From NCBI GenBank assembly GCA_035541085.1, contig DATKNX010000191.1, positions 1-51,316 on the forward strand: a DNA stretch of 51,316 nucleotides, in the 5' to 3' direction. The notes below the pieces were generated by a model. It had not been told where the DNA came from, made no database searches, and was given only the letters and a program-made list of their open reading frames with translations. This document shows positions 1 through 51,316 of this stretch, piece by piece. The translations under genes were made by a program, and so were the position numbers. This DNA comes from Gemmatimonadales bacterium (lineage in GTDB: Bacteria; Gemmatimonadota; Gemmatimonadetes; Gemmatimonadales; JACORV01). The first letter of the stretch is position 1. Each line of letters opens with the position of its first letter.

Positions 1-1131
1 CGCGGCCGCGCGGCGCTGGGATCCGATCTCGTCTGGCCGGAGTCCGACACGCACTTCGAGGCGCTGTACGCGTACCTCGAGCTGGAGCGGCCGCGGTACC
101 TGCTGCGCCTCGGGCGGCAGCAGCGCGCGTCGGGCCTCGGCTTCTACGGGTTCGACGGTCTCACGGCCGCCTGGCGGCCGCTCGCGGCGCTGCGCATCGA
201 GGGCTACGGCGGGCGCGGGCTCGCCCGCGCTTCCATGGAGTCCTTCAACAGCTCGGCCATCGCGTCGCTCGATCCGCTGCGGCCGGACCTGGGCACCATC
301 CTGCTCGGGGCGTCGGTGTGGGCGGCTCCGTCGCCGCGCTCGACGTTCACGGCGAGCTACCAGCGCGAGCTGTTGAGCGACCGGAGCGGCCTGGTCTCCG
401 AGCTGGCGGCCTTCGACGGGCGGGTCGGGGTGGGGTCGCACCTCATCCTGTCGGGCTCCGCCAACGCCGACGTCGCACGGCGCCAGTGGGGCAAGGCCTC
501 GATCAGCGCCATGTACCTGGTGAGCCCGGCGCTCAGCGTCCAGGTCGAGGCGTTCCAGTACCGGCCGACGCTCGACCTGTCGAGCATCTGGGGCGTGTTC
601 ACGCCGGAGGCGCACGCCGGCTACTCCGCGTCGGCGAACGTGACCGTGAGCCGCGACCTGTCGTTCAACGGCGGCTTCACGTACCGCCACTGGCAGCCGT
701 TGAGCAGCGGCTCGCCGTTCCTCGCGGACGTCGGCAACTTCCAGCGCGAGCTCACCCTCGGCTCGCGGGCCCGGCTCGGGAGCTACACGCTCGACGGCAG
801 CTATCATCTGGAGATCGGCTTCGGCGGCGACGAGAGCGCCGGCGACCTGAGCGCCGCGTACGCGCCGGCCGGCAGCTGGAGCGCCGGCGTGCGCACGACC
901 GCCTTCCAGCAGACGGACATGTTCCGCGTCGCCAGCGGCACCGTGTACGGCCTCGGCGGCACGTTCCGGACGCCGCTCGGACGCCGCCTGGAGCTCAGCG
1001 CCGACCTGATGCGCTACCTGCACCGGCGCCTCGGCACCTCGACGGGTGTCGACTGGAACCAGACCCGACTCTCGGTGACGTTCGACTGGACCATGGGCGC
1101 CGACGCCGACCGCGTCGCGGCCTACCAGTGA
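1..1131 (+). CDS. Putative outer-membrane beta-barrel protein (5' partial, continues upstream of window)
   Basis: Frame 1 has no stop from base 1 to TGA 1129-1131 and has G/C-rich third positions. The track ORF 235..1131 is therefore only the Met-delimited part. Alternating strand-like segments (YTLDGSYHLEIGFGG, WSAGVRTTAFQQ, TVYGLGGTFRTPL, TRLSVTFDWTM) suggest a beta-barrel. No family recognised. Confidence 0.5.
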   Translation, partial: RGRAALGSDLVWPESDTHFEALYAYLELERPRYLLRLGRQQRASGLGFYGFDGLTAAWRPLAALRIEGYGGRGLARASMESFNSSAIASLDPLRPDLGTILLGASVWAAPSPRSTFTASYQRELLSDRSGLVSELAAFDGRVGVGSHLILSGSANADVARRQWGKASISAMYLVSPALSVQVEAFQYRPTLDLSSIWGVFTPEAHAGYSASANVTVSRDLSFNGGFTYRHWQPLSSGSPFLADVGNFQRELTLGSRARLGSYTLDGSYHLEIGFGGDESAGDLSAAYAPAGSWSAGVRTTAFQQTDMFRVASGTVYGLGGTFRTPLGRRLELSADLMRYLHRRLGTSTGVDWNQTRLSVTFDWTMGADADRVAAYQ

Positions 1132-2555
1132 CGGCCCGGGCCCTGACCGCGGCGTTCGCGCTCGCGGCGGCGCTGGCGGGCTCCGCCACCGCGACGGCCC
1201 TGCGGGCGCAGGTGCCCGCAGCCGCCGACTCGTTCCCGCACCAGCGTCACGCGCGGCTGTTCACGACCTGCGCGGCGTGCCACGCGGGGATCGCGACGGG
1301 CGACTCCGCGCACTTCCTGCCGACGCCCGAATCGTGCGCCAGCTGCCACAACGGCGATCTCGTGCGCGCGGTCAACTGGACGCCCGGGCCGCGGCGCATC
1401 ACCAACGTCACGATGGACCACGCGAGGCACCTCGCGCTGTTCGCGCGGCAAGGCATCCAGCCGGAGGCGGCCTGCCAGAAGTGCCACGCCGCGGCCGACA
1501 CGCTCGCCTTCATGGACGTGGGCCGCGCGAATCCCGAGCGGTGCGTGACCTGCCACGGGCGCGGCGCGCCCACCCACCTCGCGCAGCGCTCGTGCGAGCC
1601 GTGCCACACTCCGCTCGCGGACAGCCCCGGCCTCGACGTCGCGACCATCACGGCGTATCCCAAGCCGCCGTCGCACGACTCGGCGTGGACGCTGAGCCAC
1701 GGCGAGGCGGCGTCGGGCTCCACCTGCGCGGTGTGCCACGCGCAGCAGTTCTGCACGTCGTGCCACGTCAACGCGCGCAGCGTGAACGCGATCAAGAGCC
1801 TCGCCCGCGACGACCGCGTGGCGGCCATCGTCCGGACGCTGACGGTGACGTACCCCCGCCCGCCGTCGCACCTCTCGTCCGCGTGGCCTCGCGAGCACGG
1901 CGTGGTCGCCCGGGCCGGTGTGGCCGAGTGCGCCAACTGCCACACCCGGGAGTCGTGCCTCGGTTGCCACCGGGTCGAAGAGCGCGTGGCCCCGGTGCTC
2001 GAGCTGCCGCGACGCGCGAGCGGCGGCGCTCCGGGCGTGGACCTGTCGGGCATCAAGCCGGCCGACCACCTGCCCGACCAGCTGCTCCGCCACCGCATCG
2101 TCGCCGCCGGCGGGACGGCGAGCTGCAACGTCTGCCACCGCCCCGCCTACTGCGTCAGCTGCCACGCCGCCGCCAAGGCGCCCTCGTTCCACGGGCCCGA
2201 CTTCGTCGCGCGCCACGCCCGGCAGGCGTACGCCGCCGAGGCGGAGTGCGCGGCCTGCCACCAGACCCAGGTCTTCTGCCGCTCGTGCCACCGGATGCTC
2301 GGCGAAGCCAACACCGGGGCCCCCGTCGGCAAGTTCCACGACAAGCAGCCGGGCTGGCTGTTCGGCCACGGCGGCGTCGCGCGGCGGGCGATCGAGACCT
2401 GCGCCAGCTGCCACGAGCAGAACTTCTGCCTCAAGTGTCACTCGGCCGTCGGCGGCGAGGGCGTCAACCCGCACGGCCCCGGCTTCGATCCGCGGGTGGC
2501 GAGCAAGAACCCGGCGACCTGCCGGCTGTGCCACGGGGCGGTCATCCCTCGGTGA
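1128..2555 (+). CDS. Secreted multihaem c-type cytochrome, 16 CXXCH motifs
   Basis: GTG 1128 overlaps the upstream stop (GTGA). Sec-type signal peptide VTARALTAAFALAAALAGSATATALRAQ. I counted 16 CXXCH motifs (CAACH, CASCH, CQKCH, CVTCH, CEPCH, CAVCH, CTSCH, CANCH, CLGCH, CNVCH, CVSCH, CAACH, CRSCH, CASCH, CLKCH, CRLCH). The part of track ORF 318..2555 upstream of 1128 is an Arg/Pro-rich artefact overlapping the previous gene. Confidence 0.9.
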   Translation: MTARALTAAFALAAALAGSATATALRAQVPAAADSFPHQRHARLFTTCAACHAGIATGDSAHFLPTPESCASCHNGDLVRAVNWTPGPRRITNVTMDHARHLALFARQGIQPEAACQKCHAAADTLAFMDVGRANPERCVTCHGRGAPTHLAQRSCEPCHTPLADSPGLDVATITAYPKPPSHDSAWTLSHGEAASGSTCAVCHAQQFCTSCHVNARSVNAIKSLARDDRVAAIVRTLTVTYPRPPSHLSSAWPREHGVVARAGVAECANCHTRESCLGCHRVEERVAPVLELPRRASGGAPGVDLSGIKPADHLPDQLLRHRIVAAGGTASCNVCHRPAYCVSCHAAAKAPSFHGPDFVARHARQAYAAEAECAACHQTQVFCRSCHRMLGEANTGAPVGKFHDKQPGWLFGHGGVARRAIETCASCHEQNFCLKCHSAVGGEGVNPHGPGFDPRVASKNPATCRLCHGAVIPR

Positions 2556-2709
2556 ACGAGGAGTCTCGGGTACCAGCCCCGGCACGAAACCAGGCGCCGC
2601 GGCGCGTCTAGGTCATTTCGTCCGAGGCGGTGAGCCGTTGCTTCGCCAGTGCGCGTGGCAGAGGCCTCGGTTGCTATCCCGAGTACCTTAGACGAGCTTT
2701 CGGGACAGG

Positions 2710-3784
2710 ATGACCCATACCGTCACCCAGCCCGACCCGGCCCTCATCGCCGCCATCGTGGACATGGCGGCCGACGCCATCATCTGCGTGGGCCCGGACG
2801 ACCGCATCCTCTCCTGCAACCGCGGCGCCGAGAGGATGTTCGGCTGGTCGGCCCAGGACCTGGTGGGCCAGCCGTTCGCGATGCTGCTGCCGGAGGAGGA
2901 GCTGGCACGGGGCGAGATCGACTGGATGCGGCGCACCACGATCGCCGAGGGCGCCATCCGCGACTACGAGACGCGGCGGAAGACGAAGGACGGCCGCATC
3001 ATCGAGGTCAGCCTCACCCGCACGGTCGTGCACGACGAGTCGGGCAACCTCATCGGCTACTCGGCGATCCTCCGCGACATCTCGGATCGCAAGCGCATCG
3101 AGCGGCAGCTGCTGACGGCCGAGCGGCTGGCCACGGCCGGCCAGGTCGCCGCGGGGGTCGCGCACGAGATCGGCGCCCCGCTCACCGCCATCTCGGTGGC
3201 GGTGGACCACATGCTGCAGTCGCGCTGCAACTTCTGCGGCGGCGGCGAGGAGATGCAGGTGCTGCTGTCGCAGACCGACCGCATCGCCAAGCTCGCCCGC
3301 CGGCTCGTGAACCTCGCCAAGCCCGCGGGCCTGGTGTTCACGGCCACGAGCGCGAACGAAGTGGTGGAGCAGGCCACGAGCCTGGTCCAGCCGCAGCTCG
3401 GCCGCCATCGCATCCGGCTCGAGCTGGCGCTGGCGCCCGACCTGCCGGCCATCCACGCCGACGAGGCGCAGCTCCAGCAGGTGTTGATCAACCTGTTCCT
3501 GAACGCGCAGCGGGCCATGGCCGAGACGGGCGGGCTGCTGCGCGTCGAGACCGGCGCGCCGGCCCGGGACATGGTGGACATCACGGTGTCCGACAACGGC
3601 CCCGGCATCGCCGAGGCGGACCTGCCGCACATCTTCACGCCGTTCTTCTCGCGCTCCGGCGGCACGGGGCTCGGCCTTTCGCTCGCGGCGCAGATCGTGA
3701 AGTCGCACCGCGGCACCATCGACGTCGCCTCGCGCGTGGGCCAGGGCGCGACGTTCACCATCCGGATTCCCGCATCGGTGAGCC

Positions 3785-3792
<8 letters not shown>
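2710..3792 (+). CDS. Soluble PAS-domain sensor histidine kinase (NtrB-like)
   Basis: N-terminal PAS-like region with no obvious TM segment. H-box HEIGAPLTAI, N-box LINLFLNAQRA, G-boxes DNGPGI and GTGLGLS. Confidence 0.9.
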
Positions 3793-5233
<1,441 letters not shown>

Positions 5234-5281
5234 ATACGCGCCGCGCGCCCCGCGCGGACACGTTGTCTCATGGCACTCCGA

Positions 5282-5307
5282 GGCCCCGGCGCCAGCGCGC
5301 CGGGGCC
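5282..5307 (+). terminator. GC-rich hairpin after the NtrC-like gene
   Basis: Perfect 11-bp stem GGCCCCGGCGC / GCGCCGGGGCC with loop CAGC, followed only by TTC (weak U-tract). A second small hairpin CCGCGCG-ccc-CGCGCGG lies at 5241-5257. Confidence 0.45.
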
Positions 5308-5363
5308 TTCGCGTAACCAACCACCCCACAACGAGTTACCAAAGCGGCGGCGATTCGCTCCCG

Positions 5364-5379
5364 TGGTACGCGATGCGCA
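5364..5379 (+). promoter_or_regulatory. Candidate sigma-54 (-24/-12) promoter
   Basis: TGGTACGcgatGCGCA. GG (5365-66) and GC (5377-78) have the canonical 12-nt register of TGGCACG-N4-TTGCW. The C-to-T change in the -24 box and GC instead of TT before the -12 GC weaken it. It lies downstream of a sigma-54 activator gene and 14 nt before the USP-like start. Confidence 0.3.
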
Positions 5380-5392
5380 ACTATGCGCTGGC

Positions 5393-6121
5393 GTGATCGA
5401 GTCCCTTCTCATCGCCGTGGACGCCGCTCCCTTTGCGGATCGGGTAGCCGGGTGGCTGCCGGATCTCGTGAGCGCGGGCGTGCGCCGGGCGACGCTGTTC
5501 CACGCCATCGAGGGCGTGGGGACGGAGTGCGTGAAGGAGCTCGACGACCTGCGTCCCCGCCTCGACCGGCTCGCCGTGCAGCTGACGGCGCGCGAGGTGG
5601 AGGCGGACATCGCCCTGAAGCGCGGCGACCGCGTGCGCTGGCTGACCTCGCTCGCGGAGCTCCGCACCAGCCAGGTGCTGGTGCTGGGCGCGCGCTGCTC
5701 GGCGGCGCCGCATCAGCGCGCGATCGGCGCGACGCTGCGCCTGCTGCTCGAAGAGTCACACGTGCCGTTGCTCGTGCTGCCGGCGGCGAAGGACGCGGCG
5801 ACCCCGCGGCTCTTCGACAAGCCGGTGCTGCTGTCGAACGGCCGCACGGCGGCCCAGCTCGAGTCCCGGGCCCGGGCGCTGATTCCGGTCGCGCTGCGCG
5901 TCGTCACGCACGCGGCCGACGCCCCGCCGCCCGCCGAAGCCTCGCTCATCGTGGTGGGCCCCGAGCTCGTGGGCCACACCTTCGAACGCATCATCACCAG
6001 TGGTAGCTCCAGCCCGGTGCTCGTTTTCCCGGCCCCGTCCCTTTCCGTCCATCCTGAGAAGGGCCCGAGCACCGTAGTCACCCCACCGTCGGAAGCATCG
6101 GGCACTGCACGCCAGCGCTGA
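5393..6121 (+). CDS. Universal stress protein-like protein (tandem USP-like halves)
   Basis: In-frame GTG 5393 gives VIESLLIAVDAAPF..., a typical USP N-terminal strand. The second half (PVLLSNG...SLIVVGPELVGHTFERIITSGSSSPVLVF) resembles a second USP fold. The track start at 5270 would add an unlikely leader. Family call is by eye only. Confidence 0.55.
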   Translation: MIESLLIAVDAAPFADRVAGWLPDLVSAGVRRATLFHAIEGVGTECVKELDDLRPRLDRLAVQLTAREVEADIALKRGDRVRWLTSLAELRTSQVLVLGARCSAAPHQRAIGATLRLLLEESHVPLLVLPAAKDAATPRLFDKPVLLSNGRTAAQLESRARALIPVALRVVTHAADAPPPAEASLIVVGPELVGHTFERIITSGSSSPVLVFPAPSLSVHPEKGPSTVVTPPSEASGTARQR

Positions 6122-6149
6122 GTCGGCAACGACCTCAGGCGGCGTGTGG

Positions 6150-6181
6150 TGCCCGACTTCCGAGTCGGGCATCGTCGTTTT
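6150..6181 (+). terminator. Rho-independent terminator
   Basis: Stem TGCCCGACT / AGTCGGGCA (9 bp), loop TCCG, then TCGTCGTTTT. Confidence 0.6.
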
Positions 6182-6211
6182 GGAGCGGTGGAGCGGCGCC
6201 GGGCGGCGCGG

Positions 6212-6763
6212 CTAGAGGGCCGACAGCTCCGCGAGCGTCTCGGCGCCGTAGAAGAGCCGGATGTACTTCGCCTGCGTCGGCGTGAGCCGGCGCACGGCCC
6301 ACGCGAGGTGCACGAAGTGCGGCTCGACCGGGGGCCGGAGCGGGTGCATGCCCAGCTCCTCCGGCAGGTGGCTGCCCTTGCGCGCGTTGCAGGTCGAGCA
6401 GGCGGTGACGACGTTCGTCCACGCGTTGGTGCCGCCGCGCGAGAGCGGGACCAGGTGGTCGCGCGTGAGGCACTCGCGCGGCCGGAGCTGGTGCTGCGTG
6501 CGCGTGCAGAACTGGCAGCGGTAGCCGTCGCGGGCGAACAGGAAGGTGTTCGTCACCTGGCGCCGGAAGCGCCGCGGCACGTGCACGAACTTGACCAGGC
6601 GGATCACCGCGGGACGCGGCACGGCCAGGTGCTCGGAGCGCGCCAGGCGGCCGGCGTCCGACTCGACGATCTCCGCCTTCCCGTCGATGACGAGCCGCAG
6701 CGCCCGCCGCACCGGTACCATGGTGAGCGGCTCGAACGACGCGTTCAACGCGAGGCATCGCAC
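6212..6763 (-). CDS. HNH endonuclease family protein
   Basis: MRCLALNASFEPL... N-terminus typical of the small stand-alone HNH family. Cys pairs CQFC and CSTCN flank the DHLVPLSRGGTNAWTNVVTAC HNH core. Confidence 0.85.
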   Translation of the reverse strand: MRCLALNASFEPLTMVPVRRALRLVIDGKAEIVESDAGRLARSEHLAVPRPAVIRLVKFVHVPRRFRRQVTNTFLFARDGYRCQFCTRTQHQLRPRECLTRDHLVPLSRGGTNAWTNVVTACSTCNARKGSHLPEELGMHPLRPPVEPHFVHLAWAVRRLTPTQAKYIRLFYGAETLAELSAL

Positions 6764-6798
6764 CCGGAATACCCTCCGAGGCCCGGCCGGCCATCCAC

Positions 6799-6834
6799 AA
6801 AAAAACCCGTCTCGCTCGTGGCGAACGGGACGGG
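6799..6834 (-). terminator. Rho-independent terminator downstream of argH
   Basis: On the minus strand: CCCGTC...GACGGG stem with an inner TCGC/GCGA pairing, followed by seven U (plus-strand A-run 6799-6805). Confidence 0.55.
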
Positions 6835-6959
6835 ATGAGGCGGGTCGATCGGTTGTCGTAAGACCACGTCCCTGGAGCGCCCTACCCGGCGCCCGTCGTG
6901 GATACTAGCGCGCGGGCGGCGCCTCGGCAAGCGGCCGGGGCCCGGCGCGCGACGCGCGG

Positions 6960-8342
6960 CTAGCCGGCGAAGGCCGCCTTCGCCGCCTCGAGCTGCGCGA
7001 GCACGGCGGCGCGCGCCGTGCCTCCCGGCAGCGTGCGCCGCTCGACGGCGGCCTCCGGACCGCCCAGGTCGCGCAGCGCGGCCGGCAGCGCCGGGTCGAG
7101 CCGCCCCGCTTCAGCCGCGCCCACCTCGTCGATGGGGACGCCCAGCTCCTCGGCGCGGCGCACCAGCGCGCCCACCAGCGCGTGCGCGTCCCGGAACGCC
7201 ACGCCCGACTTCACGAGCAGGTCGGCGAGATCGGTCGCGAGCACCGAGGATTCGAGCGCCGCGGCCATCCGCGCGGCGTCGGGCGCCAGGCCCGCCACGA
7301 CCCCGGCCAGCAGGTCCGCCGACTGCTCCGCGAGATCCAGCGCCTCGAACAGCGCCGCGTTGTTCTGCTGCAGGTCCTTCTGGTAACCGGTCGGCATCGC
7401 CTTGAGCGTGGCGAGCAGCCCGACCAGCCGCCCCAGGAGGTGGCCGGACGCGCCGCGCACCAGCTCGAGCGAATCCGGGTTCCGCTTCTGCGGCATCAGG
7501 CTGCTGCCCGTCGTGAACGGCTCCGGCAGCCGCACGAACCCGAACTCGGCCGAGGAAAAGAGCACCAGGTCCTCGGCCAGCCGCGAGAGGTGCGTTCCCG
7601 CGAGCGCGGCCGCGAACACCGCCTCGACCGCGAAGTCGCGGTCGCCCACCGCGTCCATCGAGTTGCGGCTGACCTCGGCGAAGCCGAGATCGGCGGCGAG
7701 CCGCGCGCGGTCCACGGCGAACCCCGATCCGGCGATGGCCCCCGAGCCCAGGGGCAGCACGGCCGTGCGCCGGCGCGCTTCGGCGAGCCGCGCGCGATCG
7801 CGCGCCAGCGGCCACACGTGCGCGAGCGCCCAGTGCGCCAGGCGAACGGGCTGCGCGCGCTGCGTGTGCGTGTACGCCGGCAGCAGCACGTCGAGGCCCC
7901 GCTCCGCCTGGCCCACGAGCGCGCGGCCGAGCCCCAGCAGCGCGGCGCCGAGGCGGTCCAGGGCCCCCATGGTCCAGAGCCTCAGGTCGGTGCCCATCTG
8001 GTCGTTGCGCGAGCGGCCGGTGTGCAGCTTGCCCGCGACGGGCCCGGCGGCCTCGCCGAGCAGGCGCTCGATCAGCGAGTGGATGTCCTCGTCGGCGGCG
8101 CCGTCGGCCGCCCCGGCGGCGAGGGCCGTTTCGACCTTCGCGAGCCCGGCCAGCAGCGCGTCGCGCTCGGAGGTGTGGAGGACGCCGCAGCGCTCGAGCG
8201 CGGCGGCCCAGGCACGGTTGGTGGCGAGGTCCTCACGCCACAGGCGGCGGTCCACCGGGAGGCTGCGGTTGAGGCGGTCGAGCCGCGGGTCCATGGGCTC
8301 CGCGAACCGGCCGCCCCACATCACGTGCGCCCCGTCAGGCAT
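6960..8342 (-). CDS. argH: Argininosuccinate lyase
   Basis: WGGRF N-terminus and the fumarate-lyase signature GSSLMPQKRNPDSLELVRG. ATG 8342 overlaps the upstream stop by 8 nt. An alternative ATG lies at 8321. Confidence 0.95.
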   Translation of the reverse strand: MPDGAHVMWGGRFAEPMDPRLDRLNRSLPVDRRLWREDLATNRAWAAALERCGVLHTSERDALLAGLAKVETALAAGAADGAADEDIHSLIERLLGEAAGPVAGKLHTGRSRNDQMGTDLRLWTMGALDRLGAALLGLGRALVGQAERGLDVLLPAYTHTQRAQPVRLAHWALAHVWPLARDRARLAEARRRTAVLPLGSGAIAGSGFAVDRARLAADLGFAEVSRNSMDAVGDRDFAVEAVFAAALAGTHLSRLAEDLVLFSSAEFGFVRLPEPFTTGSSLMPQKRNPDSLELVRGASGHLLGRLVGLLATLKAMPTGYQKDLQQNNAALFEALDLAEQSADLLAGVVAGLAPDAARMAAALESSVLATDLADLLVKSGVAFRDAHALVGALVRRAEELGVPIDEVGAAEAGRLDPALPAALRDLGGPEAAVERRTLPGGTARAAVLAQLEAAKAAFAG

Positions 8343-9176
8343 GGGCGGGCGCCGGATGGCGGGCGAGCTCGGTCAGGGAGCGCGGCGCCCAGCCCAGCAG
8401 CGACGCGGTGCGGCGCGAGTCGAGCGACGTGTCGCGCGGCCGCGACTCCGGGCGGTCCGCCTCGCGGATCAGGCCGGCGTCGAACCGGAACAGGTCGCAC
8501 AGCACGCGGCCCAGCTCGGCCCGGGTCAGCCGCTCCGGGCCGGCCACGTGGAAGACACCCGAGACCTCGAGCGTGCAGAGCTCCCACGCCGCCCGCGCCA
8601 CGTCGTCCACGTGCGTCGGGCTGCGCCACTCGTCGCGGTAGAGCACGACGTTCTGGCCGCGCATGAAGCTCTCGCACTCGTAGGCGGGCCGCAGCATGAT
8701 CCCGCTCTCGCCCGCCAGCAGCGACGTGCGGATCACCACGGCGCCGGCGTGCTCGGCGCGCACCAGGGCCTCGGCGTCGGCCTTCATGCGCCCGTAGGGG
8801 GAGATGGGCGCCACCGGCGACAGCTCGGTGTAGCCGCCCGACCGTCCGTCGAACACCATGTCGCTGGAGAAGAGGACGAACCGTGCGTCGCCGGCCACCG
8901 CCGCCCGCGCCGCCGCGACCGCCGCGTCCACCGTGACGGCGGGATTGGACTTGTCGTAGGCGCAGAAGAACACCACGGAGGGACGCGCGCGCTCCATCGC
9001 TTCGCGCACGGCCGACGGAGACGTGAGATCGAGGTGCAGCTCGGTCCAGTTGCCGGGCCGGACGGGCCGGCGGCCGCCGGTGCCGGTCAACTCCACGTCG
9101 CGGGGAGCCAGCGCCAGGAGGCGCGACCCCAGGAAGCCCGACGCGCCGACGACGAGCGCGCGAACGGGCCGCGGAC

Positions 9177-9180
<4 letters not shown>
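8335..9180 (-). CDS. Extended-SDR NAD(P)-dependent reductase/epimerase (RmlD-like fold)
   Basis: Rossmann motif VVGASGFLG close to the N-terminus, YxxxK (YGRMK), and an RmlD-like C-terminal half. The only canonical start in frame is GTG 9459, which overlaps argG by 283 nt; the in-frame Val codons I checked between it and the Rossmann motif are GTA or GTT. CTG 9180-9178 overlaps the argG stop (CTGA) and sits 7 nt after GGAGG. End is firm; start is inferred. Confidence 0.7.
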
Positions 9181-10406
<1,226 letters not shown>

Positions 10407-10433
10407 GACCGCCACCCTCGCTCGGGAGCCCAG

Positions 10434-10461
10434 ATGTTTATGCAGACCGACGCATAAACAT
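10434..10461. promoter_or_regulatory. AT-rich perfect inverted repeat, candidate ArgR operator upstream of argG
   Basis: ATGTTTATGC-N8-GCATAAACAT (10/10 bp), the only AT-rich patch in the argR-argG spacer. The half-site TGCATAAACAT resembles the ARG-box half TGAATAAAAAT. No U-tract follows it on either strand. Confidence 0.45.
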
Positions 10462-10481
10462 ACAGTCGCCCGGCGGGGGGT

Positions 10482-10937
10482 TCAATGCCTCGGCGCGGCG
10501 AAGGCGGCGAGCCGGTGCGCCAGCTTGCGCCGCGCCGCGGCGCTGCGGGTGATGATGAGGACGGTATCGTCGCCGGCGAGCGTGCCGAGCACCTCGGGCC
10601 ACGCCTCGCGGTCGAGGGCGGCGCCGAGGGCGCCGGCCCCGCCGGTGGGCGTGCGGATCACGAGCAGGGGCCCGACGCCGTCGGCGCGCAGCAGCAGCGA
10701 GTCCACGAAGCTGCTGAGGTGCGGGGCCGGCACCGTCTCGTCGGGCGGCGCGGCGTAGTGCGGCGCGCCGGCGCCGTTCAGCTGCTTGGTGAGCCCGAGC
10801 TCGTGGATGTCGCGCGAGAGGGTGGCCTGGGTCACGTCGAACCCGGCGTGCGCCAGCAGCTCGCGCAACCGCTCCTGGCTCGGGATCGAGTGCTCGCGCA
10901 CCAGGCGCAGGATCGCCGCGTGACGCTGGGCTTTCAT
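10482..10937 (-). CDS. argR: Arginine repressor
   Basis: Winged-helix N-terminus (RHAAILRLVREHSIPSQERLRELLAHAGFDVTQATLSRDIHELGL) and the C-terminal oligomerisation/arginine-binding motif GTLAGDDTVLII. Confidence 0.9.
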   Translation of the reverse strand: MKAQRHAAILRLVREHSIPSQERLRELLAHAGFDVTQATLSRDIHELGLTKQLNGAGAPHYAAPPDETVPAPHLSSFVDSLLLRADGVGPLLVIRTPTGGAGALGAALDREAWPEVLGTLAGDDTVLIITRSAAARRKLAHRLAAFAAPRH

Positions 10938-10944
10938 CCGCTCC

Positions 10945-12312
10945 TCACCGACGGGGCCCGCCGAACTTACCGCTCCCGGCCGCCGCGCGCGACACGGCGG
11001 CCGCGGCCGCCGACGCGCGCGCGAACCCCTCGCGCTCCCGCTCGAGCGCGACGCCGGGCCAGCGCCCGCGTTCGAACACCGTTCGCCCGGCCACCGCCGC
11101 GAACGTCACGTCGGCCGCGGTCGCGCCCCACGCGACGGCCGTTTCCGGATCGGCGGCCTCGGCCATCGCGGGCGTGCCGAGCCCGACCGCGGCCAGGTCG
11201 CCCCAGGCGCCGGGCACCAGCGTGCCCACGCCCTCGAGGCGGAGCGCCGCCGCGCCGTCCGCCGTCACGAGGCGCAGCATCTCGCGCGGCGCCGGCGCGG
11301 CCTCCAGGCCCAGCACCGCGAGCCGCGCCTCCGCGAACAGGTCCAGCCGGCCGCCGGCCGCCACGGAGTCCGTGCCCAGGCCGACCTTGAGGCCGGCACG
11401 GCGCATCGCGCCCCAGTCGGCGCGGCCGTGCCCCAGCACGGCGTTCGACCAGGGGCAGTGGGCCACCGTCGCGCCATGCCGGGCCGCGCGCTCGAAGTCG
11501 TCCGCGCCCGCCGTCACGCAGTGGATCAGGAGCGGGCCGCCGGCGAGGAAGCCGGCCTCCTCGAGCCACGCGACGGTCGTGCGGCCGCGCGGCGCCACGG
11601 CGATGCCGCGCGAGCGCAGGTTGTCGGCGAACGGTCCGCGGCCCTCCGCGACGAACGCGCGCTCCTCGCGCGACTCGCTCACGTGCATCGCGGCTCTGAG
11701 CCCGCGGGCCGACGCCAGTGCCGCCACGGCGCGGAGCAGCGGGTCGGACACCGTGTAGGGCGCGTGCGGCGAGACGCCGACCGCCACGCGCTCCGACGCG
11801 CAGGGCGCGAGGGCCTCCAGCGCGCGCTCGGCGGCTTCCAGCGTCTCGGCACAGCGGGCCGGGTCGGGCCCGATGACCTCGTGGAACGCGACGCCGCGGG
11901 CGCCGAGCTCGGCCATGGCCGGCCCCGCCTGCAGCGTCGTGCCGCAGTCGCCGAGCGTGGTGATGCCGGCCCCGAACGCCTCCAGCACGCCCCACCGCGC
12001 GGCGGCGCGGAACGCCGCGGCGTCGAGGCCGTCCTTGATCGCGCGGATCGTGCGGAGCCAGTCGACGAAGGGCCGGTCGCGCACCAGGCCGCGGAGCGCC
12101 GTGAGCTCGAGGTGGCTATGCGCGTTCACCAGGCCGGGCAGGAGCGCCGCGTCGCCCAGGTCCACCGTCACCGCGGCCTCGGGCCTGGGAACCGCGGCAT
12201 CCGGGCCCACCCGCTCGATGCGGCCGCCCGCGCCGACGAGGACCGCGCCGTGCGCGATGGGTTCGCCCGCCACCGGCAGGACCCAGCGCGCACTCACGCG
12301 CAGCCCCGTCAC
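10945..12312 (-). CDS. Amidohydrolase-superfamily protein (chlorohydrolase / nucleoside or aminopurine deaminase-like)
   Basis: Metal-binding motif LPGLVNAHSHLEL near the N-terminus, plus later HVSES and HC motifs typical of the TRZ/ATZ and MtaD-like family. Substrate not determinable. Confidence 0.8.
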   Translation of the reverse strand: MTGLRVSARWVLPVAGEPIAHGAVLVGAGGRIERVGPDAAVPRPEAAVTVDLGDAALLPGLVNAHSHLELTALRGLVRDRPFVDWLRTIRAIKDGLDAAAFRAAARWGVLEAFGAGITTLGDCGTTLQAGPAMAELGARGVAFHEVIGPDPARCAETLEAAERALEALAPCASERVAVGVSPHAPYTVSDPLLRAVAALASARGLRAAMHVSESREERAFVAEGRGPFADNLRSRGIAVAPRGRTTVAWLEEAGFLAGGPLLIHCVTAGADDFERAARHGATVAHCPWSNAVLGHGRADWGAMRRAGLKVGLGTDSVAAGGRLDLFAEARLAVLGLEAAPAPREMLRLVTADGAAALRLEGVGTLVPGAWGDLAAVGLGTPAMAEAADPETAVAWGATAADVTFAAVAGRTVFERGRWPGVALEREREGFARASAAAAAVSRAAAGSGKFGGPRR

Positions 12313-12316
12313 GCGC

Positions 12317-14500
12317 TCAGCCTCCCGGGCGCGAGGGGCGCTTGGGCGGCTTCTGGCCGCCGTCGGTCGGCGCGGACGCCGCGCCGGCGGCGTTCGGTCC
12401 GGTGTGCACGGGGCAGAACTCCGTGGGCACCGCGTCCGGCGCGAACACCTCCCAGCGGCGCACCGACGGCGGGCAGTACGGCGTCGCGAGCTTGCCCGTG
12501 GTGATGTCGATCTCGCGCTGAACCATCCCGGTGGGCCGCACCCAGTCGCCCGAGGGCGGGCGCCGCTCGTACACTTCCTTCATGAAGTTGGCCCACGCCG
12601 GCGCCGTCAGCAGGCCGCCCTGCGCGTTGTTCTTGATGGTCTGCGGATTGTCGAATCCCATCCAGAAGCCGGCCACCAGCTCGCGCGTGTAGCCGATGAA
12701 CCACACGTCGGTGTAGTCGTTGGTCGTGCCGCTCTTGCCGCCGGCGGGCAGGTCGAAGCCCGAACGCCGGACCGCGCCCGCCCCGGTGCCGTAGCGGAGC
12801 ACGTCGCGCAGCATGTCGTTCAGGACCCACGCCTCGTCGGTGGGCATCACGCGCTCGCGCCGCGGCTGGTCCTGCCACAGCACCTTGCCGTCCGCGTCCT
12901 CGACGCGCACGATCGCGAACGGCGCCGCGCGCACGCCCAGCGTCGCCGGCGCCGTGTACGCCGACACCATCTCGAGCGGGATCACGCTCGCCGAGCCGAT
13001 GAACATCGAGGGAACGGCGGGCACGTCGGTGCTGATGCCGTAGCGGTGCGCCTCGTCCACCACCGCGTCCACGCCCAGCTCCATCCCCAGGCGGATCGCG
13101 ACCAGGTTGATCGAGAGGGCCAGGGCGCGCCGCAGCGTGATCATCCCCAGCGACGTGTCCTCTTCGAAGTTGTGCGGCTCCCAGATGGTGCCGTCCGACA
13201 TCGGCAGGGAGAGCGCCGAGTCGGGCAGCATCTCGTCCGGCGAGTGCCCGGAGCGGATCGCCGCGGAGTACACGAACAGCTTGAAGGTGGAGCCCGGCTG
13301 CCGCTCGGCCTGCGTGGCGCGGTTGAACTTGGAGTCGTCGAAGTCGCGCCCGCCCACCATCGCCCGCACCGCGCCCGACGTGTCCATCGCGACCATCGCG
13401 CCCTGCAGGTACGGCGTGGACGTCTGCTCCTCGCTCTCCGCGCTGGAGTTGGCCTCGGCCGCCATGTACTGCGCGTAGGTCTTGTGCGGGAAGCGGCCGT
13501 AGGCGCCGCCCTCGACGGCCTCGAGCTGCGCCTCGAGCGTCCGCTCGGCCGCCTGCTGCATGTCCAGATCGAGCGTGGTGTAGATGCGGTAGCCCTTCTC
13601 GTACAGGTCGCGGCCGAACCGCGCGTCGAGCTGCTCCCGGATCCACTCCACGAAGTAGGGCGCGACGTCGCCGTAGTCCTGGCGCGCGGAGAGGGTCAGC
13701 GGGTACGCCTCCGCCTCCTCCGCTTGCGCGTCGCTGATGTAACCCTGCTCGCGCATCAGCTCGAGCACGAGGTTGCGCCGCTGCACGGCGCGCGCCGGAT
13801 GGCGGCGCGGGTTGTAGGCACCCGGGGCCTTGGGCATCGCGGCGAGCATCGCCGCCTCGGGAATCGTGAGGTCGCGCGCCGACTTCCCGAAGTAGCGCTG
13901 CGCCGCCGTCTCGACGCCGTAGGCGCCGCTCCCGAGGTTGATCTGGTTCAGGTACAGCTCGAGGATGCGGTCCTTGGAGTAGGTCTTCTCCAGCTCGAGC
14001 GCCACGCGGGCCTCGCGCAGCTTCCGGACCAGCGTCTTCTCCCGGGAAATGCGGTCCTGGAAGATGTTGCGCGCGAGCTGCATCGTGATCGTGGAGAAGC
14101 CCTGCACCATCGAGCGGCTGCGCAGGTCGGCGACCGCGGCGCCCAGGATGCGCGAGTAGTCGATGCCGTGGTGCTCGTAGAAGCGCTTGTCCTCGACCGC
14201 GACGAAGGCCTCCCTGAGGTAGGGCGGCATCTCCTGGAGCGGGATGACGGTGCGGCGCTGGTAGCCCAGCTCGGTGATGAGACGGCCGTCCGCGGCGTAG
14301 ACCTTCGACGCCATCTGCGGGCGGTAGTCGTCCAGGATCGCGATCGAGGGACACGCCCGGCCGGCGCAGACCCGGGTCCAGCTGCCGAAGGCCAGGCCGA
14401 CCAGGAACCCGACGGCGAGCAACAGGTAGGTGACCGACCGGCGGGCATGGTCGGGAGAGAACCACCGCCGCAGGCGGGTGCCGGTGCGTGTATCCGCCAT
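12317..14500 (-). CDS. mrcA: Penicillin-binding protein 1A (bifunctional transglycosylase/transpeptidase)
   Basis: N-terminal TM anchor. GT51 motifs EDKRFYEHHGID and STITMQLARN. Transpeptidase motifs STFK (QPGSTFKLFVY), SIN and KSGTT. Confidence 0.93.
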   Translation of the reverse strand: MADTRTGTRLRRWFSPDHARRSVTYLLLAVGFLVGLAFGSWTRVCAGRACPSIAILDDYRPQMASKVYAADGRLITELGYQRRTVIPLQEMPPYLREAFVAVEDKRFYEHHGIDYSRILGAAVADLRSRSMVQGFSTITMQLARNIFQDRISREKTLVRKLREARVALELEKTYSKDRILELYLNQINLGSGAYGVETAAQRYFGKSARDLTIPEAAMLAAMPKAPGAYNPRRHPARAVQRRNLVLELMREQGYISDAQAEEAEAYPLTLSARQDYGDVAPYFVEWIREQLDARFGRDLYEKGYRIYTTLDLDMQQAAERTLEAQLEAVEGGAYGRFPHKTYAQYMAAEANSSAESEEQTSTPYLQGAMVAMDTSGAVRAMVGGRDFDDSKFNRATQAERQPGSTFKLFVYSAAIRSGHSPDEMLPDSALSLPMSDGTIWEPHNFEEDTSLGMITLRRALALSINLVAIRLGMELGVDAVVDEAHRYGISTDVPAVPSMFIGSASVIPLEMVSAYTAPATLGVRAAPFAIVRVEDADGKVLWQDQPRRERVMPTDEAWVLNDMLRDVLRYGTGAGAVRRSGFDLPAGGKSGTTNDYTDVWFIGYTRELVAGFWMGFDNPQTIKNNAQGGLLTAPAWANFMKEVYERRPPSGDWVRPTGMVQREIDITTGKLATPYCPPSVRRWEVFAPDAVPTEFCPVHTGPNAAGAASAPTDGGQKPPKRPSRPGG

Positions 14501-14532
14501 GAACGTCGAAAGTTACCGGGGCGGCGCCGCGC

Positions 14533-14562
14533 TTGCCAGCGAGCGGGGGCCGCGGCTACGAT
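14533..14562 (+). promoter_or_regulatory. Possible sigma-70-type promoter placing the tyrS TSS at or next to its ATG
   Basis: TTGCCA (14533-38), an 18-nt spacer, then TACGAT (14557-62), with ATG at 14568. No SD-like sequence in between. Match is moderate. Confidence 0.25.
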
Positions 14563-14567
14563 AGCGC

Positions 14568-15773
14568 ATGCGCGCCTTCCCGCCCCTGAACGAGCAGATG
14601 GATGCGATCCGCCGCGGCACGGTCGAGATCGTCCCCGAAGACGCCCTGGCCCGGAAGGTCGAGCGGTCCATCGCGACCGGCACGCCCCTCGTCGTCAAGC
14701 AGGGCTTCGATCCCACCCGCCCCCACCTGCACCTCGGCTACATGGTCTCGATCCGGAAGCTCCGCACCTTCCAGGACCTCGGGCACACCGTGGTGTTCCT
14801 GCTCGGCGACTTCACCGCGCTCGTCGGCGACCCCAGCGGGCGGAGCGAGACGCGGCCGCGCCTCAGCGAGGCGGAGGTCGCCGCCAACGCCGCCACGTAC
14901 AAGGACCAGGTGTTCAAGGTGCTGGACCCCGAACGGACCGTGATCGAGCGCAACAGCCGCTGGCTGCGCCCCCTCGGGCTGCCGGACATCCTCACGCTCA
15001 CCAGCCACTACACCGTCGCGCGAATGCTCGAGCGCGACGATTTCGCCAAGCGGCACGCGGCGGGCAATCCCATCTCGCTGTTCGAGTTCCTGTACCCGCT
15101 CCTGGTGGCGTACGACTCCGTCGTGCTCAAGGCCGACGTCGAGATGGGCGGCACGGACCAGAAGTACAACCTGCTCGTGGGGCGCACGCTGATGGAGCGC
15201 TACGGCCTCGAGCCCCAGGTCGCGTGCATCATGCCGCTGCTCAGGGGCACCGACGGCGAGCGGAAGATGTCGCAGTCGTACGACAACTACATCGGCATCA
15301 CGGAGGCCCCCGAGGACCAGTACGGCAAGACGATGTCCATCCCGGACGCGCTGCTCGAGGAGTGGACCACGCTGATCTCCTCGCTGCCGGCCGCCGAGCT
15401 CCGGCCCGCGCTGGAACGCTGCCGGACCCAGCCGTACGCCGCCAAGCGGTGGCTGGCGCGCGACGTCGTGGGGCAGTTCCACGGCGCCGAGGCCGCGGCG
15501 CGGGCCGAGGAGCACTTCGACCGGCTGTTCAAGGCCAAGCAGGCGCCGGCGGAGCGGCCGCGGTTCACGCACGCGCCGGCGAGCCTCGCGCAGGTCTTGA
15601 AGGACATCGGCTTCGCCGCCTCGCTCGGCGAGGCGCGGCGGATGGCGGCGCAGGGAGGCGTGCAGATCGACGGCGCGAAGGCGGACGACGCGAACCGGCC
15701 GCTGGGCGCGGGCAGCTACGTCGTGAAGTACGGCAAGCTCAAGTTCGCGGATGTTGTCATTGCGGGGAGGTGA
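14568..15773 (+). CDS. tyrS: Tyrosyl-tRNA synthetase
   Basis: HIGH-type motif (PHLHLGY), KMSKS-type motif (KMSQS) and a C-terminal S4-like domain (ARRMAAQGGVQIDG). Confidence 0.95.
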   Translation: MRAFPPLNEQMDAIRRGTVEIVPEDALARKVERSIATGTPLVVKQGFDPTRPHLHLGYMVSIRKLRTFQDLGHTVVFLLGDFTALVGDPSGRSETRPRLSEAEVAANAATYKDQVFKVLDPERTVIERNSRWLRPLGLPDILTLTSHYTVARMLERDDFAKRHAAGNPISLFEFLYPLLVAYDSVVLKADVEMGGTDQKYNLLVGRTLMERYGLEPQVACIMPLLRGTDGERKMSQSYDNYIGITEAPEDQYGKTMSIPDALLEEWTTLISSLPAAELRPALERCRTQPYAAKRWLARDVVGQFHGAEAAARAEEHFDRLFKAKQAPAERPRFTHAPASLAQVLKDIGFAASLGEARRMAAQGGVQIDGAKADDANRPLGAGSYVVKYGKLKFADVVIAGR

Positions 15774-15875
15774 TGAGGCGATGACGTGACGGGGTGATGA
15801 AGTGATGAGGGCGGTCTGCAGACCCTCCGCATCACCTCATCACATCATCACCGTCCATCACTTCATCACCTCCCC
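15764..15875. repeat. 112-nt imperfect palindrome built from GTGATGA / TCATCAC heptamers
   Basis: Outer arms GGGGAGGTGATGA (15764-76) and TCATCACCTCCCC (15863-75) are perfect reverse complements. GTGATGA occurs at 15770, 15794 and 15802; TCATCAC occurs at 15837, 15845 and 15863. The centre is the palindrome GGTCTGCAGACC (15813-24). It contains the stop codons and last codons of both convergent genes. Confidence 0.75.
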
Positions 15876-17039
15876 GTCGAGGACATCCACCACCTTCTCC
15901 ATCTCCTCGATCGTGTTGTAGCAGTGGGGGGCGAGGCGGATCGCGCCCTCCCGCACGGACACCACGATGCCCGCCTGCCGCAGGCGGCGGTTCGCCTCCC
16001 GCGCGTCGGGCGGGGCGACGCACACGATCTGCGACTGGTGCGCCGCGTCGGTGGGCGAGGTGACGCGGACGCCGCGCCGCGCGGCCCAGGCCAGCACGGG
16101 CTCGCCCAGCGTGCGGAGGTACGTGGCGATCGCCTCCACCCCGAGCTCCAGCAGCAGCCCGATGGACGCGGTGAGGCCGAGCTGGTCCTGCGTGGCCGGG
16201 CTCGCCGCCTCGAAGCGCCGCGCGTCGTCGACCAGCCGCTCGTCGTAGCTGAGGAGGTTCGTGTAGTCGTCCATGCCCCGGTACGACTGCCAGCCCGACG
16301 CCGGGGGCACCAGGCGCCCGACCAGGTCGCGGCGCACGTAGCAGAAGCCGGAGCCCCAGGGCCCGAGCAGCCACTTCTGCCCGCCGCACGCCAGGACGTC
16401 CACCGGCTGGGCGGCGACGTCGAACGGCAGCGCGCCGAGCGCCTGGATCGCGTCCACCACCAGCCAGGCGCCGTGCGCGCGGCACGCCGCGCCGAGCCGC
16501 GCGAGGTCGGCGCGGTAGCCGTTGGAGAACTGCACCAGGGAGACGGCGAGGACGCGCACGCGCGGATCCGCGAGGCGCCCGACGAGGTAGTCCTCGTCCG
16601 GGAATCCCTCGGCCGTCACCGGCGCGCGCTCGACCACGACGCCGCCCCGCCGCCGCGCCAGCCACGGATACACGTTCGCCGGGAACTCGCGGTCGCTCAG
16701 CAGCACGACGTCGCCGGCCTCGAGCGGCAGGGCGCCCGCCGCCGCCTGCAGGCCCGCCGACGTGCTGGGCACCAGCGCGATCTCCTCGGGCGTCGCGTTC
16801 ACCAGCTGCGCCGCGGCTGCGCGCGCGGCGGCGTGGATGGCGCCGACGTCGCGGTCCGGCAGGAGGTGCGGCGCGGTGCGCTTGGCGTTGAACGCTTCGA
16901 CGGCGAGGCGGGTGCGCTCGGGCAGCGGGCCGATGGAGGCGGCCGCCAGGTACGTGGTGGCCGCCGTCCACGGGAACTCGCGATTCCTCAGCTCGCGCAC
17001 GAGCTCCCCGAGGCGTGTCGCGGCCGCGGTGTCGGTCAT
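15858..17039 (-). CDS. Class V aminotransferase-fold PLP enzyme (cysteine desulfurase / selenocysteine lyase-like)
   Basis: Fold-type I class V pattern with the PLP-lysine region ACGGQKWLLGPWGSGFCYV. Confidence 0.85.
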   Translation of the reverse strand: MTDTAAATRLGELVRELRNREFPWTAATTYLAAASIGPLPERTRLAVEAFNAKRTAPHLLPDRDVGAIHAAARAAAAQLVNATPEEIALVPSTSAGLQAAAGALPLEAGDVVLLSDREFPANVYPWLARRRGGVVVERAPVTAEGFPDEDYLVGRLADPRVRVLAVSLVQFSNGYRADLARLGAACRAHGAWLVVDAIQALGALPFDVAAQPVDVLACGGQKWLLGPWGSGFCYVRRDLVGRLVPPASGWQSYRGMDDYTNLLSYDERLVDDARRFEAASPATQDQLGLTASIGLLLELGVEAIATYLRTLGEPVLAWAARRGVRVTSPTDAAHQSQIVCVAPPDAREANRRLRQAGIVVSVREGAIRLAPHCYNTIEEMEKVVDVLDGEVMK

Positions 17040-17057
17040 GTTCCGAGTGGCGCCGGC

Positions 17058-18221
17058 ATGGGTGCGGCCGCTACGTTAACCCACCATGAGCGCACGCGGC
17101 AAGCGGCCGTGAGCGCCGAGGGCTGGCGCTTCGCGCTGGTCCTGGGCGGCGGGGGCACGAAGGGGCTGGCGCACGTCGGCGTGCTCAAGGCCCTCGACGA
17201 GCGCGGCTGGGTTCCGGACCTCATCGTCGGCAACAGCATCGGCGCGCTGATCGGCGCCGCGTGGGCCGTGGAATTCTCCATCGCGGAGCTGGAGTCGGTC
17301 GCGTGCAGCATGACGCGCCACGACCTGTTCGTCGTCGCGCGGCGCGAGATGGCCGCGCGCCGGCTGCGCGCGCCGGGTCTCTACAAGGCCGACCCCCTCG
17401 ACATGCTGCTCCGGGGCTTCCTCGGCGACGCGACCTTCGACCAGCTGCCGCGCCGCCTGGTTGTGGCCTCGGTGGACATCAACTGCGGCATGGTGACCTA
17501 CTGGGGGCTGCCCGGACTGCGCTCGGTGCCGGTGGCCGACGCCGTCTTCGCCTCGTGCGCGCTGCCCGGCTTCTTCGCGCCGCGCGAGATCGACGGGCGG
17601 TTCCTGGTGGACGGCGCGCTGGCCGACAACCTGCCGGTGGCGCTGGCCGCCGGCCAGGGCGTGGACGGGCTGGTGGCGGTGGACGTCGGCTCGTCGAGCG
17701 CGCTGCGCGCCGAGGTCCAGGAATCGGGCTTCGCCGCGGTGTTCGCCCGCGCCTCCGAGATCGTCTTCCACCAGATGCTGGAGTACCGGCTCACGACGTG
17801 GGCGGGGCCCGCGATGCTGCTCGTGCAGCCGCGCGTCGAGCACGTGCCGATGCTGTCGTTCGCGCACAACCGCGAGCTGATCGACGAAGGGTATCGCGCG
17901 ACGATCGCGGCGCTCGACCGGGCGGGCGTCGCGGTGCGGCGGGCCGGCGGCGGCATCTATCCGCGGCACCTCGTCGAGGTGGCCGTGGACCGCGAGCGCT
18001 GCGTGGGCTGCGGCGCGTGCGTCGTGCTCGCGCCGCCGGGCACGTTCCGGATGGACGCCTCGGGCAAGGCGGTCGGTCCGGCACAGCCGCAGGAGTGGTC
18101 CCCGATCAGCGGCGGCTTCATCCGCCACTGCCCGACCTACGCCATCACGGCCCACCCGGCGGGGGCGGCGCGCGATGCCACAGGCGGTGGGTCCAGAGAT
18201 ACTGCTCCGGCGCCAGCCTGA
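17058..18221 (+). CDS. Patatin-like phospholipase with C-terminal ferredoxin-like Fe-S domain
   Basis: Patatin motifs GGGGTKG (oxyanion), GNSIG (GxSxG) and VDGALADN (catalytic Asp). The C-terminus carries CVGCGAC...CP. Start is ATG 17058, or GTG 17109 (VSAEGWRFALVLGGGG). The upstream part of track ORF 15924..18221 is an artefact antisense to the aminotransferase. Confidence 0.85.
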   Translation: MGAAATLTHHERTRQAAVSAEGWRFALVLGGGGTKGLAHVGVLKALDERGWVPDLIVGNSIGALIGAAWAVEFSIAELESVACSMTRHDLFVVARREMAARRLRAPGLYKADPLDMLLRGFLGDATFDQLPRRLVVASVDINCGMVTYWGLPGLRSVPVADAVFASCALPGFFAPREIDGRFLVDGALADNLPVALAAGQGVDGLVAVDVGSSSALRAEVQESGFAAVFARASEIVFHQMLEYRLTTWAGPAMLLVQPRVEHVPMLSFAHNRELIDEGYRATIAALDRAGVAVRRAGGGIYPRHLVEVAVDRERCVGCGACVVLAPPGTFRMDASGKAVGPAQPQEWSPISGGFIRHCPTYAITAHPAGAARDATGGGSRDTAPAPA

Positions 18222-19044
18222 CCGCCGCCTCGAGCCGCTGCCGGAACAGCGTGGCGATCCGCAGGATCGACTCCGACGTGTCACTCTTCGGCGAGGCATC
18301 CAGCAGCTCCGCGTATCCCCGATAGCGGCCGTCCGCTTCGGCGAGGAACGCGCCGAACACCACCGGAGCCCCGGTGCGCGCCGCGAACAAACCCGGCCCT
18401 TCCGGTGTCTGCGTGGGCCGCCCGAAGAACGGCACCCACGTGTGGCTGCGCATCGCGCCCTGGTCGGCGACCAACCCCACCAGCTTGCCTGCGGCGAGAG
18501 CGGCCGGCACCGCGGTCCGCGCCTCGGGCAGCGGAATGGTCTGGATGCCCATCGCCCGGCGCGACCGCTCCACCAGGTCGGCCACCCACGGGTTGGACGG
18601 CGGCTTCACCACGCCGGCCACCGGCATGCCGATCGCGGCGGCCCACGCCGCCGCCAGCTCCCAGTTGCCGAGGTGGCCGGTCAGGACGATGGCCCCGCGT
18701 CCCTCGGCGGCCAGCGAGCGCAGCAGGTCCTCGCCCTCGACCCCCCGCACGAACGGCACCACGGCCCGGGGACCGCCGCTGGTCAACCGCAGGGAATCGG
18801 TCATCACCCGGCCGAAGTGCGCGTACATCCGGCGCGCGAGCGCCGCGCGCTCGGCGGCGGCGAGCGCGGGGAACGCGGCCGCGAGATTCTGGTCGGCCAC
18901 CTCTCGGCGCAAGCCGAGGACGTCGCGCGCGGCCCGCCCGAGCGCCGCGCCGAAGCCCAGCGCCGCGGGGCGCGGCAGCGGGCGCAGCATGGCCAGCCCC
19001 GCCCGCGCCGCGAGATAGACCGGGTAGTCGCTGCGCCGTCTCAC
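18145..19044 (-). CDS. Lipid A biosynthesis (Kdo2-lipid IVA) acyltransferase, LpxL/HtrB family
   Basis: HX4E acyltransferase motif (GHLGNWE), the ADQ motif (VGLVADQG) and the C-terminal EQYLWTHRLW typical of the family. Confidence 0.85.
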   Translation of the reverse strand: MRRRSDYPVYLAARAGLAMLRPLPRPAALGFGAALGRAARDVLGLRREVADQNLAAAFPALAAAERAALARRMYAHFGRVMTDSLRLTSGGPRAVVPFVRGVEGEDLLRSLAAEGRGAIVLTGHLGNWELAAAWAAAIGMPVAGVVKPPSNPWVADLVERSRRAMGIQTIPLPEARTAVPAALAAGKLVGLVADQGAMRSHTWVPFFGRPTQTPEGPGLFAARTGAPVVFGAFLAEADGRYRGYAELLDASPKSDTSESILRIATLFRQRLEAAVRLAPEQYLWTHRLWHRAPPPPGGP

Positions 19045-20126
19045 CGGCGGTGGGCCAGCGCCGCGCGGTAGACGGTCTCGGTCGCCGCGGCGGTCCGCGC
19101 GAGCGAGAAGCGCTCGCGCGCCGTCCGGCGGGCCCGCTCGCCGAGCGCGCGGCGCAGCGCGGCATCGCCCAGCAGGCGCGCGAGCGCCTCGGCGAACGCG
19201 CCGCTGTCGCGCGGCGGCACGAGCCAGCCGTCCTCGCCGTGGCGCACGAGGTCGACGTTGCCCCCCGCGCGCGACGCCACCACCGGCAGGCCGAGCGCCA
19301 TGGCTTCAAGCAGCGCCTGCGACAGCCCCTCGTGCCGCGACGGCAGCACCACCACGTCGAACAGCCGGTAGAAGGGAAGCACGTCGGGTCGGAACGGCAC
19401 GCACCGCACGCCGTGCTGCGGGGCCTCCCGGGCGAGCGCGCGCAGCTCCGCGTCCTCCGCGACGCCGACGAGCGCGAGGCTCACCGGGATCCGCAGCGCC
19501 GGCAGCGCCTCGAGCAGCACCGCGTGGTCCTTGCGGCGGGCCACGACGCCCACCGTGGGCCGCCAGGGCCGCCACCCGGCGAGCGCCCGTGCCGTCTCGA
19601 TCTCGGCGCCCGACACGGCGCGGTCGATCCGCGAGACGTCCACGCCGTTGGGAACCACGCAGATGCGCCACGGCGGGGCGCCGCGCCGGACGAGGGCCCG
19701 CGCCACCGAGCGGCTCACGGCGATCGTGCGGTCGGCGACGAAGCCGTTCAGCAGGACGGACACGGGGAGCGAGCGCGGCATCTGCCGGCGGGTCATCACG
19801 CAGGCCGCGTCGAGCCGCCCGCCGAGCCGGGCGAGGCGGCACGCCGCGCGGTCGCGCGAGGCGTGGGAATTGACCACGTCCACCCCGGCCTCGCGGACCA
19901 GGCGCGCGATCGCAGCCGCGAGGGCGGCGCGGCGGTCGAAGGCGAGCGGCGCGACGTCGAGCCCCGCCGCGTGCGCCAGCGCGGCGAGCACGGTGCCCGG
20001 GCGGCAGCCGATCAGCACCCGGTGCCCGGCCGCCCGCTGCGCGGCCGCCAGCGCCGCGATGGAGACGGTCGAGCCCGCGCCGCCGCCCTGGTGCGTCAGG
20101 TGCAGGATGGTCAGCGCGCCGGCCAC
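19041..20126 (-). CDS. Family 1 (GT-B) glycosyltransferase
   Basis: N-terminus ILHLTHQGGGAGS and an EX7E-type region EGLSQALLEAMALGLPVV. GTG 20126 avoids the 65-nt overlap with msbA implied by the track start at 20228. A 4-nt overlap links it to the lpxL-like start. Confidence 0.8.
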   Translation of the reverse strand: MAGALTILHLTHQGGGAGSTVSIAALAAAQRAAGHRVLIGCRPGTVLAALAHAAGLDVAPLAFDRRAALAAAIARLVREAGVDVVNSHASRDRAACRLARLGGRLDAACVMTRRQMPRSLPVSVLLNGFVADRTIAVSRSVARALVRRGAPPWRICVVPNGVDVSRIDRAVSGAEIETARALAGWRPWRPTVGVVARRKDHAVLLEALPALRIPVSLALVGVAEDAELRALAREAPQHGVRCVPFRPDVLPFYRLFDVVVLPSRHEGLSQALLEAMALGLPVVASRAGGNVDLVRHGEDGWLVPPRDSGAFAEALARLLGDAALRRALGERARRTARERFSLARTAAATETVYRAALAHRR

Positions 20127-20163
20127 CGCCGGGGCGCTGGACGCCGGCGCCCCCGCGGCGGGG

Positions 20164-21999
20164 TCAGTCGACGAGGGCGGGGCGGGGCTCCGCACCGAAC
20201 TGCAGCGTGTAGAGGCGGCGGTAGACACCGCCCGAGGCCAGGAGCTCCTCGTGACGGCCGCGCTCGACGATCCGCCCGCGCTCCAGCACGACGATGCACG
20301 TCGCGTGCTGGACCGTGGACAGCCGGTGCGCGATCACGAACACCGTCCGGCCCTCGAGCAGGCGGTCGATCGCGTCCTGCACCAGGTGCTCCGACTCCGA
20401 GTCGAGCGCGCTGGTGGCCTCGTCGAGGATGAGGATCGGCGGATCGCGCAGCAGCGCGCGGGCGATGGCGATGCGCTGTCGCTCGCCGCCGGAGAGCCGC
20501 GTGCCGCGCTCGCCGAGCAGCGTGTCGTAGCCGTCGGGCAGCGCGGCGATGAAGCCGTGCGCGTTCGCCGCGCGCGCGGCGGCCTCGATCGCCGCGGCGT
20601 CGAACCGGTCGAGTGCGCCGTACGCGATGTTCGAGCGCACCGTGTCGTTGAACAGCACGGTCTCCTGGCTGACGATGCCCATCAGGCGGCGCAGCGAGGG
20701 GAGCGTGATCTCCCGCAGGTCGCGCCCGTCGAGCGTGATCGCGCCGCTCGTGGGCTCGAAGAAGCGCGGCAGCAGGTCCACCAGCGTGCTCTTGCCCGCT
20801 CCACTCGCCCCCACGATCGCGATCACCTCGCCCTTGCGCGCCTGCAGCCCCACGTTCTGCAGCACCATCGCCTGCCCGTCGTAGCTGAACGACACGTCGC
20901 GGAACGCGATGGCGTCGGCGAACCCGGTGACCTCCACACGGCCGATCGCCAGGGCCTCCGTCGGCGGCTCGTCGAGCACCTGCAGCACGCGGTCGCCCGA
21001 GGCGAGCGCGTTCTGGTACTGCGCCGGCCAGTTCGACAGGAACTTGAGCGGCACCAGGAGGCGGAGGGCGACGAACAGGAACATGATGAAGCTCTCGGGC
21101 GCGATGGAGGCGGCCGGCCCCGTGGCCATGCTCGCGCCCACCCACAGGAGCGCCACCGTGACGAGCGCCCCGAAGCTCTCGCTGATGGGCCCGGAGAGCG
21201 TCGCCAGGCGCTGCATCTTGATCACGCCGCGCGCGTACCGGTCCGCCGCCGCGAAAAAGCGCTTCCGCTCGAACGGCTCGGCGGCGTACGCCTTCACGAG
21301 CCGCACGCCGGCCACCGTCTCCTGCATCAGGGCGGTGAGGTCGCCGCGGTCGTCCAGCGTGCGCAGGAAGCCGCGGTGCAGCCGCCGCACCAGCGGGCGC
21401 AGGCCGAGGATCAGCACGGGCGCGAGGACCAGCGACAGGATCGTGAGCCGCCACGACAGCGCGATCAGCATCGCCAGGTACACGGCCACCGTCGCGCACG
21501 ACTGCACGAAGTTCAGGGCGTCGTTGCCGACGATCGGCTTCACGGCCTCCGCGTCGGCCAGCATCCGGCTGAGGAGCTGCCCGCCCTTGGTCTGCTGGTA
21601 GTAGCCGAGCCCCATGCCCTGGAGGTGCTCGTACAGCCGCATCCGCAGGTCGCGCACGACCTTCTCCTGCACCACCGCGACGCTGACGCGCGAGTAGTAG
21701 ACGAGCAGGTTCTTCGCCACCATCGCGACCAGGATGACGATGATGACGTTGCGCAGGGCCGCCTGGGTGTCGTGCTCGGGCAGCAGCGGGCCCACCACCC
21801 GGTTGAGCAGCTGGTCCACCAGGTTCGCGCCCGCGGGCGGCAGCAGCGACGACGCGTGGAACACGACGCGCAGGAAGGGGATGACCAGGGCGAAGGTGAA
21901 CCCGTCGAACACCGTCCCGACGACGGTCGCCGCCAGTGCGCCGGCCACCAGCGGGAGGTACGGCCGCACGAACCGGAACAGCCGGCCGTAGCGTCCCAC
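20164..21999 (-). CDS. msbA: Lipid A export ABC transporter (permease/ATPase fusion)
   Basis: Six-TM N-terminal half. Walker [10 protein letters not shown], signature [14 protein letters not shown], Walker [10 protein letters not shown]. Lies beside lipid A acyltransferase and glycosyltransferase genes. Confidence 0.88.
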
Positions 22000-22000
22000 G

Positions 22001-23572
22001 CTAGCGGCTCGCCCGCGGCGCCAGGAGCGCCACCGGGAGGATCATCTCGTCGGGCGACGCGCCGCCGTGCAGGAACGCGCCGCGGTAGCGCGCCTGGTAC
22101 TCGCGCAGCTTGGTCGGGTAGACGAAGAAGTGGTCCTCGCGCGCGATCACGCAGCGCACGCCAAGCCCGCGCGCCGGCAGCCCGTAGCGGACCGGGTCCT
22201 CGACGGTGATCGCGGCGTCCGCCTGCTCCGCCCGCAGGTCCTCGCCGAACTTGAAGCGCAGGTTGTTCGTCGCGTCCCGCTTCGCGAACACCGTCGCCGG
22301 GCTGTGGCAGTGGATCGAGCCGTGGTCGGTCGTGAGCACCACCGGCACGCGCCGCCGCTCGGCCTCGACCAGCGCCGCCTTCAGGTTCGAGCGCTCGAAC
22401 CACGCGCAGGTCAGCGCGCGCAGGGCGGCCGCGTCGCGCGCCACCTCGTACAGGATGGCGTTCTCGGACCGGCCGTGCGTCAGCTGGTCCACGAAGTTGA
22501 ACACCATGGCGGTCACGCCGTCCTGCGCCAGCATCGCCGGGAGGCGGCGCTGCACGTCGTCGCTCTCCGCGGCGCCGAACAGCTTCTCGTACCGGCAGGG
22601 GACGGGCCGGCCGGTGATGCGCTCCAGCTGCCGCGCCAGCAGGTCGTGCTCGTGGGCGTTGAGGCTCTCGGCCTCCTCCTCCGTCCACCACTGGGGGTAC
22701 TGCGTGGCGATGTCGCGGGGCAGCAGCCCGGCGAAGATGGCGTTGCGGCTGTAGGGCGTCGCGCTCGGCAGGATGCTGAAGTAGTGGCTCGTCTCGACGT
22801 CGAACAGCGGCGTGACGGACGGCAGCAGCGCCTCCCACTGGTCGAGGCGCAGGCAGTCCACGACCACGAACAGCACGCGGCCGTGCTCGCGGAGCACCGG
22901 CAGCACCATCTCCTCCACCACGTCGGGCGAGAGCGCCGGCCGGTCGCGCTCGGGGTGCGCGATCCACTCCGGGTAGTGCTGCGCGATGAACGTCCCGAAA
23001 TCGCGCCGCAGGCCCTCGAGCAGGGCCTGCAGCGCCTGCGCGAGCCCGGGCTCCGCCGCCTCGGCCAGCTTGAGGTCCCAGCTCATCAGCTCCGCCCACA
23101 GCTCGATCCAGTCGCGCCAGCCGAGCGCCGTGCCGCGGCGCGCCTCCAGCTCGCGGAAGCGCGTCACGAATTCGCGCGACAGGTGCTGCTGGCGGATCCG
23201 GTCCCCTTCGAGGAGCCGCGTGACGACCGACAGGATCTGGCGCGGGTGCAGCGGCTTGATCAGGTAGTCGTCCACTGCCATCCCGATGGCTTCGCGCAGC
23301 ACCGCCGGGTCCTCCGACTTTGTCACCATCACCACCGGCACCGCGGGATCCAGCTCGCGGATCGCGTCGAACAGCTCGAGGCCGCGCCGTCCCGGCATCT
23401 GCTCGTCCACGAGCACCACGCCGTACGGCTGGCGGCGCAGCAGCTCGAGCGCGTCGTCGCCGTGGGCGGCGGCCGCGACCTGGTAGCCCTGGTCGGCGAG
23501 GAAGCGGCGGTGGGACTCGAGGCTCTCGATCTCGTCGTCCACCCAGAGAATGCTCTTCGGGCGCGAGGCCAT
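22001..23572 (-). CDS. PorX-like response regulator: REC domain fused to a PglZ (alkaline-phosphatase-superfamily) domain
   Basis: ILWVDDEIESLESHRRFLADQGY...VLVDEQMPG...VVMVTKSEDP...DDYLIKP receiver domain, followed by about 380 aa with PglZ-type motifs (FVVVDCLRLDQW, SILPSATPYSRNAIFAG, VLTTDHGS). Length (523 aa) and layout match PorX-type proteins. Confidence 0.85.
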   Translation of the reverse strand: MASRPKSILWVDDEIESLESHRRFLADQGYQVAAAAHGDDALELLRRQPYGVVLVDEQMPGRRGLELFDAIRELDPAVPVVMVTKSEDPAVLREAIGMAVDDYLIKPLHPRQILSVVTRLLEGDRIRQQHLSREFVTRFRELEARRGTALGWRDWIELWAELMSWDLKLAEAAEPGLAQALQALLEGLRRDFGTFIAQHYPEWIAHPERDRPALSPDVVEEMVLPVLREHGRVLFVVVDCLRLDQWEALLPSVTPLFDVETSHYFSILPSATPYSRNAIFAGLLPRDIATQYPQWWTEEEAESLNAHEHDLLARQLERITGRPVPCRYEKLFGAAESDDVQRRLPAMLAQDGVTAMVFNFVDQLTHGRSENAILYEVARDAAALRALTCAWFERSNLKAALVEAERRRVPVVLTTDHGSIHCHSPATVFAKRDATNNLRFKFGEDLRAEQADAAITVEDPVRYGLPARGLGVRCVIAREDHFFVYPTKLREYQARYRGAFLHGGASPDEMILPVALLAPRASR

Positions 23573-23638
23573 CGGGGCAACCTAGCCGCTCGCCTGGCCG
23601 AACGCTACATTCCGCGCGTCCGTCCTCGCCGCCGCGCC

Positions 23639-24025
23639 ATGAGCCATCCAGCCCTCGGCTTCGCCGATGAATCGTTCGCCAAGACCCTGGCCGACAGCGC
23701 CCGGGGGCCGCAGCGTGACGGGGTGTTCGCGCTGTGGCTGGTGGTGCGCGCCGCGCTCGCGGCCGCGACGCCGGCCGGGCCGCCGGCCCGCCAGCCGGAC
23801 CGCCTGCGCGCGCTGGCCGCGCGCATCCGCAGCCTCAACGCGCCGGCTCCGCTGCGCCGCTCGCTCGCCGCCGCCATCACGGACCTCGGCGCCCCGCGGG
23901 CCGTGGCGCCGGCCGTCGTCCTGGCCCAGCTCGCCGCGCCCGCCGGCGACTGCCTCGGCCGCCCGGCGGCGGACGCCGTGCAGGCGGCCGCGCGGGCCGC
24001 GCGCCCCGGCGCCCGCTCCGGATAG
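23639..24025 (+). CDS. Hypothetical Ala/Pro-rich small protein (128 aa)
   Basis: ATG 23639 with strongly G/C-biased third positions in this frame. The stop lies 4 nt before the next gene's GTG. No recognisable domain. Confidence 0.5.
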   Translation: MSHPALGFADESFAKTLADSARGPQRDGVFALWLVVRAALAAATPAGPPARQPDRLRALAARIRSLNAPAPLRRSLAAAITDLGAPRAVAPAVVLAQLAAPAGDCLGRPAADAVQAAARAARPGARSG

Positions 24026-24029
24026 TCCC

Positions 24030-24899
24030 GTGCCGACGCCCCCCGACATTCCGCGCCGCACCAACCCCGCCACCGACGTCGTGGGCCGGGTGGACGCGCG
24101 CCTCGGCGGTGCGCCGAGCGCCGACACCGTGGCCACCGGCTTCCCGAGCGTGGACCGGATCCTCGGCGGCGGCCTGCGGCAGGGCGACCTCGTGGCCCTC
24201 GGCGGCGACGTCGGCGTCGGCAAGTCGTCGTTCGCGCTCGCCGTGGCGTTGCGGGTCACCGAGCGCGGCGAGCCGGCGGCCGTGCTCTCGGGCGAGATGG
24301 ACGAGGAGCGGCTGTGGGAGCGCGCCCTCGCGATCGAGTCCCGCACGCGGCTCGACGACATCCGCCGCGCCACCGTGTCGGACGAGGCCCGCGCCGCGCT
24401 CGGCGCGGCCGCCGTGCGGCTGCGCAGCCGCCCGCTCGTCTACCGCCCGATGGCGGCCCCGTCCTTCGAGGACGTGGCCGAGCGGATCCGCGCGCTGCAC
24501 GCGCCCCTGACGGTGGTGGACTACCTGCAGCTCCTGCCGCCCGTGCGCGCCGAAGGCGGGCGCGAGGAGCAGGACGCCGCCGCCGTGCGCCTCCTCAAGG
24601 AGGTCGCGCTCGACGCGCACACCGCCCTGCTGCTGATCGCGCAGCTCCCGCACCACAACGCCAAGCGGCGCGACCCGCGGCCCGCGCTCGACGACTTCGG
24701 CGCGCTCGGCGCGGTGAAGTACCACGGCGACGTCGTGCTCGGGCTCTACCGCGAGGAGATGTACCAGGTGACGCGGGGCGTGGAGGGCGCGACGGAGCTG
24801 ATCGTCGCCAAGAACCGTCACGGCCAGACCGGCTTCGTGGACCTCTACTTCTACCGGGACTGGATGCGCTTCGAGGACATGCTCGAGCCCGACCGCTAG
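24030..24899 (+). CDS. DnaB C-terminal-domain-like (RecA-fold) protein lacking the DnaB N-terminal domain
   Basis: TGFPSVDRILGGGLRQGDLVALGGDVGVGKSS (Walker A), VVDYLQLL (Walker B) and ELIVAKNRHGQTGFVDLYF all parallel DnaB. GTG 24030 is in frame. Only 289 aa. Confidence 0.75.
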   Translation: MPTPPDIPRRTNPATDVVGRVDARLGGAPSADTVATGFPSVDRILGGGLRQGDLVALGGDVGVGKSSFALAVALRVTERGEPAAVLSGEMDEERLWERALAIESRTRLDDIRRATVSDEARAALGAAAVRLRSRPLVYRPMAAPSFEDVAERIRALHAPLTVVDYLQLLPPVRAEGGREEQDAAAVRLLKEVALDAHTALLLIAQLPHHNAKRRDPRPALDDFGALGAVKYHGDVVLGLYREEMYQVTRGVEGATELIVAKNRHGQTGFVDLYFYRDWMRFEDMLEPDR

Positions 24900-25297
24900 G
24901 GCTGCGGCGCCGCCTGCGGCTGGCCCGCCCCCGCGGCGGTGAGCGAGACCCGGGTCTCGCGGCCGTGGGTATCGATCTGGACCCACAACGGCAGGCCCTT
25001 CCGCTGCAGGTACAGGCTCACGCGCACCGAGTCGCTCATGTCGCTCACGACCCGCCACCCGTCCGGCGGCAGGCGCGTCCGGTAGAACGCCGCGACGGAG
25101 TCCAGCGGCTTGGCCGAGAGGAGCACGACGTGCTGCACGTCCGGCGTGCCCGCCGTGTCCACGACGACGGATTGGCCGACGTTCGGGACGCCCGCCAGCC
25201 AGTTGGGCCGGGCGGCTTGCGCCGCCTTCTTCTCCGGCCGGGTGCAGGCCGCCGACCACGTCGCGAGGAGCGCCAGCAGCATCGCGCGGGTACGCAT
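24896..25297 (-). CDS. Hypothetical lipoprotein
   Basis: Signal peptide MRTRAMLLALLATWSAAC with a lipobox-like SAAC. No recognisable domain. A 4-nt convergent overlap with the previous gene. Confidence 0.6.
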   Translation of the reverse strand: MRTRAMLLALLATWSAACTRPEKKAAQAARPNWLAGVPNVGQSVVVDTAGTPDVQHVVLLSAKPLDSVAAFYRTRLPPDGWRVVSDMSDSVRVSLYLQRKGLPLWVQIDTHGRETRVSLTAAGAGQPQAAPQP

Positions 25298-25392
25298 GGC
25301 GGCGTAGTATCGGAGCGGTGCGCGGCGCGGTCAAGGCGTCGTTGCTGCCCCCCTGCGCGCGGACTACATTTGCCGTATCCGCGGAGGGTCCC

Positions 25393-26136
25393 GTGGCCGG
25401 CCACAATGTATGGAAGAAGATCAAGCGCAAGAAGGCCGTAACCGACGCCCGGCGCGGCGCCCAATTCACCAAGATCATCAAGGAGATCACCGTCGCCGCG
25501 CGGCAGGGCGGCGGCGATCCCGCGGGCAACGCGCGGCTCCGGGTCGCGATCGAAGCGGCCCGCGCGGCCAACATGCCGACCGACAACATCGACCGCGCGG
25601 TCAAGAAGGGCACGGGCCAGCTCGACGGCGTGCAGTACGAGGAAGTCACGTACGAGGGCTACGGCCCGGGCGGCGCGGCGATCTTCATCGAGGTGACCAC
25701 CGACAACGCGAAGCGCACGGTGGCCGACATCCGCCACCTCTTCACCCGTTTCGACGGCAAGCTCGGCACCACCGGCAGCGTCGCGCACCTCTTCGAGAAG
25801 CGCGGCCAGATCCTCGTGCCGGCGGCGAAGCACGACGAGGACGCGACCATCGAGGCCGCGCTGGACGCCGGCGCGCTCGATGTCGTGAAGGAGGGCGAGC
25901 ACTTCGTCGTCACCACCGAGCCGCACGACTTCCACGCCGTCCAGGAGGGGCTGAAGAAGCACGGCATCGCGTGGGAGTCGGCCGAGATCGCGATGATCCC
26001 GCGGTCCACGGTGCGCGTCGAGGGCCGCGATGCCGAGAAGCTGGTCAAGCTGATGGGCGAGCTGGAGGAGCACGACGACGTGGCCCGGGTCTCCTCCAAC
26101 TTCGACGTCGACCTCGAGGCGCTGGCCGAGGTGTGA
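25393..26136 (+). CDS. YebC/PmpR-family DNA-binding regulator
   Basis: GTG 25393 gives VAGHNVWKKIKRKKA, the family's canonical N-terminus (MAGHSKW...). Conserved throughout. Confidence 0.93.
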   Translation: MAGHNVWKKIKRKKAVTDARRGAQFTKIIKEITVAARQGGGDPAGNARLRVAIEAARAANMPTDNIDRAVKKGTGQLDGVQYEEVTYEGYGPGGAAIFIEVTTDNAKRTVADIRHLFTRFDGKLGTTGSVAHLFEKRGQILVPAAKHDEDATIEAALDAGALDVVKEGEHFVVTTEPHDFHAVQEGLKKHGIAWESAEIAMIPRSTVRVEGRDAEKLVKLMGELEEHDDVARVSSNFDVDLEALAEV

Positions 26137-26633
26137 TCGTGCTCGGGCTGGACCCGGGCACCGCCGCCACGGGCTACGGCGTGGTCGAGACGGGCGTGCC
26201 GGGCGCGACGCGCCTGGTGGAGTGCGGGGTCGTCCGCACCGCCGCGTCCTCCCCCCTCGAGCAGCGCCTCTCGCAGATTTTCGATGCCGTCACCGACCTC
26301 ATCGCCGCGCACCGGCCCGACGCCGTCGCGGTCGAGAGCGTGTTCGTCGCCAAGAACGCGCGCAGCGCCCTCGTGCTCGGGCACGCCCGCGGCGCGGCGC
26401 TCCTGGCCGCGGCGAAGGCCGGCGTGCCGGTGACGGCGTACGCTCCCGCGCTGGTGAAGAAGACGGTGGTCGGCGTGGGCGCGGCGACGAAGGTCCAGGT
26501 GCAGCAGATGACGGCGCGCCTGCTGCGTCTGAAGACCCCGCCGACCCCGGACGACGCGGCCGACGGGGTCGCCATCGCCCTCACGCACTGCATGCGCGGA
26601 GCGCGGCGGTTCCGCCGCGCCGCGGTCGGATGA
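26133..26633 (+). CDS. ruvC: Holliday junction resolvase
   Basis: [19 protein letters not shown]-terminus. GTG 26133 overlaps the yebC-like stop (GTGTGA). Confidence 0.93.
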
Positions 26634-27223
26634 TCGCCCTCCTCGCCGGCACGCTGGCGGTCAAGGAGGCCGACCGCGTCGTGGTCCGCACGCCGGGCGG
26701 CGTCGGGTACGAGTGCTTCGTGCCCACGCGCACGCTCGCGGACCTCCCGAACCCCGGCCAGCCGGTCGAGCTCCACACCTCGCTCGTCGTGCGCGAGGAC
26801 GGCCAGACGCTGTACGGCTTCACCAGCGCGGAGGAGCGGCGCGTCTTCCAGCGCCTGCTCTCGGCGAGCGGCATCGGGCCCCGCCTCGCGCTCGCCATGC
26901 TCTCGCTCTACCCGAGCGAGCGGCTGGTGCGCGGCATCCGCGACCGCGACATCGCCGCCCTCGTCGCGGTGCCCGGCGTCGGCAAGAAGACGGCCGAGCG
27001 GCTGGTGCTCGAGCTGGCGGACAAGACCGAGGACCTGGTGGCGGCGCACGCCGAGCCCGTCAGCTCGGCGAGCGACGCGGCCACCCAGGCGCTGGTGCGG
27101 CTGGGCTACAGCGCCCCCGAGGCGGACGACGCGGTGCGCCGGGCGCTCGCGCAGGACGGGCGGCGCGACACGGCGCAGCTCCTCAAGGCCGCCCTGGCCT
27201 TCCTCGCGGGCGGCCGCCGATGA
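26630..27223 (+). CDS. ruvA: Holliday junction branch migration complex subunit RuvA
   Basis: MIALLAGTL... OB-fold N-terminus and HhH motifs ([27 protein letters not shown]). ATGA overlap with ruvC. Confidence 0.93.
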
Positions 27224-28251
27224 GCCGCGCCCGCTCCGAGGTCACCACGCCCGAGGTGCTCGCCGAGGAGCGGAGCGCCGAGGCCTCGCTGCGGCCGTCC
27301 CGGCTCGACGAGTTCGTCGGCCAGGCCAAGGTGAAGGAGAACCTGCAGATCGCCATCGACGCGGCGCGCGGCCGCGGCGAGCCCCTGGACCACGCGCTGT
27401 TCTTCGGCCCGCCGGGCCTCGGGAAGACGACGCTCGCCATCCTGCTCGCCAAGGAGATGGGCGTCAGCATCCGCACCTCGTCCGGCCCGGTGCTCGAGCG
27501 CCCCGGCGACCTGGTGGGCCTCCTGACGGGACTCAAGCGCGGCGACATCCTCTTCATCGACGAGATCCACCGGATGCGCCCGACGCTGGAGGAGTTCCTC
27601 TATCCCGCGATGGAGGACTGGCGCGTGGACGTGCGCGTCAGCGACGGCCCGCACGCCGAGACGATCCCGATGGCGCTCGAGCCTTTCACCCTGATCGGGG
27701 CCACCACGCGCTACGGCCTGCTCACGCCGCCGATGCGCGCCCGCTTCGGCATGGTGGAGCGGCTCAACTTCTACCCGCCCGAGGACCTGGCCCAGATCGT
27801 GAAGCGGTCCGCCGGCATCCTCGAGGTCGCCACCGACGCGGGCGGCGCCGACGAGATCGCCAAGCGGAGCCGCGGCACGCCGCGCGTGGCGAACCGCCTG
27901 CTGCGCCGCGTGCGCGACTACGCCGCCGTGCGCGCCGAGGGCCGGGTGGACCGCGAGACGGCGCGCCAGGCGCTCGCGCGCCTCGACGTGGACGAGTTCG
28001 GCCTCGACGACATGGACGCGCGGCTCCTCAAGACCATCATCGAGAAGTTCGACGGCGGCCCCGTCGGCCTCGGCACGCTCGCCGTCGCCGTCGGCGAGGA
28101 CGCCGGCACCCTCGAGGAAGTGTACGAGCCCTACCTGATCCAGCAGGGATTCCTGCAGCGCACGCCCCGCGGCCGAGTCGCGACCGCCACGGCGTACCGC
28201 CACTTCGGCTTCGTGGTCCCGCCCGGCCAGAGCACGCTGTTCGGGCAGTAG
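27220..28251 (+). CDS. ruvB: Holliday junction branch migration DNA helicase RuvB
   Basis: [12 protein letters not shown], Walker [12 protein letters not shown], Walker B LFIDEIHR, and [20 protein letters not shown] overlap with ruvA. Confidence 0.96.
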
Positions 28252-28261
28252 CCTCCGCCGC

Positions 28262-29377
28262 TCAGCCGGCGAGCGCCTTCGTCAGCGCCTCACCCCACGA
28301 CTCGTTGTGGATCACCCGGGCACGGGTCGCCGCGCGCAGCCGCTTCAGCGGCTCGAGGCGGCGCAGCGCGAGGCGACAGGGATTGAGCGGCGTGAGCTGC
28401 GCCTCCTGGTCCGTCAGCGCCAGCGCTGCGCGCCTGAGGTGCAGCGCCTGCAGGTCGGCGCCCACCGCGCCGGCCTCACCCTCGAACACGTAGGTCGCCG
28501 CCGCCGGCCCCGCGAGGATCTCGAAGGCCACCTGCCGCCCGACCGGCACCAGGAGGAACGCCGCCCAGTTCTCCGGCAGCGCCGCCCCGCCCGCCAGTGC
28601 CTCCGACTCCGGATCCAGCAGGCACGCGAAGCCGAGCCGGGCCTCGCCCCCCTGCGCACCGGCCACGAGGCGCCCCGCTCCCTCGGCCCGCTCCGGCGCG
28701 GTGAACCGGCGCACCAGGCCGTCGAAGTCGCGCACGGCCGAGCGCGGCACCGCGAGGCCGTCGGCGAAGCCCGATTGCCCGGTCGTCTCGGCGAGGAGCT
28801 GCGCCTGCGCGTTCCGCCGTCGCTCGACCGCGCGCACGAGCGCGTCGCGCTGTCGTCCGAGCTGGCCGATGGCGGTCACGGCCCTGCCCGACGCCAGGCG
28901 CACGCACGGCGGATCCTCGCCGGCCTCCACGCCCGTCAGCGCGCCGAGCGGCAGCTCGAACGGATCGCCGTCCTCCGGAACGACGGTGACGTGGGTGTCG
29001 AAGACCAGGGCTTCGGCGGGCGCCGGCGCGCCCGCGCCGAGCAGCGCGCCCGCGAAGGACTCCGGCATCGTGATGCCGTGCGCGAGCAGGCCCTGGACGC
29101 GCGCCTGGTTGCGCGCCCGCCGCAGCTCTCGGGTGAAGGTGTCGAAGCGGCGGCCGAGCTGTGTGAGGGCGAGCCGGCCGTCCGGCCAGCAGTCCAGCTC
29201 GATGCGGTAGTCGGCCGCCCGCAGCGCGTCGGCGTCCAGGAACGCGACCGCGACCGGCCCGACGGTCAGCGCGTCGTCGCCGATCACCGCCTCCGCGCTG
29301 CCGGACGGGCCGGCCGTGCCCTGCGCGCCGGTGAAGGCGAACGCCGCCGGCGCGCGCCTGGTGTCTTCGCCCGCCAC
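28262..29377 (-). CDS. Hypothetical protein (371 aa), no recognisable domain
   Basis: Single long ORF with G/C-biased third positions. Its start lies 1 nt after the stop of the upstream zinc-ribbon gene. No TM segment or signal peptide seen. Confidence 0.6.
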   Translation of the reverse strand: MAGEDTRRAPAAFAFTGAQGTAGPSGSAEAVIGDDALTVGPVAVAFLDADALRAADYRIELDCWPDGRLALTQLGRRFDTFTRELRRARNQARVQGLLAHGITMPESFAGALLGAGAPAPAEALVFDTHVTVVPEDGDPFELPLGALTGVEAGEDPPCVRLASGRAVTAIGQLGRQRDALVRAVERRRNAQAQLLAETTGQSGFADGLAVPRSAVRDFDGLVRRFTAPERAEGAGRLVAGAQGGEARLGFACLLDPESEALAGGAALPENWAAFLLVPVGRQVAFEILAGPAAATYVFEGEAGAVGADLQALHLRRAALALTDQEAQLTPLNPCRLALRRLEPLKRLRAATRARVIHNESWGEALTKALAG

Positions 29378-29378
29378 G

Positions 29379-30014
29379 TCAGGCGCCGTACGGCTTGCCG
29401 CACTCCGGGCAGAACTTGGGAGCGCCGTCGGCCTCGGCGCCGCAGTGCGGGCACTTCTTCTTCGCGGCGATCGGCGCGCCGCAGTCCGGGCAGAACTTGC
29501 CGCCCTGCGTCTTCGCGCCGCACTTGGGGCAGACGGCGGCGGCCGGCTGCGCCAGGTCGCGCTGCGCGAGGTAGTCCACCTGCTGCGCCTTCGCGACGGC
29601 CTGCTCCTTCGCCGCCTGCGCCTGCGCCGAAGCGATCTCCTCGTCGAGGTCCGGCGCGCAGTTCTCGCACAGGCCGGCCTTGTGGTTCCAGCACACCGGC
29701 TCGCAGACCCACTGCCCGCAGCGCGTGCACTGCTTGAACTTCGGGCTGATCTCCTTCACGGCGGCGTCGAGGGCGGCGTCGTGCTGGGGCCCGGCCACCA
29801 TCGACTGCAGGGCCTCCGCGCTCGAGGCCGCGCGGCCGAAGATGCCGCCCAGGAGCGAGGCCGCCGCGTTGGCCGCGGCCGCCGCCGAGCCCAGCTTGTT
29901 GGCCTGGAACGACGAGATGTACCCGTTGCCGCACTTCTGGCAGAAGAACTTGAACTGGAAGCCGCGGTTGTTCGACAGGTCCTGGTAGTTGTCGGTGAAC
30001 GGGATGTTGGCCAT
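29379..30014 (-). CDS. Multi-zinc-ribbon protein (211 aa)
   Basis: ATG 30014 (MANIPFTDNYQDL). Five CxxC pairs: CQKC, CTRC, CENC, then a C-terminal double ribbon CPKC..CPDC and CPHC..CPEC. The rest of track ORF 29379..30698 upstream of the Met has implausible composition. Confidence 0.7.
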   Translation of the reverse strand: MANIPFTDNYQDLSNNRGFQFKFFCQKCGNGYISSFQANKLGSAAAAANAAASLLGGIFGRAASSAEALQSMVAGPQHDAALDAAVKEISPKFKQCTRCGQWVCEPVCWNHKAGLCENCAPDLDEEIASAQAQAAKEQAVAKAQQVDYLAQRDLAQPAAAVCPKCGAKTQGGKFCPDCGAPIAAKKKCPHCGAEADGAPKFCPECGKPYGA

Positions 30015-30219
30015 GCGCGCGCTCCTGGTGCACGGAGACGGAGTGGGGAGAGCGGGCGGATCGGGATCCGGGCCGGCCCGCCCACTTTCGCTGCACGTCC
30101 CGCGCCAGCGGCGGCCGCGCCCTGGCCGCCGCGGCCACGCCTGCGCATCATTGCCGGATGCTCGCACGGCTCCGCCGCTCCGCGGCGATCCCCACGGTAT
30201 TCCGGTCAACGAGGTCGCA

Positions 30220-33701
<3,482 letters not shown>

Positions 33702-33705
<4 letters not shown>

Positions 33706-34244
33706 GCCTCAAGCAGCTGCACCTCCTCGGCTCGCCCGTGCTGCGGCAGCGCGCCCACGAGGTGGCCGGCGTGGACGAGGGGGTCCGCGCGCTGGTGGCC
33801 GACCTGTTCGACACCATGCGGGCGGCGAACGGCGTCGGCCTCGCGTCGAACCAGATCGGCGTGGCCCGCCGCGTGGCCGTCGTGTCGGTCGAGGGCGAGG
33901 GGGAGCACGCGCTCGTCAATCCCGTCATCGTCGAGAGCGACGGCAAGCAGGTGGGCGAGGAAGGCTGCCTCTCGATCCCCGACGTCTTCGCCGACGTCGA
34001 GCGCGCCGAGCACGTCACGGTCGAGGCGCTCGACCAGAACGGCGTCCGGCGGCGCATCGAGGCCACGGGCATGCTGGCGCGGGCCATCCAGCACGAGATC
34101 GACCATCTCGACGGCATCCTGTTTCTCGACCGTGTCGGACCGTTGAAGCGGCGCCGCCTGCTCGCCGACTGGAAGAAGTCGCGCAAGGGCGAGACCGGCT
34201 ACGTCAAGGACGTGGCGCCGGAGGGTTCGGCCAGGCTGGGCTAG
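33702..34244 (+). CDS. def: Peptide deformylase
   Basis: GVGLASNQIG, EGCLSIP and HEIDHLDG motifs. Confidence 0.95.
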
Positions 34245-34251
34245 GTAACCC

Positions 34252-35175
34252 GTGCGGGTCCTTTACTTCGGAACACCCGATTTCGCGGTCCCGTCGCTCC
34301 GCGCCCTCGTGGGCGAGGGGTTCGACATCGCGGCCGTGGTGACCCGCCCCGACCGCCCGACGGGCCGCCACCGGTCCAGCGTCTCGGCGTCGGCGGTCAA
34401 GACCGCGGCGCTCGCCGAGAGCCTCGCCGTCCTGCAGCCCGAGCGGCCGTCGGCGCCCGACTTCATCGCCGCGGCGCGCACGCTGGAGCCGGAGATCGCG
34501 ATCGTCGCCGCCTACGGCCACATCCTGCCGACCGCGCTGCTCGAGGTTCCCCGGCTGGGCTCCGTGAACGTGCACGCGTCGCTGCTGCCCGCGCTGCGCG
34601 GTGCGGCGCCGATCCAACGCGCCATTCTCGAGGGCTACCCGGAGACCGGCATCACGATCATGCAGATGGACGCCGGCATGGACACCGGCCCCATCCTCCA
34701 CCAGGTGGCGACGCCCATCGCGGCCGACGAGACGGGCGGCGAGCTGACGGTACGCCTCGCCGAGCTGGGCGCCGAGGCGCTCGTCGAGGCGCTGACGCTG
34801 ATGGAAGAGACCGGGCTCGCGCCGCGGGCGCAGGACCACGCCAGGGCCACGCTGGCGCCGAAGATCAAGCGCGAGGAGGAGCGGCTCGACTGGAGCTGCC
34901 CGGCCGAGTCGGTGGCCCGGAAGATCCGCGCCTTCGACCCCAAGCCGGGCGCCTGGACGACGTGCCGCGCGCGCGAGGTGAAGCTCTTCGGGGCGCGGGC
35001 CGAGGGGCCGGCCGGCGAGCCCGGCCGCGTGCTGGAGGCGGGCGACACCCTCACCATCGCGTGCCGCGACGGCGCGGTCACCGTGACGGAGGTCCAGCCC
35101 GCGGGCCGCGCGCGCATGGCGGCCCGGGCGTTCGTGAACGGGCGGGGCGTCGCCGCCGGGGACGTGCTGGCGTGA
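34252..35175 (+). CDS. fmt: Methionyl-tRNA formyltransferase
   Basis: MRVLYFGTPDFAVPSL, NVHASLLPALRGAAPIQRAI, and a C-terminal Fmt domain. Confidence 0.95.
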   Translation: MRVLYFGTPDFAVPSLRALVGEGFDIAAVVTRPDRPTGRHRSSVSASAVKTAALAESLAVLQPERPSAPDFIAAARTLEPEIAIVAAYGHILPTALLEVPRLGSVNVHASLLPALRGAAPIQRAILEGYPETGITIMQMDAGMDTGPILHQVATPIAADETGGELTVRLAELGAEALVEALTLMEETGLAPRAQDHARATLAPKIKREEERLDWSCPAESVARKIRAFDPKPGAWTTCRAREVKLFGARAEGPAGEPGRVLEAGDTLTIACRDGAVTVTEVQPAGRARMAARAFVNGRGVAAGDVLA

Positions 35176-36002
35176 TCGCGCGCCTGCCCCGCCTGCACGC
35201 CGTCACCGACGACCGCGTCGCCGCCGGCCCCGGCGTGGTGGAGCGCGCGGCCGCGATGGCCGCGGCGGGCGGCCCCGGCCTGGCGGTGCACCTGCGCACC
35301 CGCGCGCTCGGGGGCGCCGCGCAGCTCGCGCTGGCCCGGCGGCTCCGCGCGGCGCTGGAGCCGCACGGCAGCTGGCTCGTGGTCAACGACCGGGCGGACG
35401 TGGCGCGCGCCGCGGGAGCGAGCGCCCTCGCGCTCGGCCGGACGGGCCTGGCGGTGCGCGATGCGCGGCGCGTGGCGCCGGACCTTCCCGTCGCGCGCTC
35501 GGTGCACGGCGCCGCGGAGGCCCGGGCCGCGGAGGCGGACGGCGCCGACTTCCTCGTCGCGGGCTCCGTGTTCGCCACGGCGAGCCACCCCGGCGCCGCG
35601 GCCGAGGGGCCGCGGGTCGTGGAAGAGGCGGTCTCCGGCGGCCTCCAGGTGGTGGCGATCGGCGGCCTGACGCCGGGCAACGCCGACGGCGCGCTCCGGG
35701 CCGGGGCCTGGGGCGTCGCGGCGATCCGCGCCCTGTGGGACGCGGCCGACCCGGCCGGTGCCGTGCGCGCGTTTCTTGCGGTCCTGCCGGCCGTGGCGCC
35801 GCTCGTGGTGACGGTGAACGGCGAATCGCGCGCCGTGCCCGAGGGTACAACGCTGCGCGGACTGTTGGCGCAGCTGGATCTCGACCCGCGCGCGGTGGTG
35901 GTGGAGCACAACCGTCGCATCGTGCGGCGGGACGGCCTCGCCGGCGCGGCGCTCGCCGCGGGCGACGTCGTCGAGCTGGTGCATTTCGTAGGCGGGGGCT
36001 GA
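35172..36002 (+). CDS. thiE: Thiamine-phosphate synthase fused to sulfur-carrier protein ThiS
   Basis: GTG 35172 overlaps the fmt stop. The ThiE-like TIM barrel (LHAVTDD..., VVNDRADVA, VVAIGGL) continues without a stop into a 66-aa ThiS module (VVTVNGESRAV...GDVVELVHFVGGG) ending in the obligatory Gly-Gly. Confidence 0.85.
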   Translation: MIARLPRLHAVTDDRVAAGPGVVERAAAMAAAGGPGLAVHLRTRALGGAAQLALARRLRAALEPHGSWLVVNDRADVARAAGASALALGRTGLAVRDARRVAPDLPVARSVHGAAEARAAEADGADFLVAGSVFATASHPGAAAEGPRVVEEAVSGGLQVVAIGGLTPGNADGALRAGAWGVAAIRALWDAADPAGAVRAFLAVLPAVAPLVVTVNGESRAVPEGTTLRGLLAQLDLDPRAVVVEHNRRIVRRDGLAGAALAAGDVVELVHFVGGG

Positions 36003-36039
36003 CAAGCAGGCGCACAGACGCACAGAGAAGGAAAGGGCC

Positions 36040-36843
36040 ATGGCAACCGCAGTCACCGCATCGGTCGTGCAGGACACGCCGCTGGTCGTGGGCGGCAGGA
36101 CGTTCCGCTCCCGCCTGCTGGTGGGCACGGGCAAGTACAAGGACAACGCCACCATGGTGCGCGCGCTCGAGGCGTCGGGCGCCGAGGTCGTCACCGTCGC
36201 GGTGCGCCGCATCAGCCTCGACCGCACCAAGGAGGAGGGGATCCTCTATCACCTGGATCCCGCGCACTTCTTCCTGCTGGCGAACACGGCCGGCTGCTAC
36301 ACGGCCGAGGACGCGATGCGCTACGCCCGGCTGGCCCGCGAGGCCGGCTTCAACGAGTTCATCAAGCTCGAGGTGATCGGCGACCAGAAGACGCTCCTGC
36401 CCGACGTGGCGGGCCTGCTGGAGGCCGCGCGCACGCTGGCGAAGGAAGGCTTCAAGGTGATGGCGTACACCAACGACGACCTGGTGACCGCGCTGCGGCT
36501 CGAGGACGCGGGGTGCGCCGCGGTGATGCCGCTCGCCTCGCCGATCGGGTCGGGGCTCGGCCTGCTGAACCCGTACAACATCCGCACCATCAAGTCGCGG
36601 CTCGGCGTGCCCGTGGTCGTGGACGCGGGCGTGGGCACCGCGTCGGACGCGTGCGCCACCATGGAGCAGGGCGTGGACGGCCTGCTGATGAACACGGCGC
36701 TCGCCGAGGCGCGCGATCCCGTGACGATGGCCCACGCGATGCGCCTCGCGACCGAGGCCGGCCGCGCGGCCTACCTGGCGGGCCGGATGGCCCGCCGCGA
36801 AGTGGCGGTTCCGTCGAGTCCGACGGCGGGGATGCTCTCGTAA
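36040..36843 (+). CDS. thiG: Thiazole synthase
   Basis: LLVGTGKY, IKLEVIGD, MPLASPIGSGLG, VVVDAGVGTASDA. Confidence 0.95.
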   Translation: MATAVTASVVQDTPLVVGGRTFRSRLLVGTGKYKDNATMVRALEASGAEVVTVAVRRISLDRTKEEGILYHLDPAHFFLLANTAGCYTAEDAMRYARLAREAGFNEFIKLEVIGDQKTLLPDVAGLLEAARTLAKEGFKVMAYTNDDLVTALRLEDAGCAAVMPLASPIGSGLGLLNPYNIRTIKSRLGVPVVVDAGVGTASDACATMEQGVDGLLMNTALAEARDPVTMAHAMRLATEAGRAAYLAGRMARREVAVPSSPTAGMLS

Positions 36844-36887
36844 GGCGGCTGTTCGGAGGTTCGCGCCACTCGGCCGCCAGTGAGGCC

Positions 36888-37433
36888 GTGCCCGAGCCGC
36901 CGGCCGACCGGCGGCCGGGGCCGCTCCGGCGCGTGTCCGTGCTCGTCGGCGGTGTCGCCCTCACCGCGCTCGCGGGCTATCTTGTGGCGGCGCTGCTGAT
37001 CTTCCCGGCGCCGCTGCTGCCGAACGAGCGGCAGGTGCCGCGGGTGCTGGGCACCACGGTCGAGGACGCGCAGCGGACGTTGACCAAGGCGGGCTTCCGG
37101 CCGGAGATCGCCGACTCGGCGCCGCATCCCGTGTACGCGGCCGGCATGGTGACGTGGCAGGATCCCTCGGCGGGCGCGGCCGCGCCGCGCGGCTCCGCCG
37201 TCGCGCTCACGGTGAGCGAGGGCACGCCGCGCCGCCTCGTGCCCGACGTGTCGGGGCTCGACCTCGAGCTCGCGCAGCGGCTGCTCACGGCCGTCGGGCT
37301 CACGCTCGGCACGGTGGACACGGTGCCCGGCACGCTGCCCGCCGGCGTCGCCGCCAGGACGGACCCGGCCGCCGGAGACAGCATCACCGCGGGCAGCAGC
37401 GTGCGCATCCACGTCTCGCGAGGCGTCAAGTGA
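36888..37433 (+). CDS. Membrane-anchored protein with two PASTA domains and no catalytic domain
   Basis: Basic N-terminus, one TM helix (VLVGGVALTALAGYLVAALLIF), then two PASTA-like repeats (VPRVLGTTVEDAQRTL... and VPDVSGLDLELAQRLL...). Start is GTG 36888, or CTG 36849. Confidence 0.7.
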   Translation: MPEPPADRRPGPLRRVSVLVGGVALTALAGYLVAALLIFPAPLLPNERQVPRVLGTTVEDAQRTLTKAGFRPEIADSAPHPVYAAGMVTWQDPSAGAAAPRGSAVALTVSEGTPRRLVPDVSGLDLELAQRLLTAVGLTLGTVDTVPGTLPAGVAARTDPAAGDSITAGSSVRIHVSRGVK

Positions 37434-38116
37434 GCGTCCGCATCGCTCCGAGCATCCTCAGCGCCGATCTCGCCCACCTGATGGACGAGGTCGAGCGCGT
37501 GCTCGCGGGCGGCGCCGACCAGATCCACGTGGACGTGATGGACGGGCACTTCGTGCCCAACCTCACCTGGGGCGCGCCGGTCGTGGCCGCGCTGCGGCGC
37601 TTCACCGAGGCCCCGCTCGACTGCCACCTGATGGTCGAGCACCCGGAGGCCTACATCGCGCCGTTCGCCGACGCCGGCGCCACGATCCTCACGATCCACG
37701 CCGAGGCCACGCCCCATCTCGAGCGCCACGTGGCCGAGATCCGCAGGCACGGGATGCATCCGGGCGTGGCGCTGAACCCGGCTACGCCGCTGGGGGCCGT
37801 CGAGGAGGTCGTGGACGAGATCGACCTCCTGCTCGTGATGACCGTCAACCCGGGGTTCGGCGGGCAGGCGTTCTGGGAGCCGGGGCTCGACAAGGTGCAC
37901 CGCGCGCGCGCGCTGCTGGCCGAGCGCGAGAGCCGGGCCTGGCTCGAGGTGGACGGCGGCGTCGCGCGCGAGACGATCGGCCGCCTCTCCGCGGCGGGTG
38001 CCGACACCTTCGTCGCCGGCAACGCCATTTTCACGGTGTCGGACGCCGCCGCCGAGGTGCGGGAGCTGCGGCGCCTGGCCGAAGCCGGTGTCGGCGGGAG
38101 GACCGTCAAGTCATGA
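37430..38116 (+). CDS. rpe: Ribulose-phosphate 3-epimerase
   Basis: IAPSILSADL, HVDVMDGHFVPN, MTVNPGFGGQ, VDGG. GTGA overlap with the previous gene. Confidence 0.95.
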   Translation: MSVRIAPSILSADLAHLMDEVERVLAGGADQIHVDVMDGHFVPNLTWGAPVVAALRRFTEAPLDCHLMVEHPEAYIAPFADAGATILTIHAEATPHLERHVAEIRRHGMHPGVALNPATPLGAVEEVVDEIDLLLVMTVNPGFGGQAFWEPGLDKVHRARALLAERESRAWLEVDGGVARETIGRLSAAGADTFVAGNAIFTVSDAAAEVRELRRLAEAGVGGRTVKS

Positions 38117-38646
38117 AGACGCAGTGGATCGCCGTGGCGGTCGTCGTGGTCATCCTGGGCGCGGGCGTGGTGCTCGGCCTCAAGCTCAAGCCGGAGATCT
38201 TCCCCGTGGCCGTCGGCTCCACGGCACCCTCGTTCGTCGCGACCGATCTCGCGACCGGGCGGCGCGTGACGCTCGCCGACTTCAAGGGGCAGGTGGTCCT
38301 GCTCAACATCTGGGCCACCTGGTGCGAGCCGTGCAAGGTCGAGATGCCCTCGCTCGAGCAGCTGCAGAAGGACATGGGGCCGGCGGGCCTGAAGATCGTC
38401 GCGGTCAGCATCGACGAGGGAGGCCCCGACGCCGTGCGGCAGTACGCGCGCGACCTCGGCTTGACGTTCGACATTCTCCACGACCAGTCGGGCCACATCC
38501 AGCAGATCTACCAGACCACGGGCGTGCCCGAGAGCTTCATCATCAACCGCGCCGGGACCATCGAGAAGAAGGTCATCGGGGCGACCGACTGGGACGCCAC
38601 CGTGAACAAGGACCTCGTCCGCCGCCTGCTGGCGCAGGCCGGCTGA
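38113..38646 (+). CDS. TlpA/ResA-family membrane-anchored thiol:disulfide oxidoreductase
   Basis: N-terminal TM anchor and a thioredoxin fold with WATWCEPC (CxxC). Confidence 0.85.
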   Translation: MKTQWIAVAVVVVILGAGVVLGLKLKPEIFPVAVGSTAPSFVATDLATGRRVTLADFKGQVVLLNIWATWCEPCKVEMPSLEQLQKDMGPAGLKIVAVSIDEGGPDAVRQYARDLGLTFDILHDQSGHIQQIYQTTGVPESFIINRAGTIEKKVIGATDWDATVNKDLVRRLLAQAG

Positions 38647-38647
38647 G

Positions 38648-39304
38648 GTGTCCATCCGGGAGGCGCTCGTCCGCCACTGGCCGCTCAAGCTGGCGGCGCT
38701 CGCCCTCTCGCTCATCCTGTGGGTGCTGATCGCCCTCGAGGAGCCCGCCACCCACCTCGAGGACATCCGGCTCGACCTCACGCTCGCGCCGACGGCCGCG
38801 CTCGCGCAGCCGCTGCCGCCGGTCCAGGCCCTCATCGCGGGTCCGCGCGGCGAGTTCCTCAAGCTGGCGTCCGCGCCGCTCGTGATCCACGCCGCCATCC
38901 CCGAATCCGCCGAGGGCATGCACCACCACCTCGTGATCTCGCCGAGCGACGTGGAGCTGCCGCGCAACGTGAAGGTCACCGTGCAGGAGGTCCTGCCTCG
39001 CGAGATCGACGTCGTGCTCGACCGGCGCGCGGAGCGCACGGTGCCCGTGGCCGTGCGGGCCATCGTGCAGCCCGAGGCGGGCTACGCGCTCGACGGCCCC
39101 CTGACGGTCGCACCCGCCGTGGTGCAGGTGGCGGGCGCGCGCTCGCTGCTCGGGGGCATCGACTCGATCGCCACCCAGTCCCTGCAGCTCCGGAACGTGG
39201 CCGGCACGTTCGAGCGGACCGTGCCGCTCGACACGACCGGCCACGCGGTGCTGCGCATCTCCCCCGCGTCCGTCACGCTGTCCGGCAGGACCCGGAAGAC
39301 GTGA
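38648..39304 (+). CDS. YbbR-like domain protein
   Basis: N-terminal TM (WPLKLAALALSLILWVLIAL) followed by repeats resembling YbbR domains. Call is by eye. Confidence 0.55.
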   Translation: MSIREALVRHWPLKLAALALSLILWVLIALEEPATHLEDIRLDLTLAPTAALAQPLPPVQALIAGPRGEFLKLASAPLVIHAAIPESAEGMHHHLVISPSDVELPRNVKVTVQEVLPREIDVVLDRRAERTVPVAVRAIVQPEAGYALDGPLTVAPAVVQVAGARSLLGGIDSIATQSLQLRNVAGTFERTVPLDTTGHAVLRISPASVTLSGRTRKT

Positions 39305-40332
39305 GAGTCCTCGGCATCGAGACGTCGTGCGACGAGACCTCGGCGGCCGTCGTCGCCGGCGATGGGGATGGTGCGCGCGTCGCCTCGTGCGTCATCCTCT
39401 CGCAGGACGTGCACGCCGTATACCGCGGCGTGGTGCCCGAGCTCGCCTCTCGCGCCCACCTCGTCGCCATCGGTCCGGTCGTCACGCACGCGCTCGTGGG
39501 CGCGGGCATCGGACTCGGCGACGTGGACCTCATCGCCGTCACCGAGGGCCCGGGCCTGATCGGCGCCCTGCTGGTCGGCGTCAGCTACGCGAAGGGCCTC
39601 GGCCTCGCGGCCGGACGGCCCCTGGTGGGCGTACACCACCTGGAGGCGCACCTCTTCGGCACCGCGCTCGACGATCCGGCCGCGCTGCCGCCCTTCGTCG
39701 GCCTCATCGTCTCGGGCGGGCACTCGCTGCTGCTCGACGTGCCGGCGTGGGGCGACTACCGCCTGCTCGGCGAGACGCGCGACGACGCCGTGGGCGAGGC
39801 CTTCGACAAGGTGGCGGCGCTGCTCGAGTTGGGTTACCCGGGCGGTCCCGCCGTCGAGAAGGCCGCGCGCGAGGGCGATCCCGCCCGCCACCGGTTCCCG
39901 CGGCCGATGCTCAACGCGCGGCAGCGCCCGGGCGACGGCGACTACTACGATCTGTCGATGAGCGGCCTCAAGACGGCGATGATCCACGCCGTGAAGGCCT
40001 CGACGGACCTCGCGGCCGACCGCCCGCACCTCGCGCGCGGATTCCAGGACGCGGTCATCGAGGTGCTCGTGACCAAGACGCTCCGCGCGGTGGAGCAGTG
40101 CGGCCGGCGGCGCGTGGTCCTCGGCGGCGGCGTGGCCTGCAATCGGGCGCTGCGCGAGGCGATGGCCGCCGCGCTGCTCGCGCGGGGCGCGACACTCCAC
40201 GCCCCGTCGCCCCGCCTCTCGACCGACAACGCCGCCATGATCGCCCGTGCCGGGCTGTTCCGCGCCGCCGAGGCCGGCCGCCCGGTGGACGCCGCGGCAC
40301 GACTCCCATTCCCCGGCCTGGTGCGCGCATGA
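39301..40332 (+). CDS. tsaD: tRNA N6-adenosine threonylcarbamoyltransferase
   Basis: VLGIETSCDETS, GPGLIGALLVG, HHLEAH. GTGA overlap with the previous gene. Confidence 0.95.
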   Translation: MRVLGIETSCDETSAAVVAGDGDGARVASCVILSQDVHAVYRGVVPELASRAHLVAIGPVVTHALVGAGIGLGDVDLIAVTEGPGLIGALLVGVSYAKGLGLAAGRPLVGVHHLEAHLFGTALDDPAALPPFVGLIVSGGHSLLLDVPAWGDYRLLGETRDDAVGEAFDKVAALLELGYPGGPAVEKAAREGDPARHRFPRPMLNARQRPGDGDYYDLSMSGLKTAMIHAVKASTDLAADRPHLARGFQDAVIEVLVTKTLRAVEQCGRRRVVLGGGVACNRALREAMAAALLARGATLHAPSPRLSTDNAAMIARAGLFRAAEAGRPVDAAARLPFPGLVRA

Positions 40333-41156
40333 GCGTCTACCCGCTGCTCTTCCACTTCGGTGGCTTCACCCTCACCGGCTACGGCATCATGATGATGCTC
40401 GGATTCCTCGTGGCCGGCTGGATCTACGCGCGCGAGCTCAAGCGCCGCTCTCTCGAGCCGGCCGTGGCCTGGGACACCGTCGTCATCGCCGTCGTGGGCG
40501 GGCTCGCCGGCTCCAAGCTGTACTTCGCCATCTCGGTCGGCCGCATCGCCGCCGCCTTCTCCCGCGGCGGCCTCGTCTGGTACGGCGGCCTCGCCGGCGG
40601 CACGGCCGCGGTCCTGGCGTACATGTGGCTCAAGCGGCTGCCGATCCGCGCGTGCCTCGACGCCGTGGCCCCCGCGATGGTCGTGGGCTACTTCCTCGGC
40701 CGGGTCGGCTGCTTCATGGTCAACGACGACTACGGGCTGCCCTCGCGGCTGCCCTGGGCCGTGGCCTTTCCCCAGGGCTCGCCGCCCTCGACCGCGCGCA
40801 TCCTGAGCGAGCAGTTCCACGCGACGATCCCCGCGGGCATCGCGCCCGACCAGGTGCTCACCGTCCACCCCACGCAGCTCTACGAGATCGCGCTCAGCTT
40901 CGTCGTGTTCTGGCTGCTGTGGCGGCTGCGCGAGCACCGGCACGCCGCCGGCTGGCTGTTCGCGCTCTACCTCGTGCTCTCCAGCCTCGAGCGCATCATC
41001 GTCGAGATCTTCCGCGCCAAGGACGACCGGATCTTCGGCGCCATCACCGTCGCACAGGTCTGGAGCGCCGGTCTCGTCGCGGTGGGGCTGCTGTTGATGT
41101 GGCGGCTCGCGCGCGCGAAGGAACAAGCGCCTCCGGCGCCCACAGCGGCCGCATGA
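40329..41156 (+). CDS. lgt: Phosphatidylglycerol:prolipoprotein diacylglyceryl transferase
   Basis: Polytopic membrane protein with YGIMMMLGF, GRVGCFMVND(D)YG, HPTQLYE. ATGA overlap with tsaD. Confidence 0.93.
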   Translation: MSVYPLLFHFGGFTLTGYGIMMMLGFLVAGWIYARELKRRSLEPAVAWDTVVIAVVGGLAGSKLYFAISVGRIAAAFSRGGLVWYGGLAGGTAAVLAYMWLKRLPIRACLDAVAPAMVVGYFLGRVGCFMVNDDYGLPSRLPWAVAFPQGSPPSTARILSEQFHATIPAGIAPDQVLTVHPTQLYEIALSFVVFWLLWRLREHRHAAGWLFALYLVLSSLERIIVEIFRAKDDRIFGAITVAQVWSAGLVAVGLLLMWRLARAKEQAPPAPTAAA

Positions 41157-41209
41157 GCCGTCGAATTTCTATACACTTGTTTAGATGTTTGACAGTGATT
41201 TCCTAGACA

Positions 41210-41400
41210 GTTGGCTTGCCGCCAACGGGGTAATGGCAGGCTAACGTGTTCAGCTACAACGTCTTGAGTTGAAAGTAGCTCTTGGGCACGGCCATTGCCA
41301 AGGATAGGGTCGAAGCTGCAGCCGGTGGCGATGGAGTTCCTGAGGGGGGCGTCGCCTCGGTGTCCATGATAGCCTGCCAATTGGCAGGCTATCGTGTTTT
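41210..41400 (+). ncRNA. Candidate structured RNA or attenuator-like element (unclassified)
   Basis: Lower-GC, non-coding stretch between convergent genes. Hairpin 1 (41210-20 with 41235-45) is 11 bp including two G-U pairs that exist only on the plus strand. Inner hairpins are AGCTAC/GTAGCT (41252-80) and CTTGG/CCAAG (41281-302). It ends in the terminator at 41368-41400. TTGACA lies at 41189-94. Not matched to any RNA family I know. Confidence 0.3.
41368..41400 (+). terminator. Rho-independent terminator
   Basis: GATAGCCTGCC-aatt-GGCAGGCTATC (perfect 11 bp) followed by GTGTTTT. The T-run is on the plus strand only and abuts the stop codon of the convergent gene. Confidence 0.7.
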
Positions 41401-43214
41401 CAGGGGGTTCCTTCATCCGCGGCGCCCGCGGCCTGCTCCACCATACGCGCCGCGCGCCACCGCACCACCCACCACACGATCGCCACCACCAGGCTCGCCG
41501 CGATGAGTCCCTGCACCGCCAGTGACTGCACGGTCGGGTAGACGCCGAAGAACTCGCTGCGCGGCGCGCCGCGCACCAGCGTCGAGGGGATCAGCGCGCC
41601 TTCCTGCAGCTCCTTCACGCCGCTCCCCGCGAAGACGAACGACATGAAGAAGAGGGTCGCGCCCGTCACGGCGAAGAACGGCCGCAACGGGATCCGGATG
41701 CCGAAGCGCTCGATGCCGACGTAGACGACGAGCAGCACGACGGCGCCGGACGCGAGCCCCAGCGTGATCGCGGCCGCGCCGCCGGCGCCGCCGCTCACGT
41801 AGAGCGCCTTGTAGAAGAGCACCGTCTCGAAACCCTCGCGGTAGACGGCGAGGAACGCGACGGACGCGAGCGCGAGGCTGCGGCCGCTGGCCGCGGCGCG
41901 CTCGACCTTCTCGCGCAGGAACCGCTGCCAGACCTCGACCTCCACCTTCGACAGCAGCCAGTACGACACGTAGAACAGGACCGCCGACGCGACCAGCATC
42001 ACGCCGCCCTCGAGCGCTTCGCGCTGCGCCGCCCCGCCCTCGAGCAGCCACTCCAGCAGCCCCGCCGTCGCGAGGCTGGCGAGGAGCGCGAGCCCCACGC
42101 CCCAGCGCACCGAGCGGCGCTGCTCCGTCGAGCCGCTGCGCAGCACCACGGCCATGATGGCCGCCACGATGAGGATCGCCTCGAACCCCTCGCGCACGAT
42201 GAGGAGGAAGCTCTCCACCAGGAAGCCCCAGGCCGTGCGGCTCCCGCCGAGGACCGCTTCGGCGGAATCCACCGTGCTCGCGAGCACGCCGTAGTCCGCC
42301 CCGGCGTCGGCCGCGCCCGTCTCCACCGCCTCGCGCAGCGCGGCGAAGCGACGCTCCGCGCGCGAGGCCAGCGACGCGTCGGCGATCCGGACCTTGCCCT
42401 CGACCGCCTCGAACGAGAGGTAGGCGTCGAGCACCCGGCTCGCCGCCGTCCGGTCGCCCTCCCGCGCCCCGCTCATCGCCTGCGCGAGCTGGGCGCGGAC
42501 CGTCGCGAACGCCACCACGTCGCCGCCCGCCGCGCGCCGCGCGAGACTGTCCGAGAGACTCAGCACCCAGGCGACGGCGTCCCACCGGCCGTCGTGCGAG
42601 AGCACGGCGCCGAACGGCGCCATCGCCGTGCCGGGTACGCCGTAGGTGATCCGGCGGTAGTAGTCGAGCGGCGCGACGTGCGCGGCGCCGGCCTCCACCA
42701 GGTTCGCGGGCGGCGGATTCAGCCCGACGGCCGCCGGGCCGTCGCCGCGTCCCGCCGTTCCGTGACACTGCGCGCAACGCGTCGCGTAGATGCGGCCACC
42801 CGTGGCGAGCGACGGCTCGCGCTGCGGCCCTTCGTCCAGCGCCGAGCCCAGGGCCGCGCCGAGGCCGTGCTCGATCGCCGCGGCGCGCCCGGCCACCGAG
42901 TCCGGCGGCGCCTGATCCGCCAGCATCCTGGCCATCGCGCCCAGGTCCCGCAGCGCCGATTCCGCGAGGTTGGCCGGCAGCGAGCGCGCGGCGCGCAACG
43001 CCTCGCTCACGAACAGCTTCGCCTCGTCGGCCTCCTCCGGCTGCGTGAAGGCCCCGTGATCCCAGGCGAGAGCGTACTCCTGGGCGGCGAGGTGTACCGT
43101 GGCGACGACCCTGCGGGCGGCGTCGCGCGCCGCTGGCGTGAGCGGTTCGGCCTGGAGCGCACTGGCTCGGGCGATGGCGATGGCGAAGACGACGGCGAGG
43201 CCTGGGCGGCCCAT
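41400..43214 (-). CDS. Cytochrome c / FTR1-family iron permease fusion
   Basis: Signal peptide, a helical N-terminal domain, and one haem c site (CAQCHG with downstream GVPGTAMAPF). The polytopic FTR1 half carries two REGxE motifs (REGFEAILIV, REGFETVLFY). Confidence 0.9.
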   Translation of the reverse strand: MGRPGLAVVFAIAIARASALQAEPLTPAARDAARRVVATVHLAAQEYALAWDHGAFTQPEEADEAKLFVSEALRAARSLPANLAESALRDLGAMARMLADQAPPDSVAGRAAAIEHGLGAALGSALDEGPQREPSLATGGRIYATRCAQCHGTAGRGDGPAAVGLNPPPANLVEAGAAHVAPLDYYRRITYGVPGTAMAPFGAVLSHDGRWDAVAWVLSLSDSLARRAAGGDVVAFATVRAQLAQAMSGAREGDRTAASRVLDAYLSFEAVEGKVRIADASLASRAERRFAALREAVETGAADAGADYGVLASTVDSAEAVLGGSRTAWGFLVESFLLIVREGFEAILIVAAIMAVVLRSGSTEQRRSVRWGVGLALLASLATAGLLEWLLEGGAAQREALEGGVMLVASAVLFYVSYWLLSKVEVEVWQRFLREKVERAAASGRSLALASVAFLAVYREGFETVLFYKALYVSGGAGGAAAITLGLASGAVVLLVVYVGIERFGIRIPLRPFFAVTGATLFFMSFVFAGSGVKELQEGALIPSTLVRGAPRSEFFGVYPTVQSLAVQGLIAASLVVAIVWWVVRWRAARMVEQAAGAADEGTP

Positions 43215-43286
43215 ACGCGACGAAACTCATTCTCAGGGAAAAGGTCGCCGCAACGTAGCCGCACGTTCCGGCTCGGGCAACCTGCT

Positions 43287-43667
43287 TTATTCGAGTACGA
43301 CGACTGCTGCGGCGACGCCGCCCGCGTGGGTGAGCGAGAGGTGGCAGCGCGTCGCTCCGAGCTCGGCCATGCGCTCCTGGGCGGGTCCGTGGAAGACGAG
43401 GCCGGGGCGCCCGTCGGCGAACCGGCGGACCTCGATGTCCTGCCAGCCGACGCCGGTGGCGCGGCCGTCGCCCGAGAGCGCCTTGTACGCGGCTTCCTTC
43501 GCCGCCAGGCGGGCCGCGAGGTGGAGCGACGCGTGGGCGTACTCCGCCGCCCGCTCGCGCTCGGACGCGGTGAAGAGCCGCTTCATGGCGCGCTCTCCGT
43601 GCCGCGAGAGCAGCTCCTCGACGCGCGAAGCCGGCACGAGATCGATGCCGACGCCGAGCACGCTCAC
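43287..43667 (-). CDS. acpS: Holo-[acyl-carrier-protein] synthase
   Basis: GTG 43667 gives VSVLGVGIDLV, the canonical AcpS start. Also AAKEAAYKAL and HLSLTH. GTGA overlap with the upstream gene. Confidence 0.9.
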   Translation of the reverse strand: MSVLGVGIDLVPASRVEELLSRHGERAMKRLFTASERERAAEYAHASLHLAARLAAKEAAYKALSGDGRATGVGWQDIEVRRFADGRPGLVFHGPAQERMAELGATRCHLSLTHAGGVAAAVVVLE

Positions 43668-44323
43668 GGTTCCGTCCGTCCGCCGGTCGGTGCGAGCCGC
43701 GGGCCGTCCGCGCCGGCGCCCCACGCCGGCCACGCCGGTGCCTCGCCGCCGAGCGATGCGAGGTTCAGGGCCGGTACGCGCCCGGTCCGCTGCCGGTAGC
43801 GCGCGGCGAAATCGAGCAGCCGGTCCGGCAGGAAGTCGGCCCGCGGCACGCCGCTGGCCGTCACGGCCGCCTCGATCGCGGGGGGCGCGCCCTCCACCTC
43901 GAGGAGCACGTCCATCCTCGGGTACCACTCGAGCCGGAGCGCGGCGCCCTCGAGGCTGAAGAACTCCACGCACCGGTCGATGGCGTCGGTGACGCAGAAG
44001 CCGAGGCGGGCGAGGATCGTCGCCGCCGACGATGCGTCGTCCACCACGACCTGCAGCTCCTCGCGCACCTTGTAGCCGTCCTCGCGGAGCGTGGGGCCCT
44101 TCCACGCGAGCTCGGCCTGCCGGCCGGGGCTGCCGGGAGCGGGGCCGAAGGCCCGCACCCGGAGGACGCGGTCTTCCGCCTCGAGCGCCCGCGACGGGAC
44201 GTCGTACCGCCGGTCCGACATCCGGCCGCGGAACCCGCGCACCGCGCCGCGCGCGTCGAGCCGGGCCTCGAGCGCCGCCGGATCGCCCACCACGGCCTTG
44301 AGCTCGACTTCGCGGGCGCTCAC
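43664..44323 (-). CDS. CYTH-domain protein (class IV adenylate cyclase / triphosphatase fold)
   Basis: GTG 44323 gives VSAREVELKAVV with the ExExK signature, and the later strands fit CYTH. GTGA overlap with the upstream HAD stop. Confidence 0.8.
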   Translation of the reverse strand: MSAREVELKAVVGDPAALEARLDARGAVRGFRGRMSDRRYDVPSRALEAEDRVLRVRAFGPAPGSPGRQAELAWKGPTLREDGYKVREELQVVVDDASSAATILARLGFCVTDAIDRCVEFFSLEGAALRLEWYPRMDVLLEVEGAPPAIEAAVTASGVPRADFLPDRLLDFAARYRQRTGRVPALNLASLGGEAPAWPAWGAGADGPRLAPTGGRTEP

Positions 44324-45009
44324 GGCTCGAACGCCGCCCCGACGACGGCCTCGGTCTCGGAGAGATCGGCGAACGCGGTGTACGCCCCCGCGGCGATCAG
44401 GTCGGGGACCGTGTAGGAGCCCGTCGCGACGGCGATGGCGCGCGCGCCGATGCCGCGGCCGCACGTGACGTCGGCCGGCGTGTCGCCGACGATCACGACG
44501 TCGGCCCCCTTGACCTCCGCACCCAACACCTCGCGGACGCGGCGCTGCGCGATGGCCGGCAGCTCCGAGCGCTCCCCGTGGTCGGACCCGTAGGCCCCGA
44601 CGCGGAAGCGGGCGATGTCGATCCCGGCGGACTTCAGCTTGAGCCGCGCCCCCTCGACCACGTTGCCCGTCAAGAGCCCCACCACGCAGTCCCCGCGGCG
44701 CTCGAGCGCCGCGATCAGCTCCAGCACGCCCGGATAGAGCGTGGTGCGGTGTCCGGGCCGCTGCAGCTCCCCGTCGAGGAGCCGCACGTAGGCGTCCAGC
44801 ACCGCGGCGATCGTCTCGTCCCCGTGGTCGCGCCCCGCGGCGGCCGCCAGCAGCCGCACGATCTCCGGATCGGTTCGCCCGTCGAACCGGAAGCCCGCGG
44901 CCGGGCGCTCGATGCCGAGCACCTCGCGCAGCGCGCGATGGATCGCGCGCCGCCCCGCTCCGTCGGTCCAGAGCAGGGTCCCGTCGAGGTCGAAGAGCAC
45001 GGCTTTCAT
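44320..45009 (-). CDS. HAD-superfamily hydrolase (phosphoglycolate phosphatase-like)
   Basis: MKAVLFDLDGTLL (DxDxT), LLTGN, VVIVGDTPADV. ATGA overlap with the upstream stop. The rest of track ORF 44320..45984 is an artefact. Confidence 0.85.
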   Translation of the reverse strand: MKAVLFDLDGTLLWTDGAGRRAIHRALREVLGIERPAAGFRFDGRTDPEIVRLLAAAAGRDHGDETIAAVLDAYVRLLDGELQRPGHRTTLYPGVLELIAALERRGDCVVGLLTGNVVEGARLKLKSAGIDIARFRVGAYGSDHGERSELPAIAQRRVREVLGAEVKGADVVIVGDTPADVTCGRGIGARAIAVATGSYTVPDLIAAGAYTAFADLSETEAVVGAAFEP

Positions 45010-45935
45010 GAGCGGACCAGCGTCAGAGACCCGAAGATGCCCGCGGCTCCGAGAATCTGCCAGCCGGTGGGGACCTCGCCCAGGAGCGGCCAGGCCGCCG
45101 CCAGCGTGACGACCGGCGTGAAGTTGGAGTAGAACGCGGTGCGCGTGGCGCCGAGGCGGGCGACGCCGCGGTACCAGATGAGGTAGGCCAGCACCAGCGC
45201 GCCCAGCGACGAGAACACGGTGCCGAGCCATGCCGCCGGCGTGACGGCGCTCCAGTTCTGCGCGAGCGCCGAGGGGACGCAGATCGCCAGCAGGGGGATT
45301 GCCCCCAGCCCCATCGTCCACGCGGTGGTCGCCGTCGCGCCGAGCTCGTCCACCAGCGGCTTGGCGAAGATCGTGTACGCGGTCCAGAACACCACGGCGA
45401 GGAGCATCAGGACGTCGCCCCACGCCGAGCCCCGGAGCCCCACGTCCGCGCCGCTCCCCGCCACGAGCGCCGCGATGCCGGCCGTGGAGAGCCCGAGGCC
45501 CGCGACGTCGCGCCACCGCAGGCGCTCGTGGCCCATCGCGTGGCTCGCCACCGCCGTGAGGACCGGGACCGCCGCCATGATGAGCGCCGCGTTGCCGGCC
45601 CGCGTCCGCGCCATCCCCTCGATGTAGCAGAGCTGGTAGAGCGTGTTGCCGAGGACGCCGAGCGCGCACAGGCGCGCCAGCTGCTTCCCCGCGGGCCGCG
45701 GGGTGCCGGCCACCCGCGCGACGGCGGCGATCGCGACGGCCGCGAGGAGGAAGCGGACCGCGTTGAACGAGAGCGGCGTGAACACCTCGAACGCCGCCTT
45801 GATGACGATGTAGTTGACGCCCCAGATCAGGGTCATCAGGACGAGCAGCCCGTCGGTGCCGGTGAAGCCGGCACGGGGCGCCGGCCGCCCCCCCGGGGCG
45901 TCGGGCGCGGCGGAGAGTGAAGGCCCGCTGGTCAC
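45006..45935 (-). CDS. EamA/DMT-family transporter
   Basis: Ten predicted TM helices in two EamA repeats (LIWGVNYIVIKAA..., VFWTAYTIFAKPL...). Confidence 0.88.
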   Translation of the reverse strand: MTSGPSLSAAPDAPGGRPAPRAGFTGTDGLLVLMTLIWGVNYIVIKAAFEVFTPLSFNAVRFLLAAVAIAAVARVAGTPRPAGKQLARLCALGVLGNTLYQLCYIEGMARTRAGNAALIMAAVPVLTAVASHAMGHERLRWRDVAGLGLSTAGIAALVAGSGADVGLRGSAWGDVLMLLAVVFWTAYTIFAKPLVDELGATATTAWTMGLGAIPLLAICVPSALAQNWSAVTPAAWLGTVFSSLGALVLAYLIWYRGVARLGATRTAFYSNFTPVVTLAAAWPLLGEVPTGWQILGAAGIFGSLTLVRS

Positions 45936-46010
45936 GGAACGAACCTAACCGCCCGTGCGGCACCGGCCAATCGCCCGCCGGCACCGCGCTTCGCGGACGC
46001 GGCCCGTGGT

Positions 46011-46958
46011 TTGCGGCATGCCGGAGACGGGCGAACGGGAGGCTCCCTGATCACCGGCACGGTGTTCGACGTCCGACGCTACTCCATCCACGACGGTCCC
46101 GGCATCCGGACCACCGTGTTCCTCAAGGGGTGCGCCCTGTCGTGCTGGTGGTGCCACAATCCGGAGAGCCAGGCGGCGCGTCCCGAGGTGGTGCTCCACG
46201 AACAGCGCTGCATCCGCTGCGGGGCGTGCGTCGCGGCATGCCCGCACGGCGCCGTCGCGTGGGTGGACGGCGCGCCGCTGACCGACCGGACGAGGTGCGA
46301 GGCGTGCGGCACCTGCACCGAGACCTGCTGGGCCGGCGCGCGCGAAGTCGCCGGACGGACGATGAGCGTCGACCAGGTGATGGACGCCGTCGAGCGCGAC
46401 CGGCCGTTCTACGAGGAATCGGGCGGCGGCCTGACGCTCTCGGGCGGCGAGCCGCTGCGGCAGCCTGCGTTCACCGCGGCCGTGCTGCGGGAGGCGAAGC
46501 GGCGCGGCTTCCACACCGCGCTCGACACCTGCGGCCACGCGCCGTGGAGCCAGCTCGAGCGGCTGCGCCGGGACGTGGACCTGTTCCTCTACGATCTCAA
46601 GCTCGTGGACGCCGAGCGCCACCGCCGCTACACCGGCGTCGGCAGCACGCGCATCCTCGCGAACCTGCGGGCGCTGTCCCGGCTCGGGCACCGCATCGTG
46701 CTGCGCGTCCCCGTGGTGCCCGACGTCACCGACGATCCGGACAACGTCGCCGCCATCTGCGCCGTGGCGGCGGGGCTCCCGCACCTCGCGGGCGTGGACC
46801 TCCTTCCCTACCATAGTATCGGCGCAGGCAAGTACCGGCGGCTGGACCGGAAGTACCGGCTGCCCCACACCGACGCGCCGACCCGCCGGCGGATGGACGA
46901 GATCGCCTCGACCATGGCCGCGGCGGGCCTGCCGGTCGGCACGGACGGACTCCGATGA
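46011..46958 (+). CDS. Glycyl-radical enzyme activating protein (radical SAM)
   Basis: FDVRRYSIHDGPGIRTTVFLKGCALSCWWCHNPES (CX3CX2C) plus two ferredoxin-like clusters (CIRCGACVAACP, CEACGTCTETC). Start is uncertain. Options are TTG 46011 (no SD), CTG 46047 (4 nt after GGGAGG) and GTG 46062. Confidence 0.9.
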   Translation: MRHAGDGRTGGSLITGTVFDVRRYSIHDGPGIRTTVFLKGCALSCWWCHNPESQAARPEVVLHEQRCIRCGACVAACPHGAVAWVDGAPLTDRTRCEACGTCTETCWAGAREVAGRTMSVDQVMDAVERDRPFYEESGGGLTLSGGEPLRQPAFTAAVLREAKRRGFHTALDTCGHAPWSQLERLRRDVDLFLYDLKLVDAERHRRYTGVGSTRILANLRALSRLGHRIVLRVPVVPDVTDDPDNVAAICAVAAGLPHLAGVDLLPYHSIGAGKYRRLDRKYRLPHTDAPTRRRMDEIASTMAAAGLPVGTDGLR

Positions 46959-49315
46959 TCGCTTCGCGCGTAGCCTGTCTCAGGCAGCAGAGCCTGGACG
47001 CCAGGCCCGCCATCTCCACCGAGCGGGCGCAGCTCGTCACCGCCTTCTACCGCGACCACGCCGGGGACGAGCCCGCGCCGATCCTGCGCGCCAAGGCCTT
47101 CCGCTGGCTGATGGAGCACCAGACCGTCTGGCTCGGCCCCAACGAGCTCGTCGTCGGCGAGAAGGGGCCGGCGCCCAAGGCCACGCCCACGTACCCGGAG
47201 CTGTGCTGTCACACGCTCCAGGACCTCGACCTGCTGAACGGCCGCGAGAAGATCCCGTTCGCCGTGAGCCCCTCCTCGCGCGCCGTGTACGAGCGGGAAA
47301 TCATCCCGTTCTGGCGCGGGCGCTCGATGCGCGAGGCGCTGTTCGCGGCGATGACGCCCGAGTGGAAGGCCGCGTACGACGCCGGCGTGTTCACCGAGTT
47401 CATGGAGCAGCGCGCGCCCGGCCACACGGTCCTCGACGACAAGATCTACCGCCGCGGCCTGCTCGACTTCGCGGCCGACGCGCGCGCGCGGCTGGCGCGG
47501 CTCGAGGGGGCCGGCCCCGGCGCGGCCGCGCAACGTGCCGAGCTCGAGGCGATGGCGATCTGCGCCGACGCGCTCGTGCGGTTCGCGGCGCGTCACGCCG
47601 GGCGGGCACGCGAGCTGGCGGCCGCCGAGCGCGACCCGGTGCGCCGGGCCGAGCTGCAGCGCATCGCCGAGGTCTGCGAGCGCGTCCCCGCGCGGGCGCC
47701 GCGCGACTTCTGGGAGGCCATCCAGGCTTACTGGTTCGTCCACCTCGGCGTCACGATCGAGCTCAACACCTGGGACGCCTTCAGTCCCGGGCGGCTCGAC
47801 CAGCACCTGCTGCCCTTCTACCGGAGCGGCCTCGCCGACGGCTCGCTCACGCGGGAGCGCGCGGAGGAGCTGCTGCAGTGCCTGTGGATCAAGTTCAACA
47901 ACCAGCCCGCCCCGCCCAAGGTGGGCGTCACGGCCGAGGAGAGCGGCACCTACACCGACTTCGCCCAGGTCAACCTCGGCGGCACCCGGCCGGACGGCGG
48001 CGACGGCGTGTCGGACCTGACGATGCTGCTGCTCGACGTGGTCGAGGAGATGCGGCTGCTCCAGCCGAGCGCGTCCATCCAGGTCTGCGCCACGGGCCCG
48101 GACGCCTTCATCGAGCGCGCCGCGCGCATCATCGCGACGGGCTTCGGCCAGCCCTCGGTCTTCAACCACGACCTCATCGTCCGCGAGCTGGTGCGGCAGG
48201 GCAAACGCCTCGAGGACGCCCGCGCGGGGGGCTCGAGCGGGTGCGTCGAGGTCGGGGCCTTCGGCAAGGAAAACTACAACCTCACCGGCTACTTCAACCT
48301 GCCCAAGCTCCTCGAGCTGGCGTTGCACGACGGCGTGGACCCGCGCACCGGCCGCCAGCTCGGTCCCCGGACCGGCGATCCCCGCGCGTTCCGCTCCTTC
48401 GACGAGCTGTTCGCCGCCTGGGAAGGCCAGCTGCGCCACTTCGTCGCCGTCAAGACCGCGGGCAACGACGCCGTCGAGCGCCTCTTCGCCGAGCGGATGC
48501 CCGCGCCGTTCCTCTCGCTGCTGATCGACGACTGCATCGCCACCGGCCGGGACTACCACGACGGCGGCGCGCGCTACAACACGAGCTACGTGCAGGGCGT
48601 GGGCCTCGGCACCGTCACGGACGCCCTGAGCGCCCTCCGCTGTCACGTTTTCGGCGTCCGGGATGTCTCCCTGGAGGCCCTGCTGGGCGCGCTCACGGCG
48701 GACTTCGCCGGCCACGAGCGGCTGCGGCAGCTGTTGCTCAACCGGACGCCGCGCTACGGCAACGACGACGGCGCGGCCGACGAGCTGATGGTCCGGGTGT
48801 TCGAGGCGTACTTCGCCGCCCTCGACGGGCGGCCCAACGTGCGGGGTGGCGCGTACCACATCAACCTGCTGCCGACCACGGTCCACGTGTACTTCGGCTC
48901 GGTGATCGGGGCGACGCCCGACGGACGCCGCGCCGGGACGCCCGTCAGCGAGGGCGTCTCGCCGGTGCAGGGCGCCGACCGGCTGGGTCCCACGGCCGTG
49001 CTGCGGTCCGTGGCGAAGATGGACCAGGTGCGCACCGGCGGCACGCTCCTGAACCAGAAGTTCACGCCGGCGCTGCTCGCGGACGACGCGGGCCGGCGCG
49101 GCCTGCTCCAGCTCATCCGCACCTACTTCCGCCTCGGCGGCCATCACATCCAGTTCAACGTGGTGGACGCCGAGACGCTGCGCGCCGCGCAGGCGCACCC
49201 CGACGAGCACCGGGACCTCATCGTGCGCGTCGCGGGCTACAGCGACTACTTCTGCGACCTCGGCAGGGCCCTCCAGGACGAGATCATCGCGCGGACCGAG
49301 CATCAGTCCGTGTGA
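46955..49315 (+). CDS. Glycyl radical enzyme, PFL2/glycerol-dehydratase-like (1,2-eliminase type); substrate unknown
   Basis: 786 aa. C-terminal glycyl-radical motif LIVRVAGYSDYF. The Cys loop GGSSGCVEVGAFG has the GCxE form rather than the CC of pyruvate formate-lyase. ATGA overlap with the activase. Confidence 0.92.
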   Translation: MIASRVACLRQQSLDARPAISTERAQLVTAFYRDHAGDEPAPILRAKAFRWLMEHQTVWLGPNELVVGEKGPAPKATPTYPELCCHTLQDLDLLNGREKIPFAVSPSSRAVYEREIIPFWRGRSMREALFAAMTPEWKAAYDAGVFTEFMEQRAPGHTVLDDKIYRRGLLDFAADARARLARLEGAGPGAAAQRAELEAMAICADALVRFAARHAGRARELAAAERDPVRRAELQRIAEVCERVPARAPRDFWEAIQAYWFVHLGVTIELNTWDAFSPGRLDQHLLPFYRSGLADGSLTRERAEELLQCLWIKFNNQPAPPKVGVTAEESGTYTDFAQVNLGGTRPDGGDGVSDLTMLLLDVVEEMRLLQPSASIQVCATGPDAFIERAARIIATGFGQPSVFNHDLIVRELVRQGKRLEDARAGGSSGCVEVGAFGKENYNLTGYFNLPKLLELALHDGVDPRTGRQLGPRTGDPRAFRSFDELFAAWEGQLRHFVAVKTAGNDAVERLFAERMPAPFLSLLIDDCIATGRDYHDGGARYNTSYVQGVGLGTVTDALSALRCHVFGVRDVSLEALLGALTADFAGHERLRQLLLNRTPRYGNDDGAADELMVRVFEAYFAALDGRPNVRGGAYHINLLPTTVHVYFGSVIGATPDGRRAGTPVSEGVSPVQGADRLGPTAVLRSVAKMDQVRTGGTLLNQKFTPALLADDAGRRGLLQLIRTYFRLGGHHIQFNVVDAETLRAAQAHPDEHRDLIVRVAGYSDYFCDLGRALQDEIIARTEHQSV

Positions 49316-49326
49316 CGCGCGTCACA
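49311..49326. promoter_or_regulatory. Perfect CRP-type palindrome TGTGA-N6-TCACA
   Basis: TGTGAcgcgcgTCACA lies inside the 18-bp perfect palindrome GTGTGACGCGCGTCACAC (49310-27). It overlaps the GRE stop codon and is centred about 120 nt upstream of ATG 49440. Confidence 0.5.
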
Positions 49327-49439
49327 CGGCACCTCGGACGCCTTAACAGGGTATCCGAGGGGCCGTCAGACTGCACGGATCCATGGTGCCGCCACCTCTG
49401 GCGGCGCACGCCGTCCGCTTTCGATTGGAGGATGCCACG

Positions 49440-50210
49440 ATGAGAAGCCGCACCGTACTGCGCCTGGCAACCGCGGCGGGCCTGATCGGCCTGTGCGCGT
49501 GTAGCGACAGCACGTCGCCCTCGGCCTCGTTGGTCGACCAGACCACGATCACGAGCGACGTCGCCAGCAGCTCCGGCGACGCGATCGCCGCCGACGTGCA
49601 GACCATCTCGACCAACGAGTCCTTCGCCGGCCTCGCGGCGCCGAGCGCGGTGTCCGGCGACAGCATCTCCTACACCCGCACCCGCACCTGCTTCGACTCG
49701 ACCGGCACGTCCGTCACCTGCGGCACCAGCGGCGTGCGGAAGGCGGTGCTGTTCGTATCGTTCTCGTGGTCGCGCAACGACGTCGCCGCGAACGGCGCCA
49801 CGTTCACCGGCAACGTGAACCGCGTCGCCAACGATACGCTCTTCCGGAACTTCACCGGCGCGACCGAGACGTCGCGCACGCACGACGGCAACTCGCTGGG
49901 TTCGGACACGACGACGTTCAGCGGGCCGAACGTGACCCGCACCTACGCCGAAGCCGGCACGGACTCGGTCGAGGCCGTGACCTACGACCTTCCGCGCGCC
50001 AGCAACCCGTTCCCCGTCTCCGGCAAGATCGTGCGCAACGTGTCCGTGCACGCGACCTTCCAGAACGCGACGCGGGCCGACACCTCCGACGTGACGCGCC
50101 GGGTCGAAGTGGACTTCCCGCCCGACAACCAGGGCAACGTGGTCCTGACGATCAACGGCAAGACGTGCAACCTGAATCTGGTGACCCGTCGCGTGACCAA
50201 CTGCCAGTAG
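49440..50210 (+). CDS. Hypothetical Ser/Thr/Asn-rich lipoprotein
   Basis: ATG 49440 lies 7 nt after GGAGGA. Signal peptide MRSRTVLRLATAAGLIGLCAC with a lipobox-like end. Two Cys pairs are present. No recognisable domain. Confidence 0.6.
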   Translation: MRSRTVLRLATAAGLIGLCACSDSTSPSASLVDQTTITSDVASSSGDAIAADVQTISTNESFAGLAAPSAVSGDSISYTRTRTCFDSTGTSVTCGTSGVRKAVLFVSFSWSRNDVAANGATFTGNVNRVANDTLFRNFTGATETSRTHDGNSLGSDTTTFSGPNVTRTYAEAGTDSVEAVTYDLPRASNPFPVSGKIVRNVSVHATFQNATRADTSDVTRRVEVDFPPDNQGNVVLTINGKTCNLNLVTRRVTNCQ

Positions 50211-50232
50211 CACGGCGCAGGTTTCGGAACCG

Positions 50233-50260
50233 AAAGGCCCGGGCTCGTCCCGGGCCTTTT
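50233..50260 (+). terminator. Rho-independent terminator
   Basis: AAAGGCCCGGG-ctcgt-CCCGGGCCTTT followed by T. The GC-rich core stem is GGCCCGGG/CCCGGGCC and the T-run is 50257-60. Confidence 0.75.
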
Positions 50261-50296
50261 GCGTTCCGGAGCCCTCCGGCTGCAGACTTGAGCGCG

Positions 50297-51316
50297 ATGA
50301 CGGCGCCCCCGGACGACCTCGCCACCCGCCTCCAGGCGGCCCTCGGCGCCGGCTACGCGGTCGAGCGCGCGATCGGCCACGGCGGCTTCGCCGCCGTCTA
50401 CCTGGTGCGCGACCTCTCGCTCAAGCGGCCCCTCGCCCTGAAGGTGCTCGCCCCCGACCTCCTGCTCTCGGCCACGGCGCAGGAACGCTTCCGGCGCGAG
50501 GCGGAGACCGTCGCCCAGCTGTCGCACCCCCACATCGTGCCGCTGCACTTCATGGGCAACGCGGGCGACGTGTTCTACCTGGCCATGGAGTACATCGACG
50601 GCGAGAGCCTGGCGGACCGGCTCGAGCGCGAGGGGAGCATCCCCGTGGACGAGGCGACCCGCATCATGCGCGAGGTGGCGAGCGCGCTCGAGCTGGCGCA
50701 CCGGAGGGGGGTGGTGCACCGCGACATCAAGCCGCACAACGTCCTGCTGGAGCGCGAGAGCGGCCGGGCCCTGGTGACCGATTTCGGGATCGCGCGCACG
50801 GCCGAGAACTCGTCGCTGACGGCCACGGGGATGGTGGTCGGCACCCCGGCCTACATGAGCCCCGAGCAGGTCGTGGGCGACAAGGTGGATCACCGCGCGG
50901 ACCTCTACGCGCTGGGCATCGTCGGCTACGAGATGCTCGCCGGCCGGCCGCCCTTCGCCGGGTCCACGCCGACCGAGATCCTGATGAAGCGGGTCGCCAC
51001 GCCGGCGGAGCCCGTGGAGCGGGCCAGGCCCGACGCCCCGCCGGCCCTCGCCGCCGTGATCAACGCGTGCCTGCAGCAGGACCCCGAGCGCCGCGTCCAG
51101 ACCGCGGGCGAGATCGTGCGCTCGCTGGGCGGGATCACGCCGGTCTCCGGCGGGCATTCGACCGCCGAGATCGTCAGCGGCCAGCGGCGGGCCCGTCGCC
51201 AGCTGTTCCTGACGGTCGGGCCGCTCGTCCTGGTGGTCCTGGCCGCCCTCGCCGTGTGGGCGGTGCGCGGGCGGACGGCGCGGCGCCACCGTCCGGCGGC
51301 GCCGGCCGTGCCCGCC
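50297..51316 (+). CDS. Hanks-type Ser/Thr protein kinase (3' partial, runs off the window)
   Basis: Not in the track because there is no stop. ATG 50297 opens 340 codons. Motifs: GHGGFAAVY, ALKVL, HRDIKPHNVLL, DFGIA, GTPAYMSPE. A TM helix (LFLTVGPLVLVVLAALAVWAV) follows. Confidence 0.9.
   Translation, partial: MTAPPDDLATRLQAALGAGYAVERAIGHGGFAAVYLVRDLSLKRPLALKVLAPDLLLSATAQERFRREAETVAQLSHPHIVPLHFMGNAGDVFYLAMEYIDGESLADRLEREGSIPVDEATRIMREVASALELAHRRGVVHRDIKPHNVLLERESGRALVTDFGIARTAENSSLTATGMVVGTPAYMSPEQVVGDKVDHRADLYALGIVGYEMLAGRPPFAGSTPTEILMKRVATPAEPVERARPDAPPALAAVINACLQQDPERRVQTAGEIVRSLGGITPVSGGHSTAEIVSGQRRARRQLFLTVGPLVLVVLAALAVWAVRGRTARRHRPAAPAVPA

What the first reader, a model, noticed from the sequence alone, without database searches (positions are those of the whole stretch)
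1..2555. Beta-barrel-like protein translationally coupled to a 16-haem cytochrome: candidate porin-cytochrome electron conduit
**Seen in the sequence.**
- A gene open from base 1 encodes a protein made of alternating strand-like segments.
- Its stop overlaps (GTGA) the start of a Sec-exported protein with 16 CXXCH sites in about 475 aa.
- A PAS kinase, an NtrC-type regulator and a USP-like gene follow directly.

**Established knowledge.** Trans-outer-membrane electron conduits (MtrAB, PioAB, and the Geobacter OmbB/OmaB/OmcB porin-cytochrome clusters) are encoded as adjacent porin and multihaem-cytochrome genes.

**Inference.** This pair could be such a module, with its own redox-responsive two-component system. 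I recognise neither protein as a member of the named families, so it may be an undescribed variant.
Basis: partly seen in the sequence, partly recalled or inferred. Interest (0 to 1): 0.7.

Follow-up and report, generated by a model that had tools for sequence, protein, structure and literature searches.

The report
Gemmatimonadales outer-membrane barrel–cytochrome electron conduit
The window opens inside a conserved four-gene operon of uncultured soil Gemmatimonadales that probably forms a 45-haem wire carrying respiratory electrons through the cell envelope; it resembles known metal-respiration conduits but is built from different protein families.

Summary
Bases 1-1131 encode the last 376 codons of a protein with no family assignment. 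Its stop overlaps (GTGA) the start of a 475-aa protein with a Sec-type N-terminus and 16 CXXCH motifs. A PAS histidine kinase and a sigma54/NtrC-type regulator follow; the USP call is weak.

A 99.5%-identical contig (L001) supplies the missing upstream part. The full-length protein 1 (472 aa) has a signal-peptide-like N-terminus and is predicted as a 22-strand outer-membrane beta-barrel. Two more cytochrome genes precede it: a nonahaem lipoprotein related to the OcwA/OmhA surface reductases, and a membrane-anchored NrfH-type 20-haem protein.

The four genes co-occur in 24 Gemmatimonadota species loci, sometimes in permuted order. The barrel gene is always followed by a multihaem cytochrome gene, down to 24% identity. 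A conserved sigma54 promoter with an upstream inverted-repeat block precedes the operon.

The best reading is a quinol-to-surface (or reverse) porin-cytochrome conduit. It is a new variant of a known kind: it does not belong to MtrAB/PioAB by sequence, haem count or strand number. Function and direction are inferred, not shown.

The parts
1..1131 (+). 3' 376 codons plus stop of gene C, an outer-membrane beta-barrel protein (full length 472 aa; residues 97-472 are in the window).
   Evidence: - The frame is open from base 1.
- It is 99% identical to P0001.
- The AF2 model has 22 strands, pLDDT 81.5 and pTM 0.77.
- Foldseek top hits are FimD, AlgE, OprD and MOMP barrels, E down to 4e-11.
- The strands are amphipathic, z about 4.7.
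- No Pfam, NCBIfam or PDB-sequence family matches.
1128..2555 (+). Gene D, a 475-aa cytochrome with a Sec-type N-terminus and 16 c-type haem sites. The GTG start overlaps the stop of gene C (GTGA).
   Evidence: - 16 CXXCH motifs.
- All 16 motifs plus 16 further His are invariant in 66 homologues, which implies all-bis-His ligation.
- About 28 aa per haem.
- Pfam gives only Cytochrome_C7, Paired_CXXCH_1 and MtrC-domain hits.
- The N-terminal module resembles ActA and the c3 domains of HmcA.
1128..1208 (+). Signal-peptide-coding region of gene D (about 27 codons).
   Evidence: Read directly from the sequence: a basic n-region, an Ala/Leu-rich h-region and an ATA/RAQ boundary, with no Cys and therefore no lipobox. 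The AF2 model has a helix at residues 2-23. SignalP was not available.
1722..2444 (+). Five dihaem repeats of gene D, of the form H-x6-7-[W/F/L]-x3-H[G/R]-x8-10-CXXCH-x4-5-CXXCH. The haem pairs are at residues 200/209, 268/277, 333/342, 374/384 and 425/434.
   Evidence: Repeat listing; invariant Cys and His columns.
2710..3792 (+). Cytoplasmic PAS-HisKA-HATPase sensor histidine kinase. The domain layout leaves no room for a membrane segment.
   Evidence: - Pfam: PAS 1.5e-17, HATPase_c 3.4e-27.
- NCBIfam: AtoS-, ZraS- and NtrB-like.
- Syntenic with the cytochrome cluster in about 11 relatives.
3785..5233 (+). NtrC-type response regulator (receiver, sigma54-interaction AAA+ domain and Fis-type HTH). 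It overlaps the kinase gene by 8 nt.
   Evidence: - Pfam: Sigma54_activat 2.9e-68, Response_reg 1.3e-25, HTH_8 2.1e-15.
- NCBIfam: AtoC-, NtrC- and ZraR-like.
- A cognate sigma54 promoter lies upstream of gene A in L001 and relatives.
5270..6121 (+). Conserved gene of uncertain family, weakly USP-like. The start is uncertain: L001's gene call corresponds to a GTG at window 5393.
   Evidence: Pfam Usp E = 0.014, below the cut-off. Syntenic in L005, L016, L020 and L021.

Best explanation
The first two genes of the window are the distal half of a four-gene operon, A-B-C-D, that is conserved in Gemmatimonadota.

**Components**
- **B** (off-window, 553 aa) is anchored in the inner membrane by one N-terminal helix. 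It starts with an NrfH/NapC-type quinol-dehydrogenase module and continues as a chain of 20 haems into the periplasm.
- **D** (window 1128-2555) is a 16-haem, all bis-His, very haem-dense wire.
- **C** (window 1-1131) is a 22-strand outer-membrane barrel.
- **A** (off-window, 500 aa) is a nonahaem lipoprotein related to the cell-surface terminal reductases OcwA and OmhA.

**Proposed mechanism (inferred)**
- C is made in stoichiometric coupling with D and sheathes it, as MtrB sheathes MtrA.
- A sits at the outer mouth of the barrel.
- Electrons from the quinol pool pass from B to D (inside C) to A, and then to an insoluble or large extracellular acceptor such as Fe(III)/Mn(IV) minerals or humic substances.
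- The hardware could also run in reverse.

**Regulation (inferred)**
- The adjacent cytoplasmic PAS kinase and NtrC-type activator switch the operon on through a sigma54 promoter upstream of gene A.

**Shown here:** gene content, haem and ligand conservation, the barrel prediction, synteny, and the promoter motif.
**Inferred:** protein localisation, the C-D complex, the direction of electron flow, and the acceptor.
For: **Operon recovered from L001**
- L001 is 99.5% identical to the window (53 mismatches in 10,079 bases). It carries genes A, B, C and D, with 1-4-nt overlaps at the B/C and C/D junctions.

**Barrel (gene C)**
- AF2 predicts 22 long antiparallel strands at pLDDT 81.5.
- The top 50 Foldseek PDB hits are all OM barrels; the best TM-scores are to the 24-strand FimD/PapC ushers, TMq about 0.5.
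- The strands are amphipathic.
- The N-terminus A-x-A-Q is conserved in all homologues.
- Two distant members hit Pfam Porin_4 and one hits OMP_b-brl.

**Cytochrome D**
- 16 invariant CXXCH motifs plus 16 invariant extra His.
- 28 aa per haem, lower than the roughly 33 quoted for MtrA in PMC5566968.

**Gene B**
- It has an N-terminal helix followed by HDNRFC(L/T)xCHLM, with the Met of CXXCHXM invariant.
- It has 20 haem motifs.
- It hits NrfH (2j7a_C) at 7e-4.

**Gene A**
- The lipobox Cys is conserved in 18 of 19 sequences.
- It has 8 CXXCH plus 1 CX4CH motif, but only 8 conserved extra His.
- Its matches to OmhA (6qvm, 9e-10) and OcwA (6i5b, 1.4e-7) are co-linear. PDB identities are from PMC9250108.

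**Synteny**
- The four genes co-occur in 24 species-level loci, all but one titled Gemmatimonadota (L009 is titled only 'bacterium').
- The order A-B-C-D is found in 13 loci. It is permuted in L017-L019 while membership is kept.
- C followed by an overlapping multihaem cytochrome gene persists in Longimicrobiales (37% identity) and in a 24%-identity relative.
- ccmF/G/H or ccmE/F genes lie beside the cluster in L026 and L029.

**Regulation**
- TGGCA[CT]-N6-TGC lies 90-120 nt upstream of gene A in 11 of 11 close loci.
- An invariant inverted-repeat block lies about 120 nt further upstream, within otherwise unconserved DNA.

**Anaerobic context**
- PFL and its activase are in the window.
Against: - **No experimental data exist.** All relatives are MAGs or metagenome contigs, with no cultured carrier among the 24 loci.
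- **No structural evidence for the C-D complex.** Nothing shows that D enters C, and no multimer modelling was possible.
- **The predicted barrel is smaller than MtrB.** It has 22 strands, against 26 in MtrB.
- **The location of lipoprotein A is unknown.** It could sit on the surface, on the periplasmic face of the outer membrane, or on the inner membrane.
- **A could be an enzyme.** Its family (NrfA/ONR/OcwA) includes soluble-substrate reductases, and one haem of A probably lacks a His distal ligand.
- **Direction is ambiguous.** In several relatives a Rieske/cytochrome b module with a mono-haem cytochrome c lies beside the cluster. PMC13264449, citing He et al. 2017, notes similar petB/petC co-occurrence in the candidate PCC4 clusters described in Fe(II)-oxidiser genomes.
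- **No structural analogue for D.** Foldseek found none.
Confidence: 0.6

Rival explanations
1. The hardware is the same but runs inward. The conduit takes electrons from extracellular donors (Fe(II)/Mn(II) minerals, reduced humics, or a syntrophic partner) and delivers them to the quinone pool or to an oxidase, as proposed for MtoAB/PioAB.
For: - In relatives, a divergent Rieske/cytochrome b, DOMON, multihaem cytochrome and mono-haem cytochrome c module lies directly beside the cluster (L027; L031).
- PMC13264449, citing He et al. 2017, notes similar petB/petC co-occurrence in the candidate PCC4 clusters described in Fe(II)-oxidiser genomes.
- The window also encodes an FTR1 iron permease fused to a cytochrome c domain.
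- All 16 haems of D are bis-His, so D has no intrinsic direction.
Against: - The Rieske/cytochrome b module is absent from this window and from L001.
- The dedicated quinone-pool link is an NrfH-type module. In characterised systems this module oxidises quinol (established knowledge of NrfH/CymA).
- Gene A resembles terminal reductases (OcwA, OmhA), not known Fe(II) oxidases such as Cyc2.
- PFL in the window points to an anaerobic, electron-acceptor-limited lifestyle.
Confidence: 0.2
2. This is a periplasmic respiratory reductase system, not a trans-membrane wire. B and A act like NrfH-NrfA, as a quinol dehydrogenase plus a catalytic multihaem reductase for a soluble substrate such as nitrite, hydroxylamine, sulfite or tetrathionate. 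D is a periplasmic electron store like HmcA. C is a substrate-diffusion porin.
For: - A belongs to the NrfA/ONR/OTR/OcwA superfamily (PMC9250108).
- A has 9 haem motifs but only 8 conserved distal His, so one haem may be open-coordinate.
- B carries the NrfH CXXCHXM signature.
- The N-terminal module of D resembles the c3 domains of the periplasmic 16-haem HmcA (1gws, 2.4e-10).
Against: - A substrate porin would not need strict translational coupling to a 16-haem cytochrome across the phylum down to 24% identity.
- B carries 16 haems beyond the NrfH module and D carries 16 more. That is far more wire than a periplasmic enzyme needs.
- The HmcA match is confined to one module and is not co-linear, and no hmcB-F genes are nearby.
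- OcwA and OmhA, the closest solved relatives of A, are cell-surface mineral reductases (PMC7829351, PMC9250108).
Confidence: 0.12
3. The barrel-cytochrome adjacency is incidental. C is an unrelated outer-membrane protein that happens to sit between cytochrome genes.
For: C has no family assignment and no cofactor motif of its own.
Against: - C and a multihaem cytochrome gene are adjacent in every locus examined where sequence continues: 22 GTDB loci plus L026, L029 and L031.
- They usually overlap by 4 nt, and they stay together when gene order is otherwise permuted.
Confidence: 0.03

Closest known systems
MtrCAB of Shewanella (and MtoAB/PioAB)
   Same: - It follows the same logic: an outer-membrane barrel gene beside a haem-dense periplasmic multihaem cytochrome gene, plus a lipoprotein multihaem cytochrome, forming an insulated trans-outer-membrane wire (PMC7198977; PMC8805035).
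- The window has the barrel-cytochrome pair with overlapping genes.
- Gene A weakly matches MtrA (6r2q_A) at 1e-3.
   Different: - No MtrB_PioB, DmsE/MtrA or OmcA/MtrC model is hit.
- The periplasmic cytochrome has 16 haems, not 10.
- The barrel is predicted with 22 strands, not 26.
- The lipoprotein is OcwA-like, not MtrC-like.
- The quinol dehydrogenase is encoded in the operon and fused to 16 extra haems.
Geobacter porin-cytochrome clusters (OmbB-OmaB-OmcB; PMC4282303, PMC4245776)
   Same: [quoted passage not shown]
- The proteins have no Pfam family of their own.
   Different: - Haem counts are 16 and 9 here, against 8 and 12.
- The predicted barrel has 22 strands, against about 20.
- An inner-membrane 20-haem NrfH-type gene is included here.
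- The 2014 survey (recalled from knowledge, not read here) did not list Gemmatimonadota.
Candidate PCC3 clusters of Fe(II)-oxidiser genomes (He et al. 2017, PMC5566968)
   Same: - A four-part cluster: a porin, an extracellular multihaem cytochrome, a periplasmic cytochrome with many haems and a low aa/haem ratio, and an inner-membrane component.
- Function is inferred only from genomics.
   Different: - The PCC3 inner-membrane protein is a five-helix di-haem-b-type protein, not an NrfH-type c-cytochrome.
- PCC3 haem counts have medians of 34 and 21.
- PCC3 hosts are Proteobacteria.
OcwA (Thermincola potens, 6I5B) and OmhA (Carboxydothermus ferrireducens, 6QVM) surface terminal reductases
   Same: - Gene A is co-linear with both (E = 1.4e-7 and 9e-10).
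- It shares the CEACHGPGxxH, CxxCHxPH and ADGSxGVHN motifs.
- Like OcwA, it has nine haem motifs.
   Different: - OcwA and OmhA belong to monoderm bacteria and have no barrel partner.
- Gene A is a lipoprotein of a diderm bacterium and is encoded with an outer-membrane barrel.
- Gavrilov et al. (PMC7829351) note a clade of uncharacterised nonahaem relatives in Gram-negative bacteria.
NrfH / CymA (NapC/NirT family quinol dehydrogenases)
   Same: Gene B has the single N-terminal helix and the first-haem motif CXXCHXM, with the Met invariant. It hits NrfH (2j7a_C) at 7e-4.
   Different: NrfH and CymA are tetrahaem proteins of about 160-190 aa. Gene B has 553 aa and 20 haem motifs.
HmcA, the 16-haem high-molecular-weight cytochrome c of Desulfovibrio (1GWS, 1H29, 1Z1N)
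   Same: - It has the same haem number.
- It is the best PDB profile hit of D (2.4e-10), through c3-like modules.
   Different: - The match covers only residues about 40-165 of D, against repeated c3 domains, and is not co-linear.
- The five paired-CXXCH repeats of D are absent from HmcA.
- No hmcB-F genes are nearby.

Membership tests
MtrAB / MtoAB / PioAB porin-cytochrome family | The barrel is homologous to MtrB/PioB (Pfam MtrB_PioB; NCBIfam MtrB/PioB family model). | tested here: not met
   - The window fragment, full-length P0001 and 38 diverse family members give no Pfam hit to this model. Only two weak Porin_4 hits and one OMP_b-brl hit appear.
- The window fragment gives no NCBIfam hit.
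- Profiles A1 and A3 do not hit MtrB in the PDB at E <= 10.
- MtrB is not among the top 50 Foldseek hits.
MtrAB / MtoAB / PioAB porin-cytochrome family | The periplasmic partner is a decahaem of the MtrA/DmsE type. | tested here: not met
   - D has 16 haem motifs.
- No DmsE/MtrA NCBIfam hit is found.
- The profile hits 6r2q_A only at E = 0.008, over about 50 residues.
MtrAB / MtoAB / PioAB porin-cytochrome family | The barrel and periplasmic multihaem cytochrome genes are adjacent and co-conserved. | tested here: met
   GTGA overlap in the window. The genes are adjacent in all loci where sequence continues.
MtrAB / MtoAB / PioAB porin-cytochrome family | The cytochrome is physically threaded through the barrel. 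| not testable with these tools
   No multimer prediction or experiment was available. The 22-strand prediction implies a lumen comparable to plug-containing 22-strand barrels; that comparison is an inference.
Geobacter Pcc (OmbB/OmaB/OmcB) | [quoted passage not shown] | tested here: met
   L001 genes C, D and A. The lipobox of A is conserved in 18 of 19 sequences.
Geobacter Pcc (OmbB/OmaB/OmcB) | Sequence homology to OmbB, OmaB and OmcB, with 8- and 12-haem partners. | not tested
   - No Geobacter sequences could be obtained, so homology is untested.
- The haem counts differ: 16 and 9 here.
OcwA/OmhA branch of the NrfA/ONR multihaem superfamily (gene A) | Co-linear sequence similarity to OcwA/OmhA, and a nonahaem motif set. 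| tested here: met
   6qvm at 8.9e-10 and 6i5b at 1.4e-7, with ordered matching segments including the C-terminal GVHN motif. 8 CXXCH plus 1 CX4CH motifs are conserved.
OcwA/OmhA branch of the NrfA/ONR multihaem superfamily (gene A) | Cell-surface location and mineral-reductase activity. | not testable with these tools
   Only a lipobox can be read from the sequence, and lipoprotein sorting rules in Gemmatimonadota are unknown.
NapC/NirT/NrfH quinol dehydrogenases (gene B) | An N-terminal membrane helix followed by a haem 1 motif of the form CXXCHXM, and a tetrahaem module. | tested here: met
   - The helix WRIGLVSGFTLALLGVSLAGY is followed by CLSCHLM.
- M58 is invariant in 18 of 18 sequences.
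- NrfH (2j7a_C) is hit at 7e-4 over residues 24-116.
- No specific Pfam NapC/NirT model was hit, so this is a weak sequence match supported by motifs.
Hmc complex (HmcA 16-haem cytochrome) | Co-linear homology to HmcA, and hmcB-F partner genes. | tested here: not met
   The match is limited to one c3-like module. The neighbours are the barrel, the NrfH-type gene and the two-component system.
sigma54-dependent operon under an NtrC-type two-component system | An activator with receiver, sigma54-AAA+ and HTH domains, and a -24/-12 GG-N10-GC promoter with upstream activator sites. | tested here: met
   - The activator domains are present.
- TGGCA[CT]N6TGC is conserved upstream of gene A in 11 close loci, with an invariant inverted-repeat block about 120 nt further upstream.
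- The promoter lies off-window, in L001 and relatives.
- Regulator-promoter pairing is inferred.

The most novel reading that the evidence does not exclude
Uncultured Gemmatimonadota, a major soil, peat and groundwater phylum not known for metal respiration, carry a lineage-specific, fully hard-wired envelope-spanning conduit of about 45 haems: a 20-haem NrfH fusion, a 16-haem wire inside a new 22-strand barrel family, and an OcwA-like nonahaem surface reductase. It would link the quinol pool to extracellular minerals or humics without any soluble periplasmic carrier. It would have been assembled independently of Mtr and Pcc from modules otherwise seen in Gram-positive electrogens.
Probability: 0.35. 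Interest if true: 0.8.

Novelty: new variant of a known kind. Interest (0 to 1): 0.62.

Why it matters
**A possible overlooked role for a common soil phylum.** Gemmatimonadota are abundant in soils, peat and aquifers, but they are usually treated as aerobic or phototrophic heterotrophs. In the papers I could search, extracellular electron transfer in the phylum is limited to one horizontally acquired MtrCAB (PMC8805035) and a few ImcH/CbcL homologues (PMC6295460). A conserved, vertically distributed conduit would make them candidate players in Fe, Mn and humic redox cycling in fluctuating-redox soils.

**A new set of parts.**
- An independent barrel family that can be compared with MtrB.
- A 28-aa-per-haem, 16-haem wire with a regular dihaem repeat.
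- An NrfH-to-wire fusion that could remove the need for periplasmic shuttles.

These parts could be useful for bioelectronic engineering. The operon is compact (about 6 kb), so heterologous tests are feasible.

Tried and rejected
- **Foldseek of the D model against the PDB.** It gave no hit at E <= 10. Multihaem cytochromes modelled without haems have little regular structure, so this is uninformative.
- **Exact-sequence look-up of the window's kinase.** It is not on record, so the window's own contig annotation could not be retrieved.
- **GC3-based gene calling in this 73.5% GC window.** It preferred antisense frames over the real cytochrome frame. I abandoned it in favour of Pfam-verified ORFs.
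- **sigma70 promoter and terminator scan of 1-6900.** Results were at chance level and nothing was usable.
- **sigma54 motif in the window.** No match anywhere. The TGGCAG...TTGCT string in the D-kinase spacer has the wrong spacing, judged by eye. The operon promoter is off-window.
- **tRNA and Rfam scans of the window.** Nothing was found.
- **HmcA orthology for D.** Considered and rejected, because only one module matches.
- **MtrB homology through transitive distant members.** Tested and rejected.
- **Literature searches for a prior description of this Gemmatimonadota cluster.** No description was found. The library is limited to open-access papers and bioRxiv, so this is absence of evidence only.

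Full report
**1. What is in the window**

The window has 73.5% G+C. Frame 1 is open from base 1 to a TGA at 1129-1131, which is 376 codons. A GTG at 1128 overlaps that stop (GTGA) and opens a 475-codon ORF ending at 2555.

- The second protein has a Sec-type N-terminus and exactly 16 CXXCH motifs. Every one of its 32 Cys lies in a motif.
- Downstream lie a soluble PAS-HisKA-HATPase kinase (2710-3792) and an overlapping receiver/sigma54-AAA+/HTH_8 regulator (3785-5233).
- A further conserved ORF (5270-6121) matches Usp only below threshold (E = 0.014).
- The first protein hits nothing in Pfam or NCBIfam.

The only soft spot is the USP label.

**2. Recovering the missing 5' part**

A protein search with the fragment found about 180 relatives of 455-473 aa. 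None is annotated, and where a source names the organism it is a Gemmatimonadales/Gemmatimonadota MAG, apart from one Acidimicrobiales-labelled sequence, P0059.

The best hit, P0001 (99% identical), lies on a 14-kb JGI contig, L001. L001 is 99.5% identical to the window over 10,079 bases, and window base 1 corresponds to L001 position 3933.

L001 shows that the window starts inside the third gene of a four-gene array.

- **Gene A** (500 aa)
  - The lipobox ...LVATAC is conserved in 18 of 19 homologues.
  - It has 8 CXXCH plus one CX4CH motif.
- **Gene B** (553 aa)
  - It has one N-terminal hydrophobic helix followed by HDNRFCLSCHLM.
  - It has 17-18 CXXCH plus 2-3 CX3-4CH motifs, about 20 haems in all.
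- **Gene C** (472 aa)
  - The N-terminus MARTLRTLAAAALCAAGPAAGPLAAQ|SV looks like a signal peptide.
- **Gene D** is the 16-haem protein.
- B/C and C/D overlap by 1 and 4 nt.

**3. The barrel**

- An AF2 model of P0001, built from a 77-sequence alignment, has mean pLDDT 81.5 and pTM 0.77. It has an N-terminal helix (residues 2-25) followed by 22 long antiparallel strands.
- All top Foldseek PDB hits are outer-membrane barrels. They include the FimD and PapC ushers (TMq about 0.5), AlgE, OprD/Occ, MOMP and OmpF, with E down to 4e-11.
- The strands show the alternating polar/apolar pattern expected of a membrane barrel. The even-odd hydropathy difference is 2.36, against 1.32 +/- 0.22 for within-strand shuffles, and 0 of 1000 shuffles reach it.
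- By sequence the family is an orphan.
  - There is no Pfam or PDB-sequence match to any known family for P0001 or for the A1 profile, and none in NCBIfam for the window fragment.
  - Of 38 members at 22-34% identity, two hit Porin_4 weakly and one hits OMP_b-brl. None hits MtrB_PioB.
- An exhaustive profile search finds 406 50%-identity clusters at E <= 1e-3, so the family is real but modest in size.

**4. The 16-haem cytochrome**

- In 66 homologues (40-91% identical to the window protein), all 16 CXXCH motifs are invariant. So are 16 additional His. This gives one distal ligand per haem, which suggests that every haem is bis-His and six-coordinate, as in an electron carrier rather than an enzyme.
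- The mature protein has about 28 residues per haem. This is denser than the roughly 33 quoted for MtrA-type wires (PMC5566968).
- The architecture has three parts:
  - an N-terminal pentahaem module;
  - five dihaem repeats of the form H-x6-7-[W/F/L]-x3-H[G/R]-x8-10-CXXCH-x4-5-CXXCH;
  - a terminal haem.
- The N-terminal module weakly resembles ActA of alternative complex III and the c3 domains of the 16-haem HmcA. The HmcA match is to one module only and is not co-linear, so D is not an HmcA orthologue.
- The AF2 model (pLDDT 78.8) has no Foldseek neighbour in the PDB.

**5. The two upstream cytochromes**

- **Gene B** carries the NrfH hallmarks.
  - It has a single N-terminal helix and the first-haem motif CXXCHXM, with the Met invariant in 18 of 18 sequences.
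  - It matches NrfH (2j7a_C) at E = 7e-4.
  - About 16 more haems follow the NrfH-type module, at 27.7 aa per haem.
- **Gene A** matches OmhA (6QVM, 8.9e-10) and OcwA (6I5B, 1.4e-7) in co-linear segments, including the C-terminal ADGSxGVHN motif.
  - These are the cell-surface mineral reductases of Carboxydothermus ferrireducens and Thermincola potens (PMC9250108, PMC7829351).
  - A has nine haem motifs but only eight conserved extra His. One haem may therefore lack a His distal ligand, which would parallel the penta-coordinate haems described in OcwA (PMC9250108).

**6. Conservation of the arrangement**

A pattern scan of one genome per GTDB species returned 24 loci. All but one (L009, titled only 'bacterium') are titled as Gemmatimonadota MAGs, from sources that include soil, peat, fen, permafrost and groundwater.

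- A-B-C-D occurs in that order in 13 loci.
- In L017-L019 the order is permuted (A-C-D-A, B-C-D-A, A-C-D-B) but the components stay together.
- C-D adjacency holds in all 22 loci where sequence continues past C, usually with a 4-nt overlap.
- It also holds in three further loci:
  - a 5.4-Mb contig, where ccmF/G/H follow D;
  - a Longimicrobiales MAG at 37% identity;
  - a 24%-identity relative, where the partner is a shorter multihaem cytochrome.

The barrel-to-cytochrome coupling is therefore the invariant core of the family.

The kinase/regulator pair lies within 8 kb in about 11 loci. In several of these it is separated from D by an inserted, divergently transcribed module encoding Rieske, cytochrome b, DOMON, multihaem cytochrome and mono-haem cytochrome c proteins.

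**7. Regulation**

An alignment of the DNA upstream of gene A from 11 loci shows otherwise unconserved sequence with three invariant islands.

- A -24/-12 element, TGGCA[CT]-N6-TGC[TG], lies 90-120 nt before the start codon.
- A block TGTCGCAnTnTGTCC...TTGTGAATTCGGACACAAGAGAT lies about 120 nt further upstream. It contains inverted repeats (TTGTG...CACAA and TGTCC...GGACA).
- A leader block TCCGTAyGAnTAC lies just after the -12 element.

This is the classical layout of a sigma54 promoter with upstream activator sites. It gives the adjacent NtrC-type regulator an obvious target, although the pairing is inferred. The promoter lies outside the window.

**8. Interpretation**

The parts list is:
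- a quinol-dehydrogenase-type inner-membrane cytochrome;
- a very haem-dense all-bis-His cytochrome translationally coupled to a large outer-membrane barrel;
- a lipoprotein cytochrome related to surface mineral reductases.

These are the parts of a porin-cytochrome extracellular-electron-transfer pathway, as in MtrCAB/CymA or Geobacter Pcc (PMC7198977, PMC4282303, PMC4245776). I consider this the best explanation (0.6).

- **Direction.** Outward flow (respiration of Fe(III), Mn(IV) or humics) is favoured by the NrfH-type module, by the OcwA-like protein, and by the PFL and activase genes in the window. Inward flow is a serious rival (0.2), because of the Rieske/cytochrome b modules next to the cluster in relatives.
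- **Periplasm-only reading.** An NrfHA-like reductase system is possible (0.12), but it does not explain the obligatory barrel coupling or the 36 extra wire haems.
- **Incidental adjacency.** Synteny excludes this.

**9. Relation to known systems and novelty**

Functionally, this looks like a porin-cytochrome conduit. It is not a member of the Mtr/Mto/Pio family:
- the barrel and cytochrome models are not hit;
- the haem number is 16, not 10;
- the predicted strand number is 22, not 26.

Homology to Geobacter OmbB/OmaB/OmcB and to PCC3 could not be tested. The haem counts differ from both, and the inner-membrane component differs from that of PCC3.

I found no description of this cluster in the searchable literature. 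Gemmatimonadota appear only through one horizontally acquired MtrCAB and a few ImcH/CbcL homologues (PMC8805035, PMC6295460), and generic porin-cytochrome surveys do not detail it (PMC13264449). I rate it a new variant of a known kind, with interest 0.62.

**10. Limits**

- Everything about localisation, complex formation, direction of electron flow and substrate is inferred.
- No cultured organism carries the cluster among the loci found.
- The signal peptide and lipobox calls were made by eye and from conservation, not with a dedicated predictor.

Noticed in passing
window 41400-43214 (-): A 604-aa ORF combines an FTR1-family iron permease domain with a mono-haem cytochrome c domain (Pfam FTR1 7e-25, Cytochrome_CBB3 8e-10). 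It is a redox-coupled iron-uptake candidate in the same genome as the conduit.
   Followed up: no
window 46011-46958 and 46955-49315 (+): A radical-SAM glycyl-radical activase is followed by a pyruvate-formate-lyase-like enzyme (PFL-like 6.6e-211). This indicates an anaerobic fermentative capacity in this Gemmatimonadales genome.
   Followed up: no
window 22001-23572 (-): A response-regulator receiver domain is fused to a PglZ domain, next to an ABC exporter (20164-21999) and a GT4 glycosyltransferase (19041-20228).
   Followed up: no
window 6212-6763 (-): A stand-alone HNH endonuclease gene lies between the USP-like gene and argH. It holds the same position in L001 and L027.
   Followed up: partly
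L001 139-185 and 260-300 (upstream of gene A, off-window): - Invariant blocks TGTCGCAnTnTGTCC...TTGTGAATTCGGACACAAGAGAT are a probable activator-binding site with inverted repeats.
- A sigma54 -24/-12 element follows.
- A conserved leader block TCCGTAyGAnTAC follows that, and could pair with a downstream TACGGG.
- All of these sit within otherwise unconserved DNA across 11 loci.
   Followed up: partly
L027 11531-16061; L031 5574-10188: In several relatives a divergently transcribed module sits directly beside the cytochrome cluster. It encodes cytochrome b and Rieske proteins in both loci, plus a DOMON protein, a multihaem cytochrome and a mono-haem cytochrome c in L027, and two multihaem cytochromes in L031. 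The module is absent from the window and from L001.
   Followed up: partly
alignment A3 (distant barrel relatives, e.g. P0400 and P0417 from Longimicrobiales): Distant members of the barrel family carry an extra N-terminal loop with two nearly invariant Cys (consensus TPDGxAVxCxxGxxxCxxYRPG). This loop is missing from the window's subfamily and probably forms a disulphide-stabilised loop.
   Followed up: no
L026 11650-14764; L029 8182-10532: Cytochrome c maturation genes (ccmF, ccmG-like and ccmH, or ccmE and ccmF) lie immediately downstream of the barrel-cytochrome pair in two distant relatives.
   Followed up: no
window 1247-2146 (-) and other antisense frames: Long antisense ORFs with very high GC3 overlap the cytochrome gene; one example is 293 aa on the minus strand. 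They are artefacts of the 73.5% G+C content and misled a GC3-based gene caller.
   Followed up: yes

What the first reader, a model, noticed from the sequence alone, without database searches (positions are those of the whole stretch)
41157..41400. Structured, lower-GC 240-nt spacer after lgt with duplicated hairpins that can pair in mutually exclusive ways
**Seen in the sequence.**
- This is the only extended non-coding, visibly AT-richer stretch in the window.
- It contains TTGACA (41189-94).
- Four segments are defined. Segment 1 is GTTGGCTTGCC (41210-20) and segment 2 is GGCAGGCTAAC (41235-45). Segment 3 is GATAGCCTGCC (41368-78) and segment 4 is GGCAGGCTATC (41383-93).
- Segments 2 and 4, with their tails (..AAT(T)GGCAGGCTA(A/T)CGTGTT..), are near-identical.
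- Pairing 1:2 gives an 11-bp hairpin whose two G-U pairs exist only on the plus strand.
- Pairing 3:4 is a perfect terminator followed by GTGTTTT.
- Pairing 2:3 is also complementary (GGCAGGCTA with TAGCCTGCC). It would enclose a 120-nt domain containing at least two further hairpins and would abolish the terminator.

**Inference.** Three readings are possible:
- tandem terminators for the long lgt operon;
- an independent sRNA;
- an attenuator whose read-through would run antisense into the convergent cytochrome c/FTR1 iron permease gene, whose stop codon touches the T-tract.

I could not match it to any RNA family.
Basis: partly seen in the sequence, partly recalled or inferred. Interest (0 to 1): 0.65.

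Follow-up and report, generated by a model that had tools for sequence, protein, structure and literature searches.

The report
Sigma-54-driven small RNA gene after lgt

Summary
The interpretation changes once 34 related loci are compared.

**Conserved in relatives**
- Two AT-rich dyads, YGTC-N9-GACA (41159-41194).
- A TAAC...CAA-N4-TTG block (41242-41266).
- An invariant GGCAC-N6-TGC (41285-41298), which is a sigma-54 -24/-12 promoter.
- A 91-nt RNA (about 41310-41400) made of a stem-loop with an invariant 21-mer and a covarying terminator.
- Fixed spacing of 92-94 nt between dyad and promoter, although the DNA in between is almost unconstrained.

**Not conserved**
- Pairings 1:2 and 2:3 are no better than shuffled controls (47% and 51% paired).
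- Pairing 3:4 is 100% paired, with compensatory changes.

**Wider context**
- More distant Gemmatimonadales carry a sister RNA at the same position. It has a canonical TGGCAC-N5-TTGC promoter and one or two strongly covarying modules.
- That sister RNA appears as a discrete contig in 7 of 8 metatranscriptomes.
- Nothing matches Rfam, and I found no literature on it.

**Verdict:** a new sigma-54/enhancer-dependent sRNA family. Its target or partner is unknown, and the window's own RNA has no transcript data.

The parts
41159..41175 (+). Upstream activating dyad 1: CGTC-N9-TACA. Relatives have YGTC-N9-GACA. It starts 3 nt after the lgt stop codon.
   Evidence: Conserved half-sites in alignments of 23 to 33 related spacers. 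Mean information of the two-dyad block is 1.16 bit per column, against 0.37 for the DNA that follows.
41178..41194 (+). Upstream activating dyad 2: TGTT-N9-GACA. It is the likely binding site of an enhancer-binding protein.
   Evidence: The GACA half-site lies 92-94 nt upstream of the -24 GG in 23 of 23 relatives. The same YGTC-N9-GACR dyad lies 81-95 nt upstream of the promoter in 7 of the 12 single-module sister loci that have a sigma-54 match, and at 160 nt in an eighth. Background is 0.02 per 170 nt.
41195..41241 (+). Length-constrained but sequence-unconstrained promoter spacer. It also holds a third half-site, TAGACAG (41204-10), found only in the window's near clade.
   Evidence: Information content is 0.37 bit per column. 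Pairing 1:2 is not conserved. The region is not structured in relatives: mean z = -0.21, with only the window and L102 below -2.
41242..41266 (+). Conserved TAAC...CAA-N4-TTG block. AA 41243-44, A 41258 and T 41265 are invariant. It is a candidate site for a DNA-bending protein with an IHF-like core.
   Evidence: Invariant columns in A3. The distance to the -24 GG is fixed: 21 of 23 identical and 2 shorter by one. A comparable TAAG...CTTA block sits upstream of the promoter in the module-type sister loci. The IHF consensus WATCARXXXXTTR is taken from PMC3045617, and only its core is matched.
41285..41298 (+). Sigma-54 type promoter GGCAC-GGCCAT-TGC, with GG at -25/-24 and GC at -13/-12.
   Evidence: GGCAC-N6-TGC is invariant in all 34 relatives that have enough upstream sequence, 46-51 nt upstream of the invariant 21-mer. 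It is the only GGCAY-N5-TTGC in the 51-kb window on either strand. It ranks first of 102,598 positions with an 18-position matrix built from Salmonella sites. 22 of 25 sister loci have TGGCA(C/T)-N5-(T/C)TGC at a fixed distance from their RNA, and one of them starts with C instead of T. None of 43 lgt loci without the RNA has such a site within 500 nt.
41310..41400 (+). Predicted small RNA of about 91 nt. The 5' end is inferred from the promoter and could be off by about 3 nt.
   Evidence: The covariance model of 24 distinct homologues hits 41310-41399 at 103 bits. There are no transcript data for this type.
41322..41360 (+). Stem-loop 1: CCGG-U-GGCGAU, then the apical 18 nt GGAGUUCCUGAGGGGGGC, then GUCGCC-UCGG. 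The invariant 21-mer GAGUUCCUGAGGGGGGCGUCG is at 41334-54.
   Evidence: The lower stem is 98.6% paired, with two pairs changed on both sides. The upper GUUCCU/GGGGGC pairing is predicted but never varies, so it is untested. The 21-mer retrieved 24 metagenome contigs, one copy each. Every contig with enough flanking sequence had the copy next to lgt.
41365..41400 (+). Stem-loop 2, the intrinsic terminator: CAUGAUAGCCUGCC, loop AAUU, GGCAGGCUAUCGUG, then UUUU.
   Evidence: Pairing is 100% in 23 relatives, with two compensatory pairs. In the 24-sequence alignment three pairs change on both sides, including the loop-closing pair, which is GC in 10 and AU in 9.
41400..43214 (-). Convergent cytochrome c / FTR1 (EfeU-like) iron permease gene. 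Its stop codon abuts the T run. It is context, not shown to be part of the element.
   Evidence: Pfam FTR1 plus Cytochrome_CBB3 and NCBIfam EfeU/Ftr1. It is convergent in most relatives but absent downstream in L002, L008/L085, L012 and L098, which keep the RNA.
40329..41156 (+). lgt (prolipoprotein diacylglyceryl transferase), the invariant upstream neighbour on the same strand.
   Evidence: Pfam LGT. tblastn finds lgt directly upstream of the element in every locus with enough sequence.

Best explanation
The spacer is a self-contained gene for a trans-acting small RNA that is transcribed by sigma-54 RNA polymerase.

**Proposed mechanism**
1. An NtrC-family enhancer-binding protein binds the two YGTC-N9-GACA dyads (41159-94), probably under the control of a sensor kinase.
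2. The DNA between the dyads and the promoter loops, possibly helped by a bending protein at the TAAC...CAA-N4-TTG block. This explains why the length of that DNA is fixed while its sequence is free.
3. The activator opens the closed sigma-54 complex at GGCAC-N6-TGC (41285-98).
4. Transcription starts near 41310 and stops at hairpin 3:4 plus UUUU (41365-41400).
5. The product is an RNA of about 91 nt with a 12-nt variable leader, a stem-loop carrying an invariant G-rich 21-mer, and the terminator.
6. The same terminator probably also ends read-through from lgt.

**How firmly each part is supported**
- Shown by comparison: the conserved parts, their spacing, the RNA helices, the strand and position specificity, and expression of the sister RNA.
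- Inferred: sigma-54 dependence, the start site, the identity of the activator, and the action of the RNA.

**What the RNA does**
My best guess is that the invariant GAGUUCCUGAGGGGGG element is the functional face.
- Somewhat more likely, it pairs with C/U-rich sites in mRNAs.
- Alternatively, it binds and titrates a protein.

I found no evidence that they have a function.
For: **Position and copy number**
- The element lies immediately 3' of lgt, on the same strand, in all 34 related loci with enough sequence. These are 10 species-representative genomes and 24 metagenome contigs, each with one copy.

**Promoter**
- GGCAC-N6-TGC is invariant and sits 46-51 nt upstream of the RNA's invariant core.
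- These are the positions sigma-54 recognises: GG at -24 and TGC at -12 (PMC3844500).
- It is the only such match in the window and the top hit of a Salmonella-derived matrix over 18 positions.
- The dyads lie 92-94 nt upstream in 23 of 23 relatives, although the DNA in between carries only 0.2-0.4 bit per column.
- Enhancers typically lie about 70-150 bp upstream of the promoter (PMC3844500).
- The known GlrR site, TGTC-N10-GACA, differs from these dyads by one spacer base (PMC3045617).
- The window encodes a REC-AAA+(GAFTGA)-HTH_8 enhancer-binding protein and a PAS histidine kinase (2710-5233). The organism therefore has the activator machinery that works only with sigma-54.

**RNA structure**
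- The model is 98.6% paired, with 5 pairs and 17 cells changed on both sides. None of 500 shuffles reached this, and slid controls gave 33-56% pairing.

**Sister loci**
- 25 more distant lgt loci carry an RNA at the same position.
- 22 of them have a near-canonical TGGCA(C/T)-N5-(T/C)TGC 61-67 nt upstream of the first module.
- 7 of 12 single-module loci with a sigma-54 match have the same YGTC-N9-GACR dyad 81-95 nt upstream of the promoter.
- They share the GCCUGCC-N4-GGCAGGC terminator core and a CU(G/C)AGGGGG(G)CG motif.
- In L045, whole contigs from 7 of 8 metatranscriptome runs lie only within 4989-5226. The predicted start is about 4993 and the terminator ends about 5244. There is no cover on lgt's 3' end, the dyads, the promoter or the downstream DNA.
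- None of 43 lgt loci lacking the RNA has a sigma-54-like match within 500 nt downstream.
Against: - There are no transcript data for the window-type RNA. No RNA run holds it, so its start, end and expression are predictions.
- The window's promoter has G rather than T at -26. A single GGCAY-N5-TTGC match in 51 kb is not significant on its own (0.64 expected).
- With only 16 matrix positions the site ranks 13th. The case rests on conservation.
- rpoN itself was not seen in the window or in the loci.
- The only enhancer-binding protein in the window is 36 kb away. Nothing links it to these dyads, and no such gene lies within the flanks of the related loci.
- The window's own dyads each deviate from the consensus by one base (TACA and TGTT).
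- The covariance model of the sister module does not detect the window's stem-loop 1. Common descent of the two RNA bodies is therefore unproven, and transferring the expression evidence is an argument from context.
- One contig (X29, a run of uncertain RNA/DNA status) carries 9 extra unaligned letters at its 5' end. By my reading these would reach about the -12 region.
- Contigs give no strand and only rough ends.
- No target or partner was identified.
Confidence: 0.74

Rival explanations
1. Transcription attenuator or alternative-structure switch. Segment 2 would pair with either segment 1 or segment 3, so that 2:3 pairing abolishes terminator 3:4 and lets transcription run antisense into the FTR1 gene.
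For: In the window itself all three pairings are possible, and the 17-nt repeat of the terminator's 3' arm is too long to be chance. The whole spacer folds with z = -4.8.
Against: - Pairing 2:3 is 50.7% paired in 23 relatives against 50.6% in shuffles, with no compensatory change.
- Pairing 1:2 is 46.9% against 47.3%.
- Segment 2 is altered even in the closest relative, L081, giving 7 of 9 pairs.
- Segments 1 and 2 lie upstream of the conserved -24/-12 promoter, so they are outside the conserved RNA.
- A 9-bp long-range helix would have to compete with a local hairpin of 11-14 bp with a 4-nt loop.
- In the minimum-free-energy fold, 1:2 and 3:4 form together.
Confidence: 0.04
2. A longer sRNA of about 200 nt, made from a sigma-70 promoter that uses TTGACA (41189-94) as its -35 box and includes the 1:2 hairpin and the GGCAC...TGC block as RNA structure.
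For: There is a perfect TTGACA hexamer, and the plus strand of the whole spacer folds well.
Against: - The promoter scan found no sigma-70 site.
- No TAnnnT lies 16-18 nt downstream of TTGACA in any relative.
- TTGACA is one half of a dyad repeated twice, which is typical of a protein-binding site.
- The 41195-41283 stretch keeps its length but not its sequence or structure.
- GGCA/UGCC shows no covariation. Its outer pair is lost in L098 and L101 while GGCAC and TGC stay invariant.
- In sister locus L045 the RNA contigs of six runs begin at 5006-5039, downstream of the -24/-12 block (4968-4981). A seventh aligns from 4989 with nine further unaligned letters.
Confidence: 0.06
3. Nothing more than the 3' UTR and terminator of the lgt operon, possibly shared with the convergent FTR1 gene, with no separate RNA product.
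For: - The element always follows lgt on the same strand.
- In L005 and L006 the first dyad overlaps the lgt stop codon, and no conserved terminator separates lgt from hairpin 3:4.
- Hairpin 3:4 therefore very likely does end lgt transcripts.
Against: - A plain terminator does not explain an invariant 21-mer in a separate stem-loop, invariant GGCAC-N6-TGC at a fixed distance, or conserved dyads at fixed spacing.
- In L045 the RNA cover is confined to the predicted sRNA, with none on lgt's 3' end or the promoter region.
- On the minus strand the hairpin is followed by CAUGGACACC, with no U run, so it is a poor terminator for FTR1.
Confidence: 0.08
4. A cis-antisense regulator of the FTR1 iron permease. 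The sRNA and a read-through FTR1 3' UTR overlap and affect each other's stability.
For: - FTR1 is convergent, with its stop codon touching the T run, in the window and in most relatives.
- The hairpin lacks a U run on the minus strand, so FTR1 transcripts may run into the sRNA gene.
Against: - The RNA is kept in L002, L008/L085, L012 and L098, where no FTR1 lies downstream.
- In sister loci L045 and L071 the downstream sequence looks co-directional by eye; no gene was called there.
- Antisense action would not need an invariant loop sequence.
Confidence: 0.07
5. A 12-codon small ORF (ATG 41331 to TGA 41369, MEFLRGASPRCP) is the conserved feature.
For: The ORF exists in the window and in its close relatives.
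Against: - The ATG is CTG in 6 of 24 distinct homologues. There the change turns a G-U pair into G-C, which is the behaviour of an RNA helix.
- The stop codon position varies between relatives.
Confidence: 0.01

Closest known systems
GlmY/GlmZ of Enterobacteriaceae (sigma-54 plus GlrR/QseF plus IHF-dependent sRNAs)
   Same: - It is a stand-alone sRNA gene with a -24/-12 promoter.
- Dyad activator sites lie roughly 100 bp upstream. GlrR binds TGTC-N10-GACA; here the dyad is YGTC-N9-GACA.
- A conserved block with an IHF-like core lies between the sites and the promoter.
- A Rho-independent terminator follows (PMC3045617).
- The genomic neighbour, lgt, is a cell-envelope gene.
   Different: - There is no sequence or structure match to any Rfam family, GlmY and GlmZ included.
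- The dyad spacer is one base shorter.
- There are two dyads rather than three.
- No activator gene lies next to it.
- The phylum is different, and the function is unknown.
Other sigma-54-dependent sRNAs: Qrr1-4 (LuxO, Vibrio) and, recalled from memory, CrcZ/CrcY (CbrB, Pseudomonas) and NrsZ (NtrC)
   Same: The regulatory logic is the same: a two-component signal acts through an enhancer-binding protein and sigma-54 to produce a small RNA. Relevant papers appeared in searches (PMC10162802, PMC6296734); I read only their titles and abstracts. The one or two repeated modules of the sister type recall the repeated protein-binding motifs of CrcZ.
   Different: There is no sequence or structural similarity (Rfam negative). 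The activator sites differ. No partner such as Hfq, Crc or target mRNAs has been identified.
3'-UTR-embedded sRNAs with their own promoter, such as DapZ and MicL (named from my own knowledge; not checked against a paper)
   Same: The sRNA gene sits at the 3' end of a protein-coding gene on the same strand and probably shares its terminator with that gene. In L005 and L006 its control region overlaps the upstream gene's stop codon.
   Different: The promoter lies in the spacer rather than inside the coding sequence, and it is of the sigma-54 type with an enhancer.
Module-type lgt-linked RNA of other Gemmatimonadales (found here; loci L033, L035, L045-50, L055-62, L065, L067, L070, L071, L074-78)
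   Same: - It occupies the same position and strand after lgt.
- It has a sigma-54 promoter at a fixed distance.
- Many single-module loci carry the same YGTC-N9-GACR dyad.
- It has a similar TAAS...CTTR block.
- It shares the terminator core GCCUGCC-N4-GGCAGGC.
- It shares the motif CU(G/C)AGGGGG(G)CG next to the 3' arm of the enclosing stem.
   Different: - Its body is one or two 75-nt modules: an 11-bp P1, an internal loop with AAGAA on the 5' side and AGGGGG on the 3' side, P2 GRGU:ACUC, and a P3 hairpin. 13 of 23 pairs covary.
- It also has a 5' hairpin.
- The window's stem-loop 1 lacks P2 and P3 and is not detected by the module's covariance model.
- The two-module loci use a different dyad, TGCCGGAAC...GTTCCGGCA.

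Membership tests
Sigma-54 (RpoN)-dependent promoter | GG at -24 and (T)GC at -12, with exactly 10 bases between GG and GC | tested here: met
   GGCAC-GGCCAT-TGC at 41285-98. These positions are invariant in 34 of 34 relatives. The defining positions are as stated in PMC3844500.
Sigma-54 (RpoN)-dependent promoter | An upstream enhancer (binding sites for a bacterial enhancer-binding protein), typically 70-150 bp upstream | tested here: met
   At the sequence level only. Two conserved dyads, YGTC-N9-GACA, lie 92-94 nt (3' half-site of dyad 2) upstream of GG in 23 of 23 relatives. Protein binding was not tested.
Sigma-54 (RpoN)-dependent promoter | The organism encodes sigma-54 and at least one enhancer-binding protein | tested here: inconclusive
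   An enhancer-binding protein with GAFTGA and the Sigma54_activat domain is encoded at 3785-5233. rpoN itself is not in the window or the loci, and the rest of the genome is not available.
Sigma-54 (RpoN)-dependent promoter | The transcript starts about 12 nt downstream of the -12 GC, and expression depends on rpoN | not testable with these tools
   No RNA run holds the window-type RNA. In sister locus L045 the RNA contigs start at or after 4989, against a predicted +1 of about 4993. This is consistent but imprecise.
Trans-acting bacterial sRNA gene | A discrete short transcript with its own promoter and a Rho-independent terminator, and no co-transcribed downstream gene | tested here: inconclusive
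   The promoter and terminator are conserved and the downstream gene is convergent. A discrete RNA was seen only for the sister type.
Trans-acting bacterial sRNA gene | Conserved secondary structure supported by compensatory changes | tested here: met
   98.6% of cells are paired and 5 pairs change on both sides. None of 500 shuffles reached this.
Transcription attenuator or riboswitch-like switch | Mutually exclusive terminator and anti-terminator pairings conserved among relatives | tested here: not met
   The anti-terminator pairing 2:3 is 50.7% paired against 50.6% in shuffles, with no covariation. Pairing 1:2 is 46.9% against 47.3%.
Transcription attenuator or riboswitch-like switch | A regulated gene downstream on the same strand | tested here: not met
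   The next gene is convergent in the window and in most relatives.
GlmY/GlmZ and all other Rfam 15 families | A match to the family's covariance model at its gathering score | tested here: not met
   No hit in the window at gathering thresholds. Only noise at E <= 10 in 41000-41600. No hit in 8 sister loci at E <= 0.1.
Dispersed repeat (REP- or MITE-like) element | Many copies per genome with no strand or position preference | tested here: not met
   The segment motif occurs only inside the spacer. The covariance model finds one full-length copy per locus, always 3' of lgt on its strand. Whole genomes could not be scanned.

The most novel reading that the evidence does not exclude
The lgt-linked RNAs of Gemmatimonadales are a new class of signal-controlled RNA whose conserved purine-rich element is a specific docking site for a protein or small ligand rather than a base-pairing seed. 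That element is AAGAA/AGGGGG, held in an internal loop in the module type and reduced to GAGUUCCUGAGGGGGG in the window. Present in one or two copies per RNA, it would titrate a global regulator in response to a sigma-54/two-component signal. That would make it a Gemmatimonadota counterpart of the CsrB, CrcZ or GlmY type with an unrelated fold, possibly tied to envelope lipoprotein or iron homeostasis.
Probability: 0.25. Interest if true: 0.75.

Novelty: new member of a known kind. Interest (0 to 1): 0.55.

Why it matters
- **No sRNA is on record for this phylum.** Gemmatimonadota are abundant in soils, wetlands and activated sludge. I found no described regulatory RNA for them in Rfam 15 or in the searchable literature.
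- **The control region can be read from sequence alone.** This locus shows activator dyads, a candidate bending-protein site, a -24/-12 promoter, the RNA and its terminator. It is conserved across at least 34 lineages for the window type and 25 species-level genomes for the sister type.
- **A sister RNA is visibly expressed** in environmental metatranscriptomes.
- **It gives clear experimental handles.** The dyad can be used to look for the cognate enhancer-binding protein and its regulon. The invariant 21-mer can be used to look for targets or partners. There are also two covariance models (R1 and R2, session objects built from alignments A2 and A4) that could seed new Rfam families.
- **It illustrates a general point.** An internally repetitive, well-folding spacer can be mostly promoter DNA. 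Fixed length with free sequence pointed to a DNA-level constraint rather than RNA structure.

Tried and rejected
- **Rfam.** Searched at gathering thresholds and at permissive thresholds on the window and on sister loci. Nothing was found.
- **tRNA and tmRNA.** None found.
- **Simple promoter and terminator scan.** Nothing was flagged, not even hairpin 3:4.
- **Salmonella-derived sigma-54 matrix.** The site is the top hit with 18 positions but only 13th with 16. The matrix is AT-biased and unsuited to a 73% GC genome, so I treat this as weak support only.
- **Dyad search in the window.** No exact GTC-N9-GACAG anywhere. With one mismatch allowed, TGTC-N9-GACA gives only the spacer's own dyad 2 plus 5 GC-rich matches that look like chance, so no regulon could be read from 51 kb.
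- **Homology between the window stem-loop and the sister module.** The covariance model did not detect it, even with filters off.
- **Transcript evidence for the window type.** No RNA run holds it, and soil and mud metatranscriptomes gave only spurious short matches.
- **Target search.** RNA-duplex energy of the conserved region against both strands of the window returned only the antisense self-match and long imperfect GC-rich duplexes inside coding regions. This was uninformative.
- **rpoN.** A search for the RpoN-box motif in all held DNA found nothing.
- **Naming the enhancer-binding protein.** NCBIfam gave only generic AtoC/NtrC/ZraR-like hits, all below their cut-offs.
- **A conserved lgt terminator hairpin in the variable region.** Not found.
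- **Small ORF.** Rejected because the start codon is not conserved.
Full report
**1. The observation**

The window is a 73.5% GC contig from an uncultured Gemmatimonadales bacterium found in wetland and peat metagenomes. lgt runs from 40329 to 41156 on the plus strand, and its start overlaps the tsaD stop codon. A cytochrome c/FTR1 permease gene converges on it from 43214 to 41400.
- TTGACA;
- the four segments;
- the 17-nt direct repeat (94% identical);
- the 3:4 and 2:3 inverted repeats.

The spacer is the lowest-GC stretch of the window, at 0.535 overall and 0.47 at its minimum. Three shallower dips exist elsewhere. The plus strand folds with z = -4.8. Rfam has no match.

**2. Relatives**

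A search with the lgt protein returned 80 Gemmatimonadota loci, one per species. The spacer is recognisably conserved in ten of them (L002-L009, L012, L040), whose lgt is 66-86% identical at the protein level. Their 3' halves are about 81-91% identical in nucleotides.

The invariant 21-mer GAGTTCCTGAGGGGGGCGTCG then retrieved 24 metagenome contigs, each with one copy. In every locus with enough sequence the element sits directly 3' of lgt on the same strand. FTR1 is usually convergent downstream, but it is missing in L002, L008/L085, L012 and L098, which still keep the element.

**3. Anatomy from the alignments**

Conservation falls into blocks:
- **Two AT-rich dyads, YGTC-N9-GACA (41159-75 and 41178-94).** They carry 1.16 bit per column.
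- **A nearly unconstrained stretch (41195-41241).** It carries 0.37 bit per column and contains segment 1 and most of segment 2.
- **A TAAC...CAA-N4-TTG block (41242-66).**
- **A second unconstrained stretch (41269-83).** It carries 0.23 bit per column.
- **GGCAC-N6-TGC (41285-98).** It is invariant in all 34 relatives with enough upstream sequence.
- **A variable stretch of about 23 nt.**
- **Two almost invariant hairpins (41322-60 and 41365-96) followed by UUUU.**

The distance from the second dyad to GGCAC is 92-94 nt in 23 of 23 sequences, even though the intervening sequence is free. The distance from the CAA block to GGCAC is identical in 21 of 23 and one base shorter in the other two. 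Fixed length with free sequence points to a constraint on DNA geometry, not on RNA structure.

**4. Identification of the promoter**

GG and TGC separated in this way are the -24 and -12 elements recognised by sigma-54, and enhancers usually lie about 70-150 bp upstream (PMC3844500). The glmY and glmZ sRNA genes show the same layout: three GlrR sites (TGTC-N10-GACA) more than 100 bp upstream, IHF sites (WATCARXXXXTTR), and a sigma-54 promoter (PMC3045617).

Evidence within the window:
- It holds exactly one GGCAY-N5-TTGC on either strand, at this site. With 0.64 expected by chance, that is not significant alone.
- A matrix built from 27 Salmonella sites ranks the site first of 102,598 positions over 18 columns, but 13th over 16.
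- The window encodes a PAS histidine kinase and a REC-AAA+(GAFTGA)-HTH_8 enhancer-binding protein at 2710-5233. The organism therefore has the activator machinery that works only with sigma-54. rpoN itself was not in the DNA I could read.

No sigma-70 -10 element follows TTGACA in the window or in any relative. With C 41298 at -12, the start is predicted at about 41310, giving a 91-nt RNA. The covariance model of 24 distinct homologues matches 41310-41399 at 103 bits.

**5. RNA structure**

RNAalifold and explicit pair counts support two elements:
- **Stem-loop 1.** CCGG-U-GGCGAU, an apical 18 nt, then GUCGCC-UCGG.
- **Stem-loop 2.** A terminator of 11 to 14 bp.

Overall 98.6% of cells are paired and 5 pairs change on both sides. 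None of 500 shuffles reached this, and slid controls gave 33-56% pairing. The terminator has true compensatory changes:
- GAUAGCC/GGCUAUC becomes GCUAGCC/GGCUAGC in L082;
- GCCUGCC/GGCAGGC becomes GCCCGCC/GGCGGGC in L091;
- the loop-closing pair alternates between GC and AU.

The apical GUUCCU/GGGGGC pairing is predicted but never varies, so it remains untested. A 12-codon ORF in stem-loop 1 loses its ATG in 6 of 24 homologues, through a change that instead strengthens the helix.

**6.

I tested all three on the 23-sequence spacer alignment:

| Pairing | Cells paired | Shuffled controls | Compensatory changes |
|---|---|---|---|
| 1:2 | 46.9% | 47.3% | no more than in shuffles |
| 2:3 | 50.7% | 50.6% | none |
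| 3:4 | 100% | 98.9% | two pairs |

- The nearest relative, L081, has TGCAGCCTAAC in place of segment 2, which gives 7 of 9 pairs for 2:3.
- The 62 nt holding hairpin 1:2 are not unusually structured in relatives. The mean z is -0.21, and only the window and L102 fall below -2.

Hairpin 1:2 and the duplicated arm are therefore real but lineage-specific, and they lie in promoter DNA upstream of the conserved RNA.

**7. A wider family**

The window-type model gave weak hits just after lgt in more distant loci. Inspection showed a second RNA type in 25 loci whose lgt is about 49-55% identical to the window's.

*Control region*
- It begins with an AT-rich region holding dyads.
- A TAAG...CTTA block follows.
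- 22 of 25 loci have a near-canonical TGGCA(C/T)-N5-(T/C)TGC, 61-67 nt upstream of the first module.

*RNA body*
- It starts with a 5' hairpin.
- One or two 75-nt modules follow. Each has an 11-bp P1, an internal loop (AAGAA on the 5' side, AGGGGG on the 3' side), P2 GRGU:ACUC and a P3 hairpin.
- The module is 98.9% paired, with 13 of 23 pairs and 78 cells changed on both sides.
- It ends in a terminator with the same GCCUGCC-N4-GGCAGGC core as the window's.

*Dyads and controls*
- Of the 12 single-module loci with a sigma-54 match, 7 carry the same YGTC-N9-GACR dyad 81-95 nt upstream of the promoter, and an eighth has one at 160 nt. Background is 0.02 per 170 nt.
- Two-module loci use a different dyad.
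- None of the 43 lgt loci without either RNA has a sigma-54-like site within 500 nt downstream.

*Limits*
- Rfam has no match for these loci either.
- The module model finds every module (74-98 bits), always on lgt's strand. It does not detect the window's stem-loop 1.
- The two types therefore share position, control architecture, terminator core and a CU(G/C)AGGGGG(G)CG motif. Common descent of the RNA bodies is not proven.

**8. Expression**

No public RNA run holds the window-type sequence. The module-type RNA of L045, an activated-sludge genome, is present in many metatranscriptomes.

I laid contigs from eight of those runs on the locus. In seven of them, a whole contig of 151-226 nt lies entirely within 4989-5226. 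The predicted start is about 4993 and the terminator ends about 5244. There is no cover on lgt's last 100 nt, the dyads, the promoter or the downstream DNA.

Caveats:
- contigs have no strand and only rough ends;
- one contig carries nine unaligned letters at its 5' end, which by my reading would reach about the -12 region.

The picture fits a discrete and relatively abundant RNA that begins at the sigma-54 promoter.

**9. What it does**

This is inference. The region is a signal-controlled sRNA gene. An NtrC-family activator bound at the dyads, probably with a DNA-bending protein at the TAAC...CAA-N4-TTG block, switches on sigma-54 transcription of a 91-nt RNA.

The invariant 21-mer is the obvious functional face. 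It would act by pairing with C/U-rich mRNA sites or by binding a protein. A duplex scan of the 51-kb window was uninformative. Hairpin 3:4 probably also terminates lgt, because no conserved terminator lies between them. An antisense relation with FTR1 is possible, but it is not required, since the RNA persists where FTR1 is absent.

**10. Novelty**

The kind is known: sigma-54-dependent sRNAs such as GlmY/GlmZ, Qrr and CrcZ. This family is not. It is absent from Rfam 15, and three literature searches found nothing on Gemmatimonadota sRNAs. I rate it a new member of a known kind, of moderate interest. The structured module of the sister type is the part most likely to hold something really new.

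Noticed in passing
L033, L035, L045-L050, L055-L062, L065, L067, L070, L071, L074-L078 (about 200-450 nt after the lgt stop; for example L045:4993-5244): A second, larger lgt-linked RNA with one or two tandem 75-nt modules. Each module has an invariant purine-rich internal loop (AAGAA on the 5' side, AGGGGG on the 3' side), and 13 of 23 pairs covary. It has a canonical sigma-54 promoter and no Rfam match, and it is seen as a discrete contig in 7 of 8 metatranscriptomes.
   Followed up: yes
window 2710-5233 (+): A PAS-HisKA-HATPase sensor kinase gene (2710-3792) overlaps the start of a REC/sigma-54-activator(GAFTGA)/HTH_8 response regulator gene (3785-5233). This is an NtrC/AtoC/ZraR-like two-component pair scoring below all NCBIfam equivalog cut-offs. 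It is the only enhancer-binding protein in the window and lies 36 kb from the sRNA promoter.
   Followed up: partly
window 15775-15875: A long imperfect palindrome built from repeated GTGATGA / TCATCAC units around a central GGTCTGCAGACC. It lies between the end of tyrS (15773, plus strand) and a convergent ORF. It is a lower-GC dip (0.56) and may be a bidirectional terminator or a repeat element.
   Followed up: no
window 32040-32300: A second lower-GC dip (0.55) at a gene junction. It contains a short palindrome, GTTCGAATTCGA. It was not examined further.
   Followed up: no
L005:2612-2640 and L006:4811-4840: In these relatives the lgt stop codon is the TGA inside the TTGACA half-site of the first dyad. 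The sRNA control region therefore overlaps the end of the lgt coding sequence.
   Followed up: partly
L051:5010-5092; L068:4870; L044:5289: Possible degenerate or truncated variants. In L051 the module's 5' arm and GAAGAAG run straight into a GCCUGCC/GGCAGGC terminator. L068 and L044 have an isolated CU(C/G)AGGGGGCG without the rest of the module.
   Followed up: no
two-module loci, for example L062:4850-4900 and L047:2190-2225: These loci use a different activator-site dyad, TGCCGGAAC-N(about 9)-GTTCCGGCA, in place of YGTC-N9-GACR. This suggests that the cognate DNA-binding specificity changed between clades.
   Followed up: partly
window 41041-41083 (+), inside lgt: A weak match to Rfam CRISPR-DR20 (22.5 bits against a gathering score of 42, E = 0.034). 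It is a GC-rich hairpin within coding sequence and there is no repeat array, so I judge it to be chance.
   Followed up: partly
window 6212-6763 (-): A stand-alone HNH endonuclease ORF lies between an unannotated ORF and the argininosuccinate lyase and synthase genes.
   Followed up: no
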